This document shows, in pieces, positions 1 through 64,000 of a stretch of 64,000 bases of DNA. How positions within the stretch are numbered: the stretch's first letter is position 1; every line of letters begins with the position of its first letter. A model generated the notes under the pieces. It saw only the letters and a list, made by a program, of their open reading frames with translations, searched no databases and was not told the DNA's origin. The position numbers were made by a program, and so were the translations under genes. The DNA is from an uncultured Bacillales bacterium (GTDB lineage Bacteria > Bacillota_I > Bacilli_A > RFN20 > CAG-826): NCBI GenBank assembly GCA_946403545.1, contig CAMJAG010000001.1, positions 872-64,871 of the forward strand, in the 5' to 3' direction.

Positions 1-608
1 GGATTACCAAACTTATCTACACGGTTATAATCATAGAGTCTATAAGTAAGATTGGAGTTTTGTTGGATTTCAATTAATCTAACTCCTTTTCCAATCGCAT
101 GGATTGTTCCTGGATCAATAATAAAAGTATCTCCAGGTTTAACAGGGAAAAAGTTTAGATAATCTAAGATATTTCCGTTTTCTAAAGCTTGTTTAATTTC
201 TTCTTTAGAGCACTTTTTATTTAACCCAACATATAGTCCACTACCCTTATCAGCAGAGATAATATGCCACATCTCACTTTTGCCAAATGAGTTTTCATTT
301 TTTAAAGCATAATCATCACTTGGATGAACTTGTACAGAAAGGTTTTCTTTCGCGTCTATTAATTTGATTAATATAGGAAAGTATTTGAATCTATCTTGAA
401 TAGGTCCAACATCTTCTTTGCTGATAACATCCACTAAAAGTTTTCCTTTATCTTTTCCACTAGCGATAATAGATGAATCTACATCTCTAACAGATAGTTC
501 CCAACATTCACTAACTCTTTCTAAAGAAACGCCTTTATTGAATGCTTTAAAATATGTTCCACCCCAGATGTAATCTTTAACAGCTGGTGCAAGTTTAACT
601 AATTCCAT
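1..608 (-). CDS. manA: Mannose-6-phosphate isomerase, class I (N-terminal part; C-terminus runs off the window edge)
   Basis: Reverse translation from the ATG at 606-608 gives MELVKLAPAVKDYIWGGTYF..QVHPSDDYA.., matching the type I PMI cupin N-terminus (WGG, QVHP motifs). It lies next to the mannan-utilisation genes. Confidence 0.6.
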   Translation of the reverse strand, partial: MELVKLAPAVKDYIWGGTYFKAFNKGVSLERVSECWELSVRDVDSSIIASGKDKGKLLVDVISKEDVGPIQDRFKYFPILIKLIDAKENLSVQVHPSDDYALKNENSFGKSEMWHIISADKGSGLYVGLNKKCSKEEIKQALENGNILDYLNFFPVKPGDTFIIDPGTIHAIGKGVRLIEIQQNSNLTYRLYDYNRVDKFGN

Positions 609-620
609 AAATTATTCTTT

Positions 621-2303
621 CTATTTAACGAATGAATTGAATAAGTCCTTTAATTCGTTAACTCTCTTTTCGCCATTAGCAAGAACATAAATTTTTAATT
701 TAGGTTCTGTTCCACTAGGTCTTACTGTAATTGTGGAGTTATCTTCAAAGAAAAACTTCACAACATCACTACTTGGTAAGTTAGTAGGTACTTCTTTGTC
801 TTTATAAGAAATAACACCCTTCTTATAATCTCCAATATGATCTACTCCCTTAATAGAAGCTACAACTTTAGGATCTCTAAACTTAAGCATTAAGTCTTTA
901 ATCTTTTGCATACCTTCTAAACCAGGGAATTCATATGTTAATAATGCAGTTTTGAAATCACCATATTTCTTATATAAGAAATTGAGTCTATCTAATAAAG
1001 TAATTCCTTGTAATTTGTAGTGGTTAGCGATTTCACACACTAGCATAACTGCATTAACTGCATCTTTATCTCTAATATCAGTATTTGTTAAGTAACCACA
1101 GGATTCTTCAAATCCTAATAAATAGTCACTAGTTTTACCTTCTCTTTCTAAGAAGAGAATTTGTTCACCAATATATTTAAATCCAGTTAAAACATCTCTA
1201 ACTTCTACACCGAAGTCTTTAGCCATAACATTTGCCATATCACTTGAAACAATTGTTTTAACTAAAACTGGTCTATCTGTTAATGTTCCATTTTCTTTTC
1301 TAGCATGATAAATAGCATCAAATAAAACGATACCAACTTCGTTACCAGTTAAGATATGTGGATTACCATTATCATTAACAACAACACCACATCTATCACT
1401 ATCAGGGTCAGTAGCGACTAAGATATCAGCGTTTTCCGCTAACATTTGTTCGATACCTAATTTAAGTGCTTCATGAATTTCAGGATTTGGATATGGACAT
1501 GTTGGGAAGTTACCATTTGGCCATTCTTGTTCTTTAACTACATGAACAGATTCAAATCCATCTTCCTTTAAGATTGTTGTAACGCATTTTCTACCAGCAC
1601 CATATAAAGGAGTATAAATCACATTTAAAACTCTCTTTTCGTTATAAATTGATTGCTTTTTAGTGCTTGCGATAAATGCGTTGAAACAATCATCTCCGAT
1701 AATGTTAATCATTCCTGCTTTGACGAGTTCATCAAAATTACCGACTTTAACATCAGCGAATGTATCTAGAGTATTAATTTCATTTAAAACAGCATCTGCT
1801 AATTCATTAGTGCATTGGCAACCATCATCACCATATGCTTTATAGCCGTTATAAATCTTTGGGTTATGGCTAGCTGTAACAACTACACCAGATTGGCATT
1901 TGAAATATCTAATAGCAAAGCTAATTGTTGGAGTAGGCATAAGTTCTGGATATAAATGAACTTTAATGCCATTAGCAGCGAGAGTTGCTGCTGTTTCTCT
2001 AGCGTATTCTTCACTATGATTACGAGAATCATATCCTACTGCTACTGAGCTATTTTTGTATTTTTTATTTAAATAATTAGCTAAACCTTGAGTGGCTTTT
2101 CTAATCATAAATCTATTCATTCTATTAGTGCCTAATTCCATGACACCACGAAGACCACCTGTACCAAAAGCTAAATCTTGGAAGAATCTATCTTCAATTG
2201 CTTTAGGATCATCCTTAATAGAAAGGAGTTCTTCTTTCTCTTGTTTGTTTAATAACGATGAGTTTAACCATTCGTTATATACTTTCATGAAATCTCTTGC
2301 CAT
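621..2303 (-). CDS. Alpha-D-phosphohexomutase (phosphoglucomutase/phosphomannomutase)
   Basis: 560 aa with the GGLRG and GVVVTASHNP active-site serine motifs of the PGM/PMM family. Confidence 0.85.
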   Translation of the reverse strand: MARDFMKVYNEWLNSSLLNKQEKEELLSIKDDPKAIEDRFFQDLAFGTGGLRGVMELGTNRMNRFMIRKATQGLANYLNKKYKNSSVAVGYDSRNHSEEYARETAATLAANGIKVHLYPELMPTPTISFAIRYFKCQSGVVVTASHNPKIYNGYKAYGDDGCQCTNELADAVLNEINTLDTFADVKVGNFDELVKAGMINIIGDDCFNAFIASTKKQSIYNEKRVLNVIYTPLYGAGRKCVTTILKEDGFESVHVVKEQEWPNGNFPTCPYPNPEIHEALKLGIEQMLAENADILVATDPDSDRCGVVVNDNGNPHILTGNEVGIVLFDAIYHARKENGTLTDRPVLVKTIVSSDMANVMAKDFGVEVRDVLTGFKYIGEQILFLEREGKTSDYLLGFEESCGYLTNTDIRDKDAVNAVMLVCEIANHYKLQGITLLDRLNFLYKKYGDFKTALLTYEFPGLEGMQKIKDLMLKFRDPKVVASIKGVDHIGDYKKGVISYKDKEVPTNLPSSDVVKFFFEDNSTITVRPSGTEPKLKIYVLANGEKRVNELKDLFNSFVK

Positions 2304-2394
2304 ATAAATTACCTCACCTATTCATTTTACTTGTTTTACATGAAAAAAGGTATTCAACATTAATTAATGATTGAAAACCTTTAATCAGATTATT

Positions 2395-4275
2395 CTATCT
2401 TCTAGTCAATTTGAATGCGTCCGCTGGGACATACATATCAAATTTTGGCATCTTGTAGACTGAGAAATTGTTATCTACTACGAATGAGGAGTAGTTAATA
2501 AATCCTTTGACTGCCACATAGACTAATAATTTATCTCCAAGAACGTCCTCATCATAAGCAAACACTCTAATTCTATTTTTTGGATTTTCCATCTCAGGAT
2601 TAACAAGTCCTGCTTTTTTAATCATCTTATTGGAGTAAATTGGCATTAATCTATCTTGATAGAAGTCAATATCGTATTCGCCATCTTCGTATCCTAAATC
2701 ATCATATACGAGAGTAGAACCACCTACTGTAACTTTTGTCTTGCCACCAGCGTTTTTAACCATTGCGATGCCATGATTAGCGAAGAGTTCTTCTCTAGAA
2801 TTGATTTTGTTATGGTCAAGGTTATAAAGTTTAATTCTTTGGTATGGAAGATATAAATCAACTTCTTTACCTAAGTTAACCTTTTCATCATTTCTCATCT
2901 TCATAGCGAAGTAACCTTCCACTCCTTTGAGTGAGAAATAGACTGCTTGATAATCTGTCTTTTGTTCAACAAACTCGAGTTTTGCAGTGATTTTGAGTGA
3001 ATTTGCTACTTCTTCTAATGAAATGTAATCAGGTTTAATTGCAAGATTGATGTCCGTGTTGAATGCTTCATCTAATAAATGAGAGACAAAGTCTGGATCT
3101 AAGACAACGGCTTGTTCACCAACATGAATTACGCCATCTTTAACCATTGCAGGAATTTCATCTTCTGCAGGGATACCCATGATTGCTTTATGAGTTTCGT
3201 AGTCAAATAAGTAAACATGTTCCATGTTGAATTCAACATTAACAGCTTCGTTAGAGTGAATCTTGGAATTAAATGGAATCTTAATGATGAATTGTTCTTT
3301 TCTATTTTCCATCTTGGTGTAAAGAATTGATTCATCACCTAAGTGTTCCACAACTTCAATGAAGGCGTTTAAGTTACCTTGGTTAGGAATAACATGTTCT
3401 GGTCTAATACCTAATAAGACTTTTTGACCGATATATTTCTTGTTTGCTAATTGTTTTGCTTTAACTTCTGGGAATGTTACTACCATGCCATCAACATCAT
3501 TAAGCTTTGCTTTAAGTGTTTTACCATCCATAAAGAGTTCGGCATCAACAATGTTCATTTGTGGAGAACCTAAGAATGTCGCAACGAAGAGGTTTGATGG
3601 ATCTTCAAATAATGTAATTGGAGTGTCAACTTGTTGGACAAATCCATCTTTCATAACGACAATTCTATTACCCATTGTCATAGCTTCTGTTTGGTCGTGT
3701 GTAACATAAATAAATGTTGTTTGGAGTTTATCATGTAACTTAGTAATTTCACTTCTCATCGCAACACGAAGTTTAGCGTCTAAGTTAGATAATGGTTCAT
3801 CAAGTAAGAAGACCTTTGGATCTCTAACAATTGTTCTACCTAAAGCAACACGTTGTCTTTGACCACCGGAAAGTGCTTTTGGTTTACGAGATAAAAGTTC
3901 TGAGATCTCTAAGATTTCTGCTGCGGCTTTAACTCTTTGATCAATTTCATCTTTAGGTACATGTCTAAGTTTTAAACCAAATGCCATATTTTCATAAACT
4001 GTCATATGTGGATATAAAGCATATGATTGGAAAACCATTGCAATATCCCTGTTTTTTGGTTCAACTTCGTTCATTAGTTCACCATCAATATAGAGTTGAC
4101 CAGCAGTAATTTCTTCTAGACCTGCAATCATTCTTAATGTAGTGGATTTACCACATCCAGAAGGACCGACGAAAACAACGAATTCTTTATCTTTAATTTC
4201 AAGATCGAAATCGCTAACTGCTCTTACTCCTCCATCGTAAACTTTAAATACGTGCTTAAGTGTTACATCTGCCAT
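2395..4275 (-). CDS. MsmK/MalK-type sugar ABC transporter ATPase with an extra ~250-aa C-terminal domain
   Basis: Walker A GPSGCGKST, LSGGQRQR signature and Walker B FLLDEPLSNLD, then a TOBE-like region. At 626 aa it is ~250 aa longer than canonical MalK. Confidence 0.85.
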   Translation of the reverse strand: MADVTLKHVFKVYDGGVRAVSDFDLEIKDKEFVVFVGPSGCGKSTTLRMIAGLEEITAGQLYIDGELMNEVEPKNRDIAMVFQSYALYPHMTVYENMAFGLKLRHVPKDEIDQRVKAAAEILEISELLSRKPKALSGGQRQRVALGRTIVRDPKVFLLDEPLSNLDAKLRVAMRSEITKLHDKLQTTFIYVTHDQTEAMTMGNRIVVMKDGFVQQVDTPITLFEDPSNLFVATFLGSPQMNIVDAELFMDGKTLKAKLNDVDGMVVTFPEVKAKQLANKKYIGQKVLLGIRPEHVIPNQGNLNAFIEVVEHLGDESILYTKMENRKEQFIIKIPFNSKIHSNEAVNVEFNMEHVYLFDYETHKAIMGIPAEDEIPAMVKDGVIHVGEQAVVLDPDFVSHLLDEAFNTDINLAIKPDYISLEEVANSLKITAKLEFVEQKTDYQAVYFSLKGVEGYFAMKMRNDEKVNLGKEVDLYLPYQRIKLYNLDHNKINSREELFANHGIAMVKNAGGKTKVTVGGSTLVYDDLGYEDGEYDIDFYQDRLMPIYSNKMIKKAGLVNPEMENPKNRIRVFAYDEDVLGDKLLVYVAVKGFINYSSFVVDNNFSVYKMPKFDMYVPADAFKLTRR

Positions 4276-4278
4276 AAA

Positions 4279-5130
4279 TTAGGCCTCCTTGTTAACTTTA
4301 TATAGACCCTTACCGACCATGTCAGGGTAATATTCTTTGTTAATATATTTATCAAACATTTCGTGAGACATAAGTGTGTATAAAACTATAACCACACTAT
4401 TAGTGATAGCAAATAGGACAAGTCCTATTGCTAAAGTAAGATAATTGATACAACCGAGTCCCACGACTACACCAGTTGTAAGTAGGAAAGTTAATAATAC
4501 TTTCCAATTTAATAATCCTAAGAAACAGAATGCATTTTTAACTGTTACTCCATAGCCATTTGAATAATAGACATCTTGAGTAAAAGTTAGAGCATTAACT
4601 ATTCCTAAAGTAATGAAGAAGACGATAAGTGCACCAACACCAATGCCACACCATACAGGGGAAGTAGGAGAATAGATTAATAAATAACTTCCTCCAACAA
4701 TAAGACCAAATAGTGTCAGTCCAAATATTGCTCCATTCACTATTGCGTGTTTCCAGTTTTCTTTAATTCCAAAGAAGAAATCAATAGAGAATGTTGTGGA
4801 TTCTTGCCAAACTAGCTTCTTAACAGCGTAGAAACCGCCTGCTAATCCAAGGAATCCGATAATCATACATGGAAGCATAATAAGCATTGAATAGAAAACT
4901 AGAGAGAATAAATATTCAAACTTATCATTTGCCATTGCAGCAGCTTCTAAAAATCCAAAGTAGAATAGATCAACCGCTAACGGAATAAAGAACATAAATA
5001 CAAAGCAAGAAAGAGAGAATAAGGTCATCTTTCTGTGAGCAAGTAAATCAAAGAAGACTTCCTTTCTAGTAGTAGGAAGAGCACTTATTGCTTGAGAATC
5101 TGAAATTTGTTTTTCTTTTCTTTTAAACAT
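4279..5130 (-). CDS. Polytopic membrane protein, unknown function
   Basis: 283 aa, highly hydrophobic with multiple predicted TM helices. It overlaps the next gene by 8 nt, suggesting an operon. Confidence 0.5.
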   Translation of the reverse strand: MFKRKEKQISDSQAISALPTTRKEVFFDLLAHRKMTLFSLSCFVFMFFIPLAVDLFYFGFLEAAAMANDKFEYLFSLVFYSMLIMLPCMIIGFLGLAGGFYAVKKLVWQESTTFSIDFFFGIKENWKHAIVNGAIFGLTLFGLIVGGSYLLIYSPTSPVWCGIGVGALIVFFITLGIVNALTFTQDVYYSNGYGVTVKNAFCFLGLLNWKVLLTFLLTTGVVVGLGCINYLTLAIGLVLFAITNSVVIVLYTLMSHEMFDKYINKEYYPDMVGKGLYKVNKEA

Positions 5131-5725
5131 TGCTTGCCCAATCTTTTACTAAAGTAAGAGCGTTATCATGCTCTTTGATTTTATCTTTGGAGTACTCCCC
5201 AAGATTCTCACTAATTGCATTAAGAACCATATAACATTCTTCACCTGGAAGAGTCATATATTTGCTAACTTTTTCTTTATCAATCTTCACTCCATAATTA
5301 ACTCCTTTTTGAGAGTAAAAAGTACATGAAGAATAATAATTAGTTAAAGTTTCATCTAGTTCTAATCCAAAAGCAGAAATGTTAATGCTAGAAAGTTTAG
5401 TACTTGGAATAATTAACACATCAGCAGAGTTATATCCTGTTACAGATAACTTAGTGTCATAGTTGAAACTATTTGGCATTGAATCAATACAAGAGAATAG
5501 CTTTAAATCTTTTTGTTTGTATTTCTCCAACAAATCTTTTTCCAATGAATCTCTATTAGTAACTTCTCCTGATACAAACAATGTAAGAGTTTGGTATTTT
5601 GGAGTCTTGTTATTCAATCTAAAAATGAAATCCATTAAAAACACTGTTAGAATTGCGGAGATTATATAAAATGGCCAAGTATATTTGAAAACGGCCTTAA
5701 CTCTAGACTTTTTTAACTCATTCAT
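5123..5725 (-). CDS. Hypothetical membrane-anchored protein
   Basis: 200 aa with an N-terminal TM segment and translationally coupled overlaps on both sides. Confidence 0.45.
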   Translation of the reverse strand: MNELKKSRVKAVFKYTWPFYIISAILTVFLMDFIFRLNNKTPKYQTLTLFVSGEVTNRDSLEKDLLEKYKQKDLKLFSCIDSMPNSFNYDTKLSVTGYNSADVLIIPSTKLSSINISAFGLELDETLTNYYSSCTFYSQKGVNYGVKIDKEKVSKYMTLPGEECYMVLNAISENLGEYSKDKIKEHDNALTLVKDWASNV

Positions 5726-6210
5726 AGATGTTTCTCCGCCTTAATGAGAATACGTTGATAAGTCTCAATAGTGAGTTTATCTCCCATCTCGTAGTCTAGT
5801 TCGTTTGTGAAAGCAAATATTACTTTGTCTTGGCAATTAATACCAATGAAATATCTTACATATACTGGATAGACATAAAGTCCATTCATGTAGCACATTT
5901 CATCACTTTTCTTTAGAAATTCCACTTCTTCTACAGGTTTAAGTCCACTACTATATCCTTTAAAATATCTATATCTTTGATTAATATCGTTATAAACGTT
6001 CATAAAGAAGAAGATAGCAAACCAAACAAATAAAACAGTGATAACAATTGCAATAATAAGTGTTGGGTAATATGCTTTCTTAGAGAAAATTACTAATAAT
6101 ACATCTGCAATAAGAACGATAGCGAAGACGCAAGAGAATGCTAAAGAGCATCTAAGGAGGTTAGATTTTGCTAATTTATATTCAGAATTTACGTCTACGC
6201 TATATTTCAT
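5722..6210 (-). CDS. Hypothetical membrane protein
   Basis: 162 aa with two hydrophobic helices, and a 4-nt overlap with the downstream gene. Confidence 0.45.
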   Translation of the reverse strand: MKYSVDVNSEYKLAKSNLLRCSLAFSCVFAIVLIADVLLVIFSKKAYYPTLIIAIVITVLFVWFAIFFFMNVYNDINQRYRYFKGYSSGLKPVEEVEFLKKSDEMCYMNGLYVYPVYVRYFIGINCQDKVIFAFTNELDYEMGDKLTIETYQRILIKAEKHL

Positions 6211-6211
6211 A

Positions 6212-7513
6212 TTAATAATTTTCTAATCCTTCGAGGATTGATTGTTTGATGATGCCACCCCATACTACATATCCATAGTAAGAAAGATGTAATCCATCGG
6301 TTCTAAAATATGCAGCATTTGGTTCGCCATTTTCTTTGATTAATGCTTCGCCTGGATTAATAAGAGTTAACCAAGAAGCATTTGATTTTTGATATTGGAC
6401 AACATTTGCATTAACCGAGTTAATAACATCATAGTAGCCTTTATAACCAGGAATTAAGTTCATCATAATGTATTGAACTTTTGTATTTGGCATAGCTGCA
6501 TGAGTGTCATTTAAGAACTTTGATAAGTTATTCCAAATTGTGCCAGCATCTTGTTTGGAGTTAATTACGTTATTAATACCTACGTAATACACTACCATTT
6601 TTGGTTTATATGGGAATACTAATCTTTGATTTAAGCATTCATCCCATTCTTCAATTGTAGTACCACCAATACCATGATTATAACTTACTATTGGTGCTAA
6701 GTCTTCTTTAGAAGATGTCCAGAATTCAATTGATGAGCTACCAGCAAGCATTACATGATGACTTTCTTCTTCTAAAGCTTTGTTTTCATAGTTCTTTGCT
6801 TTAGTTTCGTAGTTAGAATTATTTACTCTATAGTCTTCTGAAGCATCTTTAACATTAATGACTTTGTTAGTGCCATTACAAGTAAGAGTAATCTTGTTAT
6901 CAGCGAATGTAGCTGTTAATGGTTTACTATTTTTAGCCTTATATTCCATAAGTGGTAAAACATTATCTTTGCTATCTTCAAGTTTTAAAAGCGCTGCTTT
7001 AGAAACTTTAATTTCATCGTTTGAAATCTTAAAGTTCATCACACTATCAACTTGATAATCAACTGAAGCAGATTCTTCTAATACTGTTGAAGGAGGTGTG
7101 TAAGGAGGTTCTGTAATTTCTTCAGCGCTTGCGACAGACCATTTAGCGTATAGTCTTGTGTCTTTAAGCACGACATCTGTAGTGAAATTCCATTCGTTTT
7201 TGCAACTCTCTTCCTTATACCAACCATCAAATTCATAGTTCTTTCTAGTTGGATCTTCTGGTTTTGTAATTTGATGTTCACCAGAGATTGTGACAGTTTT
7301 GTAAAGCAAATTATTGCCTTTACCTTTAGTGCCATTAGAAAGAGTGAATTCTTGTCTTAAATAGTTGTAATAGAAGTCAATACGATGTTCGATAGTACCT
7401 GGTTCTTCTCTAGAATCAGCACCCACTCTTACTAATGAATTATTAGCAAGACCTAGTGCCATAGAAGAAACCGCTAAACCCACAATACCTAAAATTTTAA
7501 TTTTGTTATACAT
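6212..7513 (-). CDS. Secreted SGNH/GDSL-family esterase with an N-terminal beta-rich domain (candidate acetyl-mannan esterase)
   Basis: Signal peptide; the C-terminal half carries SGNH blocks (AGSSSIEFW, YYVGINNV, DGLHLS with the catalytic D..H). Confidence 0.6.
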   Translation of the reverse strand: MYNKIKILGIVGLAVSSMALGLANNSLVRVGADSREEPGTIEHRIDFYYNYLRQEFTLSNGTKGKGNNLLYKTVTISGEHQITKPEDPTRKNYEFDGWYKEESCKNEWNFTTDVVLKDTRLYAKWSVASAEEITEPPYTPPSTVLEESASVDYQVDSVMNFKISNDEIKVSKAALLKLEDSKDNVLPLMEYKAKNSKPLTATFADNKITLTCNGTNKVINVKDASEDYRVNNSNYETKAKNYENKALEEESHHVMLAGSSSIEFWTSSKEDLAPIVSYNHGIGGTTIEEWDECLNQRLVFPYKPKMVVYYVGINNVINSKQDAGTIWNNLSKFLNDTHAAMPNTKVQYIMMNLIPGYKGYYDVINSVNANVVQYQKSNASWLTLINPGEALIKENGEPNAAYFRTDGLHLSYYGYVVWGGIIKQSILEGLENY

Positions 7514-8522
7514 GGCATTCCTCCTTTAAATATTTAAGAAGTTCATCTTCCTTAACAGTAGCAAGGCAAATTACTTTGTCTCCTGCTCCATAGTAGATGT
7601 ATAAAAGACCATCTTTATTAACTACTGCTGTTGGGAATACGCAACCATTGTAATAACCATTAGTTTCATATTCTTCTTCAGGTTCCATAAAGAAATCTTT
7701 TGTTCTAGCAATAATCTTTGTTGGATCATTTAAGTCAAGAAGGATAGCGCCTACTCTATAAGCATCATCTTTTGTAGCGACACCATGATAAAGCACTAAC
7801 CAACCATCTTTAGTTTTAATAGGTGGAGTTCCTGCACCGATTTTCTTATCTTCCCAATCAGTTTCGCCTTGCATTAATAAGGAGTAATTGTCCCAGTGGA
7901 GTAAGTCATCACTACTAGAAATCCAAATCGCAGGATTCTTATTAGGATAGCCTTCACCACATCTTTCCATAGCTCTAGAAAGCATATAGAACTTACCATT
8001 AATTGGTTCAGGGAATAAAATTACATCTCTATCATCGAAATGGCTATCGGTGATAGGTCCTAGTTTTTTCCAATGTCTTAAATCTTTTGAAATGGCTAAG
8101 TGAGTTAAGGTGTTGTTATAAACTAGAACCTTAGGACCGAATTCTGGTTGAAAACCGAAATATTCCTTATCTTCTCTCCAATATTGTCCTGGAGGGAATG
8201 GACGAGAAGCATAAGTGAGGTAGAAGTATTCCCCCATCTTAATTAATCTTGGGTCTTCACATCCACCTGCATCTAAGCCATTAGGATCACCACTTAATAA
8301 TGTAGAATCACTTTCTCTAACAAAGTTAATTCCATCTTTAGAAGTAGCTAAACCTAAATGGATTAAGTGAGTTTTGTCATTTCCTGCAGCACGATAAACC
8401 ATATAGAATTTATCTTCTTCAGGAACATAAACACAAGCTGGGTTAAGAACACAAAGTTCTTCCCATTGGTTCTTTGGGTTTGGTTTTAAAATTGGATTAT
8501 TTTTATATTTATTTAATTTCAT
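7506..8522 (-). CDS. GH130 family glycoside phosphorylase (beta-mannoside phosphorylase-like)
   Basis: 338 aa with the N-terminal NPILKP...VLNPA and beta-propeller signature regions typical of GH130. Confidence 0.8.
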   Translation of the reverse strand: MKLNKYKNNPILKPNPKNQWEELCVLNPACVYVPEEDKFYMVYRAAGNDKTHLIHLGLATSKDGINFVRESDSTLLSGDPNGLDAGGCEDPRLIKMGEYFYLTYASRPFPPGQYWREDKEYFGFQPEFGPKVLVYNNTLTHLAISKDLRHWKKLGPITDSHFDDRDVILFPEPINGKFYMLSRAMERCGEGYPNKNPAIWISSSDDLLHWDNYSLLMQGETDWEDKKIGAGTPPIKTKDGWLVLYHGVATKDDAYRVGAILLDLNDPTKIIARTKDFFMEPEEEYETNGYYNGCVFPTAVVNKDGLLYIYYGAGDKVICLATVKEDELLKYLKEECHV

Positions 8523-8534
8523 AATTTGATACCT

Positions 8535-11204
8535 CTAAAGAGCAGTTCTTGTGTTTGTTGTGTAACCGATATCTACTAAGAGTCTTAAGTTATCGACATA
8601 GATATCACTTGCTGTGTAATCGTTATTAACGATACCGAAGGACACTGATTCAATATTCTTTGCGTAGTTAGCGGAAATTGTCTTACTACTACCATTAACG
8701 TCCTTGAATAAAGAGAATCCTATTTCATAATGTGTCCAAACAGTTGGAAGATCGCCTAAAGTTACTCTCATCTTGAATAAAGTAGAACCACTTCTCCAGT
8801 TAAGATTGAGATAAACTGTAGCTTTACCATCACCTTTAATATCGATTGCAAAGCCTTTTGCAGTAACTGTATTTGCAAATTGCGTAATTCTACCATAAGA
8901 GACTGATTCATAACTCTTGTAGTGCATTCTTAAGGATTTAGCACCACCAACACTAGAAACATCATTCGCTAATGCCATCTCGTTATAGTCTCTTTCTGTT
9001 AAATAACTCCAATTATCAAAGATTTCATCACTATTTGCATAGCTTTCCATTGTTTCAAATGTAATTCTATTTGGATTATCAGTATCAGGTTTAATTGTGC
9101 CACTGATTTCTGTAACAGAAGTTTCTGTAGCATTTACAAAGTAAAGTTCATCTAGATAGACTGGGTTAGCAATAGCGTATGTTGGATGGTGATTACCTTG
9201 TTGATCATAGTAAAGGTATTTAAATCCAAGAGCCATGTGAACGATATGTTCACTACTAAGTGGTTTTGGTTCATCGAATAAGTCGGCTTCGTTATTTAGT
9301 TCAAAGTCAGAGAACTTAATTGTGTAGTTATGCCATTCTTTCTTAACCTTTGGAATAACATATCTATACCATTCACCTGAATCCATAGTGAGTTGAATTG
9401 TGAGTTCTGCAGCAATATCGTTTTCATCAAGATATGCAACTGCAGGATCATCAAACTTAACAGAAGCATCTTTTAACCAGATTTGGAATGCGTTCTTATT
9501 CTTAACTGCACTTGAATCCATATAGAGTTGGTAAACAGCCATTTCCATATCTGCTTTATAGTCAAATTCGCCACAATATGGATTTCTACTACCACCAGAT
9601 TTATGTGTATTATCGAGTTTCATAGCTTCGTCTTTATTGACTACACTTTGATCCCAATAATAGTAAAGTTGTGTATAAACATCGTAGTTATTGAAGTCTT
9701 CGATACAACCGTTTTCACTAACTACTCTTGTTCTTGAATCGACAATATCATCAATCTTAATAACTTCTAAATCTTTAATAGAAATAGAACCTGTGGAATA
9801 GTTATCTGCTAAACCAATGTTGAACTTTTGAATGAAGTAGAATTGTTTAGCACCATCACCAGTCATATAGTCTGTTCTTTGGAACGCTTTTAGTGGGATA
9901 ACTAATTCTTTATATTCATCTCTTCCAAAGTATGTGAAGGAGATCTTGAATTGCCATCTATCGTTATCTTCTTCTAAGATTCTGAAATAAAACATTGCAT
10001 TAGTAGCGGAGCCAGTGATTTTGACTTTCATTCTAACAGCGTCGCCTTGTACAAAGTACTTATAGACATTAACGTTTTGGAAACCATAGCCATTGAAACC
10101 ATTTGGATTTGTTTCAGCGTTTTTCGCTACGTATCCTAAAGTTAATTCAGTTCCATCTTCAGAAATAGTTTTATCGAAGTTGAAGTTTTCATAAGTCCAA
10201 TCTTTCATATCTGTACTTCTGAAATCCATCTTCTTCATAAACATATGTTCATAGTTTTCGTATTTAACCGCTTTGATATTGGAGAATAAGCAAATTCCAT
10301 CCCCAAATGTTCTTTCGAAAACTATTTCAAAATATCTAATATGTTCCCAGTCAAATCTTCTATTAAAGACGTTTCCACCAGCAGTTCTAAGTTCAAATTC
10401 ATCATATTTCATTAAGATAGTTTGTTTTGCGTTATTTGAAATTTGAACTTGTTTATGCCAATATTCACCATCATAGTCTAAAACACGAACTAGAACAGTT
10501 GCGTCATGACCTGAATAATAGAAATTGAAATAGAAACTATCTGTACCATAAAGTTCTCTATCTTCTGTCTTTGTAATAACAATCCAACCATCACTCTTAG
10601 CGATGCCTTGGCTTGTATGTTCTTTATCAAAAACAATTGCTAAAGAATCTTTACCATTACCAAAGAAGTTACTTCTATCAATAGAGATATTTGCATAACT
10701 TCCTTCTTTATGTAATACCCAGTCTTGTTCATCTTCAATTGTGATTGGGATTTCATCAATCTTAGCGGATTCATAGAAGAAATTTCTATCCGTTTTAGAT
10801 TTTTTAGTGTGATCTTTATTAACCGCAGTTACTCTCCAATAGTAAAGAATATCTTTCTTTGGAAGAACATAAGTTAAATCAAATTTGTTGTTACTTAAAT
10901 TAGATTCTCTAACATAAACTTCATCAGGATCATCTGATAAGAAGTTAAGTGTGCTAGCGATTTCTAATTGATAATAATCTGCATTTGGACAAGCTTCCCA
11001 AGTAAAGGAAAATCCTTCGCCTGTAGAGAAACCATTTTCAGGTCCAACAAGATTAAAGTCTGCAATTTCCCCTGTTTTTCTTGGGTGAACTGCACTGTGA
11101 GTTGGATATGAAGTGTTATCAATAGATACTGATTCACTAGGCTCAGCTCCACATCCAGTAAGCAATAAAGGTAAAAGTAAGAAGCCTAAAAATCTCTTTT
11201 TCAT
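8535..11204 (-). CDS. Large surface lipoprotein with predicted beta-sandwich/CBM-like domains
   Basis: 889 aa with a lipobox (LLLTGCGA). It is Tyr/Trp/Asn-rich and sits within the mannan locus; no catalytic motif was recognised. Confidence 0.55.
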   Translation of the reverse strand: MKKRFLGFLLLPLLLTGCGAEPSESVSIDNTSYPTHSAVHPRKTGEIADFNLVGPENGFSTGEGFSFTWEACPNADYYQLEIASTLNFLSDDPDEVYVRESNLSNNKFDLTYVLPKKDILYYWRVTAVNKDHTKKSKTDRNFFYESAKIDEIPITIEDEQDWVLHKEGSYANISIDRSNFFGNGKDSLAIVFDKEHTSQGIAKSDGWIVITKTEDRELYGTDSFYFNFYYSGHDATVLVRVLDYDGEYWHKQVQISNNAKQTILMKYDEFELRTAGGNVFNRRFDWEHIRYFEIVFERTFGDGICLFSNIKAVKYENYEHMFMKKMDFRSTDMKDWTYENFNFDKTISEDGTELTLGYVAKNAETNPNGFNGYGFQNVNVYKYFVQGDAVRMKVKITGSATNAMFYFRILEEDNDRWQFKISFTYFGRDEYKELVIPLKAFQRTDYMTGDGAKQFYFIQKFNIGLADNYSTGSISIKDLEVIKIDDIVDSRTRVVSENGCIEDFNNYDVYTQLYYYWDQSVVNKDEAMKLDNTHKSGGSRNPYCGEFDYKADMEMAVYQLYMDSSAVKNKNAFQIWLKDASVKFDDPAVAYLDENDIAAELTIQLTMDSGEWYRYVIPKVKKEWHNYTIKFSDFELNNEADLFDEPKPLSSEHIVHMALGFKYLYYDQQGNHHPTYAIANPVYLDELYFVNATETSVTEISGTIKPDTDNPNRITFETMESYANSDEIFDNWSYLTERDYNEMALANDVSSVGGAKSLRMHYKSYESVSYGRITQFANTVTAKGFAIDIKGDGKATVYLNLNWRSGSTLFKMRVTLGDLPTVWTHYEIGFSLFKDVNGSSKTISANYAKNIESVSFGIVNNDYTASDIYVDNLRLLVDIGYTTNTRTAL

Positions 11205-11205
11205 A

Positions 11206-12753
11206 TTAAAGCTCCTTACTAGAGAGAATTACCATTGTAGAAGTTGGTACTTCGATTTCAATCTTATCGTTTAAGGATGCATCTAAGACCATATTTTCTC
11301 TCACGAAACCATCATCGCCGAGTTTTAATTCGTTTTCGTTATAAATGTAGACGTAGACTTTTCCAGAATCTTGGAATTCTTCTCCAATTCTAAACGTCTT
11401 AGTAACAGTGAACATGCTTCTATTAATAGCAACAACACCTGCATAAGAATTACTTGGTCCAATAATGCCCATACTTCTAAAGTCTTTTGAAATACTTGGA
11501 TCATTTAATCCAGAATCAATAACTTTAGAACCTGCTCGCATTAAGTTAGTTAATAAGACAGAGCTATGATACCAAGGTCTAAGTCTTTGTTTTGCAGCAC
11601 TATCACTTCCTAAAGAGGAGAACATACCCCAACCTTTAGATGTCATTGTGCCATCATCGTTATAAATAAAGTGCATACCATCATCAAAGTCCCAGTAAAC
11701 AACACTAGAAACTCCAGAGATAACACTTTGAAGTGTATAATCTGCCATTCTTAAGCCATATGAGAAGTTAGCAATAAATGCGTTAGAGTCAGTTGCGGCA
11801 TCTTTACCATCATATAAACCTGCTTCCCAGATGTGTGGCATTCTTGAAACACCTAATTCACTATCGATACCTTTGATCTTTGTGAAGACTTGTTTTGTTC
11901 TTGTGATTAAGTCTCCTGTATCAATAATGATGTTTGGACAATATAAGTGATATCCATAGTCACCTACTTTTGCTTTGAGTTCCTCACTGTTAGCGATACC
12001 AGAGAAGTATTCATCTGTACCTTCAAAACCAGTGGTGTCACCACCAACGATTTTGATGTAGTTAAATCCTCTAGCGTCTAATTCAGCGCGAACATTCTTA
12101 ACACCTTTAGACCATACTTCAAAAGTGTTTTTGAAGTTTTTACTTCTACCTTCAACACCTTTATAGTTAGGTTCGTTTGAATTAACGAAATATTTAATAC
12201 ATCTAATTCCTTGGAATTTGATGAGATATTCAAGCACATCAGCGGTCATTTTAGCCCATCTAGGATCACTTGTAACATCCCCAAACATGTTATATTCATC
12301 TTTTCCTAAACTACCAGGAACATTCCAACATCCAAACGCTACTGTTATGTTATGATCATCACAATATTTAAGGACATCTATTGTGTTGTTCATAAGTTTA
12401 TTTGAGAAGTTATATTCCCAAGTATCATCTGATTTGTCAGAGTTGTTTTTATCATCAAAATTGGTGATAAACCAGTCATAGTTAAGCATGCATCTAGATA
12501 CTTGAGGATTTAATCTGTCCATAATCTTTAATGAACGTTCCCAAGAACCAGATGAGAGTTTATCAGGGTCTTCATAAGTACCCCATTCAACACCTAAACC
12601 TTCGAAGTTATTCAAAACAATGTTTTCCTTTGTAAAGGTAACATCATCTAGATTTACTTCCTTAGATTTCACGTCGTTTTTTTGACAACCCATAATAGTG
12701 AAAAGACAAGAAGATAATATTCCAAAACTTAAAATTTTCTTTGTCTTTGTCAT
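11206..12753 (-). CDS. Clan GH-A glycoside hydrolase lipoprotein (GH5/GH113-like; candidate beta-mannanase)
   Basis: Lipobox IMGCQ and the NEP catalytic acid/base motif (FVNSNEPNY) of (beta/alpha)8 clan GH-A hydrolases. Confidence 0.55.
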   Translation of the reverse strand: MTKTKKILSFGILSSCLFTIMGCQKNDVKSKEVNLDDVTFTKENIVLNNFEGLGVEWGTYEDPDKLSSGSWERSLKIMDRLNPQVSRCMLNYDWFITNFDDKNNSDKSDDTWEYNFSNKLMNNTIDVLKYCDDHNITVAFGCWNVPGSLGKDEYNMFGDVTSDPRWAKMTADVLEYLIKFQGIRCIKYFVNSNEPNYKGVEGRSKNFKNTFEVWSKGVKNVRAELDARGFNYIKIVGGDTTGFEGTDEYFSGIANSEELKAKVGDYGYHLYCPNIIIDTGDLITRTKQVFTKIKGIDSELGVSRMPHIWEAGLYDGKDAATDSNAFIANFSYGLRMADYTLQSVISGVSSVVYWDFDDGMHFIYNDDGTMTSKGWGMFSSLGSDSAAKQRLRPWYHSSVLLTNLMRAGSKVIDSGLNDPSISKDFRSMGIIGPSNSYAGVVAINRSMFTVTKTFRIGEEFQDSGKVYVYIYNENELKLGDDGFVRENMVLDASLNDKIEIEVPTSTMVILSSKEL

Positions 12754-12757
12754 AAAA

Positions 12758-14383
12758 TTATTTTCCTAACTTTTCGTTAATTTCTGCTAAAATCTTTGTC
12801 CAATTTGTGTTATTGAATTTTGCTTTATAAGCATCAATTGTAGAGTATTGACCGAATGCATATTTCATAGCATCAACGTTAGCGTCTGCTAAGATTGATT
12901 CTGTTTTGTCATTCTTTGTCTTTGTGGACATCCAAGAAATATCGCTTGGTTCTTTAACCACTCTTAATTGATTTGCGGCTTTAACTGTCTTCATTTCTTC
13001 AATCCAAGCGTTATGAAGATTGAATGTTTCCATATCTGTGAATGGGTCATATGCTTTTGTGTCATTACCTAATGTAGCCATATATCTTAGATATTTACCA
13101 CCATTTGGTTTAGAACCATATTTACCATCTGAGCCTTTTTCCCAAGACATTGGATTGAGTTCGACTTTTCCATCGACCATGTTCCAGTCATATCCTTCGA
13201 TACCATAGATAGCAAACTTAGTGCCTTCATCAGAAAGTAAGTAATCAAGGATATCTAAGATTTTTTCCATCTTTGTATCAGAGATGTTGTAGTTAAATAA
13301 TGTAATTGAGAACCAGTTTTCAGTTCCTTCTAAAGCGAATTTACCATCCGGTCCTTTAACTTTAAGGAATGCAGTACCATCGTCTAAATTGACGTATTTG
13401 TTACTTGTTTTGAATTCTTTTCTTAAAGTTAAGTAGTTTGCAAGAGAGAAGTTATCGTATAAAATTGCTGCTCTACCTGCTAAATATTCTTTATTAGCTT
13501 TACCATCATCAAAGTTGAATTGGTCTTGTGAGTAGTAATGGCTACTAACGAATTCTTTAGCAACTTCTAAGCCAGCGATATAGCCATCAGATGTGAATGC
13601 GTTGATTGCTCTACCATTAGCGTCTTTTGTATAGCAGTGAGGAGCGTCTTTATAGAAGTTAGTAACAGAAGGGAATCCCCATCTTTCATCCACCATTGCG
13701 CATGCTTTATCAGTATTTGCAAAGTCTTTCTTTGTGATGTTTGTGGAAAATGCTGCTACTAATCTTTTGAATTCATCCCATGTGTACACGTCTCCTTCTT
13801 TATATACAGGTGTGTATCCAGCGGTATTCTTATTAGCTTCATCAATTGCTTTAGCCCAGTCTCTACGATAGACATAAGTGAAGTTTGAGAAGTCTTTTGT
13901 AGGATTAGAAATATCGTTAGCGATTGGAATACCATATAGTTTTCCATTAACTTTTAATGCATCAAGGTTAGAGATGTTATCTAACATGGATTTTAAGTTA
14001 GGCCATTTAGATAAGTTATCAGGAAGTGCCTTAAACATTAAATTATCAACCCACTTTTCATAAGTTGAGCCGAAGTTATACGCTTTTAAGTTGAATTGGA
14101 TTGTATCTGCTAAGTTATTACCATTGATAGATGTGTTAACTTCTTGATCCCAATCTGTGTAACTGTAGTTACTTGCTTCAATCTTTACGTTAAATTTCTC
14201 ATTAATCTTTTCTGTATAAACGTCTTCACCTTCCCAGTTATCGAAGTAGACGTTTTTTAGTTGTAAACGAAGACGACCTTCATTATCGTATTTATCTTCT
14301 CCGTTTTTTCCTCCACATGCAGTCATTCCTAATGTAAGGAACGCTACCATAGAACTTGCAAATATTAATTTAGTGTTTTTCAT
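12758..14383 (-). CDS. Extracellular solute-binding lipoprotein (family 1, LplA-like large SBP) for oligosaccharide ABC uptake
   Basis: 541 aa with lipobox GMTACG, lying adjacent to two permease genes. Confidence 0.75.
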   Translation of the reverse strand: MKNTKLIFASSMVAFLTLGMTACGGKNGEDKYDNEGRLRLQLKNVYFDNWEGEDVYTEKINEKFNVKIEASNYSYTDWDQEVNTSINGNNLADTIQFNLKAYNFGSTYEKWVDNLMFKALPDNLSKWPNLKSMLDNISNLDALKVNGKLYGIPIANDISNPTKDFSNFTYVYRRDWAKAIDEANKNTAGYTPVYKEGDVYTWDEFKRLVAAFSTNITKKDFANTDKACAMVDERWGFPSVTNFYKDAPHCYTKDANGRAINAFTSDGYIAGLEVAKEFVSSHYYSQDQFNFDDGKANKEYLAGRAAILYDNFSLANYLTLRKEFKTSNKYVNLDDGTAFLKVKGPDGKFALEGTENWFSITLFNYNISDTKMEKILDILDYLLSDEGTKFAIYGIEGYDWNMVDGKVELNPMSWEKGSDGKYGSKPNGGKYLRYMATLGNDTKAYDPFTDMETFNLHNAWIEEMKTVKAANQLRVVKEPSDISWMSTKTKNDKTESILADANVDAMKYAFGQYSTIDAYKAKFNNTNWTKILAEINEKLGK

Positions 14384-14400
14384 AAAATAACCTCCTTTTG

Positions 14401-15312
14401 TTATCCTTTAATAGCACCAACAACTATGCCTTTTACAAAGAATCTTTGTAAGAAAGGATAGAAACTCATCATAGGTACAATAGTGAAGAAGATACTCGCC
14501 ATTGTAAGACCTTCTGAATACCCTTCTCTTGCTTCAGGGTTTTCAATGTTCGATGAGACCTTTGCAATCATAGTTCGTAATACTTGTTGTAATGGCCATA
14601 TCTTTCTATTGTCTGGAATGAATAACATAGCGTTATACCATGAGTTCCAGTTACCAACAGCGAAGAATAAGCCAATTGTTGCTAGCATTGGAAGTGAGAG
14701 TGGTAAGAAGATCTTAACGAAGATGATAATGTCATTAGCACCATCAATCTTTGCGGATTCTTCCATTTCCACTGGTAAGCTAGCAAAATAGTTACGCATT
14801 AATAACATATTAAATGTATCAATTGCGCCAGGAATGATCATAACCCAAATAGTGTTCATCATTCCTAAATCCCTAATTAAGTAATAGTAAGGAATCATTC
14901 CACCACCAAAGAACATAGTGACAAGAATCATATTCATTACTAAGTTTTTACCTGTCCAGTTATGTCTTGATAAAGCATAGCCTGTAATAACGGTAAAGAA
15001 TAATTGATATAAGGTACCACCAATAAGAAGAATCATTGTGATACCAAAGCCACTCCATAAGTTCTTATCAGCGAAAACCTGTTTATAGCTAGATAAGTCT
15101 AATTGAGTAGGCCAGAGTAATAAGTCTGAATGTAAATATGCATCTTCAGTAGAAATAGAAATAACGAAAGCATTCCAGAATGGGAAGATAATTAATAATG
15201 CGTAAATACAAAGGATAACGCAGATAATTACATCTAAACCTTGAATCTTTCTATCTCTTGAAGAGCCTCTTGGTCTAAGAGGAAGACGCGCTAATTGTTG
15301 ATATTTTTTCAT
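14401..15312 (-). CDS. Sugar ABC transporter permease (MalG/LplC-like)
   Basis: Six TM helices and the EAA-type loop (EESAKIDGAND). Confidence 0.85.
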   Translation of the reverse strand: MKKYQQLARLPLRPRGSSRDRKIQGLDVIICVILCIYALLIIFPFWNAFVISISTEDAYLHSDLLLWPTQLDLSSYKQVFADKNLWSGFGITMILLIGGTLYQLFFTVITGYALSRHNWTGKNLVMNMILVTMFFGGGMIPYYYLIRDLGMMNTIWVMIIPGAIDTFNMLLMRNYFASLPVEMEESAKIDGANDIIIFVKIFLPLSLPMLATIGLFFAVGNWNSWYNAMLFIPDNRKIWPLQQVLRTMIAKVSSNIENPEAREGYSEGLTMASIFFTIVPMMSFYPFLQRFFVKGIVVGAIKG

Positions 15313-15314
15313 AA

Positions 15315-16256
15315 TTAGATAATTCCCCTTTCACCACAAGCTTTAGCAATTCTATCGACAGTGATAACAAGTGCAAAACCAATTACTGATTTAAATAAAC
15401 CAATAGCGGTACCTACACCAGCGGAATCACTACCAACAATTGCATGATAATAAATATAAGTGTCAATAATATTGACATCTTCTCTAATAAGTGGGTTTCC
15501 TAAGTTAAGGATTTGGTCAAAACCAGCAGAAAGGACACCACCAACAGACATGATAAGTAGGAGAATCGCTGTTGGTTTGATTCCTGGCAAAGTAATGTGC
15601 CAAATCTTTTGTAAACGAGTCGCACCATCGATATCTGCGGCTTCGTATTGGTCTTGCGGGATACCCGCCATAGTGGCTAAGTAAATAATGCTTCCCCAGC
15701 CAGCTTCTTTCCAAATATCACTAGCGAAAACTAGTCCAAAGAAGAAGTTTTTATTCGCTAGGAAGTTCGTTCGGTCTCCTCCCATCGCCTTTATCAGCGA
15801 GTTAATCGCACCATTATATGCGAATAATGAGAAGACGAAACCTGAGACGACAACCCATGAAAGGAAGTGAGGGAAAGTAACGATTGTTTGAATTGTCTTC
15901 TTAGTCTTAATCATTCTTAATTCATTAAGTAATAAAGCAGTTGTAACTGCGCCTAAGAAACCAATAACAATCTTAACGGAACCAATGATGAGTGTATTTC
16001 TAAATGCTAACCAGAATTTTGGTTCTTCGAAGACTCTAACAAAGTTATCAAAGCCATTCCATGGCGAATTCCAAACACCTAACCTAGGTTTAAAGTCTTT
16101 AAATGCCATTAAGACACCATACATTGGAACATAACAGAAGATGATATAGAAAACGATGGCAGGCAAAATCATGAGGAGTAAATATTTACTTCTCCAGAAT
16201 TTGTTGCCGAATTTGACAAACACGTTATTTCTTCTTGAAATTGTCGTAAGTTCCAT
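15315..16256 (-). CDS. Sugar ABC transporter permease (MalF/LplB-like)
   Basis: 313 aa polytopic protein with EAADIDGATRLQ in the EAA loop. Confidence 0.85.
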   Translation of the reverse strand: MELTTISRRNNVFVKFGNKFWRSKYLLLMILPAIVFYIIFCYVPMYGVLMAFKDFKPRLGVWNSPWNGFDNFVRVFEEPKFWLAFRNTLIIGSVKIVIGFLGAVTTALLLNELRMIKTKKTIQTIVTFPHFLSWVVVSGFVFSLFAYNGAINSLIKAMGGDRTNFLANKNFFFGLVFASDIWKEAGWGSIIYLATMAGIPQDQYEAADIDGATRLQKIWHITLPGIKPTAILLLIMSVGGVLSAGFDQILNLGNPLIREDVNIIDTYIYYHAIVGSDSAGVGTAIGLFKSVIGFALVITVDRIAKACGERGII

Positions 16257-16261
16257 AAATC

Positions 16262-17245
16262 TTATCTTTCGTATTTAAGAATGTAATCGATGACTGTATC
16301 TATATCAGTGAATAATAATTCTGTAACTGTATCCGCCCCACCAGCGTAAATAGCAATTCTTCCTGTTTTAGCATCGGCTAAACATGAAACTGGGAACAAA
16401 ACATTTGGTACATATCCACTAGTTTCATAGATTTTTTCAGGAGCTAATAGGAAATTGCCACATCTATGAAGTACTTTACTTGGATCATCTCTATCTACGA
16501 TTGCAGCACCGATAGAATAGACAAGACCAGAGCAAGTTAAGTTAGCACCATGGAAGAATACTAACCAACCTAAGTCACATTCAATAGGAGTTGGTCCAGC
16601 ACCAATTTTAGTGCCACACCACCATTCCCATCCTTTTTCCATAACATGTCTATGATGTCCCCAATATTCCAAATCTTTAGAATAGCTAAGGAAGATATCA
16701 CCGAATAATGTATGTCCTGAGTCACTTGGACGTGAGAACATAGCGTATTCTCCATTAATCTTTCTTGGGAATAAGACACCATTTCTATTAAATGGAAGGA
16801 ATGGATTATCAATTAATTCGAAGTTTTTGAAATCTTTAGTTTTGCCAATACCTAATGTTGGTCCATGATTTGCAGTGCAGAAGACAATATAATATGTGCC
16901 TTCAATTTCTACTAAACGAGGGTCGTATGCATATTCTAATTTGACTGGATTTCCATTTTTATCCTTGAAGACGATTGGGTCAACTTCAAAGTCAAAATGA
17001 ATACCATCTTTAGAATGTCCAACAAAAAGGAATGGAATGCCATTTTTTGTGTCTGCTCTAAAAACACCAATGAATTCACCCTTATATGCCATGACTGCAC
17101 TGTTAAATACACGTGAAGCATTTGGGAATGGATTCATTTTAATAATAGGATTTTCAGAATATCTCCATATTGGACCATCGTATCCTTCAGGACGAGGTTG
17201 ATATGGCATGTTATTCAATTCATTTCCATAAATTTTGTGTTTCAT
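16262..17245 (-). CDS. GH130 family glycoside phosphorylase (second copy)
   Basis: 327 aa and paralogous to 7506..8522 (NPII..NASRVFNSAV, FRAD motifs). Confidence 0.8.
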   Translation of the reverse strand: MKHKIYGNELNNMPYQPRPEGYDGPIWRYSENPIIKMNPFPNASRVFNSAVMAYKGEFIGVFRADTKNGIPFLFVGHSKDGIHFDFEVDPIVFKDKNGNPVKLEYAYDPRLVEIEGTYYIVFCTANHGPTLGIGKTKDFKNFELIDNPFLPFNRNGVLFPRKINGEYAMFSRPSDSGHTLFGDIFLSYSKDLEYWGHHRHVMEKGWEWWCGTKIGAGPTPIECDLGWLVFFHGANLTCSGLVYSIGAAIVDRDDPSKVLHRCGNFLLAPEKIYETSGYVPNVLFPVSCLADAKTGRIAIYAGGADTVTELLFTDIDTVIDYILKYER

Positions 17246-17255
17246 ATTTAACTAC

Positions 17256-18263
17256 CTACTTTACTATTTCTCTATTCGATTCTCTTTCAATAAAGTCACA
17301 ACGAATGACTATTTGAGAATACGCAATTTGATGTGATTTGATGGAATTTGCAATGTATTTTGCTACTTCTTCTCCAATTTCCTGTCTAGGAATATTGAAT
17401 GTTGATAGTTTAGGAGTTACAAATTCACCAGTCCTGATGTTATCGAATCCAATAACTGAAATATCATCAGGAACTTTTTTATTTAATCTATTAATTGTCT
17501 TAATAGCGTTTAACGCAATGATGTCATTAGCGCATACAATCGCAGTAATTGGATTATTATTTAAGGCATTTACAAGCATGTTTTCATCAGCGTAATCCTT
17601 TTTATCATTATTAAAAATAATGCTATAAGGAACTGCTTCATCTTTATGGGTTTCCATACAAGACATATATCCTTCGTGTCTTTCTCTGAAGGATGTACTA
17701 TGAGAGTCACTACCATAGAAAGCAATGTCTCTATGTCCTTGCCTAATTAGTCTTTGTGTAGCTAAATAAGCACTGTCGTAATTGGAGAATTTAAACTGTG
17801 TTGCTTCGGAATAGAATGTTTTAGGATCTACGACGACTGTTGGTTTATTCTTACTAATTACAACATCCATAATTGACTTAGGAGTAACATGCATAATGAT
17901 GTAAGCGCCACAAGAAGAGTCTTTAAGTTTTTTAAGAAGCGCATCATCAATCCTATCTTCTTCGAATACAAAATATTCCATGATGAGATTGTTTCTAGAA
18001 AGTGTGGAAGATATAGAGGTAATAATTGGTTGCCAGAAATCTTCTTTAAACAATATTCTTGATGAGCTAATCAAAAGAACATGGCTACTAGATACCTTAT
18101 AAGCTTTTAACTTAGAAGTGTCATAGCCTAACTCTGTAGCCTTCCTAATGATTTTCTCTCTAGTTTCATCAGAGACATTGTTTTTGCCTCCCAATGCTCT
18201 AGAAACCAAACCTTTAGTAACGTTACATTCTAATGCGATTTGTTCTAATGTCGTTTTTTTCAT
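17256..18263 (-). CDS. LacI-family transcriptional regulator
   Basis: N-terminal HTH (TLEQIALECNVTKGLVSRAL) plus a periplasmic-binding-fold sugar-binding domain. Confidence 0.85.
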   Translation of the reverse strand: MKKTTLEQIALECNVTKGLVSRALGGKNNVSDETREKIIRKATELGYDTSKLKAYKVSSSHVLLISSSRILFKEDFWQPIITSISSTLSRNNLIMEYFVFEEDRIDDALLKKLKDSSCGAYIIMHVTPKSIMDVVISKNKPTVVVDPKTFYSEATQFKFSNYDSAYLATQRLIRQGHRDIAFYGSDSHSTSFRERHEGYMSCMETHKDEAVPYSIIFNNDKKDYADENMLVNALNNNPITAIVCANDIIALNAIKTINRLNKKVPDDISVIGFDNIRTGEFVTPKLSTFNIPRQEIGEEVAKYIANSIKSHQIAYSQIVIRCDFIERESNREIVK

Positions 18264-18304
18264 AATTTTTCTTTAATAATATTTAATAAAATAATACGAG
18301 TATA

Positions 18305-18327
18305 GGAGGGGTAATAAATACCCCTCC
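18305..18327 (-). terminator. Rho-independent terminator hairpin downstream of the large lipoprotein gene
   Basis: GGAGGGGTA-loop-TACCCCTCC stem followed on the minus strand by a T-rich run. Confidence 0.5.
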
Positions 18328-18354
18328 ATGAATGAGTGTATATATGTGCAAGGA

Positions 18355-21300
18355 TTACACGGATAATGTAGCAGTTAAAACTGTGTTAGCTGCGACATAA
18401 GCTGCGAGGTCACCAGTACATGAATTGACTGTCATTGTAAGTGTGTTACCACTACCTGGAGCCAATGTCATTTTAATAACACTTGCTGCGGATTGTAGTT
18501 TTGGAACATTAACTGTAACTTCGTTATTGAAGACGTTGTATGAACATTTAACTTCGCCACCTAATGCTGCGCATGAGAGATAGCAAGCACCGAGTTCATC
18601 AAATCTGATAGAAGCATCAACTGTACCACCAGCAATCTTACCATTGAAAGTTAAGCCTTTATATGGAGTGATTGCGGAGTAGATATTGTTGTCTTCGTTT
18701 AAGAACATCATGTCATCAACATAGAAGTATTCAGCTGAACCAGCACCACTCTTTGTTTGCGGAACGAATCCAACACCATAGTATGTCTTAGATGGGTCTA
18801 ATGTAACTGTAGCTCTTACCCAACCACTGTTTGCCTTAACAGTAATGTCGCTAGAGACACGTGCTGAACCGACGTTAGAGGATGTAATTGTTTGAGCTGT
18901 ATAGACTTGAGTTCTAAGAACCATATCATAATTTGTTGGGTTCTTAACATAGAATGAGAAGACGTTTGCTTTTGTATGAGCTTGAGCTGTTCCTTTAAAT
19001 AAGCCCCAAGTCATATATCTCATAGCGTTACTCTTGTTCCATTTGAGTTTGAGAGAGTTATTACCGCTATGGACATTTGCTGAACCTGTTTCAAGTGATA
19101 ATTGATCACCATTACCACCCATTAATGACCAGCCGTTGCCACCGATTGGGGAACCGCTACCACCTGAGTAGTAATCACAGTAATAAGCACCACGAGCACC
19201 AGAGATATTGGATTCATCTTTATTGCTTTGATAGTACATCTTACCACTTTCAGTATATGTTTCAGCGTTATCTAAGATATCAACCATTGTCATGTTAACG
19301 TTAGCTAAGATGTTAGAAATTGTACCTGTAGCGCTAACGTAAGTTAATGTCTTACCATCAGTGCTTAAGTTAGCAACGTATTTACCTGATGTAGCGAAAT
19401 CAAATGTAATCTTGTTACCAGAATAGCTATATGTACCTGCCACATCTTCCATTGAAGCTTGAGCAAAGTCGAATAAGCACTTGTTGTCTTTTTTGATTTC
19501 AATTGTTGCTGGGCATAAATTCATTGCTTTACCCATGAACATTTGACCAACTTCCACTAATTTGTCTGGTTCTGGTGGAACGAAGACTGCGTATGGATTT
19601 GCACCATAGACTTCAACGTCATCGATGTATAACCATGCTTCGTTTGCAGATAAGCTTGTGTTCTTTTCTGTGAAGATCATGTAGCCATAGTAAACGAGGT
19701 TTGGATTAAGATCGATTTCGAAATGTTTCCATTGACCGATAGCTGCTGTTTGTTCGAATGTTTGTGCTCTAACTTGTTGATCTCTTGTGCCGTTTGTTGG
19801 AGCACTTTGAGAATACATAGAGACTTTGAATGATTTAACTAAACCGTTTGTCTTAGCCCAGAAGGAGAGCTTGTTACCACGGAATGCTTGTTTTTCTGCT
19901 GTGCCATCGAATAAGCCCCATTGCATATATCTGAATGCGACTGATTTAGAGTGTTTTAAGCAAAGATAGTTGTTACCAGAGTGAGCGCCAGCTTTATCTT
20001 GTTTTAATTTAAGTTGTGAGCCATCGCCACCTAAGAGTGACCAACCACTTCCGCCCCAATCAGATGAAGCTGTTCCACCTGCGTAGTATTCGGAGTAGTA
20101 AGCACCACGGCAACCACTTCTATTGTTTTTATCTTTGTTGGATTGATAATATGCAGTGCCATCTTTATCGTAACTTTCGAAGTTATCAACGACTTGAACT
20201 GCATCAAGATCCATTTGACCAACTTCTTGTGCTAATTGACCTTCAGCACTGACGAATGTAACTTTTTGACCACCATTAGTGAAGTTACCAACGTATTTGA
20301 GTGTTGCGCCATTATCACTAGATGTGAATACTAATGAATCGTTATTAGCAACGACTTTACCAGGAACTTCGACTGGATCTTCTAAGTCAACAACCTTAGC
20401 TGTTGCAGCACCGTTAGCACCGATTTCGATTCTAACGATGTTACCAGTGGCTAACTTACCTGTGTAAACATTAGCAGCTTTATTAACTGTTGTTGTTTCT
20501 GCTCTTGCTTCTTTTAATGTAACGAAGCTGACAGAATCACAGAATGAAGCACATGGTTGACCACTTGTCTTATCGTCACCTTGTAAATAGAATTCGATTC
20601 TTGTTAAGTAGTTAACGATGTCATCTTGGTGAATACCTGTCCAACCAGCAACTGCTTTAATGGACTTGCCTGCTTCACCCCATAATGCCCAACCATCATC
20701 ATCTAGTGGAATTGTGTATTCTGCATATTCACTAGTTGTTGGTTTGAGTGTGTAAGTGAATGAAGGAGCTTGTAATTTACCTTCGATTTCAACTGAAGCG
20801 TGTAATAGGACTTTAACTGTCATGAAGCTTGGAGTCATGAGTCTGAATCTTAAAGCATTAACAGCGTTAGGGAATTCGCCACCATTGAAACGTTTAGCGA
20901 ACTTATAGCCAACGTTGTTTCCCCAAGAGTCAAATCTTAATGCCTTTTGGCCTTCAACTGACTTAACGCCTAATGAAACTGCTGCTTTAGTATCTTCTGT
21001 CCAGCCACCTTCATTCTTGTAGCCAAGTGCTACCCAACCAGCGTCTGTCATAGATGGAGAGTCAGCATAGTTTTCAAAGTCATCAACTACTACTAAGTCA
21101 TCATATGTAGTAAAGACTGCGTTGAATTGTGTGTCTGCTGTGATAGGAGTTTTAATATCTCTATCCCATTTTTTGAATCTGTAGAACTTAGATTCTTTAT
21201 CGCCTCTTCTTGTAGGTGTTTCACCTTCATAAACAGCGCATTGACCTTCTTCAACTTGGCTGATTTGAACTGGTAAACCATTGACTACGAATTGTACGAT

Positions 21301-21543
21301 GTATTTTTGCTTAGCTGGAGTATAAGATGGAGTTTCTTTACTCGATGAGGAAGTATTTCCGCCACCTTGTGAACTTGATGTTCCACCTTGAGAGCTAGAA
21401 CCACCTTGTTCTCTAGATGTTGGTTTTGGTCCCCAACCTTCGCCTGGATCAACACTAGGATTTAAAATTCCGTGACATGCGCCAAGCATTAATGCAGTTG
21501 CAAAAACGACCGGTAAAAAAGCGAATTTTCTCTTATTTCTCAT
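18355..21543 (-). CDS. Giant surface lipoprotein with three repeated (small beta domain + CBM4/9-like) units
   Basis: The likely start is the MRNKRKFAFLPVVFATALMLGAC lipobox methionine; the ORF extends to 21570. The Gly/Ser-rich linker and three internal repeats open with DDFENY, DNFESYDKDG and DNAETYTESG (about 21099-20600, 20199-19602 and 19284-18699). Confidence 0.6.
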   Translation of the reverse strand: MRNKRKFAFLPVVFATALMLGACHGILNPSVDPGEGWGPKPTSREQGGSSSQGGTSSSQGGGNTSSSSKETPSYTPAKQKYIVQFVVNGLPVQISQVEEGQCAVYEGETPTRRGDKESKFYRFKKWDRDIKTPITADTQFNAVFTTYDDLVVVDDFENYADSPSMTDAGWVALGYKNEGGWTEDTKAAVSLGVKSVEGQKALRFDSWGNNVGYKFAKRFNGGEFPNAVNALRFRLMTPSFMTVKVLLHASVEIEGKLQAPSFTYTLKPTTSEYAEYTIPLDDDGWALWGEAGKSIKAVAGWTGIHQDDIVNYLTRIEFYLQGDDKTSGQPCASFCDSVSFVTLKEARAETTTVNKAANVYTGKLATGNIVRIEIGANGAATAKVVDLEDPVEVPGKVVANNDSLVFTSSDNGATLKYVGNFTNGGQKVTFVSAEGQLAQEVGQMDLDAVQVVDNFESYDKDGTAYYQSNKDKNNRSGCRGAYYSEYYAGGTASSDWGGSGWSLLGGDGSQLKLKQDKAGAHSGNNYLCLKHSKSVAFRYMQWGLFDGTAEKQAFRGNKLSFWAKTNGLVKSFKVSMYSQSAPTNGTRDQQVRAQTFEQTAAIGQWKHFEIDLNPNLVYYGYMIFTEKNTSLSANEAWLYIDDVEVYGANPYAVFVPPEPDKLVEVGQMFMGKAMNLCPATIEIKKDNKCLFDFAQASMEDVAGTYSYSGNKITFDFATSGKYVANLSTDGKTLTYVSATGTISNILANVNMTMVDILDNAETYTESGKMYYQSNKDESNISGARGAYYCDYYSGGSGSPIGGNGWSLMGGNGDQLSLETGSANVHSGNNSLKLKWNKSNAMRYMTWGLFKGTAQAHTKANVFSFYVKNPTNYDMVLRTQVYTAQTITSSNVGSARVSSDITVKANSGWVRATVTLDPSKTYYGVGFVPQTKSGAGSAEYFYVDDMMFLNEDNNIYSAITPYKGLTFNGKIAGGTVDASIRFDELGACYLSCAALGGEVKCSYNVFNNEVTVNVPKLQSAASVIKMTLAPGSGNTLTMTVNSCTGDLAAYVAANTVLTATLSV

Positions 21544-21848
21544 AAGAATTCCTTTCCTTGCATTATGCAATATGTAGAAAGAGTTGGACTCTTTAACGGA
21601 TTTATTATAGCCCGGAAATTAGTATATTTTATATATTAATTTAATAAACTTTACTAAAATTTTGTAAACATTTTAAAAAGTTTACGAAAACACTATTAAG
21701 TATATTCAAATATTTTTAATTTTAAATTTAGCGTGCGTTACGCGCAAAATTATTATTTATATATAAGGAATAAGAGTAGAGAATTTCAAAAATATTTGTT
21801 TACTAATTTTTATAAATGTTTACCAAAATAATGGTTTACAATATAAAC

Positions 21849-22763
21849 ATGAAAAAGTTTATTAAATATTTACTATTATCCCCGATGATGTTTTCAGTTA
21901 TCGGATGTGGAAATCAAACAAAATCAGAGGAAAAATCTATGGAACCAAAACCTGTTGATGTAGTAGTTATCTCTGGTCAATCTAACGCAGTAGGATGCAC
22001 GCACGCTAAATGTATTACAAGAAGTATAGGTGCTGAAGCTTACTCAACATATATGACTGGTTATAACGACATTAAGATTGCATATGATTGTTGGACGAAA
22101 GATGAAGGTCCAAGATTTTATTCTCAAAACAAATCTAAAGATGAAACATTTGTGAAAGTCATGTTAGGACAAGGAAATGGCCTTGGAACATTCGGTCCTG
22201 AAATTGGTATTGCAGAAGCATTACATGAAAAATACGCTGATAGATTGTTCTTAATAAAATATGCTTGTGGCGCTTCTAATCTAAAAGATGACTGGGCACA
22301 AAAGAATTCACCAATGTATCCTAGATTAATCGAATATGTTAAAAAACAAATGCAAAACTTAGTAAGTATGGGATATGTTCCTACTATTAAAGCATTCTGT
22401 TGGATGCAAGGTGAAGGTGATTCTTGGGATGGATATTATCAAGAATATAAAGATAATTTAAGTGGCTTTGCCGCTAATATTCGTGAAGATCTTAAAGAAT
22501 TATCAGGTAACAAAGATGTTCCATTTATCGATGCTGGTATTTCTAATTCAAAAGATTGGCAATACTATAGACAAGTAAATAACGCTAAACAAGAGTTTGC
22601 AGCAGAAAGCGAAAACAATATCTACATTGATACTATTGCTGCAGGAATGCACACTAACGTAGAACCATTTGACACTCCTGATACATGTCACTACGATACA
22701 GAAAGTGAAGTATTATTAGGTCACTTGTTCGCAGATGCATTCGAACCATTCTTAGCAAAGTAA
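21849..22763 (+). CDS. SASA/DUF303-type carbohydrate esterase lipoprotein (sialate-O-acetylesterase-like fold)
   Basis: Lipobox SVIGCGN and the SGQSNAVG catalytic serine motif. The ORF track starts at 21816, but the signal peptide begins at the internal Met. Confidence 0.65.
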   Translation: MKKFIKYLLLSPMMFSVIGCGNQTKSEEKSMEPKPVDVVVISGQSNAVGCTHAKCITRSIGAEAYSTYMTGYNDIKIAYDCWTKDEGPRFYSQNKSKDETFVKVMLGQGNGLGTFGPEIGIAEALHEKYADRLFLIKYACGASNLKDDWAQKNSPMYPRLIEYVKKQMQNLVSMGYVPTIKAFCWMQGEGDSWDGYYQEYKDNLSGFAANIREDLKELSGNKDVPFIDAGISNSKDWQYYRQVNNAKQEFAAESENNIYIDTIAAGMHTNVEPFDTPDTCHYDTESEVLLGHLFADAFEPFLAK

Positions 22764-22770
22764 AAGAGGA

Positions 22771-23766
22771 TTAATCCTCTTTTTCTTTATCCATAATTTG
22801 ATTAATTACTTCAATTAATTCTTTTGCCATTATGTCATGTTTATCTACATAAGCATGATTGGATATTGCCGTATTGTCTCCATCAAATTTATGGATAAAT
22901 AGGTTTTTATATAATGGTTTTAGATATTCATATGTTGCCTCTATCATTGGGTAAACATCTTTTTCTTTTAAAGTGCCATACACCATTAAGATTTTTAGAT
23001 CAGGATTTTTGGATAGCTCACTATCGATAAGTTCCTTATAAGTCTTCTTAAAGATGTTTACACGATTTAAAGAGTCTTTAACTGCAACATATGAATAGTC
23101 GTTAGTGCCTAGGCTAACGATGAGTAGGTCTGCTTTTTTATCATCAACATAGTTGATATCAGAGCAAACTTTTACTTTATCTTTATAATTTATAATTCCT
23201 ATTTCTTTTGGATTTGTGTAATCAGAGAACACTAATCCCCATCCACTAGCGGAGAATATGTCATAGTCATAACCAAGTTCATATAATCCATGAAAGCAAA
23301 AATCTCTTATAGAATCGTTGACATGAATACTTGCGTCACCATCATGTGCTAAGATACCAAATCCTGCGATTGTGGAATCTCCATAAACTTTAACTTTGTA
23401 TTTATGGTTGAAGTCGTAATCTAATATCTCTCCATCAATATCTAGAGAAGAAATAACAAGAGCATTATCATTAGCTTCATTTGCTTTAAAAATATCTACA
23501 AAGTGTTCCTTATTATCATTAAAAGAATAATTAAATATAGGGTTTTTAACGAGGATTTTGGTTTTCTTGTCATAGTTTTTATCTAAGATTAAATAAATGT
23601 ATCCAGGAGCAGGAACTAGTTCTAATTTAATAGAAAAACTATTTCCTTTCATTTTGAAAGAAAGACCTGAGCCTCCGTTATAAAAGGTATAACTTCCATC
23701 ATTGATGGAATATCTACCAAATAATTTAAGTTTATTTAAACTATTGAGCATAGTTAGATTATACAC
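22771..23766 (-). CDS. CE2-like esterase (N-terminal beta-sandwich plus C-terminal SGNH hydrolase)
   Basis: GDS block (KVYGDSTIAGFG) and LGTNDY block III; the two-domain layout resembles CE2 acetyl-xylan/glucomannan esterases. Confidence 0.6.
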   Translation of the reverse strand: MYNLTMLNSLNKLKLFGRYSINDGSYTFYNGGSGLSFKMKGNSFSIKLELVPAPGYIYLILDKNYDKKTKILVKNPIFNYSFNDNKEHFVDIFKANEANDNALVISSLDIDGEILDYDFNHKYKVKVYGDSTIAGFGILAHDGDASIHVNDSIRDFCFHGLYELGYDYDIFSASGWGLVFSDYTNPKEIGIINYKDKVKVCSDINYVDDKKADLLIVSLGTNDYSYVAVKDSLNRVNIFKKTYKELIDSELSKNPDLKILMVYGTLKEKDVYPMIEATYEYLKPLYKNLFIHKFDGDNTAISNHAYVDKHDIMAKELIEVINQIMDKEKED

Positions 23767-25179
23767 TTATCTAAACATATGAGGATATCTTTCTAACATG
23801 TAATCCATGTCTTTATCCCCTCTACCACTTAAGTTAACTAAAATAGATCCACTCTTCATGTTTCTAGCACATTTAATTGCGTATGCCAAAGCATGACTTG
23901 ATTCAATAGCAGGAATAATACCTTCTAATCTAGATAGTAAGAAGAATGCTTCTGCGGCTTCATCATCAGTAATTGATTCGTATTTAACTCTACCAATTTC
24001 CTTTAGGAAAGCATGTTCCGGACCGACACCAGGATAATCAAGACCACTAGCAATACTATAAGCATCTCCAGCGGATCCATCAGGGTTTTGCAATACTAAT
24101 GAATTAAATCCATGTAAAACCATTTCTTTTCCAAGTGTCATAGTAGCACTGTTTTTACCTGGTTCTTTTCCTGTTCCCATAGCTTCAACGCCTACAATGT
24201 TAACCGGTTCTTCTAAGAAAGCTTCAAACATTCCAATAGCGTTACTACCACCACCAACGCATGCTGTTACGATATCAGGAAGTTCGCCCGTCATATCTAA
24301 AAATTGTTGTTTTGCTTCTCTACCGATGACTTCTTGGAAGTCTCTAACCATTAATGGATATGGATGAGGACCAACTGCACTACCAATCACATAGAAAGCG
24401 TTTTTATATTCTTTCATGTATGCTTCAAAAGCAGCATCAACTGCTTCTTTAAGTGTTCTTGTTCCAAACTTAACAGGAATAACATTAGCTCCTAAAACTT
24501 TAATTCTTGCAACATTTGGTGCTTGTTTTTCCATATCTACTTCACCCATATAAATGTCACATTCTAAACCAAAGTATGCTGCCGCCATTGCAACTGCAGA
24601 ACCATGACTTCCTGCGCCTGTTTCTGCGATAAGCTTTTTCTTACCTAAATACTTAGCAAGTAAAGCTTGACCCATTGCGTTATTAAGCTTATGAGCACCA
24701 CCATGGTTTAAATCCTCTCTCTTTAAATAGATTTGAACTCTACCTAAATAGTTAGATAAATTTTGGCAATGATAAATAGGAGTAGGTCTTCCTTGGTAGT
24801 TCTTTCTTATTTCTCTGAGTTCTGCGATAAACTTGCTAGATTTAGCAATTGTCTGATATCCATAATAGATTTCATCCATTGCCTTTTGTAAGTTTTTAGG
24901 TACGAAACTGCCTCCATAACGTCCAAAATATCCATCATCGGTTGGATACTTCTTTCTATAGTTTTTAAAATCAAATTCGATTCCTTTTAAAGGAGAATCT
25001 TCAAATAATCTTTGTCCTTTAACTCTTCTATCTAAAGGTTTATTTGCATTCTCAGGTATTAAATACCTATGTCCTTCTAAGATTGCTCCTTCAATGCGTC
25101 CTTCTTTGAGTAACGCTCTTACTCTTCTTTCATTAATGCCGAACTTTTCAGCGGCTTCTGTTACGGATATATATTTCAT
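23767..25179 (-). CDS. Excisionase-type HTH domain fused to a tryptophan synthase beta-chain-like PLP enzyme
   Basis: N-terminal [29 protein letters not shown] is an HTH_17/excisionase-type helix. The remainder has TrpB motifs GGAHKLNN (PLP lysine), [11 protein letters not shown] and [11 protein letters not shown]. Confidence 0.8.
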
Positions 25180-25227
25180 ACCTTTTACTTCCTTTCGGTA
25201 TATTAGTCCTACCTATTATATAAAATA

Positions 25228-25258
25228 TGAAATATAAAGAAAAGAAAAACCCTTCCGG
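25228..25258 (-). terminator. Rho-independent terminator downstream of the alpha/beta hydrolase gene
   Basis: AACCCggaaGGGTT hairpin followed by a T-run on the minus strand. Confidence 0.5.
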
Positions 25259-25259
25259 G

Positions 25260-26192
25260 TTATTTCGTTTTAATGAATTCGTCTATTTGATCGAATATCT
25301 TTTCGTCCTGTTCCACTAGTCTGTCTAGTGATACATCTTTGAAGTAATCGATTCTTTGTTGTTTAGTTATAATCTTTTTCTTCTTAAGAAGATAATTATA
25401 TGTTCCAAAGACTTCATCCATATATTTAGTAGCAGCGTCAGTGTAGTTCGGATTATGTTTTCGACCCGTAACTTTCAAGCATGTAATATTTGGATTATTT
25501 AACTCTTCAACCTTTTCAAAAGAAGTAGAAATAGGCACCATTACATCATTATCTGAGTGGATAAAGAATAGCTTTTTGCTGGTGTTTTTGAGGAATTCTA
25601 AATTGTTTAAATCATAATATTCAGGAATTGTTTTCTTTTCATATTTAAGAATTCTACGAACAAAGAAGTTCTTCTTAAGCAAAGCTTTGATTTCTATCGG
25701 AATAGATAAAAAGCCAGATAAGATAACCGCTTGATCAATATCGTCTCTAATATGAATTAAGTTAAGAGCGGTATAGGCACCCATAGAATGTCCCACTAAC
25801 ACTATTGGTTGTTTAATCTTCAAAAGATCTAATAATTCCATAGTGTCTTTAGTAGGCATATTAACGCTTTCTAATCTTTCACCACCAGAATAATCACAAC
25901 CTGTATAGTCTAAAGTTAAGACTTTATATCCTCTTTTTGCCATTTGTTCTATTTCTGCTAGGTAGCAGCAATGTCCAGGTCCTAATCCATGTAAAAAGAG
26001 AATTAGTTTATCTTGGTTGTAGTTTTCATAGTAATAGTAAAAATAGCGGATATCCACTCCTCTTGAGTTGATGAAATGATATTCCTCTTGTTTCAGACCT
26101 TTAAAGTCGAAATGACTATGATAAGGAACCCCTATTTCTCTATCATAGCGGCATACAAATTTATTTCTATAAAGTGTAGATATTAATCCCAT
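25260..26192 (-). CDS. Alpha/beta-fold hydrolase
   Basis: GHSMG nucleophile elbow; 310 aa. Confidence 0.7.
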   Translation of the reverse strand: MGLISTLYRNKFVCRYDREIGVPYHSHFDFKGLKQEEYHFINSRGVDIRYFYYYYENYNQDKLILFLHGLGPGHCCYLAEIEQMAKRGYKVLTLDYTGCDYSGGERLESVNMPTKDTMELLDLLKIKQPIVLVGHSMGAYTALNLIHIRDDIDQAVILSGFLSIPIEIKALLKKNFFVRRILKYEKKTIPEYYDLNNLEFLKNTSKKLFFIHSDNDVMVPISTSFEKVEELNNPNITCLKVTGRKHNPNYTDAATKYMDEVFGTYNYLLKKKKIITKQQRIDYFKDVSLDRLVEQDEKIFDQIDEFIKTK

Positions 26193-26212
26193 ATTTGAAA
26201 TAATAACATCTA

Positions 26213-27805
26213 TTAGAATAAAGCCGAAATAATTTTAAACAATCCACAGATACTGCGTGGAATAAGTCTTAGTTTAAAGTTCTTATCAACCTTCTTAGAA
26301 ACACTAATCATTTCTTTGAAGTCATCACTGATTTGACTCATACACTTTACTTTGTAAAGAATTGTTCCACATTCAAAGTGATGGACAAGACTTCTAAAGT
26401 CAAAGTTAATAGTACCAACGAATGCTAATTCACCATCAGCAATTGCAGATTTCATATGGTTAAATCCAGGAGTGTATAAATAGATATTAACTCCAGCATC
26501 TAATAAATATCTGAAATTAGACTTTGCCAATAAATAAGCAAGTTTCTTATCTGGAATTCCTGGAACAATAAGATTTACTTCAACACCCCTTAAAGCAGCG
26601 TTCCGCAAAGCATCTATGAGTCCATATGTAGGAATTAGATAAGGAGTAGAAATATCCACTCTCTTCTTTGCGTAGTTAAGAATATTGATGTAATTTTGTT
26701 CACCAATAAGAGCGCTATCGATATCACCTGGAGAATCTCCAAATGGCATAACGAATCCATCATCATCGAATTCTTCATATTTGTGATTGAGATATTTATC
26801 AAAGTCAGTAGCTTTACCACTAGCTAACGAATAGTTCTCTAAGAAGATAGAAATTAAGTTATCAATTCCACTACCTTCGATTCTAACCATAGTGTCTTTC
26901 CAATAACCAAATCTCTTAATTTCATTAGCGTATTCATCTGCTAAGTTCATTCCGCCTGTATAACCAAATTGATGGTCAATAACCACTATCTTTCTGTGAT
27001 CTCTGTTATTGTACATACCTGAAAGAATAGGTCTAAATGGATGGAATTTGTAACATTTTATGCCATATTTACCAAGGATTTTAGGTGTTTTTGATGAGAT
27101 TGTGCCACCACAACCCATATCGTCATAAACGATTCTAATTTCAACACCTTCCTTAGCTTTATTAATTAATTCTTCTTTGATTAGGTTCCACCACTTACCA
27201 TCTGTAATGATGAAGAATTCCATAAAGATAAATTCTTTTGCTTTCTTAATGTCTTCATACATAGCAGGGAAAAATTCTTCACCTGACTTATAATAAGTAA
27301 CTCTATTATTAGTATGAACACTCAAGTTTGTAGTGTTTTTTAAATATCTAAAAGCACCTACGGATTGTTGTAAATCTTTTGAGATTTGTTTTTCTTCTTT
27401 TTTACTCTTTTCAAAATGAGGAGTAATTGCGTCTAAATATGCTTTAACAATTCTTTTATCTTTCTTTCTAAGACCATGATTACCAAAGATAAGGAACACT
27501 ATTGAGGTGAATAATGGAAGTAAGAGCATTCCAATAATCCAAGGAATCTTAAATTCTGGATCTTCTGCTTTATTAACAATTCTAAAGAAGATGAAGAACG
27601 CTATGAAGAAAATAATTAATCTACATAGTAAATAAACTAGGATAATTATTAATGCTGTATCTACACTTGGATTTGTTTTATCAATAATAAATAGAATGAT
27701 ATCATCTAAATAGAACTGCAAAACAATGAGTGCTGCAAACTCTATTAGTAGAATAAAAATAACTAACAAATAACCTGAAAGCAGGTTTCTAAAAAACTTT
27801 TTCAT
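26213..27805 (-). CDS. cls: Cardiolipin synthase (PLD superfamily)
   Basis: N-terminal TM helices and two HKD motifs (HRKIVVIDH and HMKSAIADG). Confidence 0.85.
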   Translation of the reverse strand: MKKFFRNLLSGYLLVIFILLIEFAALIVLQFYLDDIILFIIDKTNPSVDTALIIILVYLLCRLIIFFIAFFIFFRIVNKAEDPEFKIPWIIGMLLLPLFTSIVFLIFGNHGLRKKDKRIVKAYLDAITPHFEKSKKEEKQISKDLQQSVGAFRYLKNTTNLSVHTNNRVTYYKSGEEFFPAMYEDIKKAKEFIFMEFFIITDGKWWNLIKEELINKAKEGVEIRIVYDDMGCGGTISSKTPKILGKYGIKCYKFHPFRPILSGMYNNRDHRKIVVIDHQFGYTGGMNLADEYANEIKRFGYWKDTMVRIEGSGIDNLISIFLENYSLASGKATDFDKYLNHKYEEFDDDGFVMPFGDSPGDIDSALIGEQNYINILNYAKKRVDISTPYLIPTYGLIDALRNAALRGVEVNLIVPGIPDKKLAYLLAKSNFRYLLDAGVNIYLYTPGFNHMKSAIADGELAFVGTINFDFRSLVHHFECGTILYKVKCMSQISDDFKEMISVSKKVDKNFKLRLIPRSICGLFKIISALF

Positions 27806-27860
27806 ATTAATTCACCTTCATAGTTATTTTAGCATGTGTTTATTTATAAACAAAAAGAAA

Positions 27861-27895
27861 AAATACCCCCACCACTGAGGTAGGGGTATCTAAGA
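27861..27895 (-). terminator. Rho-independent terminator downstream of the flotillin gene
   Basis: ATACCCC...GGGGTAT stem followed on the minus strand by TTTTTTCTTTTT. Confidence 0.5.
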
Positions 27896-27902
27896 TAATC
27901 AA

Positions 27903-29411
27903 TTAGTCTTCGTCTTTCTTATCGTTTTTCTCTTTTACTTCTTTTAAGACCTTTGGGCCAAGATATCCAAGGAGGAGAGATTTTAGATCGATTCCAAGAG
28001 TTTTATTTAATCCAGCGAAGATTTGATCACCGTGTTGTTGAATTTCTTCTACGAGTTTTGTTTCATTACCAGAACCGTACATTGTAATTCCATCAATTTG
28101 AGATAATGCACTTGCGATTGGTTCTGCATATGCTCTTACTGTTTCTGGTAAGACACCAGAGTCGAGAATGAGTTTTAATGTAGCAGCGTCATTGAAGAGT
28201 TTCATAGCTTCTGCTTTTTCTTTTGTAGCTTTAGCTTCTGCGTTACCTTTTGCTTCAATACCAGCAGCTTCTGCTAAAGCAGCTTGTTTATTAGCTTCAG
28301 CTTCGAGTTTGACAGCTTCTGCTGCTTTTTCTCTAGCAATTCTTTGAGCTTCTGCTTCAACTTTGACTTTTTCAGCTTTTCTTTGAGCTTCAAGAAGTTC
28401 TGCTTCTGCAGCTTTTTGTCTTCTATAAAGAGTTGCTTCAGCTTCTTTTTCAGCAGCGTATTTTTCAGCATCTGCTTTCTTGTTAATTTCTGCTGTTAAT
28501 TTCTTTTCTGTAAGTTCAACTTCTTTATTTCCAAGTTCAACTTCTCTTTCTCTCTTAGAAATTTCAGCGTTAACTGTTGCAGTGTTGATTTCTTCTTGTC
28601 TCTTTTGTTCTTGAATCTTGTATGCTGCATCTGCGTCTGCTCTTGCAGTATCAGTTTTAATCTTTAATTCAGCTTCTTTTAATGCGTATTCAGTATTCTT
28701 TTCAACAATGATTGTCTTAGAATTGACTTCTGCTTCATTTGCTTCTTGAGCAGCTTTTGCTCTTGCAATACTTACATCTCTATCAGCGTTTGCTTTAGCA
28801 ATTGCAGCTTCTTTTGAGATTTGAGCGATGTTATCAATACCTAAGTTTTCAATAACATGATTGCCATCTGAGAAGTTTTGAATGTTGAAGTTAACTAATT
28901 CCAAACCTAATTTAGACATATCTGGAATAACATTTTCTTTAACAGCTTCTGCAACACCTTTTCTATCTTGTACTAATTGACGAATGCCAACTGTACCAAT
29001 AATTTCACGCATGTTACCTTCAAGAACTTGTTTGACTTGTTCAATTAAGTCAGCTTTATTCATTCCTAAAGTTGCTTCGAATGCTCTTTCTAGTAATGCT
29101 GGATCACTAGAGATTTTTAAGTTTGCGACACCATCAACATTGATGTTAATGAATTCGTTTGTTGGAATTGATTCACGTGTTTTAATGTCAACTTGGAAGA
29201 CTTTGAGGGATAATCTATCCTTTCTTTGCAAGAAAGGTAATTTCCATCCTGCTCTTCCTCTTAATATTTTTCTTTTGCCTAAACCAGAGATCATGACTGC
29301 TTCATCTGGTCCTGCTTTAGTGTATGAGCAGAGAATAAAGATAAGTAATAATACTGCTACAACTACACCAATTACAACGAATGCTACCCACATAATACTG
29401 TCCTCCTTCAT
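27903..29411 (-). CDS. Flotillin-like SPFH/band-7 protein (FloT/YuaG-like)
   Basis: N-terminal TM anchor and an SPFH domain, followed by an extended Ala/Glu/Lys-rich coiled coil. Confidence 0.85.
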   Translation of the reverse strand: MKEDSIMWVAFVVIGVVVAVLLLIFILCSYTKAGPDEAVMISGLGKRKILRGRAGWKLPFLQRKDRLSLKVFQVDIKTRESIPTNEFININVDGVANLKISSDPALLERAFEATLGMNKADLIEQVKQVLEGNMREIIGTVGIRQLVQDRKGVAEAVKENVIPDMSKLGLELVNFNIQNFSDGNHVIENLGIDNIAQISKEAAIAKANADRDVSIARAKAAQEANEAEVNSKTIIVEKNTEYALKEAELKIKTDTARADADAAYKIQEQKRQEEINTATVNAEISKREREVELGNKEVELTEKKLTAEINKKADAEKYAAEKEAEATLYRRQKAAEAELLEAQRKAEKVKVEAEAQRIAREKAAEAVKLEAEANKQAALAEAAGIEAKGNAEAKATKEKAEAMKLFNDAATLKLILDSGVLPETVRAYAEPIASALSQIDGITMYGSGNETKLVEEIQQHGDQIFAGLNKTLGIDLKSLLLGYLGPKVLKEVKEKNDKKDED

Positions 29412-29776
29412 TACTTATTAATGTGTATAGTTAGTATGTTCTCAGCATCATTCCAAGAAGTTGAGAACTTGACTGGCTTATCACTAAGCTCAATCTTTAA
29501 TGCTTCAGATATCTTTTTCATAAGTCCTGTTGAAGATATCCTTGCATATGTTTTTTTAACGGAGATTTGATAAATTGCGTATTCATCCAAGTCACCGCTT
29601 TGGACCTTTTCTTTCGTTAGTGGACGAATCACAACATTCTTATTAACATCTAATCCAACTTGTATTCTATATGCATACTCGAATGGAACAGACGCAATAG
29701 TATTCAATGTAATATTCGTATTATAGAAAGAAGCGGTACCAATTTTTTCTTCTGAACTAAACCATTGAATTTCCAT
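29411..29776 (-). CDS. Hypothetical protein co-transcribed upstream of the flotillin gene (in the NfeD position but non-membrane)
   Basis: 121 aa; its stop overlaps the flotillin start. It has none of the TM helices expected for NfeD/YuaF. Confidence 0.4.
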   Translation of the reverse strand: MEIQWFSSEEKIGTASFYNTNITLNTIASVPFEYAYRIQVGLDVNKNVVIRPLTKEKVQSGDLDEYAIYQISVKKTYARISSTGLMKKISEALKIELSDKPVKFSTSWNDAENILTIHINK

Positions 29777-29943
29777 TTTTTCTACCTCCTAACATACATA
29801 TAATACAATCGAATTTTCATTAATTCAAGAAAATTCAAAAAAATTTTTACGTTTCCGAAATAGAACAAATAAATTCACATTATTGCGGTAGTTTTGGTTT
29901 GAATTACACACCTTAAAAATCATAACATTTTTTGAATATAGGA

Positions 29944-29972
29944 AAAAGAAAAAAGCCAACGAGTGGCTATTT
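29944..29972 (-). terminator. Terminator of the yefM-yoeB operon
   Basis: AGCCACtcgtTGGCT hairpin followed by a T-run on the minus strand. Confidence 0.5.
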
Positions 29973-29973
29973 C

Positions 29974-30231
29974 TTATTCATAATGGGTCCACATACGAAT
30001 TATAACTACTGTGTTTTCATCTTTTCTAACCTCATAAATCAGTCTGTGTTGGACATTGATTCTACGTGAATAGACATTTTCAAAACCTACTAGTTTTTCA
30101 TATGATGGTGGCGTTTCAAACGGATTTTTTGATAGAAGTTCGATTAAAGCTTTTACTTTCTCTATTAATTTAGGATATTGTTTTAGTTTTTCGTAATCTT
30201 TAAAACATTGTTTACTAAAAACTATTTCCAT
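29974..30231 (-). CDS. yoeB: YoeB/Txe-family type II toxin (mRNA interferase)
   Basis: 85 aa ending ...HRLIYEV..VVIIRMWTHYE, which is characteristic of YoeB/Txe. It overlaps the upstream antitoxin gene by 10 nt. Confidence 0.8.
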   Translation of the reverse strand: MEIVFSKQCFKDYEKLKQYPKLIEKVKALIELLSKNPFETPPSYEKLVGFENVYSRRINVQHRLIYEVRKDENTVVIIRMWTHYE

Positions 30232-30467
30232 GGAGGTTCTTTTGAAAAATCAGAAGTTGGAGTTTTAACAGCTTCCTCAATGTCTTCGTAAACACCTTTG
30301 ATACCCGCCAAATAGAGAGATTCAATTAAACTATTATATTCATCCGCACTGAGAAGAATAACACTACCTTCTTTTGTGCTGATATTAACTGTATCGTTAT
30401 ATCTAATGCACGAAGAAGCAAGCTTGTAAAGTTCATCTCTAGCTTTGCTAATATTTAAATTAATCAT
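30222..30467 (-). CDS. yefM: YefM/Phd/Axe-family antitoxin
   Basis: 81 aa Phd/YefM-like N-terminus (ISKARDELYKL, ILLSADEYNSLIESL), coupled to the toxin gene. Confidence 0.75.
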   Translation of the reverse strand: MINLNISKARDELYKLASSCIRYNDTVNISTKEGSVILLSADEYNSLIESLYLAGIKGVYEDIEEAVKTPTSDFSKEPPWK

Positions 30468-30493
30468 AGAATTCTCCTTTCGTTTATATTATA

Positions 30494-30512
30494 TCGTACG
30501 CAATTTCGTACG
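30494..30512. promoter_or_regulatory. Paired TCGTACG operator-like repeats in the yefM-yoeB promoter
   Basis: Two copies of TCGTACG (palindromic CGTACG core) at 30494-30500 and 30506-30512, 12 bp centre-to-centre. This mirrors the TGTACA pair of the E. coli yefM-yoeB operator. Confidence 0.45.
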
Positions 30513-30611
30513 TAAAGACTAAATCATTAAATAACTTAATAGTGTTGTTTTTTTCTTTTCTTTGTGTGATTATGGAGTTGTCTAAAAAACATAAATAAGG
30601 AGTTATTTATA

Positions 30612-31625
30612 ATGAAAAAAGGTTTAATTTTAACCACCACATTTGCTGCATTAGCATTAGTTTTAGCAGCGTGTGGTGAATCTGCATCAAAGCCTGCTGC
30701 TACATCTACTAAAGTAACAAGTGTTGCAACAAGCAAAGAATCTACACCTCAAAAGAGTGTTACAGTTACTTCTATCGCTTTAGGTAATGAAGGAAACAAA
30801 GCTTACATTACAGTTAGAGGTACACAAGAAAACTACACCGCTGAAGAATTCAAATGGGCGTGGGGTTTAATGGATCAAAATGGTACATTTGATGATGGTA
30901 AAGAAACTCCATCTAATGATGACTACAAGCCATTAACATTCAATGCTGCTAATAATCAATTCACAGCAAAATATTGTTTAACTGATATCACTACTTTAGT
31001 AGCAGGTAAACTTTATCGTATCTATGGTGGTACACCAGAATCATATGGAGATATCCAATTTGAATCTAACCAATTTGGTGCTCATGATGAAACTAGAAAC
31101 TACTACCTAAGGCAAGATCAAAACAATGCATTAACATTTGATAACATTCAACCAATTACTTACACAAAAGCAACAGTTGTTGAAGTTACTGCTCAAAATG
31201 CTCCTACAGGCGTAACACAAATGGGTGCATATGTTAAATTCGGTGGAGCAAATTCAAAGAATTTAACAATGGAAACAATTAATGGATGGCATGATGCAGG
31301 TCATATCGCAGGTAACTTCCAAAGAGTTATTGGTGGTGAATACTTATTACACGCTCATGTAGACACTGAAAGATTCTGGGCAATCGAAGGTAACGAAGTT
31401 TATTTCTACCTCTATGTTGGATTTATCGTTGAAGGCGAAGGTTGGATGACACACTTTGATGTCGTCAGTGGCAACGAAAGTGCTGGCTTGAATTTAGACG
31501 CTACAATCAATGGCGTTAGCTACACAGTTAATGGTGAAACATATCAAGTATTCGCAGATTCAAGTAAGTCTGGTGAAGAAAACTATTGGGGTTGTTTAGG
31601 CGTTAAACGCGTAGCAGCTGCATAG
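30612..31625 (+). CDS. Lipoprotein of unknown function
   Basis: Lipobox LAACGE with a Ser/Thr-rich linker; 337 aa. Confidence 0.5.
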   Translation: MKKGLILTTTFAALALVLAACGESASKPAATSTKVTSVATSKESTPQKSVTVTSIALGNEGNKAYITVRGTQENYTAEEFKWAWGLMDQNGTFDDGKETPSNDDYKPLTFNAANNQFTAKYCLTDITTLVAGKLYRIYGGTPESYGDIQFESNQFGAHDETRNYYLRQDQNNALTFDNIQPITYTKATVVEVTAQNAPTGVTQMGAYVKFGGANSKNLTMETINGWHDAGHIAGNFQRVIGGEYLLHAHVDTERFWAIEGNEVYFYLYVGFIVEGEGWMTHFDVVSGNESAGLNLDATINGVSYTVNGETYQVFADSSKSGEENYWGCLGVKRVAAA

Positions 31626-31685
31626 TTGTTTACTCAAGAAAACGAAGGCCATTTATTGGTCTTCTTTTCTTTTTGCAAAACAAAA

Positions 31686-31714
31686 GGCCTAAAACGGCCT
31701 TAAGAAATATTTTT
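31686..31714. terminator. Bidirectional terminator hairpin between the lipoprotein gene and tRNA-Ala
   Basis: AAGGCCtaaaacGGCCTT stem flanked by T-runs on both strands. Confidence 0.45.
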
Positions 31715-31790
31715 TGGTGGATCCGACGAGGATCGAACTCGCTACCTCATCGTTGCGAACGATGCGCTCTCCCAGATGAGCTACGGACCC
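31715..31790 (-). tRNA. tRNA-Ala (anticodon read as CGC), CCA encoded
   Basis: Reverse complement folds into a cloverleaf: acceptor GGGTCCG/CGGATCC with the G3:U70 alanine identity pair, D arm GCTC/GAGC, anticodon stem CATCG/CGATG with loop TTCGCAA, T arm GCGAG-TTCGATC-CTCGT, and a 3-prime CCA. Confidence 0.85.
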
Positions 31791-31865
31791 ATTTATTTAG
31801 CAAATGTATTATAGACATTTTCTATAAAGAAAACCATCCAAGATTTTATTGGATGGCTTTTTCTT

Positions 31866-33113
31866 TTAGTCGTGTGGATTCGAATTAGGTTTATCAATAC
31901 CTTGAGCTTTCTTAAGCTCTGCTTTTCTTTCGTACATCAGTCTATCCGCACGAATGAATAAGTGAGTAATTGAGTTATCTTTATATTTCAAGAAATCTGC
32001 CATACCTGCAGCAATAACAGGTCCACCATTAACGACATTTTTATCAATAATATCATTGAATTTCCTTATTAAAACCTCTCTATTTGTGAAATCTTCACCT
32101 TCAAGAATTACTGCAAATTCGTCTCCACCTACTCTATAAATATCACTATATTTATAGATTCCTTTGATGATTGTAACAGCGGATTTGATATATTCATCAC
32201 CTTTATCATGGCCATAAGTATCATTTATAGTCTTAAGATCATTTAAGTCAAAAACAACTAAACTGAATTCTCTTTGATTTCCATATCCAATTCTTGCATC
32301 AAACATAGTTTCAATTTCAATATAAGCGTGCTTACTTTTAACTCCTGTTAGTGGATCAGTCATCGCTAATAATTGAGCGTATTCTAATTCTTCTCGGTGT
32401 TTTTTATCTGCTGCAATTAGTGATTCAAGTTCTCTTCTATAACTCTTCTTTCCTGCTTCAAGAACGAATGTATGTAATAGACATGTACCTGCTAGGAAGG
32501 CTAAAGAGTATAGAGGCTGCAATGGATAGAAGTATTGGAAGATAGTTAATATTGTTAAAGCGCTAGAACATAAAGCAATTGCTAAATATCTAGGTTTTCT
32601 TTCGTCTTCATGGTTTTTTATCATGAAGTAGAAAGTATATAAAGCAGTTCCTAAGAAAATAAACGCTTGAACAATAAGTGATATATTTCTGCCCATATCT
32701 GTTTGATATGCAACTGCATCATCAAAGTGGAAGAAAATAGGCACAATTAAGTTAATGACTAAAAGTATTAAATGAGCGGTCAAGAACATCCAACTGAATA
32801 TCACTAATAAATTAGTGAAATGGTTCTTCTCTTTTAGATATTCAACTATATATCTTGCCCACATAAATACAGTTAAGCCCATAGCAACAAAGTAGACATA
32901 TGTATCAATGTATAAGGCTATCTTTAAATGGTTCATGTTTAAAATGCCCCATATACCATCGGTTAAGTAATATAAAAGAGTGCTGAGTAAAAAGAGTCTG
33001 TATATATTTCTAGCAGGGATTAAATCTTTTTGCCCTGATGGTTTCATGAATACATCAATATTAACAATGATAGTTACGAAAAAAGCAATTATACCCGCCA
33101 TTGAATATGCCAT
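31866..33113 (-). CDS. Membrane-anchored diguanylate cyclase (GGDEF domain)
   Basis: About six N-terminal TM helices and a C-terminal GGDEF domain with the intact RVGGDEF active-site motif. Confidence 0.85.
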   Translation of the reverse strand: MAYSMAGIIAFFVTIIVNIDVFMKPSGQKDLIPARNIYRLFLLSTLLYYLTDGIWGILNMNHLKIALYIDTYVYFVAMGLTVFMWARYIVEYLKEKNHFTNLLVIFSWMFLTAHLILLVINLIVPIFFHFDDAVAYQTDMGRNISLIVQAFIFLGTALYTFYFMIKNHEDERKPRYLAIALCSSALTILTIFQYFYPLQPLYSLAFLAGTCLLHTFVLEAGKKSYRRELESLIAADKKHREELEYAQLLAMTDPLTGVKSKHAYIEIETMFDARIGYGNQREFSLVVFDLNDLKTINDTYGHDKGDEYIKSAVTIIKGIYKYSDIYRVGGDEFAVILEGEDFTNREVLIRKFNDIIDKNVVNGGPVIAAGMADFLKYKDNSITHLFIRADRLMYERKAELKKAQGIDKPNSNPHD

Positions 33114-33358
33114 ATAATCACTTAACTCCTTTCTTGTTCAAAATCTCCTAGTTTTAACAACTTAAATAATAAGTAATGTCGATTTAAAGAAACACTAAAA
33201 CAAAGACTATAAACACTTTGATAAAGCAATTCTTATATATATTCTTCTATGTAATTAGTATAAACCATATGCACGCATATTAAAGGAAAAATAAGAAAAA
33301 TTACTCCCTAATTGCATATTTGAGGAGTAATTTTACTTAGTTATACTATATATCTTAA

Positions 33359-33682
33359 TTACTTAAGTTTTGTGTATTTATCGGACTTTCCTTTAGATTT
33401 GCTTACTGGATATTTAGCCTCATTTTGATCCATCTTAGCATTTATAATTTCATCTTCATCAAGGTTTAATTTATCTAAAAGGTTTTGACAATAAGTTAAA
33501 ACATCCGCTAACTCTTCTTTGACTTCATTGATGTCAAAGTTTTCTTCATCCCATTGAAAACATTCTAATAATTCATTAGCTTCAATAGAGATAGATTTAG
33601 CTAGATTAGCAGGACTATGGAACTTGTCCCAATCTCTATCTTCTGTAAATTTTCTAATCCTATCTTTTGTTTCTTGTTTCAT
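33359..33682 (-). CDS. MazG-like nucleotide pyrophosphohydrolase (small all-alpha NTP-PPase)
   Basis: 107 aa with the EANELLE...EELADVL metal-binding EExxE/D pattern. Confidence 0.7.
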   Translation of the reverse strand: MKQETKDRIRKFTEDRDWDKFHSPANLAKSISIEANELLECFQWDEENFDINEVKEELADVLTYCQNLLDKLNLDEDEIINAKMDQNEAKYPVSKSKGKSDKYTKLK

Positions 33683-33685
33683 AAT

Positions 33686-34234
33686 TCATCTTTCAATTTC
33701 GTAAATATCTTCAATTTCTCCTACAAACATATAAGAGAATTGATTAGGAGCGTTATAAACAGCATCTGCTACTGATTTATCTAAGAAATTATCTCTTTGT
33801 ATTTGCTGTTTATAAAGCACTTTACATACGATTACATATTTTCCTTCTTCAAATGTTACATCGTTATCATTCAATTCCAAAATATGTAATCCGGATTTTT
33901 CTATTTTATCAGGTACATCGTTAGCGGAAACTGTACCCAAATACATTAATTCTTTTTGATGTCCTTCAAAGAAGGTCATAGTGAATCTACCTGCTTTATC
34001 AATAATAGGTAATGTATGTCTTATTGGTCTAATGTATATAGTCATAGTTTTCTTTTTCCATACATTACCAAAAGCACCCCAAGCACATGTTAATGTACCT
34101 ATTTCGTTATCCGCTTTCGCAGTGCATAAGAAAGGAGTCTCTCTTTGCATCGCTACAACAGGATCTATAAGTTTAGATATATCCTTAGGGTCAATTCTAT
34201 TTAGTTTCATATTAGGATTCGTGAGTTTCCCCAA
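33686..34234 (-). CDS. Flavin reductase-like (FMN-binding split-barrel) protein
   Basis: 182 aa, similar to the flavin reductase/DIM6-NTAB family. It overlaps the downstream gene by 23 nt. Confidence 0.6.
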   Translation of the reverse strand: MGKLTNPNMKLNRIDPKDISKLIDPVVAMQRETPFLCTAKADNEIGTLTCAWGAFGNVWKKKTMTIYIRPIRHTLPIIDKAGRFTMTFFEGHQKELMYLGTVSANDVPDKIEKSGLHILELNDNDVTFEEGKYVIVCKVLYKQQIQRDNFLDKSVADAVYNAPNQFSYMFVGEIEDIYEIER

Positions 34235-34964
34235 TTCTCTTTGATGGGTTTTTCATTATCTTTTTGGCAGTGATTACTTCTTTTTCTTTCTTAAGTTCAT
34301 TAATAAAGTAATCGAGAATTAATGGGTTTACGTTGTATGGGAAGTAAACCACTACTGTCATTTGTTTATCTCCAATTTGAGAGATATCAATATTCCTCAT
34401 ATTTAAAGAATTACGATCACAAACCTCTTTAATTTTTTCTAAAGCTGGATAGTCTTTTTGAACTTCCACGACTACATGAGGAGCGTGAGTATCAACAGTA
34501 ACAATGATTCTATTTCTAATAAAGACTAATAATAACGTAATTAATGTAGCGATAACTGCTTCTAATACAAATCCTGCACCAACTGCCAAACCAACGCCTG
34601 CACAAATCCATAAGGTAGTAGCGGTACTTAAACCCTTAACTGTAAATTTATCTTTGATAATAACGCCAGCGCCTAAGAAACCAATACCGGTAATAGTACC
34701 AGCAGCGATACGAGAAATATCATAATTTCCGCCAGGAACTGCAAGTTTTATTCCCCAGAGAGAAATAATCATAAATATTGAACATCCAATAGATAGTAAA
34801 GCGTGAGTACGCATACCAGCATTCTCACCTTTTCTATACCTTTCAAGTCCTATAAGAGCACTTAAAACTCCAGAAATTAGTAAGGCTATGGTAATAAAAA
34901 TTAAGATGCCCCAACCATCAAACTTCTCTGTTAATGATAAAAACCACTTATCTACGATATTCAT
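34212..34964 (-). CDS. MgtC/SapB-family membrane protein
   Basis: A hydrophobic N-terminal domain (4-5 TM helices) plus a C-terminal soluble ACT-like domain; 250 aa. Confidence 0.55.
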   Translation of the reverse strand: MNIVDKWFLSLTEKFDGWGILIFITIALLISGVLSALIGLERYRKGENAGMRTHALLSIGCSIFMIISLWGIKLAVPGGNYDISRIAAGTITGIGFLGAGVIIKDKFTVKGLSTATTLWICAGVGLAVGAGFVLEAVIATLITLLLVFIRNRIIVTVDTHAPHVVVEVQKDYPALEKIKEVCDRNSLNMRNIDISQIGDKQMTVVVYFPYNVNPLILDYFINELKKEKEVITAKKIMKNPSKRIGETHES

Positions 34965-35068
34965 ATGTAATGCCTCTTTATTACGTAATATAAAATTATC
35001 ATATTTTTAACATTTATAGATATAACTTTATTGGTTATTAAAAGAAAAACCATGCAAATCCTGCACGG

Positions 35069-36172
35069 TTATTCATTATCTTCATTGTTTTGGCTTTTCT
35101 TTTCTTGTTCAATTTCTTGTCTGATTATGTATTTTTGTTCTTGTCTTTTATTTCCTACAAAGACAGTATTTTGAAGCACTTTTGCAAATGCATAATGACA
35201 AACCATTAAGTTAACTACATAGATTGGAATAAATAAGAATATGAAAAGAACTGTATTTAGTTCCGCTAATTGGTTGAAGAATTGGAATTCTGGTCTTCCC
35301 CAAACAAGTTCTCCCGTTCTCATAAGTGCGATTAATATAAATGGCAAGATAAGAAGAACTGGGTAATACCATTTTTTAAAAGCTTTAGATGTAATTGAAA
35401 GAATTATAAAAACGATAAATGAAGCAAATACTGATCCCATCAAGAACCAGTTAATAATTTGTTTATCTGTTCCTGGATTAGCAATGAACATCAAGCAAGC
35501 GATTGGTAACCAAGCAACTGCTTCAAAGTATGAAATCATCATTGTTCTACTTCTTTTAATGTATTCTAATTCAAATAATTTTTCTTTATTAATAAAGTTT
35601 TCGAAGAAAAGCTTTTCTTGGACAGTATCGTCTTCTCTCATTCTGCTTAAATTAGAAAGGCACTTTAAATGTGTTGAAGTTGCAAAAGCAAGAAGAACTA
35701 AGAATATTGCAATGCTTGCAAGAGGCATATACAAGAATGTGTATCCCATTATTCCAAAAGATTCGGAATCATATACAAAAACCACGTTAAAATAGGCCCA
35801 AACCGCAATTCCTATTTCATATAAAAGGAATAAACCCGTGAAAATATAGACAATAATCATCGATTTCATAAATTGATGATATTCTTGCAAGAAGTGTGTT
35901 TTGATAAAGTAAAATATTTGACCTGCTACGCAAATCATTGCGATAACAAAAGCCACTATTCTTACTGGATGCTCGAATCCAATACCTAGAACTGAGAAAA
36001 TTAATGTAACAAAAAATGATAAGCCGTAAATATTAAAAATGCTGGTAACAAAACTCTTTCTAAGCTTTTGATTTTTAATACTTTGAATTTTATCTATATT
36101 AACATAGATGTTTTTGTTATCATTATCAGGAACAATCATATAATTTCTCTCTCTTTGGCAAAAATTATACAT
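35069..36172 (-). CDS. Polytopic membrane protein, unknown function
   Basis: 367 aa with many TM helices and an acidic/basic C-terminal tail. Confidence 0.45.
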   Translation of the reverse strand: MYNFCQRERNYMIVPDNDNKNIYVNIDKIQSIKNQKLRKSFVTSIFNIYGLSFFVTLIFSVLGIGFEHPVRIVAFVIAMICVAGQIFYFIKTHFLQEYHQFMKSMIIVYIFTGLFLLYEIGIAVWAYFNVVFVYDSESFGIMGYTFLYMPLASIAIFLVLLAFATSTHLKCLSNLSRMREDDTVQEKLFFENFINKEKLFELEYIKRSRTMMISYFEAVAWLPIACLMFIANPGTDKQIINWFLMGSVFASFIVFIILSITSKAFKKWYYPVLLILPFILIALMRTGELVWGRPEFQFFNQLAELNTVLFIFLFIPIYVVNLMVCHYAFAKVLQNTVFVGNKRQEQKYIIRQEIEQEKKSQNNEDNE

Positions 36173-36240
36173 AAAAATACATAAATATACAAATATTATT
36201 TTTACAAATTAAAACCATGCTCCCAGCATGGTCAATTTTA

Positions 36241-36645
36241 TTAAATTTCAACAGGTGCTTTAGTAAAGCTATATCTAGTTGCTTTAACATCTGTTAATTT
36301 GAATGTTACAAATCTTCCATCTCCTGCTTCATACAATCCTTTAGGACCTGTTTCATCATCAAGCATAGCTTGTTGAAGTTCTTTTCTATCATCCTCAACT
36401 AATGTAGCGGTTACTCGTAACCAATCAAAGTCAGGATACATGCCACAGAGTTCTACTTTTGGATTTGCTTTTACTTGTTTATAGAATTCTTTAAAGTTTC
36501 CTGAACAAATATAAGCTTCTCCTTCATATTCTAGGATGCTTCCAAAAGGTCTAACTCTTGGTTGATCTCCATCAATAGTAGAGATGTAGAACACTTTAAC
36601 TTGTTTTAATTCACTTACTAGTTTGTTCATATTAGTTGCCTCCAT
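36241..36645 (-). CDS. Pyridoxamine 5'-phosphate oxidase-like FMN-binding protein (general stress protein 26 family)
   Basis: 134 aa split-barrel; the YISTIDGDQPRVRPF pattern is typical of the PNPOx-like family. Confidence 0.65.
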   Translation of the reverse strand: MEATNMNKLVSELKQVKVFYISTIDGDQPRVRPFGSILEYEGEAYICSGNFKEFYKQVKANPKVELCGMYPDFDWLRVTATLVEDDRKELQQAMLDDETGPKGLYEAGDGRFVTFKLTDVKATRYSFTKAPVEI

Positions 36646-38314
36646 GAACTGCGTCCACTGCTGCTACAATTTTTGCATCATCGTAGAAGTCATCATATTC
36701 CACTTTATAATCTGGGTCTAAACCATCCTCAATCGGAAGATATAAGTTCTTTCCGTTTTCCTTTTTAACATATCTTAATGTCATAGTAGATGAGATGGTT
36801 AATGCTGTTCCGTCCGCTAAAACGGTAGGCATAACAGCGCACATTCCACCACCAGATTGTTTGCCAATAATCTTTGCAATTCCTTGCTCTTTTACAATAG
36901 AAACCGCTAAATTTGCTGCAGAGAATGTATTTTCTCCCGCTAATATTGTCCAAGTGTAATCGTTATAAGCATCACCTTCATATTTGCCATCTTCATCAGT
37001 GTCAATTAAGAATCCTGCTCTTTCATAAGTGTTATTTAAAGTATTGTAAATAGAATAGAAAACATCATCATCTGTCATAAAGCCTAAGAATCTAATTAAG
37101 GCGGCAAGATTACCACCACCATTAAGTGATAAGTCTACAACAATATCTTTAACTTCATCATGGGCTTTAATTCTAGTCATGCAATATTGCATCAATTTAT
37201 ATGTATCATATTGCCATGCTGAAGCACTATTGAGTTGATCTTTAGTGCCTGTAACAAAGCTATCAAATGTAATAATTGCAGTATCTCCAGAGAATCTTAC
37301 AGGATTTCTTTCAGGATTAATTTCTGCAATATTTCTTTTAGCAGTTAAATCATTTTTTAAATTGAAGTATGTATTCCACTTTGTTCCTCTTCTAGCTAAC
37401 GGAACGGTTGTGGAATCATCTCTATCCATATAATAAGTTCCAAAATCCACTCTTGAGTGGAGATCGTTTAATGTTTTAAATACAAAGTCAGTTATTCCTC
37501 TATAGTTATTTGCACCAACAGGAGATGTAATTAACGCTTTTGTGTTTGCGTCAATATAATCAATAGCCTTTGTATATCCTTTAATTTCTTTTAGACCATA
37601 GAAATAATCTAATAAGAATGCTAATGAACTCAAAGTAGCGTTACTAACATCTTCAGGAATCTCAGTTCCACACATAGGAGTGGTAAGTTTAATTAAAGTC
37701 GTTGCTTGAGCATCGCTTACTTCTCCAAACGCTCCATAAAGTTTATCTCCATTAAAGAAAACATTGTAATAATTTTGACTACAGAAAAGTATATTAGCGA
37801 TCACTAAAGGCAGTAAAACCTTATTATTTTCATATTTAATATCAAATCCATAATCACTTAATTTAAAGTTAAGTTGTCTAATTTGAGAAGCGTCAGATTC
37901 ATCTTTATTTTGTTTAAAATTAGCACTATAGTCAGTGGATAAAGATGTCATTGCAATTATGTTAAAGAATTGGCTATCTCCACGAATAACATCATTTTCC
38001 CAATCAATCTCAATAGCGCCATAGATTAAGAATGACATCATCATCTTCTTTTCATTAATATCTTTTTTAATACTAATATAATCAGAAATTAAATATCCTC
38101 TTAAATCTTTAACAAACTTTGCAATATCTACATAAGGAACATTACCTCCATCAGGAAAGAATAATTTCATCCTCTTTGTAGTTATTTGAAAATCAGGTGA
38201 AAGATTTTGAAAATAATATGTCTTTGCATTTTTGTCTAATAATGAACATCCAGTAGCCGCTAGACAAGACGCTACTAGAGGTAATAATGTAAATAATTTA
38301 ATTCTCTTTTTCAT
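36632..38314 (-). CDS. S41-family (C-terminal processing) peptidase lipoprotein
   Basis: Lipobox ATGCS, DLSLNGGGNLA (the S41 DLRNNxGG-type motif) and FSAANLAVS (catalytic Ser region). Confidence 0.6.
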   Translation of the reverse strand: MKKRIKLFTLLPLVASCLAATGCSLLDKNAKTYYFQNLSPDFQITTKRMKLFFPDGGNVPYVDIAKFVKDLRGYLISDYISIKKDINEKKMMMSFLIYGAIEIDWENDVIRGDSQFFNIIAMTSLSTDYSANFKQNKDESDASQIRQLNFKLSDYGFDIKYENNKVLLPLVIANILFCSQNYYNVFFNGDKLYGAFGEVSDAQATTLIKLTTPMCGTEIPEDVSNATLSSLAFLLDYFYGLKEIKGYTKAIDYIDANTKALITSPVGANNYRGITDFVFKTLNDLHSRVDFGTYYMDRDDSTTVPLARRGTKWNTYFNLKNDLTAKRNIAEINPERNPVRFSGDTAIITFDSFVTGTKDQLNSASAWQYDTYKLMQYCMTRIKAHDEVKDIVVDLSLNGGGNLAALIRFLGFMTDDDVFYSIYNTLNNTYERAGFLIDTDEDGKYEGDAYNDYTWTILAGENTFSAANLAVSIVKEQGIAKIIGKQSGGGMCAVMPTVLADGTALTISSTMTLRYVKKENGKNLYLPIEDGLDPDYKVEYDDFYDDAKIVAAVDAVHGGN

Positions 38315-38404
38315 ATTGAAATTATTATACGATATCTGTATTTATTTATAAATAAGTAAGAGGACAAATCATGTCCTCACACTACTTATTGACATATATA
38401 TAAA

Positions 38405-38930
38405 ATGAAAGAGCATTGGAACCCAGTGAAGTCATCTTGCTGATGGCTGGGGCCCAACCAAAAGAGAAGGATATTCGGGATACTGAATATCTAACAAGAC
38501 CTGTTTATCAGGTATTCCGGGATTAAAATACCGCTTTGGTTGGTGGCGCATAATGCTCTTCGATGTAAGTAGACACCCGAGTAGGCACTACAAGAGGCTC
38601 TGTAGCAATACATCCCACGATAAGATGTTAGTCTGAGAAACTAATATCTACGTTCTCAAAGAAAGTGTTTGGCTTGATGGTAAGCAATTACCTATAACTA
38701 CTTTGGTGGGCACTAGTAGGAGAATGCCAGCGAGTTTTGGATCTACGACAAGATAAAAAATATAGCTGAAGCTCTCTGAAAGTTGGAAGATGATGTAACT
38801 CTTCCCATGGTACGGTAGCAATACCCATTCCAGAAGTATTAGGGTCGCTCCCTCTTACTCAGCCTGGCGTGCATGTGTACGAAAAACAAATTAGAGTAAG
38901 TTATGTATGGCGAAGGTCATCAATGTACAA
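38405..38930 (+). ncRNA. Candidate large structured non-coding RNA (class unknown; ROOL/GOLLD-like size range)
   Basis: A ~530-nt intergenic stretch with no ORF in any frame and a GC content clearly above the ~30% background. It has many local hairpins and a long-range pairing (GAGCATT 38411-17 with AATGCTC 38557-63; CCAACCAAA with TTTGGTTGG), and ends in an intrinsic terminator. The strand is inferred from that terminator. Confidence 0.4.
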
Positions 38931-38934
38931 AAAA

Positions 38935-38966
38935 GGTGGATTCTTATGACTCCACCATTTTTATTT
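38935..38966 (+). terminator. Intrinsic terminator (first copy of a 37-nt repeat)
   Basis: GGTGGAttcttatgacTCCACC hairpin followed by ATTTTTATTT. Confidence 0.6.
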
Positions 38967-38998
38967 GTAGTATGAATGACACATGATAAAATGAATTC

Positions 38999-39829
38999 AT
39001 GAATAATGAAACAAATAAAAATGAATTAGAGAATGAGAAAGTTTATATTTTCATTTCGCATTCTCATAAAGATATAGAAAAAGTAAGAAAAATTAGAAAT
39101 TATTTAGAGAGTCTTGATTGTGAACCAATTCTTTTCTTTTTAAAAAGCAAAGATGATGAAGATGAGATAATTCAACTTATCAAAGACGAGATTGATGCTA
39201 GAGTTTGGTTTATTTATTGTAGATCTATAAATGCATCTAAATCTAAATGGGTTAATGATGAAGTAACATATGTTGAGCAAACAGGTAAAAACAACATAGT
39301 TATAGATATCGATGGATGCCTAGATGAAAATGGAGAATTAAAAAATAGCGTTAAAAATAAACTTAATGTCATTATTAACGGATTTAGAAACTTACAACAA
39401 TTGTATATTTCTTATTCACACAAAGACTCTGTTGAAGTTCTTCGTATTGTCCAGTTTTTAAAAAGATATGGTGTTGATTTGTTTTATGATGACATGACAC
39501 ATTTTGGATCAGATTGGAAACATTCTATTCATAATCAAATTGTTAAATCGCCATATTTTCTGGTTTTTTTAAGCAAACAATCCATTAATTCACATTTCAT
39601 TTATGATGAAATAAAGCTAGCACAATACTTTAATAAAGAAATAATTCCCGTAATTCTTTATAACAATATTAACGATTATTATTCAGTCATTGAATCAGAT
39701 GTTTTCCAAAAGAATTTTGCATACTTTTTAGTCTGTGAATTCGATACTTCTAGTGATGTTCAATTCAAAGTGTCCTCATTTAGACTGCTAAACACATTAT
39801 TAGAGCATTTCTTTACGGATTTTGAATAA
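38999..39829 (+). CDS. Tandem TIR-TIR domain protein
   Basis: Two TIR domains: the first carries VYIFISHSHKDIEKV, the second LYISYSHKDSVEV. 276 aa with no other domain. Confidence 0.8.
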   Translation: MNNETNKNELENEKVYIFISHSHKDIEKVRKIRNYLESLDCEPILFFLKSKDDEDEIIQLIKDEIDARVWFIYCRSINASKSKWVNDEVTYVEQTGKNNIVIDIDGCLDENGELKNSVKNKLNVIINGFRNLQQLYISYSHKDSVEVLRIVQFLKRYGVDLFYDDMTHFGSDWKHSIHNQIVKSPYFLVFLSKQSINSHFIYDEIKLAQYFNKEIIPVILYNNINDYYSVIESDVFQKNFAYFLVCEFDTSSDVQFKVSSFRLLNTLLEHFFTDFE

Positions 39830-39836
39830 AAGAAAA

Positions 39837-39868
39837 GGTGGATTCTCATGAGTCCACCATTTTTATTA
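39837..39868. terminator. Bidirectional intrinsic terminator (second copy of the 37-nt repeat)
   Basis: GGTGGATTCTCATGAGTCCACC hairpin followed by ATTTTTATTA; 35 of 37 positions match 38930-38966. Confidence 0.6.
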
Positions 39869-41101
39869 TGTTCGAGTAACTGAGAGGCTAACACTCCAAA
39901 CATAATAGAACATACTTGATGCATTCGCCGTAGGATGGTTTAGATTTAGCATAGCTTCTTCTATAAATAATGCATCTGATTTAGGTACTTTAATTGAGAA
40001 ACTATCCAAATCCGCACCATTGTTACTTTCTAAATGTATCGGGGTTTTATATTGGTTATTGAGTATAAACGACCCATTGATCCAATTACATAACAGCAAT
40101 AATTTTCTACCATAGTTATAGATATTAATCGTATATGTAATGTATTCAGTTGAAGATTCTGCGATCCATTCTTTTAAGTTAAATGGAAGTTTGTACTTCA
40201 ATGATGCATTTGAGGAATAAGTGCTATTTATGGTTGCACTGTTATCTTCAAATGTACTTGTTACACGTAGGCCTGCATAACTCTTATTAAGATTTATATA
40301 TTTATATTCTTCTAATAATGCTTCAGTTCCTAAATAAAGTTTCATTGAAATAGGACTTATTTTTGCAGGTGCAGTTGAGATACAACCTTTTGGTCTAGAA
40401 ACAGTGAATTTAATTCCTTTTAATATCTCTTCTTTATCTAATTTGTACATTCTATTGAAGACTGTGTAGTCATCATTTGAACGGAAGGTTCCACTATCAA
40501 TTAAAGATATTGCAGTATCTAACCTATAATCAACCCAATTAAATGTGTTAATTCCTACTACACCTTCTTCTTTTTCATAGTGGCTGAATTTTATAGTCAA
40601 ATAACCAACTGATTCAGTGTGTTGGAGATAGTATTGATAGTCTTCACTAAGCTTTAATTCATATGATTTTGACTTATTAGAACAAGAGATGTCTACACTA
40701 GGAAAATTGAAGTCTATAATCTGAGCTTCATTAGTGTCCAAATAGTTTGCGTAAATGTTTTCTGGAAGTTCCACATTGTCATAAATTGCTTTGCCAGAGC
40801 GATCCACTAATTTCTTTGAATTTAAGTTTGGCTTTTCGAAACAACCCATAAAGAGTTTGTCCTTCTTCTCTGTAGGTTGATATTCGAAAGTATTTATGTA
40901 TTGTATGGTATTTACTTCACCATCGTTTGCAATAACATTAACTTCCTTCCATGGAATTGGTTGTGGCTTATAATCCTCATCTAAAATCGGACAATTTGTT
41001 TCCCCTTTCATAGAAAAGGAACATGCACTGATAGATAATAACGAGACTGCTGTTATGAGTATTAAGCTAATTTTTCTTTTCATAATTGAGATCCTCCTCA
41101 A
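39866..41101 (-). CDS. Lipoprotein of unknown function
   Basis: Lipobox LLSISACS; 411 aa, beta-rich and Tyr/Asn-rich. Confidence 0.5.
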   Translation of the reverse strand: MRRISIMKRKISLILITAVSLLSISACSFSMKGETNCPILDEDYKPQPIPWKEVNVIANDGEVNTIQYINTFEYQPTEKKDKLFMGCFEKPNLNSKKLVDRSGKAIYDNVELPENIYANYLDTNEAQIIDFNFPSVDISCSNKSKSYELKLSEDYQYYLQHTESVGYLTIKFSHYEKEEGVVGINTFNWVDYRLDTAISLIDSGTFRSNDDYTVFNRMYKLDKEEILKGIKFTVSRPKGCISTAPAKISPISMKLYLGTEALLEEYKYINLNKSYAGLRVTSTFEDNSATINSTYSSNASLKYKLPFNLKEWIAESSTEYITYTINIYNYGRKLLLLCNWINGSFILNNQYKTPIHLESNNGADLDSFSIKVPKSDALFIEEAMLNLNHPTANASSMFYYVWSVSLSVTRT

Positions 41102-41124
41102 TTACAAAATATCACGAAAATAGG

Positions 41125-41433
41125 TTAAATACAATATCTATAGAATAAAAAGAAAGACACCCCGTCAAGGATGTCTATTGCGGATACCTCGAAGATATCA
41201 GCGAAAGTATTGACTGTATCAAGATTCACTGTTCCTTCGTTTTCAATTCTGCGTAAGTTTCTTACTGAATATCCAACGCGGTCTGCTAGCTCTTCTTGAG
41301 TCCAGTTTCTACTTTTTCTTAGGTTCTTGATGGATGTACCAATCAAGCGTGAATCAATTAATGTTCTCATAACTACTACCTCCCAAATTGATCTGCTACC
41401 TATATTGACAGGTTTTCCTGAGTTTTGATTCAC
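41125..41433 (-). CDS. XRE-family (Cro/C1-type HTH) transcriptional regulator
   Basis: HTH_3 region IKNLRKSRNWTQEELADRVGYSVRNLRRIENEG. The true start may be the internal Met at about 41370. Confidence 0.7.
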   Translation of the reverse strand: MNQNSGKPVNIGSRSIWEVVVMRTLIDSRLIGTSIKNLRKSRNWTQEELADRVGYSVRNLRRIENEGTVNLDTVNTFADIFEVSAIDILDGVSFFLFYRYCI

Positions 41434-41486
41434 TAAGTAGTTTATGAGCGTATATACTTTAAATTATCCTACGATTGTTGTCAACA

Positions 41487-41738
41487 CTAATTGTCAGAAA
41501 TTGATTCTGCAAGTTCTAATATTTGTACAAATGTTAAAGATTGAAGGTGTAGATACGCTTGAACAACAGCCAACTTATATTCAGTTCTATCTGTTGACCT
41601 AATAGCAATATCTCTAAACCTTCTAAATTCTACTCTTGTTTCTTGCTCTGTATCACTAAGGCATGTCATTACCATTTTATTAGTTGCTTCTAAAGTAAGT
41701 TGCCTCAAATATTTTTTCTTAGCCTCAACATCAACCAT
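41487..41738 (-). CDS. Small hypothetical protein between the TIR-MTase and XRE genes
   Basis: 83 aa, charged and alpha-helical, 8 nt downstream of the TIR-MTase gene. Confidence 0.35.
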   Translation of the reverse strand: MVDVEAKKKYLRQLTLEATNKMVMTCLSDTEQETRVEFRRFRDIAIRSTDRTEYKLAVVQAYLHLQSLTFVQILELAESISDN

Positions 41739-41746
41739 ATAAATAC

Positions 41747-43099
41747 CTATTTCTTAAATCCTACACAAACAAAGCGGTTAACTGCGTACCAAAAATCATT
41801 TCTAGAGAAACGATATTGGAGTTGCGTTAACAAATCTTCCATTTCATTGAACTCTGCTTTAGTTTGCTCATTTTCGTTTGCGATTAATTGAGCTTTAAAA
41901 TAATTCAATCTATAAGCAAAGCTTACTTTATAAAGACCTAATTTCTCTTCATAAGACATATGAGATGTTTCTGTAACAGTGCAATGCATTTTAACTTTGT
42001 TAAATCCTTCATGGACTAACCAAGAATAAAGTTTTCTACCATTGTTTCTATCAGACATTCCTTCAAGAGAATAAGATTTCTTTAAGACTTTTTCTATAAG
42101 CTCATCATCTCCATAAGAAATCTTACTGCCATCATCACTACCTCTAACAATAATCATTCCGCCTTTATTCATAAGAGCCTTTAAATTCTCTAATGCTTTT
42201 TCAGGATTTGTTAGATGATGGAGGACTAAGAAACAAGAAACAACATCAAAGCCTTTAATGCCCTTTTGCTTCATTATTCCCTGCATTTCCTCCATAAATG
42301 TTGGACTTTCAATATTTAATTGATAGAAAGAGAACTTACTATTTTTATTATTTTTATTTGCTTGTTCAATAGCACTTTCACTAATATCGATTCCCACTAC
42401 TTTAGTGTATTTTGCTTTTCTAAAAGCTTGTCTAGTTACATATCCTTGAGCGCAACCAACATCTAGAACTGTGTAATTGTTTTTGTCTAAATACATGTCT
42501 AAAATGCGTTGGTTTTCATCATCATATCTAGATCCTTGGCTTTTTAATCTTTCTGATTCATTAGTGAAATCAAATTCATAAATAGACCATCTTCCTTTGT
42601 AATCAATGCAATCTTTTGGTCTTGGTCTAGAAACTAAAAACCTATTAAACAATCTCTTTTGATAATCATTTACATCAAAAACATCACCAATTGGTTCACT
42701 ATGACAATCTCTAATTGCGTCAATTTCCTTTGGTAACTTTTTTGGATAATTAACTTTATCTAAGAATAAAACTAGAATATTTAATCCTTCAGTTTTTAAA
42801 GCGGTTTCTATTTCTTGTCTAACCCAGTCATCTTTTTTAAATATTCTCTTAGAAAATGTATCTGGAGTTACAAGAAGAATAAAGTCTTTGGAATTATGGA
42901 TTGCATTAGTTAACTGAGGTGGAAACATACCACCTTGAATTGATACCTTATCAAAGAAACTTAGATAACCATTATCCATCAAATTTCTATATAAAAGATA
43001 CGTTGGATATAATCCATCACTTCTTCTATATGAAATGAAAACATCATATATAAAATCTTTTCTCTTAATTTGAGTGTTTTTATTAATTTCTTCAGGCAT
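41747..43099 (-). CDS. TIR domain fused to a class I SAM-dependent methyltransferase
   Basis: N-terminal TIR (FIYDVFISYRRSDG ... ILLVTPD) and a C-terminal Rossmann MTase (motif I VLDVGCAQGYVT, motif IV-like DVVSCFLVLHHL). Confidence 0.8.
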   Translation of the reverse strand: MPEEINKNTQIKRKDFIYDVFISYRRSDGLYPTYLLYRNLMDNGYLSFFDKVSIQGGMFPPQLTNAIHNSKDFILLVTPDTFSKRIFKKDDWVRQEIETALKTEGLNILVLFLDKVNYPKKLPKEIDAIRDCHSEPIGDVFDVNDYQKRLFNRFLVSRPRPKDCIDYKGRWSIYEFDFTNESERLKSQGSRYDDENQRILDMYLDKNNYTVLDVGCAQGYVTRQAFRKAKYTKVVGIDISESAIEQANKNNKNSKFSFYQLNIESPTFMEEMQGIMKQKGIKGFDVVSCFLVLHHLTNPEKALENLKALMNKGGMIIVRGSDDGSKISYGDDELIEKVLKKSYSLEGMSDRNNGRKLYSWLVHEGFNKVKMHCTVTETSHMSYEEKLGLYKVSFAYRLNYFKAQLIANENEQTKAEFNEMEDLLTQLQYRFSRNDFWYAVNRFVCVGFKK

Positions 43100-43198
43100 A
43101 TTCAGTCCTCTTATTTATTAATTTTATAATAAAATAAAGAAAAATACTTTAATATGATAATATAAGAGTGAAGTATATTTACGTGAGGTATTAAACAT

Positions 43199-45580
43199 AT
43201 GTATCCTGAATTACTTGCTATTTTCATTATTACTGGAGTTGTTGAACTCGTTTTAATAGGTGTATTTTTTTATAACCTAATCAGATATAGATATCTTGGT
43301 AATAAATATTTTTACGTAACTGTAAGTGTATTAGTTCTTTTGATGTATTCAACATTCGTCAATAGATCATCAGATCTTTCTATTTCTATGTTTGGAAACA
43401 TAGTGTTTGACACTATTGCGGCAGCAGTAGGTAAAGTTGATACTGAAAAGATTTCTTGGCTGTTTTTACCGGGCGAATGGAATAAATGGCTAGTAATTTT
43501 CTACTTTATCGCCTCATATACAACATTCGCATTCTTATCCATCACAGTTATTCTTAACTTTGCAAAACTCTTCTTAAATGCATTTATTTTCTATAAAAGA
43601 CGAATTATAAATGGAGCAAATGTGTACTATTTGTTCACAGATTCTAGAAATGAAACAGTAATTCCTTTAGCCACTAAACTATTAGATGAAACAAAAGGTC
43701 GTAAAAACTCAGTTAAAGTTTTCGTTTCTAGAGCATCTTTAAAAACTCAAGAAGGTAATGAATTTAGAGATATGTTAGTGGGCTTAGGCATTCCTGTTCA
43801 AGCTGAAAAATTCTCATACAGGATGGCTAGAAAGATCTTTAATTCTAGATACTTCAAACTACATCTTTTTGATAAGCAACAATCGTTTATTTACTTACTT
43901 TTCTCAAATGACGAAACCACTACAAAAGTGGCAACTGATTTCAAAACAGCGATTCAAAAGAATCGTAAGTTTAAAAAAATTAACGACTTTGTAACTCTTT
44001 TAAAGGAAACAAAAGACAAAGATAAATTAGAGAAATTAAAAGAGAACTTTAATGAGAAAGAATATGATTTATTACAAAAAATCCAAATCTTTGTCACTTA
44101 TCAAGAAACAGATTTAGATATTCTCCATAACTTCTCTGGAGAGACATTGCATATCATGAATACTCTTTCTAAGTACGACATGATTGCTTCTAGATTTGTA
44201 TTTGATAATCCAATCTCTCAATTAGTGGACTTAAACAACATCAAACTTAAAGAAGACAATAAACATTTAAATGTTACACTCCTTGGTTTTGGTGTTATTG
44301 ATAGAGCAATATTTGAAAGAATGACATTCTCTTATCAACTTTATGGAGATAATATTAACAAAGTTAATTACCATGTTTTAGATAGAGATGCTGATTCTTT
44401 AATTAAACCTTATGTAAACGAATATACAGATAGAAATAACAGTGTTTATCTATACTCTATCGACTCCGCTTTCGATGGAGAAGATTTAAGACACTACGAA
44501 ACAATTGATAGATATATCTCATCATTGCAAAACGATCCAAACCGTTTCCAAGATGATGGTTTTGAAATCTTTGTTATTTCAGTCATAAACTCAAATAACG
44601 ATTTAAATATCGCGCTTAACTTAAGAAGAGCTATCTTAAAATACTTCAATGATAGATGTGAACAAGTTGTTATTTACGTCAGAGTTGCAGAAAGACTCAT
44701 TGGAGAACAATTCAGAGGTTCAAATCTTTCATACACATACGAAACTCTCTCTCATATTCACGAAGTAAAAGACTTCAATAAGAAATCTGATGTAGAGAAA
44801 GAAGCATACTTCAACTCATTCAAGGACGAGGAAGAAAGAAAAGCAGCAGAGAAAAGATTAATTAAAGATTTAAAAGCACCTATCATTCTCTTTGGTAATG
44901 ATGCAATTATGTCCACATATCTTGCTAGAGAACATAAATACTTCATGGGATTCGCTGAAAACGCTTGGAAATCCTACCAATTAGAACAAGCTTATAACAA
45001 TTATTCTGAAACTCAACTTGATAGATTATGGTTAAGACAAAATAAACAAGAAGTTAAAAATAACACTGATTATGTTCTTTCACTTAGAACAAAGCTAAAC
45101 TTATTTGGCTACAAACTAAATCTAAATAAACAAGAAAACCAATACTTAATGGTTCCTGGTGATGATGTTTCAATTCTTACTTCAGGTGAAAATGAAGAAA
45201 CATTCCTTGAAAGAACAAAACTTAAAGATGAAACTGGTGATGTTGCAAAAGTTCTTAAGATTGCTGATATGGAACATAACCGCTGGTTACAATCCAATAA
45301 CCAAAGATTTAGATATTTATCTAAAGATTACACAAAGGTCGAGGATCAAGAACTATTTGGAGTGAATAAATACACCAATGAAAAAGAAATCACAAGGAAA
45401 TATAACGACAATACACAACACATTTGTATGGTCACTAATGAGGGATTAAGAGACTTCTACAATTATGTTGGAAAGAAAAATCCTGAATATAAAGATGTCG
45501 CTTTAAAACTTGTGTACACAAACGATATTGTTCAGTTAAGAACGATAATCAAAAATGGAACAGAACAAAAGAATAAATAA
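43199..45580 (+). CDS. Membrane protein with four N-terminal TM helices and a ~650-aa cytoplasmic domain of unknown function
   Basis: 793 aa with a hydrophobic N-terminus and no recognisable motif in the soluble part. It is followed by a terminator. Confidence 0.55.
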   Translation: MYPELLAIFIITGVVELVLIGVFFYNLIRYRYLGNKYFYVTVSVLVLLMYSTFVNRSSDLSISMFGNIVFDTIAAAVGKVDTEKISWLFLPGEWNKWLVIFYFIASYTTFAFLSITVILNFAKLFLNAFIFYKRRIINGANVYYLFTDSRNETVIPLATKLLDETKGRKNSVKVFVSRASLKTQEGNEFRDMLVGLGIPVQAEKFSYRMARKIFNSRYFKLHLFDKQQSFIYLLFSNDETTTKVATDFKTAIQKNRKFKKINDFVTLLKETKDKDKLEKLKENFNEKEYDLLQKIQIFVTYQETDLDILHNFSGETLHIMNTLSKYDMIASRFVFDNPISQLVDLNNIKLKEDNKHLNVTLLGFGVIDRAIFERMTFSYQLYGDNINKVNYHVLDRDADSLIKPYVNEYTDRNNSVYLYSIDSAFDGEDLRHYETIDRYISSLQNDPNRFQDDGFEIFVISVINSNNDLNIALNLRRAILKYFNDRCEQVVIYVRVAERLIGEQFRGSNLSYTYETLSHIHEVKDFNKKSDVEKEAYFNSFKDEEERKAAEKRLIKDLKAPIILFGNDAIMSTYLAREHKYFMGFAENAWKSYQLEQAYNNYSETQLDRLWLRQNKQEVKNNTDYVLSLRTKLNLFGYKLNLNKQENQYLMVPGDDVSILTSGENEETFLERTKLKDETGDVAKVLKIADMEHNRWLQSNNQRFRYLSKDYTKVEDQELFGVNKYTNEKEITRKYNDNTQHICMVTNEGLRDFYNYVGKKNPEYKDVALKLVYTNDIVQLRTIIKNGTEQKNK

Positions 45581-45586
45581 CCTATG

Positions 45587-45615
45587 AAAAGCCATAGAAC
45601 TGGCTTTTCTTTTTA
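45587..45615 (+). terminator. Intrinsic terminator after the 793-aa membrane protein gene
   Basis: AAAAGCCAtagaacTGGCTTTT followed by CTTTTTAC. Confidence 0.55.
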
Positions 45616-45632
45616 CTTTACACTACAAATAC

Positions 45633-45645
45633 ACGCATAATGCGT
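45633..45645. promoter_or_regulatory. Perfect 13-nt palindrome ACGCATAATGCGT upstream of the ATPase-ClpP operon (candidate operator)
   Basis: An inverted repeat 50 nt upstream of the 45695 start, followed by a second palindrome, TTTGTAgaaaTACAAA. Confidence 0.3.
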
Positions 45646-45694
45646 TATATAATGGATTTGTAGAAATACAAATATAGCAATGGAGAATTAGATT

Positions 45695-46618
45695 ATGATT
45701 ACAGAAATTCATAAGAATTATTCTGCTTTTCGAGAAATGTTGTTAGCCACAACTGCTTTAAGCAACCGTTCTAGTAAGAAATATGATGACGATTGCAAAG
45801 CAATCATTGATTTCATCGGAGAAGCATATGGTCTAGAAAAAGACCTCGTAGAATATTGTAAAAAGGTCATTTTAGATGAACTAGTTACAATATCTACTGA
45901 CCAAGATATCCGCGCTTTCGTAAATTCACATACCGCTGACAGTGAATTAGAAGAATTAGACTCTTTATTAAGCGCTAAATGTGATGTTATTGGAGTTATT
46001 AGAAACTTTGGAGAAGTTAGAAGTCCTCAATTAAGTGAGACTTGGTTTGACTATAGTCATAGCAATCCATATTATCCAGAAATTAGATATCAACAATTAT
46101 CTATCGCTGCTTCCACAGGTAATGTAGTAGCAAATAAGATCGTTGGTATTCTTTCTGTTTTAGGTATTGGATGCGAAGCTACTAGAGAAAAGGTTCTTTC
46201 TGGAGTTTATAGACTTAGACAATGCGCTATTTGGGGAGACATTTCTTCTCTAATTATGATTAGACAAGTTTATAGAATCTTAGAAATGAAAGAACAAGTA
46301 AAACTCTATGATGAATTAGTGTCATTAGTACCTTTCATGAAAGAAGGAAGAACAGTAATTCCTCAAAGAATTGCAGAGAAAATCTCTAGAGAAGCAATAG
46401 AAACATTCGCAATTATCTGTTCTATTAAACAAGACATTATCTTAAATCAACATAAGTTCTACATAGATTATTCATTCGTTGAAGTTATGTTACTTAAAGA
46501 AGTTGATTACTATGATAAACTCCACTTCATTAATAAATATGACGCTCAAGAGTGGAAAGAAGTTACTAACTCATCATTTAATCCAAATAAGAAGATTGGA
46601 TTTAAGATTGGAGAATAG
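45695..46618 (+). CDS. Hypothetical protein, first gene of the ATPase-ClpR/ClpP operon
   Basis: 307 aa, alpha-helical, with no recognisable domain. The C-terminus ends in ...KKIGFKIGE (an IGF tripeptide). It sits 3 nt upstream of the ATPase gene. Confidence 0.5.
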   Translation: MITEIHKNYSAFREMLLATTALSNRSSKKYDDDCKAIIDFIGEAYGLEKDLVEYCKKVILDELVTISTDQDIRAFVNSHTADSELEELDSLLSAKCDVIGVIRNFGEVRSPQLSETWFDYSHSNPYYPEIRYQQLSIAASTGNVVANKIVGILSVLGIGCEATREKVLSGVYRLRQCAIWGDISSLIMIRQVYRILEMKEQVKLYDELVSLVPFMKEGRTVIPQRIAEKISREAIETFAIICSIKQDIILNQHKFYIDYSFVEVMLLKEVDYYDKLHFINKYDAQEWKEVTNSSFNPNKKIGFKIGE

Positions 46619-46621
46619 ATT

Positions 46622-48586
46622 ATGAAAAGAAGACCATATTCTGAACAAGTATCTCAAAAATACATTGATCAAAATCTTGAAAACACTCAAATAATGTCCT
46701 TCCTTGAATATAAAGGTAAAGGCTACGCTAAATACTTATTTGATGATTTAGCAAAAACTGATATCAAAGGATTCCCATTCTCTAGTGATTTTGTATCTTC
46801 TAAAGGGAAATCATATTCCTTTATTGATTTTGAAAATCTAAGTGATAAAGAAAAAGCGGATTGTAAACTTAGATTCTTCTATTTACCTAATTATCATGAG
46901 TTATATATCGGTACTACTGGTTCTGGTAAAACTACAGGATGTATTGAACCACAAATCAGAGCGATATCCACTCAAAAGAATAAAGCTAACTTATTTATTA
47001 CTGACCCTAAAGGTGAGTTATTTGAACATAATGGTAAATACTTAAAAGACCAAGGTTATAACGTATTTGTTCTTAACTTTAGAAACTTAGGTAGAACTCA
47101 TACATGGAATCCACTTAAAGAAATGTATGAAAAACAAATGGAATCTCTCACTATTGGAAAGAATAGTAAGAAATGTAATTGTCCAGTAGATAAGTCACTA
47201 GCGTTAATGTCTGAAAAGAGTAAATATCAAGGCACATATATTGCTTATAAACACATGGCATTTGCAACACAAGAAGACTTTGATAAATACGTGAATATTG
47301 AAACTTATTTAAATAAATCCAAAGTTTCTTCATTAGTTAACCAATTATGTGACTGTATCTTTAGTGAAGATAAATCCACTACAGATAGAACTTGGAGTGA
47401 TGGTGCTAGAGGATTATTCCATGGTATTTTATTGTCCATGTTAGAAGAAGCTGTTTTACCAGGAAGTAAGTTTAGCGAACAACATATGACATTAAAGACA
47501 GTTAACGATATCTTCAATTTAATTAGAGAAGGTAGCGAAACTCGCGATTCATATGGAGATCACTACACTAACGAAGAAATGCATGAGAAGATGGTAGACT
47601 TCTTGCATGGTAAATCATCTATTTGTATGAGCAAGTTAAATAATATTATTAAGACTGCTCAAACAACGAGAAAAGGGTTTTTATCAACATTCTTATCCAC
47701 TACTGAAAAATGGATGCAAGGTCACATCTATCAATTGACAAGTCATACATCTATTTCTCTAGAAGATAATGAACATCCTTGGGCGGTATTTGTATCCACT
47801 AGAGACTATGATAAATCAGATAATGTTATCGCTGGTTTATTCATTGACTGGGTATATAGACAATCTCTACAAGCTGTTGAAGAGAAACGTAAACTCGGTT
47901 TAGAACCTAGACCAATTCACTTCTTATTAGATGAATTCGCTAACATTCCAAGAATCCCTGACTTTGATAATAAGATTGCTACTGCTAGAAGTAGAAATAT
48001 GTGGTTCCACTTATTCGTTCAATCTTATGATCAATTAGATTTAATCTATGGAGAAGAAACAGCCTCTATTATCGTAGATAACTGTAACCAACAAACATTC
48101 TTAGGTTCTCAATCTCAAGAAACTAAAGAAAGATTCTCTAGAGAATGTGGTAAAAAGACTGTTACATCCTTAGAAGGTGTTATTCATGGTGAAGTTAACG
48201 ATGTTGTAGAAATCCCAGTTGTGCCTATCACAAGTCTAGATCAAATCAAACCTGGTGAAATGTACACTAAACGTATTTATTCTCCAATATTAAGATGTAG
48301 CTTTATCAGAAGCTATCAATGCGCTCAACAAGGTATCTTTAAAAACTTCTGGAATAATAAAGCGGAAGAAGAACTTATTCCACTTAACTATGTTATTCCT
48401 GATGATTTAGAACATTCTTATTTACCAGTATTAAGCGCTATTGAAGTAAGAAGATTATGTCCACCTAGACCAAGAAATCCTCGTAGTAGAGTTCAATACG
48501 AAGATGAAGACATGGAAGCAGAAGATCCTGAAGACTTTGAAGACTTCTTACATGAAGTTCAACTTAAGATGAAAGGAAAGAAGTAG
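46622..48586 (+). CDS. Soluble VirD4/TraG/TraD-type (type IV coupling protein-like, FtsK-HerA superfamily) P-loop ATPase
   Basis: Walker A IGTTGSGKTT, the T4CP DPKGE motif (ITDPKGELF), Walker B HFLLDEFANIP, and QSYDQLDLIYGEE. There is no N-terminal TM anchor, and the C-terminal tail is acidic. Confidence 0.8.
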   Translation: MKRRPYSEQVSQKYIDQNLENTQIMSFLEYKGKGYAKYLFDDLAKTDIKGFPFSSDFVSSKGKSYSFIDFENLSDKEKADCKLRFFYLPNYHELYIGTTGSGKTTGCIEPQIRAISTQKNKANLFITDPKGELFEHNGKYLKDQGYNVFVLNFRNLGRTHTWNPLKEMYEKQMESLTIGKNSKKCNCPVDKSLALMSEKSKYQGTYIAYKHMAFATQEDFDKYVNIETYLNKSKVSSLVNQLCDCIFSEDKSTTDRTWSDGARGLFHGILLSMLEEAVLPGSKFSEQHMTLKTVNDIFNLIREGSETRDSYGDHYTNEEMHEKMVDFLHGKSSICMSKLNNIIKTAQTTRKGFLSTFLSTTEKWMQGHIYQLTSHTSISLEDNEHPWAVFVSTRDYDKSDNVIAGLFIDWVYRQSLQAVEEKRKLGLEPRPIHFLLDEFANIPRIPDFDNKIATARSRNMWFHLFVQSYDQLDLIYGEETASIIVDNCNQQTFLGSQSQETKERFSRECGKKTVTSLEGVIHGEVNDVVEIPVVPITSLDQIKPGEMYTKRIYSPILRCSFIRSYQCAQQGIFKNFWNNKAEEELIPLNYVIPDDLEHSYLPVLSAIEVRRLCPPRPRNPRSRVQYEDEDMEAEDPEDFEDFLHEVQLKMKGKK

Positions 48587-48587
48587 T

Positions 48588-49133
48588 ATGGCTAACGATA
48601 ATTTTGAAGAATTATATAAACAAGGAATTATAGTCATCACTACTGGTATAGAAGATATGGATGTTACTAGTAACATCATCTTATCTCTTCTTAATTGGAA
48701 CAGAATTGATCCAAAGAAAGAATTACAACTCTATATCTCTTCAGTATCTGGAGACTACCTAAATGTCCTTTCTATTTATGACGCTATCCAATCAATTAGT
48801 AATCCAATTTCAGGATATTGTATTGGTTTAGTTGGTAGTTGCGCTGCACTACTTTTAGCGGCGTGTAACAAAGGTAAACGCTACATTTTAGAGCATAGTC
48901 AAATTGCTTTAAGAGAGATTTCTGGCATTATTCCTGGTGGAAGTAAACAACAAACAGAAATCGAAATTCTCGCAAACGAATTAGCGTCTCAAAGAGAAAC
49001 ATTTGAATCTCTTCTTTCAAAACATACAGGTCAATCCGTTGAAGAAATACACCACCTTTGCTATGAAAACACTTATTTAACTCCTGAAGAAGCTATTAAA
49101 AAAGGCTTCGTAGATAAGATTGTGAGGAAATAA
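48588..49133 (+). CDS. ClpP-fold protein lacking the catalytic His and Asp (ClpR-like inactive paralog), N-terminally short
   Basis: It aligns to ClpP (YISSVSGDYLNVLSIYDAIQSI...GLVGSCAAL). The Ser position is kept, but His (IHQP becomes LREI) and Asp (ERD becomes YEN) are replaced. It lacks the N-terminal axial-loop segment. Confidence 0.7.
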   Translation: MANDNFEELYKQGIIVITTGIEDMDVTSNIILSLLNWNRIDPKKELQLYISSVSGDYLNVLSIYDAIQSISNPISGYCIGLVGSCAALLLAACNKGKRYILEHSQIALREISGIIPGGSKQQTEIEILANELASQRETFESLLSKHTGQSVEEIHHLCYENTYLTPEEAIKKGFVDKIVRK

Positions 49134-49135
49134 TT

Positions 49136-49648
49136 ATGGATAACAGAATTATTACTTTAAATGGTGAAATCAACGAAGGAAGCGCGATGAAAGTTATTCT
49201 TTCATTACTTCAAATGGATGCTGAAAATAGAAAACAACCAATATATCTATATATCAACTCTCCTGGTGGAAATATTGTTCATGGATTAGCAATATATGAT
49301 GTTATGAATAACATATCCGCTCCGGTATATACAGTATGTAATGGCATGGCAGCATCGATGGGTAGTTTCTTACTCTCTTGTGGTGCTAAAGGACATAGAT
49401 ATTGTTTAAAACACTCTCGTATTCTTATCCATCAACCACTTGTCTATAACAACTATGGAAGAATGATTGAAGAAAGCGAAGCTCAACAAATCGCCGCTAA
49501 TTTAAGAAAAGATAGAGATAAATTAGAACAAATCATGGCAGACAATTCTGGTAAAGACATTAAAGTCTTCCATAAGGATTGTGAAAGAGACCATTGGATG
49601 AGCGCTCAAGAAGCTCTAGACTATGGTCTAATAGATAAGATTATCTAA
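49136..49648 (+). CDS. clpP: ClpP-family serine peptidase with an intact Ser-His-Asp triad but missing the N-terminal axial loops
   Basis: GMAASMGS (Ser), ILIHQP (His) and CERDHWMSAQEALDYGLIDKI (Asp) are present. It is 170 aa, against ~195-200 for canonical ClpP. Confidence 0.8.
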   Translation: MDNRIITLNGEINEGSAMKVILSLLQMDAENRKQPIYLYINSPGGNIVHGLAIYDVMNNISAPVYTVCNGMAASMGSFLLSCGAKGHRYCLKHSRILIHQPLVYNNYGRMIEESEAQQIAANLRKDRDKLEQIMADNSGKDIKVFHKDCERDHWMSAQEALDYGLIDKII

Positions 49649-49655
49649 GAAAAGA

Positions 49656-49680
49656 GGAAGTCCTAGACTTCCTTTTATTT
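49656..49680. terminator. Bidirectional terminator between the two convergent operons
   Basis: GGAAGTCctaGACTTCC stem followed by TTTTATTT; the IMPase stop codon lies within the T-run. Confidence 0.55.
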
Positions 49681-50433
49681 CACTCTATTAAGTATTAACT
49701 CAAGTGTTTCTTGGTTATTTGCAACCACTAATGAATCGCTACCAAATTCGTATTCTTTTTTATTGATGGTTTTATAAACCATTCCAGCTTCTTTTATCAA
49801 TAAAAGACCTGGTGCTATATCCCATATGTAATTGTAGTAGCAGATATATGCTTGTGCTTTTGATGTGGCTAATGTAGTAAAGTCTACACAAGCCGCTCCT
49901 AAAAGTCTCGTTTTAAGGAAATTCCCTTGTAAATCCTTCATTAATTCAAATTGTTTATCAAATGAAATGGTTTTGTTATCTTTATAAAAATCACTAGATA
50001 ATAAAACTCCATCTTCATGTTTAATATCTTTATTTACTTTAATAGGTTTTCCATTAAGGAAAGCTCCACCATCTTTCTTAGCAAGATATAACTCATCCTT
50101 ATATGGCAAATAGATTATTGATAACACTACTTCTTTCCTTTGGAAAACCGCTAGTTGAATACCACAAAGTTCTATGCCCATTGAATAGTTACAAGTGCCA
50201 TCAAGTGGATCGATAACAAAGGTTAGTTCATCTGTTAGTGGTTCGTTTTTACTTTCTTCTGCGATTATTTTTGCTTGAGGGAATTCTTTTTTAATAGCGT
50301 TAACAAAATAATCATTAAGTTCTAAATCCGCTTCTGAGAGTAAGTCATTAATAGATTTATGTTTAATTGATTTATGTTGCTTAAAGAATATGTCTTTTGA
50401 AGATAAAACTAGTTGTTTTAAATACTCTTCCAT
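49675..50433 (-). CDS. Inositol monophosphatase / CysQ-family phosphatase
   Basis: EES metal site, DPLDGT and WDIAPG motifs; 252 aa. It sits 4 nt downstream of the TIR-NACHT gene. Confidence 0.8.
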   Translation of the reverse strand: MEEYLKQLVLSSKDIFFKQHKSIKHKSINDLLSEADLELNDYFVNAIKKEFPQAKIIAEESKNEPLTDELTFVIDPLDGTCNYSMGIELCGIQLAVFQRKEVVLSIIYLPYKDELYLAKKDGGAFLNGKPIKVNKDIKHEDGVLLSSDFYKDNKTISFDKQFELMKDLQGNFLKTRLLGAACVDFTTLATSKAQAYICYYNYIWDIAPGLLLIKEAGMVYKTINKKEYEFGSDSLVVANNQETLELILNRVK

Positions 50434-50437
50434 GCGA

Positions 50438-53284
50438 TTATCCCTTCAAATCTCTAATAAATTTCTCAACATGTTTAATCCATGTTAATACTGATTCATT
50501 TTGTAAGTATTCGTATTTTCTTGTTACTTTTTGTGCTTCGCAAATCAAATTATATAAAGCTTGTGCTTCAGTTAATTCGATTGGAATATTTAGTTTTTCC
50601 GCAATTTCAATTGCTTCAGAACAAGGAGCTTCCGCTTTTGCAAGTAAGGAAGTATCTCCATTATAGTTTACTAAATAGTAAAGAGAAGTTAAGAAATAGA
50701 TTTGACCTTGGTCATATAAATCTTTATTCTCTTTAGCACATTTCATTGCTTCTTCTTTTAATTCCATGATCCTTGCTTCATTGCCACGATTAACAATTTC
50801 ATAGAACATAGATGTATATAAGAATCTTGTGTAATATCTATCATGTTGGTTATATAAGACATAGATTGCTTCCGCTTTATTAAGTTTATCTTTAGCTTTA
50901 GCTAAATCCATATGCCATATACATGCATCAGCGTATACACGATAGTCTTCCGCTAAGAAGAGGTGATCTCCAATTTGAGTGCCATCTTCCATTTCTTCTT
51001 TAACTCTTTTATCAAGAAGCGCGACAGCATTATCTGCTGCTTTATAGCAGTTTTCTAAATCAAGCCTTCTACAATAAACTTTTGATAAAGTTAAGTTAAT
51101 CAAAGATTCTTCGTATAAATCGCCTGCTTCTTTAGCGTCTTTGATCGCACCATCACTCATTCCTATGAGTTCGTCGAATAGCACCATCTTGCGATAAACA
51201 AGCATTGCCATTCTTTCAAATTCACTACGAATTTCTATGTCTAATTCGCCTAAATCATGTTCTTTGATGAATTCTTTAATGTCATTAAATGCTTCAGTAA
51301 ATGATAAGGAAATATAGTGGAATTGAATAACTCCCATATCATAGTTCACATCATCACTTGGATCTCTATTCTTTAAGAACTTACCAAATCCTGCTTCTTT
51401 AAGTTTGATAAATAAGCCAGCGTTATAGATTGCTTGTCTATATTTGATAAAGATTTTTGTAAAACATTCAGACTGATAGATTTCAAACGCTTCATAATCA
51501 TCATCCTTATAGATGTAATTGATGTTATCAATGTATTCAAATAATCCTTCATAAAGAGTGTAAAGTTTTGATTTAATACACACTCTTAAAAAGTCAAAAT
51601 TCTTTAATAGTTTACAAAGTTTTTCTGTCTTTTTAAGTGCTTTTAAGGCTTTTTGATAGTCTAAGATGACATAAGGATTGTTCTTCCATTCACCTAATTC
51701 AATTTGCTTTTCAATATATTCAAGCAAGATCTTATAACCATCTCTTCTAGAGACACAATATTTTGCAGGACATTCGTTAGATTCACTTAACCAGTCTAAA
51801 ATTGATTTATGTCTACTCTTAAGAGTGCCATCTTCAATAATTACAAAGTAATTAGATACTATATCGATATTCTTTCTAATTTCAGATTCTGATAGACCTG
51901 TTGCATCCGCTAAAAACTCCACTGTTGGAGGAACGCTTGTAGCGAGTAATAAAGATATAATCTTTCTAATATCTTCATAATCATCTGGTGCTTTAGGGAA
52001 AATTCTATCAAACCAGATTAAGTAGTATGAATAAATTCCGTCAGGGAATTCTCTAACGTTATCTAAAGAGTATTCACCACTCTTAATTAGACTAACAATA
52101 CTCTTAGCATATAAGAATGATCCATGTGTTTTTCCAAGCAAAATCCTCAGTGTTTCTGCATCGAATTTATAATTTGAGAGTGCTTGGTCATAATACTTTT
52201 TAATATCCGCAACGTTTTCTTCATTGTTTTCTAACATGCTGAAAACGTGACAACTTGAGAAGTAACTAACAACATTCTTTTGAGGTCTAGTTGAACATAA
52301 AATCTTTAACCAAGAAGGTAAAGTGTTTTGATAAGTCACTATCATCTCAGCAATTTCATTTTTATTATCCAAAACTGCTTCATCTAATGCATCGATAACA
52401 ATTATTTGAGGGTTCTTAAAAGTAACTTTGTTACCTACTTCAATAAAGAACAACTCAAATAATCTTTTAGCGTCTAAATTATCTATATTTGCTTCTCTAG
52501 TTAAAATCTTTTTAATTTCGAGATTATAATCTTCGTTACGACCAGCGATTTGTGCTGCTAAGTTTTTAATAATACTTCTAGCGTCAGTCTTAGTTCTATT
52601 ACCAAAGCTACAGAAATGGATACCTGCAACATTGTTATGGAAATTAATAGTTAACATAGCGCACATTGCAGTCTTTCCAATACCTGGAGCAGCTTGTAAT
52701 AAATAGATTGGTAAACTATCTGGTTTATTAATCCATTTTTCTACATCCGCGAAGAAAGAATCTCTACCAACAAAGTTGAGTGTATGATGAGTAATTTCAA
52801 AAGCGTCAATAGCTTGGACTTCTTTAGAAATATCAAAACCAGTATCGAAGTAGCCTACTTCTTCTTCGTTTCTAACGATCTTTAGTAATCTTTGATAGCA
52901 ACTTTCGTATACATCTTCAATGATTGAATTATCCGCTGCGACAGCGTTTTTAATCATGATTCTTTGTAAACGAACAATTGAAAGAGGAACATAAGAGTCA
53001 TCTAACATGATAGGAACAATTGTTTTCTTATATTCCACTGCTCTAGCGAGTTCATTTAAACAATATCCGTCTAGAGAAACAGACTTTTTAGATACAAAGA
53101 AAACAAAATGACTACATCTTTGAATCGCGTTATCAATTTTAGTTTCCCAATCACCTTGATATAGATAGTCCTTATCAAGGAAGACTTCATAAACTTCTTC
53201 TTTGCGTAAATCAGTAACAACTTTATTGACTACGTTTTCTAAAGTTTGATGTCCATAGGATATGAAAATAACTTGTTTATCCAT
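50438..53284 (-). CDS. TIR-NACHT-TPR protein (bacterial STAND/NLR-like NTPase with a TIR effector domain)
   Basis: N-terminal TIR (VIFISYGHQ...FVFFVSKKS), a NACHT Walker A LLQAAPGIGKTAMCA and Walker B IIVIDALDEAV, and C-terminal TPR-like helical repeats; 948 aa. Confidence 0.85.
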   Translation of the reverse strand: MDKQVIFISYGHQTLENVVNKVVTDLRKEEVYEVFLDKDYLYQGDWETKIDNAIQRCSHFVFFVSKKSVSLDGYCLNELARAVEYKKTIVPIMLDDSYVPLSIVRLQRIMIKNAVAADNSIIEDVYESCYQRLLKIVRNEEEVGYFDTGFDISKEVQAIDAFEITHHTLNFVGRDSFFADVEKWINKPDSLPIYLLQAAPGIGKTAMCAMLTINFHNNVAGIHFCSFGNRTKTDARSIIKNLAAQIAGRNEDYNLEIKKILTREANIDNLDAKRLFELFFIEVGNKVTFKNPQIIVIDALDEAVLDNKNEIAEMIVTYQNTLPSWLKILCSTRPQKNVVSYFSSCHVFSMLENNEENVADIKKYYDQALSNYKFDAETLRILLGKTHGSFLYAKSIVSLIKSGEYSLDNVREFPDGIYSYYLIWFDRIFPKAPDDYEDIRKIISLLLATSVPPTVEFLADATGLSESEIRKNIDIVSNYFVIIEDGTLKSRHKSILDWLSESNECPAKYCVSRRDGYKILLEYIEKQIELGEWKNNPYVILDYQKALKALKKTEKLCKLLKNFDFLRVCIKSKLYTLYEGLFEYIDNINYIYKDDDYEAFEIYQSECFTKIFIKYRQAIYNAGLFIKLKEAGFGKFLKNRDPSDDVNYDMGVIQFHYISLSFTEAFNDIKEFIKEHDLGELDIEIRSEFERMAMLVYRKMVLFDELIGMSDGAIKDAKEAGDLYEESLINLTLSKVYCRRLDLENCYKAADNAVALLDKRVKEEMEDGTQIGDHLFLAEDYRVYADACIWHMDLAKAKDKLNKAEAIYVLYNQHDRYYTRFLYTSMFYEIVNRGNEARIMELKEEAMKCAKENKDLYDQGQIYFLTSLYYLVNYNGDTSLLAKAEAPCSEAIEIAEKLNIPIELTEAQALYNLICEAQKVTRKYEYLQNESVLTWIKHVEKFIRDLKG

Positions 53285-53966
53285 GTACTTTTTCCTCTAA
53301 AGCAATGTTATAACCCGCTTTCTTGCCTTCATTTAATGTTTCTTCATTTGCTAAATGCATAAGAGTAATTTTCTTTCTCTCTTCCATATTGAAGGCGTTA
53401 TTTAATACTGAAATATGAGTATGTATCATCGCATTAAGAGAAGTTGTAACTTCATGATACATTTCATCTATTTTTCCTGATTTAAGTTCTCTAACTGCTC
53501 TATCAAGTAGTTCAGATGTATCTCCTGAATAGTAGAAATTAATTTCTTTAGAATATACAAAATATGCATAACTACCAGGAATATGTGGAACTTCAACAGG
53601 TTCCACTTTTAAATCTTTGATTAAAGAGTAGTCATTATATATTTCAAAATCAAAATCTAAACCAGTTAATTGGAGTAGTTTTTTAAGATTATCTTTTAAA
53701 GGATAGAAGACTTTTACCGTCTTTTTTGAGAAGAAATGAATCCAATATAAGAATGGTTCAAGGCTTCCAATATGATCACTATGAAGATGGGTAATTAAAA
53801 CAACAATTTCATCAACATCATCTAAAAGATGAAGTGCTAAAATCTTGTCACAAATTTTCTCGCCCATATCAAAAATATACAATTTGCCATTTTGTTTAAA
53901 ATAAGCACAATTGTTATTTGTGAAATAGTTAAAAGCGGCTCCTACACCTAAAAATTTTAAATACAT
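53277..53966 (-). CDS. Metallo-beta-lactamase-fold hydrolase
   Basis: HxHxDH motif (ITHLHSDHIGS); 229 aa. It overlaps the TIR-NACHT start by 8 nt. Confidence 0.7.
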   Translation of the reverse strand: MYLKFLGVGAAFNYFTNNNCAYFKQNGKLYIFDMGEKICDKILALHLLDDVDEIVVLITHLHSDHIGSLEPFLYWIHFFSKKTVKVFYPLKDNLKKLLQLTGLDFDFEIYNDYSLIKDLKVEPVEVPHIPGSYAYFVYSKEINFYYSGDTSELLDRAVRELKSGKIDEMYHEVTTSLNAMIHTHISVLNNAFNMEERKKITLMHLANEETLNEGKKAGYNIALEEKVHG

Positions 53967-53968
53967 AA

Positions 53969-54226
53969 TTATTTAATTATCTTATAGCCTTCTTTAAGAA
54001 TACATTTAATCGTAGCAAGAGCGGTATTCCTATCATATTCTTTTTCTTCTTCAGGAAGTTCATCATAAGGCACTAAACAAGGAGTTTGTTTTTTAGTGTC
54101 ATTTCTTTCTGGACCATAGGTCCATCCATCTTTGATTCTTCCTTCCATCCAAGTTATATGGACTTGTTCCGCTATTATTTCGATAAGTTGTTTTATATCT
54201 TCAGTGATAACAATATCTTTTTCCAT
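53969..54226 (-). CDS. RyR-domain (ryanodine-receptor-like) small protein
   Basis: 85 aa matching the bacterial RyR-domain pattern: HITWMEGRIKDGWTYGP...TPCLVPYDELPEEEKEYDRNTA. Confidence 0.55.
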   Translation of the reverse strand: MEKDIVITEDIKQLIEIIAEQVHITWMEGRIKDGWTYGPERNDTKKQTPCLVPYDELPEEEKEYDRNTALATIKCILKEGYKIIK

Positions 54227-54228
54227 AA

Positions 54229-54666
54229 TTATTCGTCTTCTAGTATTTTTTGAAATAAGCTGTATTCATCTCTAGTTATTGTATCATCACTAGCAGTTAG
54301 AGCGATACCATATAAAACAACAGCAGTTTTAGTATCTTCATCAAATTCTTCTTTGATATTATTTACCATTGCTTTAACAAAAGCTTCTTTATCTCCAAAT
54401 TGAGTAGCATGGAAGAATTCTCTATAAGAAACATCTAATCCTGTTGCTTCTTTAAAGAATCCATATTCCTTAACAGCGCAATCTTTATCAGCAGAAACGT
54501 ACATTCTAGTTAAGTTAATAACAATATTAGCGATTCTATCTTTGTGATAATCTTGTTTTCTAAGATTACGATAAAGTCTTTCTAAAGCTTGTCTACCTAA
54601 CTTTGCTCTTTCAGCATCTTCTAAATTAACAACTTCATGCATGACTCGTTCTACTTCTTTATTCAT
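54229..54666 (-). CDS. TerB-like domain protein (paralog A)
   Basis: 145 aa, helical, with VSADKDCAVKEYGFF and a C-terminal ASDDTITRDEYSLFQKIL, similar to the tellurite-resistance TerB fold. It is paralogous to 54903..55349. Confidence 0.5.
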   Translation of the reverse strand: MNKEVERVMHEVVNLEDAERAKLGRQALERLYRNLRKQDYHKDRIANIVINLTRMYVSADKDCAVKEYGFFKEATGLDVSYREFFHATQFGDKEAFVKAMVNNIKEEFDEDTKTAVVLYGIALTASDDTITRDEYSLFQKILEDE

Positions 54667-54681
54667 AATATGTTCTTCCTA

Positions 54682-54903
54682 TTATTTTTTACTTTTTAGA
54701 TTACAAGCATTTGGGAAATTAATTTCCCACGCTGCTGCTCTTGCTATTTGAAGTAATTTATATTTCTTATCTTCATCAGTTATCTCTTTGATAACTTCTT
54801 TAGTATTTGGATTTAACAAAAATATTTTGGATTCTTTAACTCCAAATACTGAATCTCTTACTTCGTATAAGTGTCTTCCGTTACGAAATTGAAATGGTTT
54901 CAT
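54682..54903 (-). CDS. Small hypothetical protein
   Basis: 73 aa; overlaps the upstream gene by 1 nt. Confidence 0.35.
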   Translation of the reverse strand: MKPFQFRNGRHLYEVRDSVFGVKESKIFLLNPNTKEVIKEITDEDKKYKLLQIARAAAWEINFPNACNLKSKK

Positions 54904-55349
54904 TATGCAAGCAATTTGTCGATTAAATCTTGTTCTGCAACTGTTAATGTGTGGTCACTTGCTAAGAAAGTAACTGCAAATAAGACCATACTTGTTCTTG
55001 TTTTGTTATCTGCTTTTTTCATTAAGTTAGCAAATTCATTAACATAATCATCATCTAAGCCACCATTGGTCATGTCATAGAATGTATCTGTATCCATATC
55101 AATACCAGTGACTGCTCTAAAGAAAGAATATTCTGCTCCACTACATTTGCCATCAGCAGAAACTAAAATTCTAACTAAGTGAATAATTAAGTTAGTAATT
55201 TCATCCTTATTACAACCGAGTTCTTTTAAACCTCCGATAAAGTCGTTTAAAGCATGTGCAGCAATATTAACTTTTTCTTGTGGTTCTTCGTTTAAAATGT
55301 TTTGGCACATTTTTCTTAATTCAGCATCCATATGAAATCCTCCCATCAT
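54903..55349 (-). CDS. TerB-like domain protein (paralog B)
   Basis: VSADGKCSGAEYSFF and a C-terminal ASDHTLTVAEQDLIDKLL. The likely start is an internal Met near 55334. Confidence 0.5.
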   Translation of the reverse strand: MMGGFHMDAELRKMCQNILNEEPQEKVNIAAHALNDFIGGLKELGCNKDEITNLIIHLVRILVSADGKCSGAEYSFFRAVTGIDMDTDTFYDMTNGGLDDDYVNEFANLMKKADNKTRTSMVLFAVTFLASDHTLTVAEQDLIDKLLA

Positions 55350-55436
55350 TAATGAAAGACTTCAAACATATAGTTTTTGTCCATTCAATTACATATAAAT
55401 ATCTGTCTAAATTTATTTTATCATTTTTAAAGAACA

Positions 55437-55465
55437 AAAAGAACACGTTTTTAACGTGCTCTTGT
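55437..55465 (-). terminator. Terminator downstream of cysK
   Basis: AGAGCACGTTaaaAACGTGTTCT-type hairpin (one mismatch), then a T-run on the minus strand. Confidence 0.4.
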
Positions 55466-55513
55466 GGTGGGTTTATAGTCTCTAAATAGCCAGGGGGACT
55501 ACTTATTGCTTAA

Positions 55514-56443
55514 TTAATCTTGAAACATTGCAGTAGATAAGTATCTTTCACCAGTATCTGGGAATAAAACAACGATAGTTTTACCTGCATTTTCTTCTCT
55601 TTGCGCTAATGTGATAGCAGCTTTTAAAGCTGCACCTGAAGAAATACCAATTAATAATCCTTCTACTCTAGCGGATTCTCTACCCATTTCAAATGCATCT
55701 TCATTTGCGATAGGAAGGATTTCATCATAGATCTTTGTATCTAATGTATCAGGTACGAAACCTGCTCCGATACCTTGGATCTTATGAGGACCTGGAGTAC
55801 CTTTGGAAAGAACTGGAGAAGTTTCTGGTTCAACCGCTACTACTTTGATAGAAGGTTTCTTTTCTTTTAAGTATTTACCTGTACCTGAAATAGTGCCACC
55901 GGTACCAACACCTGCAACAAAATAATCTAAATTACCTTCTAAATCATTAAAGATTTCTGGTCCTGTTGTTAAGTAGTGAGCTTTAGGATTAGCAAAGTTA
56001 GTGAATTGAGAAGGAATAAAAGCATTAGGAATTTCTTTTGCTAATTCTTCTGCTTTTGCAATAGCACCTTTCATACCTTTGCTACCTTCAGTTAACACTA
56101 ATTCAGCGCCATAAGCTTTTAATAAGTTTCTTCTTTCAATAGACATTGTTTCTGGCATTGTAAGAATAATCTTCATACCAAATGATGCTGCAACCATGCT
56201 TAATCCAATACCAGTATTACCACTTGTAGGTTCTACTAATACTGTATCTTTATTAATTAATCCTTTATCAAAAGCATCTAAAATCATTGCTCTAGCAATT
56301 CTATCTTTAACACTACCTGCAGGGTTAAAAGATTCAACTTTTGCAATGATTTTTGCTTTTAAATTGTACTTTTTCTCAATGTTTTTAAGTTCCACTAATG
56401 GAGTGTTTCCAATTGTGTCCACTATTCTTTCATAGACTTTCAT
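55514..56443 (-). CDS. cysK: Cysteine synthase A (O-acetylserine sulfhydrylase)
   Basis: PLP-enzyme motifs [24 protein letters not shown] and GTGGTISG; 309 aa. Confidence 0.9.
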
Positions 56444-56532
56444 AATTCTACCTCGTTTTTACTAATCCTATATGTTTAATAGGTTTACAATATAATAGCA
56501 CTGTGTTATACTTATGTCAACGAGGATGAATT

Positions 56533-56940
56533 ATGAAATTATCAAGTAAAAGTATTACCGCAATTAAAATGTTTATAGATCTAGGAGAACATTATGAAGA
56601 AGGATATATCTCACTTGTGGATATATCTAATAGAAAAGAAATATCTAAAAAGTTCCTAGAACAAATAGTGCCTTTATATAAAAAAGCAAAATTATTAGAT
56701 TGTAATAGAGGAAATAAAGGTGGATATAGGTTAGCAAAACCTGCTATTAAAATTACATTAAAAGATATCCTTTATATCTCTGAAACTAATCTTATTAATG
56801 ATGAGAAAGATAAATCTATTGTTATAAACAATATCATTGAAGGATTAGATACCACTATTGATAACTATCTAAGCTCAATCACTCTTGAATCATTAGTGGA
56901 TCAACAAAAAGAAAGCTACACTACTGATTATTTTATTTAA
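56533..56940 (+). CDS. Rrf2-family transcriptional regulator (CymR-like), divergent from cysK
   Basis: N-terminal Rrf2 wHTH (ITAIKMFIDLGEHYEEGYISLVDISNRKEISKKFLEQIV); 135 aa. Confidence 0.8.
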   Translation: MKLSSKSITAIKMFIDLGEHYEEGYISLVDISNRKEISKKFLEQIVPLYKKAKLLDCNRGNKGGYRLAKPAIKITLKDILYISETNLINDEKDKSIVINNIIEGLDTTIDNYLSSITLESLVDQQKESYTTDYFI

Positions 56941-57011
56941 TAAATTTTATTTTTATTAATTTAAATGTTCCTTTATAATCTATAAATAAATAGGTTAGGA
57001 GGAACTTTTTT

Positions 57012-59132
57012 ATGAAGACTAAACATTTATCAATTTTAGGAATATTACTAATTACTTTATCAATTGGAGCATGTAACAAAACTCCATCAAATAGCAATGT
57101 TAGTAGCAGTGATACACCTGTATCTTCATTTGAAAGTACTCATAATGTTTCCTCTGATAATCCTGGAGGAGGCACTCCTAAAAGAAAATATGGTAAATAC
57201 ACTATTAAAGATGAAGTAGAAGATATTAGTGATTTACAAGGTTCTCCTTGGTTAAATACTTCTATTGAAGGAATAATGAACAAGATTGAACAACCATCTA
57301 TTAAAGATGATTTCTTTGCTAATGTTAACTATGACTATTTAAGTCAATATACTCTTCCACAAGGAACTAAGGTTCATGGAGGTAAACTCTATGAATCTAG
57401 TGATTTAGTGGATCAAAGAAAAGTAAATATGCACTTCGATGATAATGATCCTCGCCTTAATACATTGTTTGGGATAATTTCATCAGGGGATTTAGATGCT
57501 GTTAGTGCTGGTTTGAATAGCATCATGAATATGTCTCATGAAGATCTTCTTAAAGCTTTTAGTAACGACTACTTATTTAAAGGTTTGCATAAATTAGCTA
57601 CAATTTATCGTTATCCCGGTGATCAATATCCATTAATTGATATTCAATTTTTAAGCAGTTATCTAACTCTCCCATATCTTGCATATCTAAATTTATATGG
57701 ACAACAAAGGGATTTTTATGGCGCTATTGATGGAATGCAACTATTTATGACAGGTGGACTTATGCTTTATCCTAGAAGAGACTATTTTGATGATTTAAAA
57801 GCTGCCATCGCATCATCTGTTAATGTAAGTTGGCAACCTACATTATATGAAGTTAAGGGTCTTCCAAAACTCTATACAAATCTTCTAGATTTAACAAGCA
57901 CACTCAAAAGTTTGGGTTTTAAAGATGATGATTACATTTATTGCACAGATGGAATTTTAGCATTCTTAAACGAGTTCTGTTCTGGTGTACTTCATGATCC
58001 TGATAAATTAAGAGGATATCTTTTAGATACATACACTCTAAATAATATGTATTTCCTTGGAGCGATTACCCTATATAGTTGGATTGAAGATCCTGAATGT
58101 GCCAATTATGCTCCATTCATTTTTGAAAGTATGAAAAAAGAAGGAATGGATTTTCAAGACTTAACTTATGCAATTATCGAAGAGTTATTTCCTGAAATAG
58201 TTAATAGAACATATATTGATAAATATGTCACCGCTTCTAGTAAAACAAGAGTCACTAACATTGTAGAAGATGTAATATCCACTTATAGTGAGATGTTAAA
58301 TAATTGTGATTGGATCTCCTCTCAAACAAAACAAAGAGCAGTTCAAAAAATCAATGAGATGACCTATACCGTTTTTTATAATGATGAAGAATTAGAAGTC
58401 GCTCCAATCGAATTTGAAAATATCGAAAATCTTTCAATCATGGATGCTTATAGTCAATATCAAACTTATTTCATGGATGGAATCATCGCTGGTGCGTTCA
58501 CTAACAGTGAGATATTCCAACAATTTAGACCATACACAGTTAACGCTGTTTATCAAAACGCGAATAATAGTTTCTATATTTGCCATGGAATTTTCTCTTC
58601 ATTCATAGACGAACCAAATTTAACAGATGAAGAGTTATATGGCTCTGTTGGTTTTGTTATTGGACATGAAATCTCTCATGCTTTCGATAATACAGGTAGT
58701 CAATATTGGCAAGGTAAATATCTCAACTGGTGGACAGATGAAGACAGAACTACTTTCAATACTAAAGTCGAAAACCTCATTAGCTACATAAATACAAACG
58801 TTAGAACATTAAAAGATGCTACTATTCATGGGGAAAATCTTGCTGGTGAAGTTATCGCAGATATGGGTAGTATGAGAGTATTACTTAAAATGATTGAATC
58901 AAAAGATGCAAGTTTTGATATGGATAAATTCTTTAAAGCGTATGCAAGATGGTGGTCTGTTATTTACTCTAACGAAGAAGCTCATAGACGTAATGAAATT
59001 GATGTTCACGCTGCTAGCTTTATTAGAGTTAACTTAACATTAGCGCAATTCGATGAATTCAAAACCTTCTACAACATTACTGGTAGAGATAATATGTATA
59101 TCGATGAAGAAGATGTTATCGCTATTTGGTAA
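57012..59132 (+). CDS. pepO: M13-family zinc metalloendopeptidase lipoprotein (PepO/neprilysin-like)
   Basis: Lipobox SIGACN, HExxH (VIGHEISHAFD) and the GENLAGEVIADMG motif (M13 GENIAD). Confidence 0.8.
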   Translation: MKTKHLSILGILLITLSIGACNKTPSNSNVSSSDTPVSSFESTHNVSSDNPGGGTPKRKYGKYTIKDEVEDISDLQGSPWLNTSIEGIMNKIEQPSIKDDFFANVNYDYLSQYTLPQGTKVHGGKLYESSDLVDQRKVNMHFDDNDPRLNTLFGIISSGDLDAVSAGLNSIMNMSHEDLLKAFSNDYLFKGLHKLATIYRYPGDQYPLIDIQFLSSYLTLPYLAYLNLYGQQRDFYGAIDGMQLFMTGGLMLYPRRDYFDDLKAAIASSVNVSWQPTLYEVKGLPKLYTNLLDLTSTLKSLGFKDDDYIYCTDGILAFLNEFCSGVLHDPDKLRGYLLDTYTLNNMYFLGAITLYSWIEDPECANYAPFIFESMKKEGMDFQDLTYAIIEELFPEIVNRTYIDKYVTASSKTRVTNIVEDVISTYSEMLNNCDWISSQTKQRAVQKINEMTYTVFYNDEELEVAPIEFENIENLSIMDAYSQYQTYFMDGIIAGAFTNSEIFQQFRPYTVNAVYQNANNSFYICHGIFSSFIDEPNLTDEELYGSVGFVIGHEISHAFDNTGSQYWQGKYLNWWTDEDRTTFNTKVENLISYINTNVRTLKDATIHGENLAGEVIADMGSMRVLLKMIESKDASFDMDKFFKAYARWWSVIYSNEEAHRRNEIDVHAASFIRVNLTLAQFDEFKTFYNITGRDNMYIDEEDVIAIW

Positions 59133-59176
59133 TTCTATTCTTGATAATTACTTCATTTCATCGTTATAATTTTGTC

Positions 59177-59794
59177 ATGAAAAACAAACTATTTATAATT
59201 CCACTATTATCATTAGTGACCTTAACTGCTTGTGGTGACACCATGAGTTTTAAACCTAAAATGCCAAAGTATTACTATGGTGTTTTAGAAGTTCTGAACA
59301 GTAGAAGCGAAACAACTACTTATTATTCCGTTAGTAGCCCTATCACTCCTATTGACGGCAAAGAATACGATGCAGTTTATACATGCTGTGTTAATGTTAA
59401 AAATGTTGGAACTCAACTAGAAAGCAGAACAAAAACAGAAGCTCTTTATGTTTGGTCAAAACAATCAAAAGCGTATAGAAGTTATTATTACGATTATTCA
59501 GTTGCGACATGGAAATATTCAGTAGACGTAGATTCAATTGATGATGAATTTGTGACCCAAGCTCTTAGAAGCAAAAAATTCCATCCAAAGAAAAGCGATG
59601 TAACCACATCTAAGGATTATTATGAATTCGTTGAAGATGTAGATGGAGTATCAACATCTATAAGAGTTTCTAAAGATCAATACCATTTATGTATGTATGA
59701 AGCAACGACCGGATACAATTCTCCTAAAGTATTATCTATTGACTATTCTGGAGACTTCTACGGAATTCCATATACTGATTACATGGAGATTTAA
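59177..59794 (+). CDS. Lipoprotein of unknown function
   Basis: MKNKLFIIPLLSLVTLTACGD lipobox at the internal Met (the ORF track starts at 59126). Confidence 0.5.
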   Translation: MKNKLFIIPLLSLVTLTACGDTMSFKPKMPKYYYGVLEVLNSRSETTTYYSVSSPITPIDGKEYDAVYTCCVNVKNVGTQLESRTKTEALYVWSKQSKAYRSYYYDYSVATWKYSVDVDSIDDEFVTQALRSKKFHPKKSDVTTSKDYYEFVEDVDGVSTSIRVSKDQYHLCMYEATTGYNSPKVLSIDYSGDFYGIPYTDYMEI

Positions 59795-59826
59795 AAAAAT
59801 AACCACTGATAAATCAGTGGTTTTTA

Positions 59827-60240
59827 TTATGCATTTTCTACGTGTTTAAGTAATATTTCATCTAAATCAGGGAACGCTGTTTTAGGAATGATAATATGTC
59901 CTTTATCAGAAACGAAACAATGTTCGCTTTCACCAGTTAACACTACTTGATTATCTTTATTTTTCATCGTGTAGTTAAATATCAGTTTAATACCCGTAAA
60001 TTCTTTGATAGATACTTCGATAGATATCTCTTCACCAAAGTATGTTGGTTTTCTATATCTAACGTTGACTCCTATGACAGGAGAGATAACCCCTCTCTTC
60101 TCTAAGGTTGAATAATCTAATCCGATGCTCTCTAAAAAACTGATACGAGATTCTTCCATCCATCTAATATAGTTAGAGTGATGCACTATTCCCATTTTAT
60201 CAGTTTCGTAGTATTGAACTTTGTGATTATATAAATGCAT
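59827..60240 (-). CDS. Acyl-CoA thioesterase, 4HBT (hotdog) family
   Basis: YbgC-like pattern YYETDKMGIVHHSNYIRWMEESR; 137 aa. Confidence 0.7.
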   Translation of the reverse strand: MHLYNHKVQYYETDKMGIVHHSNYIRWMEESRISFLESIGLDYSTLEKRGVISPVIGVNVRYRKPTYFGEEISIEVSIKEFTGIKLIFNYTMKNKDNQVVLTGESEHCFVSDKGHIIIPKTAFPDLDEILLKHVENA

Positions 60241-60315
60241 AAACTTTGTCTCCGGAAAAAGACCTTTTGTATTATATGATAAAAATCTAATGATTAATAG
60301 AGAAAATTTTATTTT

Positions 60316-60648
60316 TTATAAATTATCGTTATCTATGTGTTCCATAGTCTCGTAGAAGTCATCTTCATCTTCCTCATCTTCTTCTGATTGAGGTGAGTAT
60401 TTTCTTTTTGGTTTTCTTCTAGTATTAGACTTAGTGTCATATCTTTCTTTAACAAATTGTCTAAGGATATCAAGAGGGAACACTAGTATTCCAATAAATA
60501 GAATTCCTAATCCAATAAAGAATAAATACTTATTAAGAAAATCTATATTTGTATTAGCAAGATAAATAAATAGCCATGCGAAACATGTCATTATTCCTAA
60601 CGCTATTAAACTAACTGCAATAAATTTTCTAAACTTGTACCTACCCAT
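60316..60648 (-). CDS. Small membrane protein with an acidic C-terminal tail
   Basis: 110 aa with two TM helices and an EEDEEDEDD tail. Confidence 0.4.
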   Translation of the reverse strand: MGRYKFRKFIAVSLIALGIMTCFAWLFIYLANTNIDFLNKYLFFIGLGILFIGILVFPLDILRQFVKERYDTKSNTRRKPKRKYSPQSEEDEEDEDDFYETMEHIDNDNL

Positions 60649-60797
60649 ATAATGTTTTAATTGTAGATTAAACTACAATAATAAACAAGAAGAGATGACT
60701 AATACTGAATTAATTATCTAGAAAACCCTGCAAAAACAAAGGATTAGGTTTTTCAATTGCCTAATCCTTGTGCTTTTTTGGTTATTTCACGAAATAA

Positions 60798-62021
60798 CTA
60801 TTTCTTATTTTTCTTAACCTCATCAAACTTCTCTTTCATAGTAGGATTACCATAGGTAAGTTTTCTGATAGTTAAGTCTTGTAGCTTGTCGTTAGCGAGT
60901 CTTAAGTTATTATCTGCGCCTAAGAGATTTTCTTTGATCTTTAAGAGTTTCTTAATTGTGTTATCGATCTCTTCAATAGCAGTGTTGAACTTATTACTTG
61001 CTTGATTGTAGTTGTACATAAACTTATTTTGGAAATCAGTAAGTTTATCTTCAAATGTAGTAATATCAATGTTTTGTTCTTTGATGACTTGTAATTCGTT
61101 TTTATAATTAGCAGCGTTCTTAGCAGCGTTATAAAGTAAACCGATAATTGCCATAAAGCTTTGAGGTCTTACCACAAACATCTTTGGGAATTTATGTGAC
61201 ACATCCACTATTCCAGCGTTATATAAGTCACTGTCTGGTTCTAAAGTAGAAACTAAGACTGCATATTCACAACCTTTCTTATTTCTATCTTCATCAAGTT
61301 TCTTAAAGAAGTCTTCGTTTTTATGTTTAGTAGCAGTTTCATCTGCTTCGTTTTTCATTTCAAACATAATGGAAATGAATTCCACTCCTTGATCAGTGAA
61401 ATCTCTAAAGATAAAGTCTCCTTTAGTGCCTTCATTAACTTCATTATCCTTTTCAAAGTAAGCATTTGGATAACAAACATTTCTATACATTTCAAAGGAG
61501 TTTTTACAATGTTGTTCTAAAGTTTCACCAAGCATTTTAGTGGATGATTTAGTCTTTAAATCCCTGTAAAACTCAATTGTTTCATCTTTCATCTTAATTT
61601 CAGCAGCGTGTTGATTCTTAAGATTTTGTTCTTTAATTTTATATTCGTTTTCTTTGGAATTAAGTTCACCTTTAAGCTCTACGATTTGGAGGTCTTTTTT
61701 ACTAACAGCTTCTTCCACTGCATGTTTTGTTTCATTCTTAGCAGCGTTTAATTCACCTTGTAATTTAGCGAGTTCAACTTCTTTTTGGCTCTTTAAAGAT
61801 TGAAGCTCACTATTAAGTTTATTAATCTTATCTTCAAGTTCTTTTTGACCTTCTTGCTTTGCAAGTTTAAGTTCTAATTCTTTTTGTCTTTTAGCTTCTT
61901 CAAGTCTTCTATTTAATTCTTTATTAAATTCATCATCTTTAATTTGAGATAGTAATTCTTTATAGACATTTTCATCTACAGTAAATACTTCTCCACATTT
62001 AGGACATGTAACTTTTGCCAT
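60798..62021 (-). CDS. DUF2130-like protein (N-terminal zinc ribbon, long coiled coil, C-terminal globular domain)
   Basis: CPKCGEVF zinc ribbon followed by a Lys/Glu-rich coiled coil; 407 aa. Confidence 0.55.
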
Positions 62022-62178
62022 ATATTAATCCTCCTTTTAAATAAGGTAACAGTATGTTTTTGTTTGTAATATTATTATACATTTTCCCGCTTAGTTTTTT
62101 AATTCTTTTCTAAAAGAAAACAACCCATTGTTAGACTAAATCTAATTCATGGGTTGTTTTAATTAAATTACGACTTTA

Positions 62179-63777
62179 TTAGAGATCTAAAGTAACTGTG
62201 TTCCAAGTAAGAGTTCCACCATTGAGACCTTCTTGTTTGTCTTTTAAATTCTTAGCCCAGCTAATGTATCTCTTACCATCAATTTTATAACTGATGCCAA
62301 CAGCTGGATTGTTACCATTTACTTGAACATCAATGAACATACCTTCATAAGCGCTTAAGTATCTAGTTGTGCAAATTCCATTTAAACCTGTCCATGTTTT
62401 TGCGTTATTTTCTGTTGTCATTTTGTTTGTAAACGCGATTTGCTTTGAAACACCTTCGATATTGTGAATGTCAAGTCTCCACTTATTTCCTTGCTTACTA
62501 GATAAGCAGAATCTAATGTGTCTTGCGTTATTTGTAACTGTTGTAGGGTTTATGTCAAGAAGATTGTTATCTTTATCGTAATGCCATTTATAAATAGTGA
62601 AGTTTCCGTTACTATCACCCATACTTCTTACACCAAACCATGAACCGTAATAAGCAGCATTAGTGAATTTAACTTCCATTGGTTCACCAGAATATGTAGC
62701 AATATAATCAGCAGTTGCTCTTCTGAAATTCCATCTATTCAAATCGCTTTCAGGTACTAAGTTTGTAATCGCTCTTACATTCCAATATGCTGGACGGCTT
62801 AATTGAATTGTATATGTTTCATTACCATTTGGAGCAATCATGACATGTGTTCTATTTAAGAAAACAGCATAGTTATATTGATCAGGCCATGTATTAGGAC
62901 CCAAAACTCTGTTAACAATTGTGCAATAAGCTGTGTTGTTTTTGACATGATAAACATGCCAGCTTCTTACTAATTGTTCAAGATTTTGTTCATCATGAGA
63001 TTGTCTAACAGCAACTGTCACAAATGAATTAGCAGGAACTTTAACATGTTTGAATTGTACTTCTCGGAAGTGTGAAGCAATTGCTGAGAAGCCACATAAT
63101 TGTGGATAATATGCTGCAATAATGTCTTCATTAGTATTATTGTGGATTTCCATATTATAGTAACTGCCTTCTTTTGATCCAGCTTCTACTGTTAAATATT
63201 CTGTATAGTAATGGTTAGGTTGGACTTGTAAATCACCAACATAATCACCATTTGCAATCATATGTCCAATAACATTTCCACGTGCTACGCCATCTCCAGC
63301 AAAGTAATCACTTGAATAGCAATTAAATCTTCTACAAATATTTACACCTGCATGATAATAAGCAGCAAACACTAATTGTGTACAGTACCAAGTAGAATTG
63401 TTTTCACCCCAAACAGGTCCTTGATAGTCATCAAGTATTTTAAGTGTGTATGGTTTGCCTACTTGAGACACCATGAAACGTACAGCATTTATTCTTTCTG
63501 ATTGACTTGCATAAATTACTCTTAAGACTTTTGTACCAAAACGTAAAATTCTTTCATCATCTAAAACACCAAATCTTACGCCACTAGCGACTGCTTCAAC
63601 AGTTTCAATAAAGTTGAAATATTCGCTGTTTCCATTGGAATTAACAACTCTACCACATTTAAGTGTTTGGACAATCATACCCATATGAGTTACAGCGTTT
63701 ACCATATCCCATGTTTGAACGGTTTGCAAATTTGGACAATCTTCGGTTGTGAGTCCTGATATTGGGTCCCAGACCAA
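62179..63777 (-). CDS. Hypothetical protein; the N-terminal region may be a permuted papain-like (YiiX/YaeF-type) amidase domain
   Basis: 532 aa. The NSTWYCTQLVFAAYYHAG motif resembles the Cys-containing motif of the YiiX family. The remainder is beta-rich with no recognisable domain. Confidence 0.4.
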   Translation of the reverse strand: MVWDPISGLTTEDCPNLQTVQTWDMVNAVTHMGMIVQTLKCGRVVNSNGNSEYFNFIETVEAVASGVRFGVLDDERILRFGTKVLRVIYASQSERINAVRFMVSQVGKPYTLKILDDYQGPVWGENNSTWYCTQLVFAAYYHAGVNICRRFNCYSSDYFAGDGVARGNVIGHMIANGDYVGDLQVQPNHYYTEYLTVEAGSKEGSYYNMEIHNNTNEDIIAAYYPQLCGFSAIASHFREVQFKHVKVPANSFVTVAVRQSHDEQNLEQLVRSWHVYHVKNNTAYCTIVNRVLGPNTWPDQYNYAVFLNRTHVMIAPNGNETYTIQLSRPAYWNVRAITNLVPESDLNRWNFRRATADYIATYSGEPMEVKFTNAAYYGSWFGVRSMGDSNGNFTIYKWHYDKDNNLLDINPTTVTNNARHIRFCLSSKQGNKWRLDIHNIEGVSKQIAFTNKMTTENNAKTWTGLNGICTTRYLSAYEGMFIDVQVNGNNPAVGISYKIDGKRYISWAKNLKDKQEGLNGGTLTWNTVTLDL

Positions 63778-63780
63778 ATC

Positions 63781-64000
63781 GCCAATTTGTAAATAATCAT
63801 AATAGTATTCGAAATTGTTTTCACTAGGATCAAGACTATTAGGATTTCCATAGTAAACTGGTTTTCTAGGTCCATGATTGTTTATATGGTTGTTTGCATC
63901 ATAAGTAGTGTCATAGAAATCAAAATCTCTTATGCTTGATTGCTCTGTTGCCCAATTCTTATCGTTGTTTGAATACCATGATGGTTTTGGTGTATAGCCA
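63781..64000 (-). CDS. Partial ORF (C-terminal end), unknown function
   Basis: An open frame continues to the window edge, 3 nt upstream of the previous gene. Confidence 0.3.

Follow-up and report, generated by a model that had tools for sequence, protein, structure and literature searches.

What does a soluble ATPase of the conjugative coupling-protein type do when it is encoded a few nucleotides from a truncated ClpR/ClpP pair? The question is raised by an operon in a 64,000-nt stretch of DNA from an uncultured Bacillales bacterium (contig CAMJAG010000001.1), here called the window. A preliminary description of the window had proposed a non-canonical ATP-dependent protease or defence module. 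Our analysis indicates that the genetic coupling of the ATPase to a truncated ClpR/ClpP pair is conserved and that the pair is an accessory; the protease machine itself is what we infer.

Operon and genomic context

The four tightly packed genes of the preliminary description were found again at exactly the same coordinates (Table 1), and the gaps between them in the ORF list of the window are 3, 1 and 2 nt. Every motif that it had quoted is present in the translations (GTTGSGKTT, DPKGE, LLDEF, QSYDQLDLIYG, GMAASMG, IHQP, ERDHWMSAQEA and KKIGFKIGE). The terminators that it had placed on either side are also there. The first, ahead of the operon, ends the 793-aa gene upstream and sets it apart from the four genes; the second is bidirectional and separates them from a convergent minus-strand operon. 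In the latter the IMPase-family, TIR-STAND-TPR and Apyc1-like genes are co-operonic with RyR-domain and TerB-like genes, with gaps of 2–4 nt or overlaps. These first three recur as neighbours and are uncertain members of the module. A 73-aa ORF lies between the two TerB-like genes (54229..55349, minus strand).

Table 1. Features of the operon and its surroundings (window coordinates)
Feature	Position	Strand	Basis or description
TIR gene	38999-39829		
TIR gene	41747-43099		
W793, 793-aa membrane protein, c4 family	43199..45580	+	AF2, Foldseek, hhalign
Intrinsic-terminator-like hairpin and T-run	45586..45609	+	GAAAAGCCA-TAGAAC-TGGCTTTTC, then TTTTTACTTT
W307 gene, 307 aa	45695..46618	+	all-helical, Sel1-like repeat core, disordered C-terminal tail
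Ile301-Gly302-Phe303 codons of W307	46595..46603	+	conserved [ILVMF]-G-F tripeptide
VirD4/TraG-type P-loop ATPase gene, 654 aa	46622..48586	+	Pfam, NCBIfam, motifs
ClpR-like gene, 181 aa	48588..49133	+	Pfam CLP_protease 1.4e-39
ClpP paralogue gene, 170 aa	49136..49648	+	Pfam CLP_protease 1.8e-58
Palindromic hairpin, T-runs on both sides	49655..49673	.	AGGAAGTC-CTA-GACTTCCT; TTTTATTT on +, CTTTTCTT on -
IMPase-family gene	49675-50433	-	minus-strand operon
TIR-STAND-TPR gene	50438-53284	-	minus-strand operon
MBL-fold Apyc1-like gene	53277-53966	-	minus-strand operon
RyR-domain gene, 85 aa	53969..54226	-	Pfam RyR 3.3e-26; tblastn with c10, 57% identity
Two paralogous TerB-like genes, 145/148 aa	54229-54666, 54903-55349	-	Pfam TerB E 0.0025, 0.031, both sub-threshold

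The upstream gene product, W793, combines TM helices at the N-terminus with two Rossmann/RCK-like domains and carries an EHNRW motif in its helical C-terminus (AF2 pLDDT 78.7); it has no Pfam match. Among PDB structures Foldseek matches it best to the Slo1/BK channel, which has TM plus tandem RCK (E 5e-4), with a TM-score of only ~0.25. In hhalign comparisons W793 matches family c4 (99.4%, E 4e-21), c3 and c4 are paralogous families (99.3%), and the C-terminus of c3 matches the RyR domain (96%).

The ATPase

Pfam matches bear out the earlier VirD4/TraG-type assignment of the ATPase (T4SS-DNA_transf, 1.6e-37; TraG-D_C, 8e-28; TrwB_AAD_bind, 5e-20). The closest curated model, NCBIfam conju_CD1115, scores 240 bits, under its cut-off of 250. 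In the protein a nucleotide-binding and an all-alpha domain are accompanied by a family-specific region of ~90 aa at the N-terminus and an acidic/aromatic tail at the C-terminus. Its Walker A, Walker B and Arg/Gln motifs are invariant in 24 homologues; with all catalytic motifs kept, the ATPase is probably an active motor. The lack of a membrane anchor, already remarked on in the window protein, extends to its family: by Kyte–Doolittle analysis there is no hydrophobic segment in this protein (maximum 19-residue mean 1.03) or in 23 homologues.

The preliminary description had also seen no conjugative context. Most ORFs between 18.3 and 63.8 kb of the window were scanned, and none of the 35 that were annotated is an integrase, relaxase or T4SS gene. 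Across 75 loci that encode the ATPase no such gene recurs, and the 25 commonest families of 143 neighbour-family representatives include no relaxase or T4SS family. Full-length relatives are likewise missing from plasmids (none among 72,556), and relatives on viral contigs reach 25–35% identity only. The nearest plasmid T4CP, which served as a positive control, is 28% identical, has two TM helices and adjoins relaxase and VirB4 genes. Because it has no TM anchor, no recurring relaxase or T4SS families around it and no full-length plasmid relative, the ATPase appears not to be a conjugation gene.

W307 and its C-terminal tail

An orthologue of W307 lies directly upstream of the ATPase gene, often overlapping it, in 67 of the 75 loci, which come from different Bacillota families; W307 appears to be the obligate partner gene of the ATPase. 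The Sel1-like repeat core spans approximately residues 125–205, and the tail is disordered in the AF2 model. The tripeptide is the most conserved feature of the family's tail, with Gly-302 and Phe-303 at least 90% conserved in 38 homologues. An [ILVMF]-G-[FL] motif is found no more than 20 residues from the C-terminus in 64/67 locus orthologues, whether or not Clp genes are nearby; in 45 of 53 full-length representatives at 50% identity it falls in the final 22 residues. The earlier caution that the IGF sequence may be coincidence can thus be set aside. In ClpX, IGF loops plug into hydrophobic pockets of ClpP, and we propose that W307 is a ClpP-docking adaptor. Conservation of the tail in the absence of a nearby dedicated pair suggests that ClpP encoded elsewhere would be used. 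Two points count against such a tether: a motif of three residues can have other binding partners, such as the ATPase itself, and the C-terminal tails of the ATPase are alike in Clp-linked and Clp-free loci.

The ClpR/ClpP pair

Alignment to E. coli ClpP shows an intact Ser-His-Asp triad in the ClpP paralogue and Ser-Arg-Asn in ClpR, in agreement with the one complete triad and the loss of His and Asp first described. The triad is present in 23/23 truncated-type ClpP orthologues and complete in none of 20 ClpR orthologues. The N-terminal truncation of both subunits is equally real. Relative to mature ClpP, ClpR is ~14 residues short at the N-terminus (the axial loop) and keeps R/K22-L23 of helix A; the ClpP paralogue is ~23 residues short there, with the axial loop and most of helix A missing. 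The match to the clpP model TIGR00493 begins only at position 19 in ClpR and 27 in ClpP. The same lengths are found in more than 20 orthologues; where the ORF call is not over-extended, the 20 ClpR orthologues begin at E. coli precursor residues 26–29 and the 23 truncated ClpP orthologues at residues 27–38. Correcting the start sites cannot restore normal N-termini, since in both ORFs no possible start lies between the preceding in-frame stop and the one called. The ClpP paralogue falls below every NCBIfam ClpP cut-off (198 bits vs 249), and its best PDB match, H. pylori ClpP, is aligned from residue 28.

Every dedicated pair is alike in having one triad-intact and one inactive subunit, both N-terminally truncated. 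The N-terminal axial loops of ClpP gate the pore and are needed by AAA+ partners; their loss in both subunits would fit a dedicated, differently gated peptidase. The H-pocket is partly kept in both subunits (L48, Y62, F/Y112, L114, L/I189). Two classical pocket residues are altered in the dedicated ClpP (F49 to D/N/Q, F82 to H/Y/N); docking could differ or be absent.

Distribution and linkage

The ATPase is encoded in at least 460 species-level genomes, the best 80 of which are all uncultured gut or rumen Bacillota. Linkage was counted in the 44 loci that have 4 kb or more of flank on each side. A ClpP-family gene is present in 15 of these 44; we estimate the chance expectation at ~1–2% for a gene with 1–2 copies per genome. 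At least five gene orders tie ClpP-family genes to W307 and the ATPase: downstream and co-directional (window, L009, L012–14, L016, L018, L020, L134, L135); upstream and co-directional (L011, L010); upstream and divergent (L031, L036, L037, L046, L051, L052, L061, L085, L120, L121, L131); downstream beyond an inserted gene (L019, L059); and as a full-length ClpP gene, upstream with translational coupling (L083, L086) or at the head of the operon (L058). Co-occurrence in other genomes, which the preliminary description had suggested checking, is therefore found. The window and all its Bacilli-type relatives carry a dedicated ClpR/ClpP pair. In 19/44 well-flanked loci neither Clp nor membrane-partner genes are nearby, thus the core can occur by itself. 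Scanning in the other direction, from ClpR, gave pairs with no ATPase or W307 within 3–4 kb upstream and ~9 kb downstream (L122, L124–L128, L130); some pairs therefore have no ATPase close by. The linkage recurs in many lineages.

These counts alter the unit first proposed. The linkage of ATPase and Clp pair is conserved, but the obligate core appears to be W307 plus the ATPase, with the Clp pair a facultative accessory found in about one third of loci. The four genes are real, but the module is larger, since a membrane RCK/RyR-like protein, an RyR-domain gene and TerB-like genes recur too. The W793/c3/c4 family is present in 19/44 well-flanked loci, often as two paralogues. An RyR gene directly follows ClpP in the related Bacilli-type loci L001, L004, L134 and L135 and is also present in L009, L012–L014 and L016; c16, the TerB-like orthologue family, adjoins c10 (RyR) in L009, L012, L013 and L016. 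Taken together, the sequences point to a conserved module of uncultured gut and rumen Firmicutes, not described before.

Proposed mechanism and alternatives

Gene content, motifs, truncations, conservation and gene linkage are directly observed; from them we infer binding of W307 to the ATPase, docking of its tail on ClpP, the oligomeric state, substrate threading and the biological role. That role may be defence or regulated proteolysis, and we lean slightly towards a conflict or stress function. The core of this chromosomal module would be a soluble, T4CP-derived ring ATPase and the small helical W307. W307 would bind the ATPase oligomer and, in the manner of the ClpX IGF loops, insert its tails into hydrophobic pockets on a ClpP ring. 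The ATPase, acting as a translocase of the FtsK/HerA/VirD4 class and not as an AAA+ unfoldase, would then feed a polymer substrate, a protein that is possibly DNA-bound, into the protease chamber. The dedicated chamber would be heteromeric, with inactive ClpR and active ClpP. We put the probability that W307 tethers the ATPase ring to ClpP at roughly 45%; the module may represent a protease of a new, ATP-driven kind. Unfolding is not what the VirD4-family ATPases are best known for; they are mostly known as DNA or substrate-recruiting coupling proteins. T4SS substrates need unfolding by an unfoldase that is not known, the T4CP being one candidate ATPase (PMC5826034), which makes protein handling by this class plausible.

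A rather unlikely alternative is a defence or abortive-infection system with functionally linked parts that form no threading protease. The ATPase would sense or translocate invading DNA or nucleoprotein, W307 would regulate ClpP, its IGF tail turning the protease on or off much as an ADEP-type activator or a competitive inhibitor does, and ClpR/ClpP with the membrane RCK/RyR-like proteins would be effectors that kill or arrest the cell. The defence-island setting on which this draws holds for the window and a few relatives. TIR genes lie on both sides of the window operon (a double-TIR protein, a TIR-methyltransferase and a TIR-STAND with the MBL Apyc1-like gene); the closest relative, L135, retains IMPase-like and TIR-methyltransferase neighbours; and TIR-STAND homologues adjoin the core in L016 and L059, in the latter immediately ahead of W307. 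Most loci, however, lie among housekeeping genes (ligA-pcrA, lon-ysxC, uvrC-mutS2). Type II R-M and HicB-like genes adjoin the module in L001/L009, and an orphan ClpR/ClpP pair sits beside a DNA methyltransferase-like protein and one with a C-terminal HNH-like motif (both judged by eye from translations). The accessory genes (ClpRP, c3/c4, RyR, TerB-like) are swappable and modular, as is typical of conflict systems, and L010 has a tandem duplication. PADLOC gives the ATPase a weak match to mad8 (E 2e-10) but matches no other module component; PADLOC families are few among the 143 neighbour-family representatives, several being housekeeping paralogues. Such a system would also give no reason for an active motor and an IGF tail to be conserved with no effector nearby.

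Improbable, to our mind, is a membrane-associated translocation or processing apparatus in which W793, c3 and c4 anchor the soluble ATPase in trans, the ATPase moves substrate to or across the membrane, and ClpR/ClpP is a processing or quality-control peptidase. The ATPase family, having lost the T4CP TM helices, does recur beside these multi-TM proteins; ClpR, ClpP and c3 directly follow one another on the same strand in seven genome loci and four metagenome loci, and a W793/c3/c4-family gene is present in 9/15 well-flanked Clp-bearing loci. The membrane proteins are nevertheless missing from 25/44 well-flanked loci, no secretion-channel, pilus or VirB4/VirB11-type gene is linked (75 loci; neighbour families), the channel fold match is weak and the IGF tail is left unaccounted for. 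A decayed conjugative-element remnant, that is an orphan coupling protein beside unrelated ClpP paralogues, would suit the T4CP family membership, the CD1115 conjugal transfer model and the plasmid T4CPs that are the nearest annotated relatives, but is hardly credible and largely refuted by an intact, conserved W307–ATPase pair with invariant catalytic residues, the lack of recurring transfer genes and the recurrent ClpP linkage.

Comparison with known systems

In canonical T4CPs two TM helices at the N-terminus provide the anchor; the ATPase family of the module has lost them. A real CD1115-family gene encodes a TM-anchored protein within a MobP3-TrbL-PrgI-VirB4 operon; the window ATPase is soluble and 28% identical to it. 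An (L/I/V)-G-(F/L) motif docks Clp ATPases into the H-pockets of ClpP (PMC8745299), and the tail tripeptide of W307 matches this motif.

Results

The four genes proposed earlier as a non-canonical protease or defence operon were recovered by ORF calling exactly where the preliminary description had placed them, all on the forward strand and with intergenic gaps of 3, 1 and 2 nt. They encode a 307-residue protein (W307), a 654-residue VirD4/TraG-like protein (the ATPase) and two ClpP-fold proteins of 181 (ClpR) and 170 residues (ClpP). The operon is indeed bracketed by terminators; a hairpin with a T-run ends the upstream gene, and a palindrome with T-runs on both sides separates the operon from a convergent one. 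The sequence observation made in that description is confirmed in every detail, including the motor without a membrane anchor, the one Clp subunit with a full catalytic triad beside another that has lost His and Asp, and the truncation of both Clp N-termini. Gene content, motifs, truncations and linkage are read directly from the loci described below, and the genomic evidence is strong that the module is real and unusual.

Features of the operon and its surroundings (window positions)
Feature	Position	Strand	Remarks
Tandem-PLD-domain protein and 502-aa SPFH/Band 7 protein	26213-29411	-	PLD protein cardiolipin-synthase-like or nuclease-like
276-aa protein	38999-39829	+	ThsB_TIR residues 18-106, TIR_2 residues 136-222
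TIR fused to SAM-dependent methyltransferase	41747-43099	-	
W793 gene	43199-45580	+	N-terminal TM helices, two Rossmann/RCK-like domains, helical C-terminus
Hairpin and T-run ending upstream gene	45586-45609		
W307 gene	45695-46618	+	ORF
ATPase gene	46622-48586	+	ORF; T4SS-DNA_transf, TraG-D_C, TrwB_AAD_bind matches
ClpR gene	48588-49133	+	ORF; ClpP fold
ClpP gene	49136-49648	+	ORF; ClpP fold
Palindromic hairpin between operon and convergent operon	49655-49673		T-runs on both sides
Convergent operon	49675-55349	-	TerB-like, 73-aa ORF, TerB-like, RyR, MBL-fold Apyc1-like, TIR-STAND(NPHP3_N)-TPR, IMPase/CysQ-family phosphatase; gaps 2-4 nt or overlaps
RyR-domain gene	53969-54226	-	Pfam 3.3e-26
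TerB-like paralogues, two	54229-54666 and 54903-55349	-	

Homology searches returned thousands of relatives of the ATPase, and when one genome per species was scanned, at least 460 genomes proved to encode it. Without exception, the best 80 of these (34-64% identity) belong to uncultured Bacillota of the gut or rumen, namely RF39/Enteromonas-like Bacilli, Erysipelotrichaceae, Acholeplasmatales, Christensenellales, Pumilibacteraceae, Stercoripulliclostridium and Acutalibacteraceae. ORFs were called throughout the collected loci (numbered with the prefix L) and searched with the window proteins. In 67 of 75 loci the gene immediately 5′ of that for the ATPase is a W307 orthologue, and this two-gene unit is the invariant core of the module. 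The suggested association with ClpP extends well beyond the window. Of the 44 loci with flanks of 4 kb or more on either side, 15 contain a ClpP-family gene and 13 contain the pair, and the Clp genes are attached to the core in at least five arrangements. They may follow it on the same strand as ClpR-ClpP (window, L009, L012-14, L016, L018, L020, L134, L135), precede it on the same strand (L011) or sit between tandem copies (L010), diverge from it upstream (L031, L036, L037, L046, L051, L052, L061, L085 and the metagenome loci L120, L121, L131), or lie downstream with a membrane-protein gene inserted between (L019, L059); a full-length ClpP may also be translationally coupled before W307 (L083, L086) or head the operon (L058). 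The Clp pair is a facultative part of the module. On clustering of the ATPases, the pair is found in every Bacilli-type member, a single truncated ClpP in Mollicutes-like members, full-length ClpP in Acutalibacteraceae, and the pair again in only some subclades of Christensenellales.

Several individual loci deserve comment. In Acutalibacteraceae (L083, 8460-11803; L086, 134-3532) the full-length ClpP has a normal N-terminus and its gene overlaps that of W307 by 4-8 nt, in the order ClpP-W307-ATPase. In L058 (6719-11803) a 554-residue protein encoded upstream of the ATPase ends in PFGFGG and may be a long analogue of W307. A Candidatus Enteromonas MAG has the tandem order ATPase-ClpR-ClpP-W307-ATPase (L010, 46-5702) and in several cases two separate loci come from one MAG (e.g. 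L064 and L067, L043 and L057); the module can thus be duplicated within a genome. A conventional Clp ATPase was considered as a partner and rejected. Three of 143 neighbour-family representatives match AAA_2 and three match PADLOC DolB. The 802-residue gene product beside some loci is housekeeping Lon, with YsxC as its neighbour.

No family of Pfam, NCBIfam or PADLOC covers W307. Its AF2 model (pLDDT 92.5, pTM 0.91) is all-helical, with the final ~15 residues disordered. In structure it resembles only Sel1-like or other helical repeats, with weak scores, and the weak profile matches, over positions 130-200, are to multi-repeat proteins. A match of the C-terminus to Tis1_ImmP (Tis1 confers immunity to a (p)ppApp toxin) was set aside as sub-threshold noise (E 5e-4, 20.6 bits against a cut-off of 27). 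Residues 301-303, within the low-pLDDT tail, are Ile-Gly-Phe. The tripeptide is the same as the (L/I/V)-G-(F/L) motif that docks Clp ATPases into the hydrophobic pockets of ClpP (PMC8745299). The IGF in the ending KKIGFKIGE had been noticed before as a possible coincidence, an explanation that its conservation contradicts: [ILVMF]-G-[FL] occurs in the last 20 residues of 64 of the 67 locus orthologues, many of which terminate precisely at GF, and an exhaustive profile search yielded 53 full-length representatives, 45 of which retain the tail motif. Across 38 homologues Gly-302 and Phe-303 are at least 90% conserved, and the tail takes the form W-K-x-x-T-N-S-S-x(3-6)-[KR]-Φ-G-F. The motif is equally conserved where there is no Clp gene nearby, which suggests that a ClpP encoded elsewhere can serve the core.

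Pfam CLP_protease matches ClpP at 1.8e-58 and ClpR at 1.4e-39, and 109 ClpP chains in the PDB match at E ≤ 1e-10. Scores against models of cellular ClpP are 180 and 115 bits, respectively, for TIGR00493 (cut-off 308.6) and 198 and 135 bits for PRK00277 (cut-off 249). Alignment with E. coli and B. subtilis ClpP gives a Ser-His-Asp triad for ClpP and Ser-Arg-Asn for ClpR. Ser-His-Asp is kept in all 23 truncated-type ClpP orthologues; the triad is complete in none of 20 ClpR orthologues, in which the residues at these positions vary freely. The alignments begin at residue 38 (ClpP) and 29 (ClpR) of the E. coli precursor, so that both proteins start far into the canonical sequence, and the axial loops are missing. 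These belong to the N-terminal region (axial loop and helix A) that gates the pore and contacts AAA+ partners. Misplaced start sites had been raised as a possible cause. The ORFs are already open at the first start after the upstream stop, so that no upstream extension is possible, and all ClpP and ClpR orthologues (more than 20) are equally short; the short N-termini are therefore not a start-codon artefact. Every dedicated pair comprises one subunit with the triad and one without, both truncated. The residues of the hydrophobic (H-) pocket are partly conserved, with Leu-48, Tyr-62, Phe/Tyr-112, Leu-114 and Leu-189 kept and Phe-49 and Phe-82 replaced.

A reciprocal scan from ClpR used a pattern built on the Christensenellales subset, as the full ClpR alignment is too divergent. 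It gave 14 metagenome loci, four of them with adjacent W307 or W307 and ATPase; seven (L122, L124-L128, L130) contain the pair and no ATPase within 3-4 kb upstream or ~9 kb downstream. L124-L128 represent one common context. In L125 (1241-3774), as in L126-L128, the orphan truncated pair has neither ATPase nor W307 in reach and sits beside a DNA methyltransferase-like protein and one with a C-terminal HNH-like motif, as judged by eye from the translations. IMG/VR contigs of 26-411 kb, most of 200-400 kb (L097-L119), contain ClpP genes of ~220-230 codons (E 1e-33 to 1e-44), whose products share with the module ClpP the motif CERD[NH]WM round the catalytic Asp. The motif had been considered as a signature of the system; it is not specific, matching these viral-contig ClpPs as well, and was thus given up as a probe. 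The sequences hint that the lineage of the module ClpP may be of phage-related origin.

The ATPase matches Pfam T4SS-DNA_transf (1.6e-37), TraG-D_C (8e-28) and TrwB_AAD_bind (5.3e-20, the best stretch being residues 401-517 only), and GTTGSGKTT, DPKGE and LLDEF are invariant across 24 homologues. The top curated model is NCBIfam NF045973 ("VirD4-like conjugal transfer protein, CD1115 family"; 240.4 bits, cut-off 250); scores against the remaining VirD4, TraD and TraG equivalog models are far under their cut-offs, and a phmmer search of PDB sequences gave no matches. There is no hydrophobic segment, the peak hydropathy being 1.03 and that of 23 homologues at most 1.3. The N-terminal ~90 residues form a family-specific region. 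An AAA+ unfoldase module is found neither here nor in the all-helical, possibly Sel1-like W307. The C-terminal 40 residues are variable among orthologues (L009-L088) with mostly acidic/aromatic ends (EDFEDF, DDFDF, WGVFDD), and comparison of Clp-linked with Clp-free loci revealed no difference between tails. Such tails are comparable to the partner-binding tail of F-plasmid TraD. They could be the W307-binding element.

The reading we prefer, with a probability of roughly 45%, is that W307 is an adaptor. It would bind the VirD4-like ATPase ring and its IGF tails would tether the ring to a ClpP chamber. In loci with a dedicated pair this gate-less ClpR/ClpP would form the chamber, and in the others the cellular ClpP would probably do so. 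The motor would then pass a polymer substrate to the protease. It is the binding, stoichiometry, threading and biological role of the module that we infer.

The main alternative is a defence system whose parts are linked without threading any substrate. The W307 tail would then switch ClpP, and the effectors would be ClpRP and the membrane proteins. The surroundings of the window, earlier described as a defence-island setting, are indeed rich in TIR genes. In the convergent operon the TIR-STAND protein and two putative nucleotide/phospho-sugar hydrolases look like signalling defence with built-in signal degradation; the match of the MBL-fold protein to Pfam Anti-Pycsar_Apyc1 (6e-12) is under the cut-off. 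The closest relative (L135, ATPase 81% identical) has kept the TIR-methyltransferase and IMPase-like neighbours, and in L016 and L059 the core directly adjoins homologues of the TIR-STAND gene. The setting does not generalise, however, since most loci lie amid housekeeping genes (ligA-pcrA, lon-ysxC, uvrC-mutS2) and few neighbours match PADLOC defence models. In PADLOC-DB v2 there is no match for W307, ClpR or ClpP, and the 793-residue membrane protein encoded upstream of the operon (W793) has only a chance-level one (Csm3, E 0.008). The ATPase matches MADS mad8 weakly (2.2e-10), an identification we reject as reflecting P-loop similarity only. We regard this alternative as unlikely, the adaptor reading being preferred.

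TIR fused to a SAM-dependent methyltransferase recurs beside the ATPase module in four divergent genomes (the window; L135, 884-2200; L016, 20366-21670; L073, 565-1914). Such a fusion seems unusual to our knowledge, so its recurrence may mean a functional tie beyond shared island location. The 276-residue protein with two TIR-type domains raises the TIR density of the island further, and the PLD-domain and SPFH/Band 7 proteins are encoded upstream of it.

The module extends beyond the four genes. W793, whose top structural match is the Slo1/BK channel architecture (weak), is homologous over its full length to the neighbour-gene family c4 (hhalign 99.4%), to which family c3, with a C-terminus matching the RyR domain, is related. 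As with W307, there is no Pfam or NCBIfam family for W793/c3/c4, and the two are protein families currently without annotation. Several loci, from genomes as well as metagenomes, have adjacent ClpR, ClpP and c3 genes in this order on a single strand. Bacilli-type loci have a small RyR-domain gene and a 145-residue gene directly past ClpP; in the window the IMPase-family, TIR-STAND and MBL-fold Apyc1-like genes (49675-53966) displace the RyR and TerB-like genes and are co-operonic with them. Three further families lie immediately upstream of W307 in Christensenellales and may be accessory components: c5 (~165 residues), in 12 loci (L030, 8417-8926, and 11 others), and c7/c12 (360-460 residues; L071, 7526-8905, and L047, 7271-8356). 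Pfam gave no significant match for any of them. Another alternative is an apparatus at the membrane for translocation or processing, with the ATPase anchored in trans. One or both of the W793/c3/c4-type families accompany the core in 19 of the 44 well-flanked loci; in 19 of the 44 neither membrane-protein nor Clp genes are nearby. Such an apparatus appears improbable to us.

A conjugative remnant, in which homologues of the ATPase would always be found with relaxase and T4SS genes, is rejected and has next to no probability. As had been claimed, there is no relaxase, T4SS gene or integrase among the scanned window ORFs (35 annotated, 18.3-63.8 kb), and none recurs across the 75 loci. Relaxase, VirB4, VirB6 and integrase are absent from the 25 commonest families matched by the 143 neighbour-family representatives, and the Pfam-annotated locus contexts contain none of these either, the single exception being a transposon-like insertion several kb off in L008. 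None of 72,556 plasmids carries a full-length ATPase relative. The best plasmid match, the CD1115-family T4CP of B. thuringiensis pBMB68 (28% identity over 67% of the length), has two N-terminal TM helices, and its gene lies between those for a MobP3 relaxase and TrbL, PrgI and VirB4-like proteins; this locus (MobP3-T4CP-TrbL-PrgI-VirB4) served as the positive control for a canonical conjugation context. A phage origin of the ATPase was likewise rejected, IMG/VR viral contigs being without the family apart from relatives at 25-35% identity.

Discussion

If W307 is an adaptor, the module might represent a new class of ATP-dependent chambered protease with a VirD4/FtsK-HerA-type hexameric motor, an adaptor with IGF tails acting in trans and either a gate-less ClpR/ClpP or the housekeeping ClpP. 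It could serve nucleoprotein-directed defence, with incoming DNA-linked proteins (conjugative relaxases, phage terminal proteins) as targets. This fuller proposal is tentative and we think it rather doubtful. Conjugative coupling proteins recognise relaxase-DNA complexes, and a motor descended from them could therefore have incoming DNA-linked proteins as its natural targets. All ATP-dependent chambered proteases known to us (ClpXP, ClpAP, ClpCP, HslUV, Lon, FtsH, the proteasome) are driven by AAA+ motors. Should coupling work as proposed, this would be the first without one, and a VirD4-class translocase that drives ClpP, or through which ClpP is controlled, would be an exception to the AAA+ rule. 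The docking pockets of ClpP would then be addressable by an adaptor in trans, and the W307 tail, as a proposed natural, genetically encoded ClpP ligand, would be of interest for ADEP-like activators and inhibitors. The module would also bear on a question of conjugation biology, whether coupling proteins are themselves able to process their protein substrates or to unfold them (PMC5826034). It is confined to Firmicutes of gut and rumen that are abundant but uncultured (RF39-like Bacilli, Christensenellales and others). Should its role be in defence or stress, the gut microbiota would have in it a lineage-specific trait.

We found no description of a VirD4/TraG-ClpP module in the literature, and PADLOC has no model for it. 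With ClpXP, ClpAP and ClpCP it has in common a ClpP-family chamber, an expected 6-to-7 symmetry mismatch and a partner bearing (L/I/V)-G-(F/L) on a flexible element, as in the W307 tail (PMC8745299). The motor is AAA+ in those systems and of the VirD4/FtsK-HerA class here; the tripeptide is on a loop of the ATPase there and on the C-terminal tail of a separate 307-residue protein here. The N-terminal loops contacted by AAA+ partners are missing from the dedicated ClpP and ClpR, and the pocket residues Phe-49 and Phe-82 are changed in the module ClpP. Adjacent active and inactive paralogues are shared with the ClpP/ClpR and ClpP1P2 complexes of cyanobacteria, plastids, Mycobacterium, Listeria and Chlamydia; at the level of sequence this implies a probable mixed complex. 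Here, instead, both subunits are N-terminally truncated (170 and 181 residues), the triad positions of the inactive one are free to vary among orthologues, and the place of ClpX or ClpC as genetic partner is taken by a VirD4-like ATPase. Phage head-maturation proteases (NF045542) are, like the module ClpP, short ClpP-fold proteins (~165 residues) without axial loops, but the window ClpP scores only 82 bits against them (cut-off 120) compared with 198 bits against cellular ClpP models, and no capsid or phage genes are linked to it.

Type IV coupling proteins (VirD4/TraG/TrwB/TraD) and the ATPase have the same P-loop nucleotide-binding domain, with Walker A and B intact, and perhaps also the all-alpha domain, given the TrwB_AAD_bind match. 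The N-terminal TM helices of coupling proteins (two in the pBMB68 homologue) are absent from the ATPase, which differs further in its ~90-residue family-specific N-terminal region, and the relaxase, VirB4 and VirB6 neighbours present at pBMB68 are never beside the ATPase in the surveyed loci. HerA-Sir2, HerA-DUF4297 and the IetAS ATPase-protease are defence modules that combine a ring ATPase with an effector. As in these and in MADS mad8, there is genetic coupling between a P-loop ring ATPase and an effector enzyme, and defence islands contain some loci of the module; here the effector is a ClpP-fold chamber with an IGF-tailed adaptor, and many loci are in housekeeping surroundings. The proteasome activators PAN, Mpa/ARC and Rpt dock via C-terminal HbYX tails. 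By analogy W307 would apply the same principle, a flexible hydrophobic C-terminal tail entering end-face pockets, although the protease family and the motif are different and the tail belongs to an accessory protein instead of the ATPase. The parts of the module come from known superfamilies and their combination does not correspond to any described system. It would appear to unite a soluble T4CP-derived motor, an IGF-tailed adaptor in trans, an axial-loop-less ClpR/ClpP and RCK/RyR-like membrane proteins.

Follow-up and report, generated by a model that had tools for sequence, protein, structure and literature searches.

Seven tightly packed genes lie on the minus strand of the window, that is, the whole 64,000-nt stretch of contig CAMJAG010000001.1 from an uncultured Bacillales bacterium that was analysed here. 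They run from 55331/55349 down to 49675 and are bracketed by two terminator-like hairpins. In the direction of transcription they encode TerB-like protein 1 (54903..55349), a lineage-specific 73-aa ORF (54682..54903), TerB-like protein 2 of 145 aa (54229..54666), a stand-alone RyR-domain protein of 85 aa (53969..54226), an MBL-fold hydrolase of 229 aa resembling the Apyc1-like class II phosphodiesterases (53277..53966), a 948-aa STAND protein consisting of a TIR domain, a NACHT-type NTPase, a winged helix and TPR-like helical repeats (50438..53284), and an IMPase-superfamily phosphatase of 252 aa (49675..50433). All seven ORFs were found where the original prediction had placed them, and its overlaps of 1 and 8 nt and gaps of 2-15 nt agree with the junctions as read directly: a 1-nt overlap (TAATG) between TerB-like 1 and the 73-aa ORF, a 15-nt gap before TerB-like 2, 2-nt gaps on either side of the RyR gene, an 8-nt overlap (ATGGATAA) between the MBL and STAND genes, and a 4-nt gap before the IMPase gene. 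Two details had to be revised. The first gene probably starts not at 55349 but at the ATG at 55331, which is preceded by GGGAGGA 7 nt upstream and gives a protein of 142 aa, the length of the homologue in locus L001; and the part of the MBL gene that overlaps the STAND start is its 3′ end, not its start.

On the downstream side, a terminator-like hairpin on the minus strand (49655..49673), with an 8-bp stem including 4 G-C pairs followed by a T-rich tail, lies directly 3′ of the IMPase stop codon. On the upstream side, the terminator scan detected the cysK terminator (55463-55439), leaving a leader or promoter region of the minus strand (55350..55438) between it and the first gene. The scan lists no promoter-like site across 55350..55438 and Rfam has no match over 49400-56700, so the transcription start is a presumed one. 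Terminator-like and promoter-like matches inside the operon are weak, the latter being no more frequent than in shuffled sequence. With their shared strand, overlaps, short gaps and flanking terminators, the seven genes are one transcription unit. The same seven genes are present on an independent metagenome contig (L057), and a second one (L058) begins inside TerB-like 2; the RyR gene is 98% identical in both.

The central protein has the two domains first assigned to it, as Pfam calls both TIR_2 (2e-15) and NPHP3_N, a NACHT-type NTPase (6e-22), above cut-off; HTH_TANC1 reaches 23.9 bits against a cut-off of 27. The conservation of the catalytic glutamate had been proposed as a check: E78 is invariant across 26 homologues and aligns with the catalytic glutamate position of SARM1/TIR-1, which in SARM1 we take to be E642. 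Walker A and B residues (G201/G203/K204 and D298/D301/E302) are likewise invariant. The protein may thus be an NADase, as judged from its TIR domain. The TPR label for the C-terminus stands in part: Pfam reports no TPR, and helical repeats are supported by an AF2 model (pLDDT 87.5), for which Foldseek ranks Avs3, the plant TIR-NLR RPP1 and a STAND-TPR protein highest, with MalT and TPR proteins as further matches for the C-terminus. The mean pairwise identity of the C-terminal domain is 0.39 versus 0.44 for the NACHT region; by this comparison the C-terminus is not hypervariable, in contrast to bNACHT01-type proteins, for which rapid evolution of the sensor has been reported.

The locus was compared with about 60 related loci; the STAND-family loci fetched via the STAND protein numbered about 42. 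The seven genes had been taken as one system and their recurrence with STAND homologues suggested as a check. What recurs generally is the STAND gene with the IMPase gene, often with the MBL gene as well. RyR genes are found with STAND homologues in four lineages, as are TerB-like genes, but most loci have neither, and the 73-aa gene occurs in this lineage only. A chance juxtaposition is thereby contradicted for the IMPase and the MBL, and in part for RyR and TerB-like. Thus the seven-gene set is lineage-specific, and the conserved unit is the TIR-NACHT-TPR gene with an adjacent phosphohydrolase gene.

The most constant partner is the IMPase, which had been regarded as a terminal add-on. Its assignment to the IMPase family is firm (Inositol_P, 5e-48), but not to CysQ, the closest enzymes being of FBPase/IMPase, SuhB and HisN-like types. 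Linked homologues conserve its catalytic residues E59/E60, D75-P-x-D78-G-T80 and W204-D205 to at least 95%. The gene directly adjoins the STAND gene in about 30 of the about 42 family loci, and in about 35 loci once finds from the IMPase side are added. This adjacency holds down to about 28% STAND identity, in Bacilli, Clostridia, Anaeroplasma and Sphaerochaetaceae, and over more than 20 different flanking contexts; in locus L043 the order is swapped and the genes still adjoin. The stop and start codons of the STAND and partner genes overlap or nearly touch in most loci. The IMPases concerned form a clade (at least 40% identity) set apart from generic IMPases by a gap in score, and five of seven sampled clade members lie directly downstream of a TIR-NPHP3_N gene. 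In addition, the divergence of the STAND protein correlates with that of the IMPase (r=0.84, Mantel p=0.001), which could partly reflect shared vertical descent.

The MBL gene is a frequent third gene: 11 loci have it upstream of the STAND gene. Its assignment has held up, with Lactamase_B_2 and Lactamase_B above the Pfam cut-off and the HxHxDH motif present as THLHSDH. It had been proposed as a nuclease or phosphodiesterase effector; PDB matches to 7FCT (6e-27) and to Apyc1 structures 7U2R (3e-16) and 7U2S (2e-11) make a nuclease less likely than an Apyc1-type phosphodiesterase. Chromosomal Apyc1 homologues are active cNMP phosphodiesterases and have been proposed to be host regulators (PMC9117128, PMC11724313). 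A related MBL gene is found downstream, in the place of the IMPase gene, in seven loci. A HAD Cof-type phosphatase adjoins the STAND gene in two loci without IMPase, and PHP (L034), Nudix (L041) and phosphopantetheinyl transferase (L005) genes do so in one each; L018 is the sole family locus without any such adjacent partner enzyme. Other phosphohydrolases thus seem to take the position of the IMPase when it is absent. To speak of 'replacement' may go too far, since the reactions of an IMPase and of a phosphodiesterase cannot stand in for each other.

The RyR assignment is also well founded (Pfam, 3e-26). PDB matches include an RyR protein of B. thetaiotaomicron (3NRT, 3e-28) and Repeat12 of RyR1-3, and the protein is homologous to both ryanodine-receptor Repeat12 and the phage RyDEP family. 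Its H23, W26 and D65 are spaced exactly as H75, W78 and D117 of RyDEP, with T48 standing where RyDEP has H100. In 2026, RyR-domain proteins were shown to bind or cleave TIR-made 2′/3′cADPR; none of eight further phage RyDEP homologues assayed cleaved the signal, and six of them only bound it (PMC13232231).

What, then, would these enzymes do beside a TIR protein? We lean, with moderate confidence, towards an NLR-like sensor with NADase activity, together with dedicated hydrolases that process its nucleotide products or substrates. The locus would be a chromosomal immune operon, presumably antiviral, built around the NLR-like protein. Initially, the helical-repeat C-terminus would detect an infection cue. 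Then the NACHT-type NTPase would power oligomerisation, and the N-terminal TIR domain would split NAD(P)+ into ADP-ribose-type nucleotides. The STAND gene would be co-transcribed with a small metal-dependent phosphohydrolase, mostly of the IMPase family, often also with an Apyc1-like MBL, and in this lineage with an additional RyR-domain protein, of a type known to bind or cleave 2′/3′cADPR. We infer the substrates and the direction of action of every partner, which would act on the nucleotide substrates or products of the TIR domain in one of two ways. They may remove basal or spent product, thereby providing a threshold and a reset; ring nucleases, which clear the signal nucleotide in type III CRISPR, would be an analogue. 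Alternatively, they may render the destruction of NAD(P) complete and irreversible: 2′-phosphate could be taken off NADP, opening of cADPR isomers by the RyR protein could give ADPR, and ADPR-derived intermediates from which phages could otherwise rebuild NAD+ could be broken by the MBL, Nudix or phosphatase enzyme. For the IMPase, a phosphomonoesterase, neither ADPR nor cADPR, the classic TIR products, is an obvious substrate.

Do all seven genes belong to this scheme? The island may be a mosaic in which MBL, STAND and IMPase form one unit, and the four genes upstream, TerB-like, 73-aa, TerB-like and RyR, are a separate module or leftover cargo without a functional tie to the STAND protein. 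These four are absent from most homologous loci. Small RyR genes are found near STAND homologues in L035, L040 and L041, and within three genes of a TIR gene, mostly with the TIR gene directly upstream, in 20 of 60 metagenome loci, but many other TIR proteins and unrelated surface proteins of large size have them as neighbours too. The TerB-like label itself is a remote relationship, the Pfam matches (E 0.0025 for TerB-like 2, and 0.031) both being under the cut-off. The two proteins align as paralogues. Members of their family adjoin the MBL gene in L001/L002, but 3-6 kb separate them from the STAND gene in L014 (where they form a tandem pair), L015 and L019. The 73-aa ORF has no significant match in Pfam, PADLOC, NCBIfam or PHROG and a homologue only in the same operon of L057; with the TerB-like pair, it makes up the lineage-specific accessories. 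Nevertheless, we consider the mosaic unlikely: the gaps around the RyR gene are 2 nt, the internal terminator-like and promoter-like matches are weak, and the RyR and TerB-like families, the latter rare (about 300 clusters among 1.8 billion representatives), each occur near STAND homologues in four separate lineages. Moreover, the RyR gene is specifically tied to TIR by published biochemistry, in which the cADPR isomers that TIRs make are targets of RyR-domain proteins (PMC13232231).

Dedicated hydrolases also have to be weighed against an ordinary neighbour, namely a metabolic or Nus-factor-type (SuhB-like) IMPase of these Firmicutes with a TIR-STAND gene upstream by inherited synteny and no joint action. 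The Nus factor SuhB is among the PDB matches. Clade members P0106 (54% identity) and P0105 stand alone among housekeeping genes, and therefore the enzyme is not necessarily reserved for the STAND protein; trmK is close to stand-alone members (54-59% identity), and in the case of P0106 so are sigA and dnaG. Most STAND-IMPase pairs are themselves flanked by housekeeping genes rather than set in defence islands, as in those that follow rpoA-rplQ or lie between asp23 and nusB, and vertical descent would also yield co-divergence. Mere synteny is nonetheless improbable for a pair that stays intact in so many flanking contexts and several phyla, keeps its adjacency when inverted and has, in most loci, overlapping or nearly touching stop and start codons, and whose IMPase position, when vacant, is filled by another phosphohydrolase.

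The translational coupling of the two genes, which suggests 1:1 production, would also suit a guard and its guardee: the IMPase, or whichever enzyme takes its place, would be a host protein that is inhibited or modified by phages, and the STAND protein would watch it via its conserved C-terminal repeats and fire the TIR domain upon disturbance. The C-terminal domain shows more conservation than is usual in a sensor, STAND and IMPase co-diverge, and housekeeping-like relatives of the IMPase exist. However, the best-conserved C-terminal motif, DRYYxRxLYT, is kept also in clades with an MBL instead of an IMPase partner, and therefore this conserved patch is not partner-specific. Furthermore, a bait would not require the strictly conserved catalytic residues of the partners, and a common chemistry accounts better than a common bait for the five unrelated enzyme folds seen in the partner's place, so that guarding seems very improbable. 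A role outside immunity has also been considered, in which the TIR-STAND protein and its phosphatase would sense a conserved cellular ligand, not phage, and regulate NAD(P) pools or a stress or dormancy response. Avs proteins are antiviral, which counts against it. Although inheritance looks vertical with housekeeping flanks, the sensor domain is conserved and no pair was found on phage contigs or plasmids in the collections searched, such a role is hardly credible, as the TIR-STAND architectures tested so far are antiviral (bNACHT preprint), RyR and Apyc1 relatives are known in phage-host signalling conflicts, and two copies lie in defence islands, that of the window with other TIR genes nearby and that of L040 with cas1, cas2, CRISPR-like tandem repeats, TIR-STING and patatin.

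A sensor with dedicated hydrolases can be set beside several known systems. It resembles the bNACHT/Avs-type TIR-STAND proteins in its N-terminal TIR, central NACHT-type NTPase with intact Walker motifs and C-terminal repeats, and its model matches the folds of Avs3 and RPP1; TIR with TPR has been listed among bacterial NACHT architectures (bNACHT preprint). Described members are single genes, whereas the present family has a near-obligatory adjacent phosphohydrolase, a conserved rather than fast-evolving C-terminus and mostly housekeeping flanks, and PADLOC models match the protein only in its TIR domain. Bacterial TIR-NACHT proteins are already known, and the partner set appears undescribed, as first supposed: literature searches returned no description of TIR-NACHT with such a set. 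As in Thoeris, a TIR with a catalytic glutamate occurs, here in one operon with an RyR protein, of a family recognising Thoeris-type signals, and a membrane TM-RCK-RyR protein beside the STAND gene in L035 and L040 could be a signal-activated effector. Unlike in Thoeris, the TIR is fused to a STAND sensor, and the window lacks any known effector, ThsA-type or other. A 2025 survey of Thoeris types, which left TIRs in Avs (AVAST) proteins out of consideration, names neither RyR nor phosphatase nor NACHT partners. The RyR protein shares PF02026 and the His/Trp/Asp spacing with phage RyDEP, a glycosidase or sponge for 2′/3′cADPR (PMC13232231), but it is host-encoded in a TIR operon and has Thr for the phosphate-contacting H100. 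The MBL shares its fold, HxHxDH and similarity to 7U2R/7U2S with Apyc1, the anti-Pycsar cyclic-nucleotide phosphodiesterase, but scores below the Pfam Apyc1 cut-off (46 vs 50 bits) and is linked to a TIR-STAND gene instead of a cyclase. The operon pairs an NLR-like TIR gene with host versions of two kinds of enzyme by which phages destroy immune signals. Both type III CRISPR, with its ring nucleases, and plant TIR-NLR pathways, with NUDT6/7, couple the producer of an immune nucleotide, through joint encoding or regulation, to a hydrolase that removes this nucleotide. The present family would follow the same logic with different enzyme families and, in its minimal two-gene form, with no signal-dependent effector evident: across gut bacteria, an NLR-like TIR gene is almost always paired with a small phosphate-cleaving enzyme.

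Seven minus-strand genes lie head to tail between two terminator-like hairpins, a strong one that ends the upstream cysK (55463-55439) and one that follows the last gene (49673-49655). They encode, in order, TerB-like 1 (55349-54903), a 73-aa ORF product (54903-54682), TerB-like 2 (54666-54229), a RyR-domain protein of 85 aa (54226-53969), an MBL-fold hydrolase of 229 aa (53966-53277), a STAND protein of 948 aa (53284-50438) and an IMPase-family phosphatase of 252 aa (50433-49675). The close packing of the original prediction is confirmed by direct reading of ORFs and junctions: the first two genes overlap by 1 nt (TAATG), gaps of 15, 2 and 2 nt separate the 73-aa ORF from TerB-like 2, TerB-like 2 from the RyR gene and the RyR gene from the MBL gene, the MBL and STAND genes overlap by 8 nt (ATGGATAA), and the IMPase gene follows the STAND gene after 4 nt. 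Shine-Dalgarno-like purine runs precede the four starts read, the start of the 73-aa ORF being the exception. TerB-like 1 probably begins at 55331, which gives a protein of 142 aa, since GGGAGGA is found 7 nt upstream and the length then equals that of the homologue in the related locus L001. A promoter scan of the 89-nt leader before the first gene gave no convincing match, and an Rfam search over 49400-56700 found neither a riboswitch nor a leader RNA. From the flanking hairpins and the tight junctions, the seven genes are most simply regarded as a single transcription unit. The same gene set recurs on two independent metagenome contigs with 98% identity at the RyR gene, one (L057) carrying all seven genes and the other (L058) beginning within the second TerB-like gene.

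The TIR-NACHT part of the predicted TIR-NACHT-TPR architecture stands. In Pfam, the STAND protein matches TIR_2 at 2e-15 and NPHP3_N at 6e-22, above cut-off, and the TANC1-type winged helix HTH_TANC1 at 4e-5 (23.9 bits, below the cut-off of 27); the NACHT model itself (PF05729) is matched by homologues. Conservation of the TIR glutamate had been proposed as a check: when 26 full-length homologues (27-99% identity) are aligned, E78 (motif DGYCLNELARA) is invariant, as are G201, G203 and K204 of Walker A and D298, D301 and E302 of Walker B, and the GxGKT and DALDE motifs are invariant across the homologues. E78 aligns with the glutamate of the 'KEL' motif in structures of C. elegans TIR-1/SARM1, which we take to be the catalytic residue (SARM1 E642). 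Thus the protein has a TIR fold with this glutamate and a NACHT-clade P-loop NTPase, in which Walker A and B are followed by helical and winged-helix domains. For the TPR part, Pfam gives no call in the window protein and only faint or distant matches in homologues, so that 'TPR-like helical repeats' is the safe wording, by which the C-terminus is best described from the predicted structure. From residue 513 on, the confident AF2 model (pLDDT 87.5) consists of helices only; Foldseek ranks Avs3, RPP1 (a plant TIR-NLR), an archaeal STAND-TPR protein, MalT and TPR proteins highest among its matches, with the Avs3 sensor region and the TPR proteins matching the C-terminal helical part. The STAND proteins of Bacteroidota and Sphaerochaetaceae have an additional N-terminal zinc ribbon. 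A phage- or plasmid-borne origin of the family was considered and dropped, as IMG/VR viral contigs yielded no relatives and PLSDB plasmids only distant partial matches.

Which of the seven genes belong together? Comparison covered 51 genome loci reached through the STAND alignment, 9 reached by STAND or IMPase homologue look-ups and 80 metagenome loci reached through the RyR protein, with all ORFs scored with the window proteins. The proposed co-occurrence of the STAND gene with its neighbours holds for the IMPase gene, which in about 35 non-identical loci is the next gene 3' of STAND and shares its orientation, and often for the MBL gene, but RyR and TerB-like genes accompany it in a minority and are recurrent, not general, among STAND loci. 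That the operon is a mosaic of independent modules is a view that we consider unlikely. ABC ATPases, HtrA, Spo0A and an alpha/beta hydrolase, which also form recurrent neighbor clusters, were set aside as generic housekeeping genes rather than partners.

The IMPase is the constant partner of the STAND gene. It matches Pfam Inositol_P (PF00459) at 5e-48 and PDB 2PCR at 3.5e-26, has the fold of the superfamily and its metal-binding motifs EE, DPxDGT and WD, which are conserved in the linked homologues together with the catalytic residues (at least 95%), and is nearest to the FBPase/IMPases of Aquifex and Thermotoga and to SuhB. The phosphatase had been predicted to be of the IMPase/CysQ family; the first half of this assignment is upheld, but CysQ models score far below cut-off (TIGR01331, 63 bits against 229; NF008182, 31 against 379) and are outscored by the HisN, FBPase/IMPase and SuhB models, of which HisN is the top NCBIfam match, with no NCBIfam equivalog reaching its cut-off. 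The stop and start codons of the STAND-IMPase pair typically overlap or are a few nt apart, distances that are approximate owing to naive ORF starts, and the adjacency persists in STAND homologues as distant as about 28% identity. It occurs in Bacilli, Clostridia (Lachnospiraceae, Oscillospiraceae and others), Anaeroplasma and one Sphaerochaetaceae genome. IMPases of at least 40% identity form a block split from generic IMPases by a score gap; five of the seven block members sampled adjoin the 3' end of a TIR-NPHP3_N gene, and the outgroup IMPase sampled is unlinked to STAND. Pairwise identities of the two proteins correlate (r=0.84, Mantel p 0.001), which may in part reflect vertical descent.

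Could the IMPase be a mere housekeeping neighbor? Most of the pairs do sit among housekeeping genes, and two block relatives, P0106 (L137:6001-6786; 54% identical to the window IMPase) and its closest relative P0105 (L148:5001-5777), have no STAND gene and lie in a housekeeping neighborhood that is itself conserved, with trmK close by and, for P0106, sigA and dnaG as well; either this state is ancestral or a STAND gene has been lost from it. On the other side, the pair is found in more than 20 flanking contexts, for example 3' of rpoA-rplQ, between asp23 and nusB, or next to PTS, ZIP, PGI or GDSL genes, and on an Anaeroplasma contig the gene order is reversed with the two genes still 15 nt apart. 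We regard a purely incidental neighbor as improbable.

The MBL-fold assignment is also borne out: the protein has a di-zinc HxHxDH motif (THLHSDH), scores above the Pfam cut-offs of Lactamase_B and Lactamase_B_2, and matches PDB 7FCT (6e-27) and the structures 7U2R (3e-16) and 7U2S (2e-11) of Apyc1, the anti-Pycsar MBL phosphodiesterase. It is named Apyc1-like rather than Apyc1 because it falls below the family cut-offs, by 4 bits for Pfam Apyc1 (46.0 against 50) and by far for the NCBIfam cyclic-nucleotide phosphodiesterase model (25 against 400). Chromosomal Apyc1 homologues are common and active cNMP phosphodiesterases, and have been proposed to be host regulators (PMC9117128, PMC11724313). 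The MBL gene lies 5' of the STAND gene in 11 loci, and in seven loci of a distant STAND clade (about 25-28% identity; Olsenella, Clostridia MAGs, Bacteroides and Marinifilum) a related MBL replaces the downstream IMPase. Other hydrolases can occupy the partner slot: a HAD Cof-type phosphatase (Hydrolase_3, 2e-66) in the IMPase position in two loci (L029, L032), a PHP phosphoesterase 5' of the STAND gene in L034, and a cupin-Nudix protein as neighbor in L041. In the locus of a STAND homologue of 34% identity (L005), an Sfp-type 4'-phosphopantetheinyl transferase gene (L005:10835-11422) overlaps the STAND stop codon, with no phosphatase there. The by-product of phosphopantetheinyl transferase, 3',5'-ADP, is a typical substrate of the IMPase family. 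The flanks of this locus, with PIN, HTH and CI-repressor genes, resemble a mobile element. The rule is therefore a TIR-NACHT gene with at least one small phosphohydrolase, usually an IMPase, and L018 is the sole locus lacking such a neighbor. As five unrelated phosphohydrolase folds appear in the partner slot, shared chemistry is favored over a structural role.

The partner families overlap with another set of enzymes. Type II Thoeris TIRs produce His-ADPR. IMPase-like, HAD and PHP enzymes are known as the three unrelated families of histidinol-phosphate phosphatase (PMC5516325), and the same three superfamilies adjoin STAND genes, HAD in L029 and L032, PHP in L034 and IMPase-like in the window and the loci of the pair. 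This overlap may be a coincidence.

The sensor region at the STAND C-terminus is unusually conserved (mean pairwise identity 0.39, against 0.44 in the NTPase region). Such conservation might suit a guard-guardee pair of STAND protein and partner, but the C-terminal motif DRYYxRxLYT stays conserved with any of the partners, including in the MBL-partnered clades, and the idea was down-ranked on this account to a very improbable one.

The RyR-domain prediction is well supported: the protein matches Pfam RyR (PF02026) at 3e-26, above cut-off, and the RyR protein 3NRT of B. thetaiotaomicron at 3e-28, and is of the Repeat12 type, with ryanodine receptor Repeat12 also among its PDB matches. The sole function so far known for bacterial RyR-domain proteins is phage immune evasion, reported in May 2026 (PMC13232231), in which the phage protein RyDEP binds and cleaves TIR-made 2'/3'cADPR through the ligand and catalytic residues H75, W78, H100 and D117; host-encoded RyR copies in TIR operons are not discussed in that paper. 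H23, W26 and D65 of the window protein match H75, W78 and D117 of RyDEP with exactly the same spacing, and T48 stands where RyDEP has H100. The operon thus holds host relatives of two phage signal-destroying proteins beside a TIR enzyme.

RyR genes occur near STAND homologues in four lineages, represented by the window, Marinifilum (L035), Bacteroides (L040) and Sphaerochaetaceae (L041). A small RyR gene could be called in 60 of the metagenome loci; in 20 of these a TIR-domain protein is encoded no more than three genes away, mostly immediately upstream, and farther out 2 of roughly 140 genes are TIR-positive. Among the products of TIR genes directly 5' of small RyR genes are TIR-WD40 (983 aa), a TIR protein of 507 aa with nSTAND1, and TIR-FGE-sulfatase with TPR-CHAT, and loci with such other TIR partners include L062-L067, L075 and L119-L122. 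The small RyR is also paired with a TM-RCK-RyR protein of 620-800 aa in L035 (7538-9397), L040 (14953-17073) and about a dozen metagenome loci (e.g., L072, L074, L103, L117 and L129), and in L035 and L040 these genes adjoin TIR-NACHT and MBL genes. Inspection shows membrane helices at their N-terminus, Pfam weakly supports a Slo-like RCK region, and a RyR domain forms the C-terminus, an arrangement suggestive of membrane effectors gated by a ligand that the RyR domain senses. In about 13-20 further loci (L073, L079, L085, L088, L093, L096 and similar), the small RyR gene comes after one for a very large protein of 1660-2024 aa that carries YDG and bacterial Ig-like domains, an IS66 transposase gene intervening in some cases, and no TIR gene was called within three genes.

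Two TerB-like partners had been predicted, and both genes are present as paralogues of 33% identity sharing a duplicated 'ADG-x6-E'-type motif, but their matches to TerB (PF05099) are below threshold. Whereas a word-indexed search gave two homologues, an exhaustive profile search gave about 300 cluster representatives (clusters at 50% identity), nearly all about 140 aa long, with conserved D60, E67, F84 and E133 (window 54229-55331; P0194-P0342). Pfam has no model of its own for this family; 24 of the 150 members scanned touch TerB (best 1.4e-5) and no other family recurs, from which 'TerB-like' was rated as a remote relationship only. TerB-like genes adjoin the MBL gene in L001 and L002; in L014 (as a tandem pair), L015 and L019 they are 3-6 kb away from STAND. 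The 73-aa ORF has no detectable relatives outside the operon.

What the analysis shows is the gene architecture, catalytic motifs that are intact and a linkage that is conserved; beyond this we lean, modestly, towards a general mechanism in which an NLR-like TIR NADase sensor works with partner hydrolases acting on its nucleotides: the STAND protein would oligomerize and switch on the TIR NADase, and the partners would process nucleotides involved in the TIR reaction. Two more specific versions are each held with less confidence. In one, the hydrolases would clear signals and set a threshold, RyR buffering or opening cADPR isomers and the MBL and phosphatase removing phosphodiester and phosphomonoester products, so that self-harm is averted and the system reset. 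IMPase-family enzymes have been reported to have NADP phosphatase activity. In the other version, depletion would be made irreversible: the IMPase might by this activity feed NADP to the NADase, or dephosphorylate 2'-phospho products, and the RyR, MBL, Nudix and phosphatase steps might break the ADPR-type intermediates used by phage NAD-reconstitution enzymes. The general mechanism is weakened by several points: neither plain ADPR nor cADPR offers a substrate to a monoesterase, an IMPase cannot be equated with a phosphodiesterase, the sensor is unusually conserved, IMPase relatives stand alone, and the co-divergence has its possible vertical component. A non-immune NAD(P) regulator built from the same NADase and phosphatase is hardly credible.

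A bolder proposal, possible but doubtful, is that these loci represent a widespread unrecognized NLR-like TIR class of gut bacteria, an immune NADase with its own nucleotide-processing pathway. The cADPR isomers made by TIR domains would then have host RyR proteins as their ancestral receptors or glycosidases, acting here as a soluble buffer or enzyme and elsewhere as the sensor of channel-like TM-RCK-RyR effectors; the MBL, Nudix, IMPase, HAD and PHP hydrolases would degrade ADPR-type products, either to reset immunity or to deny phages the ADPR, ADPR-PP and NMN for rebuilding NAD+. If so, the pathway would be a host answer to phage NAD-reconstitution pathways, phage RyDEP and Apyc1 would be captured host regulators, and the connection between cADPR and the ryanodine receptor could be traced to bacterial immunity.

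TIR-NLR proteins are central to plant and bacterial immunity. Host-side control of immune nucleotides is exemplified by the ring nucleases of type III CRISPR and the plant NUDT hydrolases. If the partners act on TIR products, as the general mechanism supposes, these loci would provide a compact two- to seven-gene model for host-side control of ADPR-type immune nucleotides, give bacterial RyR-domain proteins a cellular role and explain the source of phage RyDEP-like and Apyc1-like genes. TM-RCK-RyR proteins beside STAND genes suggest a new effector class gated by cADPR isomers, and if the IMPase instead supplies the NADase with NADP or prevents NAD+ from being rebuilt, it would add a layer to the NAD+ arms race.

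The window region is a defense island. At 8-16 kb from the operon lie a plus-strand gene for a ThsB-like two-TIR protein of 276 aa (38999-39829; PADLOC ThsB, 1e-14) and a minus-strand gene for a TIR-SAM-methyltransferase fusion of 450 aa (41747-43099; PADLOC mad2, 2e-16), with a 411-aa protein without match between them and no known Thoeris effector nearby. Directly to the left, a plus-strand operon of five genes (43199-49648) converges on the IMPase gene and encodes proteins of 793 and 307 aa of unknown function, the latter with a weak match to a Tis1 immunity protein, a VirD4/TraG-like coupling ATPase (PADLOC mad8, 2e-10) and two ClpP-family paralogues. A conjugative element was dropped as its explanation, since no integrase or relaxase was seen, the ATPase is weakly linked to a MADS component by PADLOC and has TIR genes for neighbors; a separate defense system is a possible reading in place of conjugation machinery. 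To the right are cysK and an Rrf2 regulator gene. In Bacteroides cellulolyticus, L040:4063-17949 is a dense defense island with cas1, cas2, a CRISPR-like tandem repeat block and genes for zinc-ribbon-TIR-NACHT, MBL, TIR-STING, small RyR, TM-RCK-RyR and patatin phospholipase.

How does the operon compare with known systems? Thoeris requires a TIR protein and a signal-activated effector (ThsA, or ThsC to ThsL), whereas PADLOC finds no such effector in the operon and the TIR is fused to a STAND module. Six of the seven proteins have no PADLOC match and the STAND protein is matched at the TIR level only, and a full-text literature search for TIR with IMPase, RyR or TerB found nothing relevant besides the RyDEP preprint. 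Together with a 2025 survey of TIR systems, these searches agree with the original prediction that the combination is not a described system. The STAND gene itself belongs to the known bacterial TIR-NACHT/STAND kind, architectures of which are listed in the bNACHT study (preprint); on the same three sources, what appear to be new are the near-obligatory phosphohydrolase partner, the three-gene MBL-STAND-IMPase form, the recurrent host RyR-domain genes and the TerB-like family.
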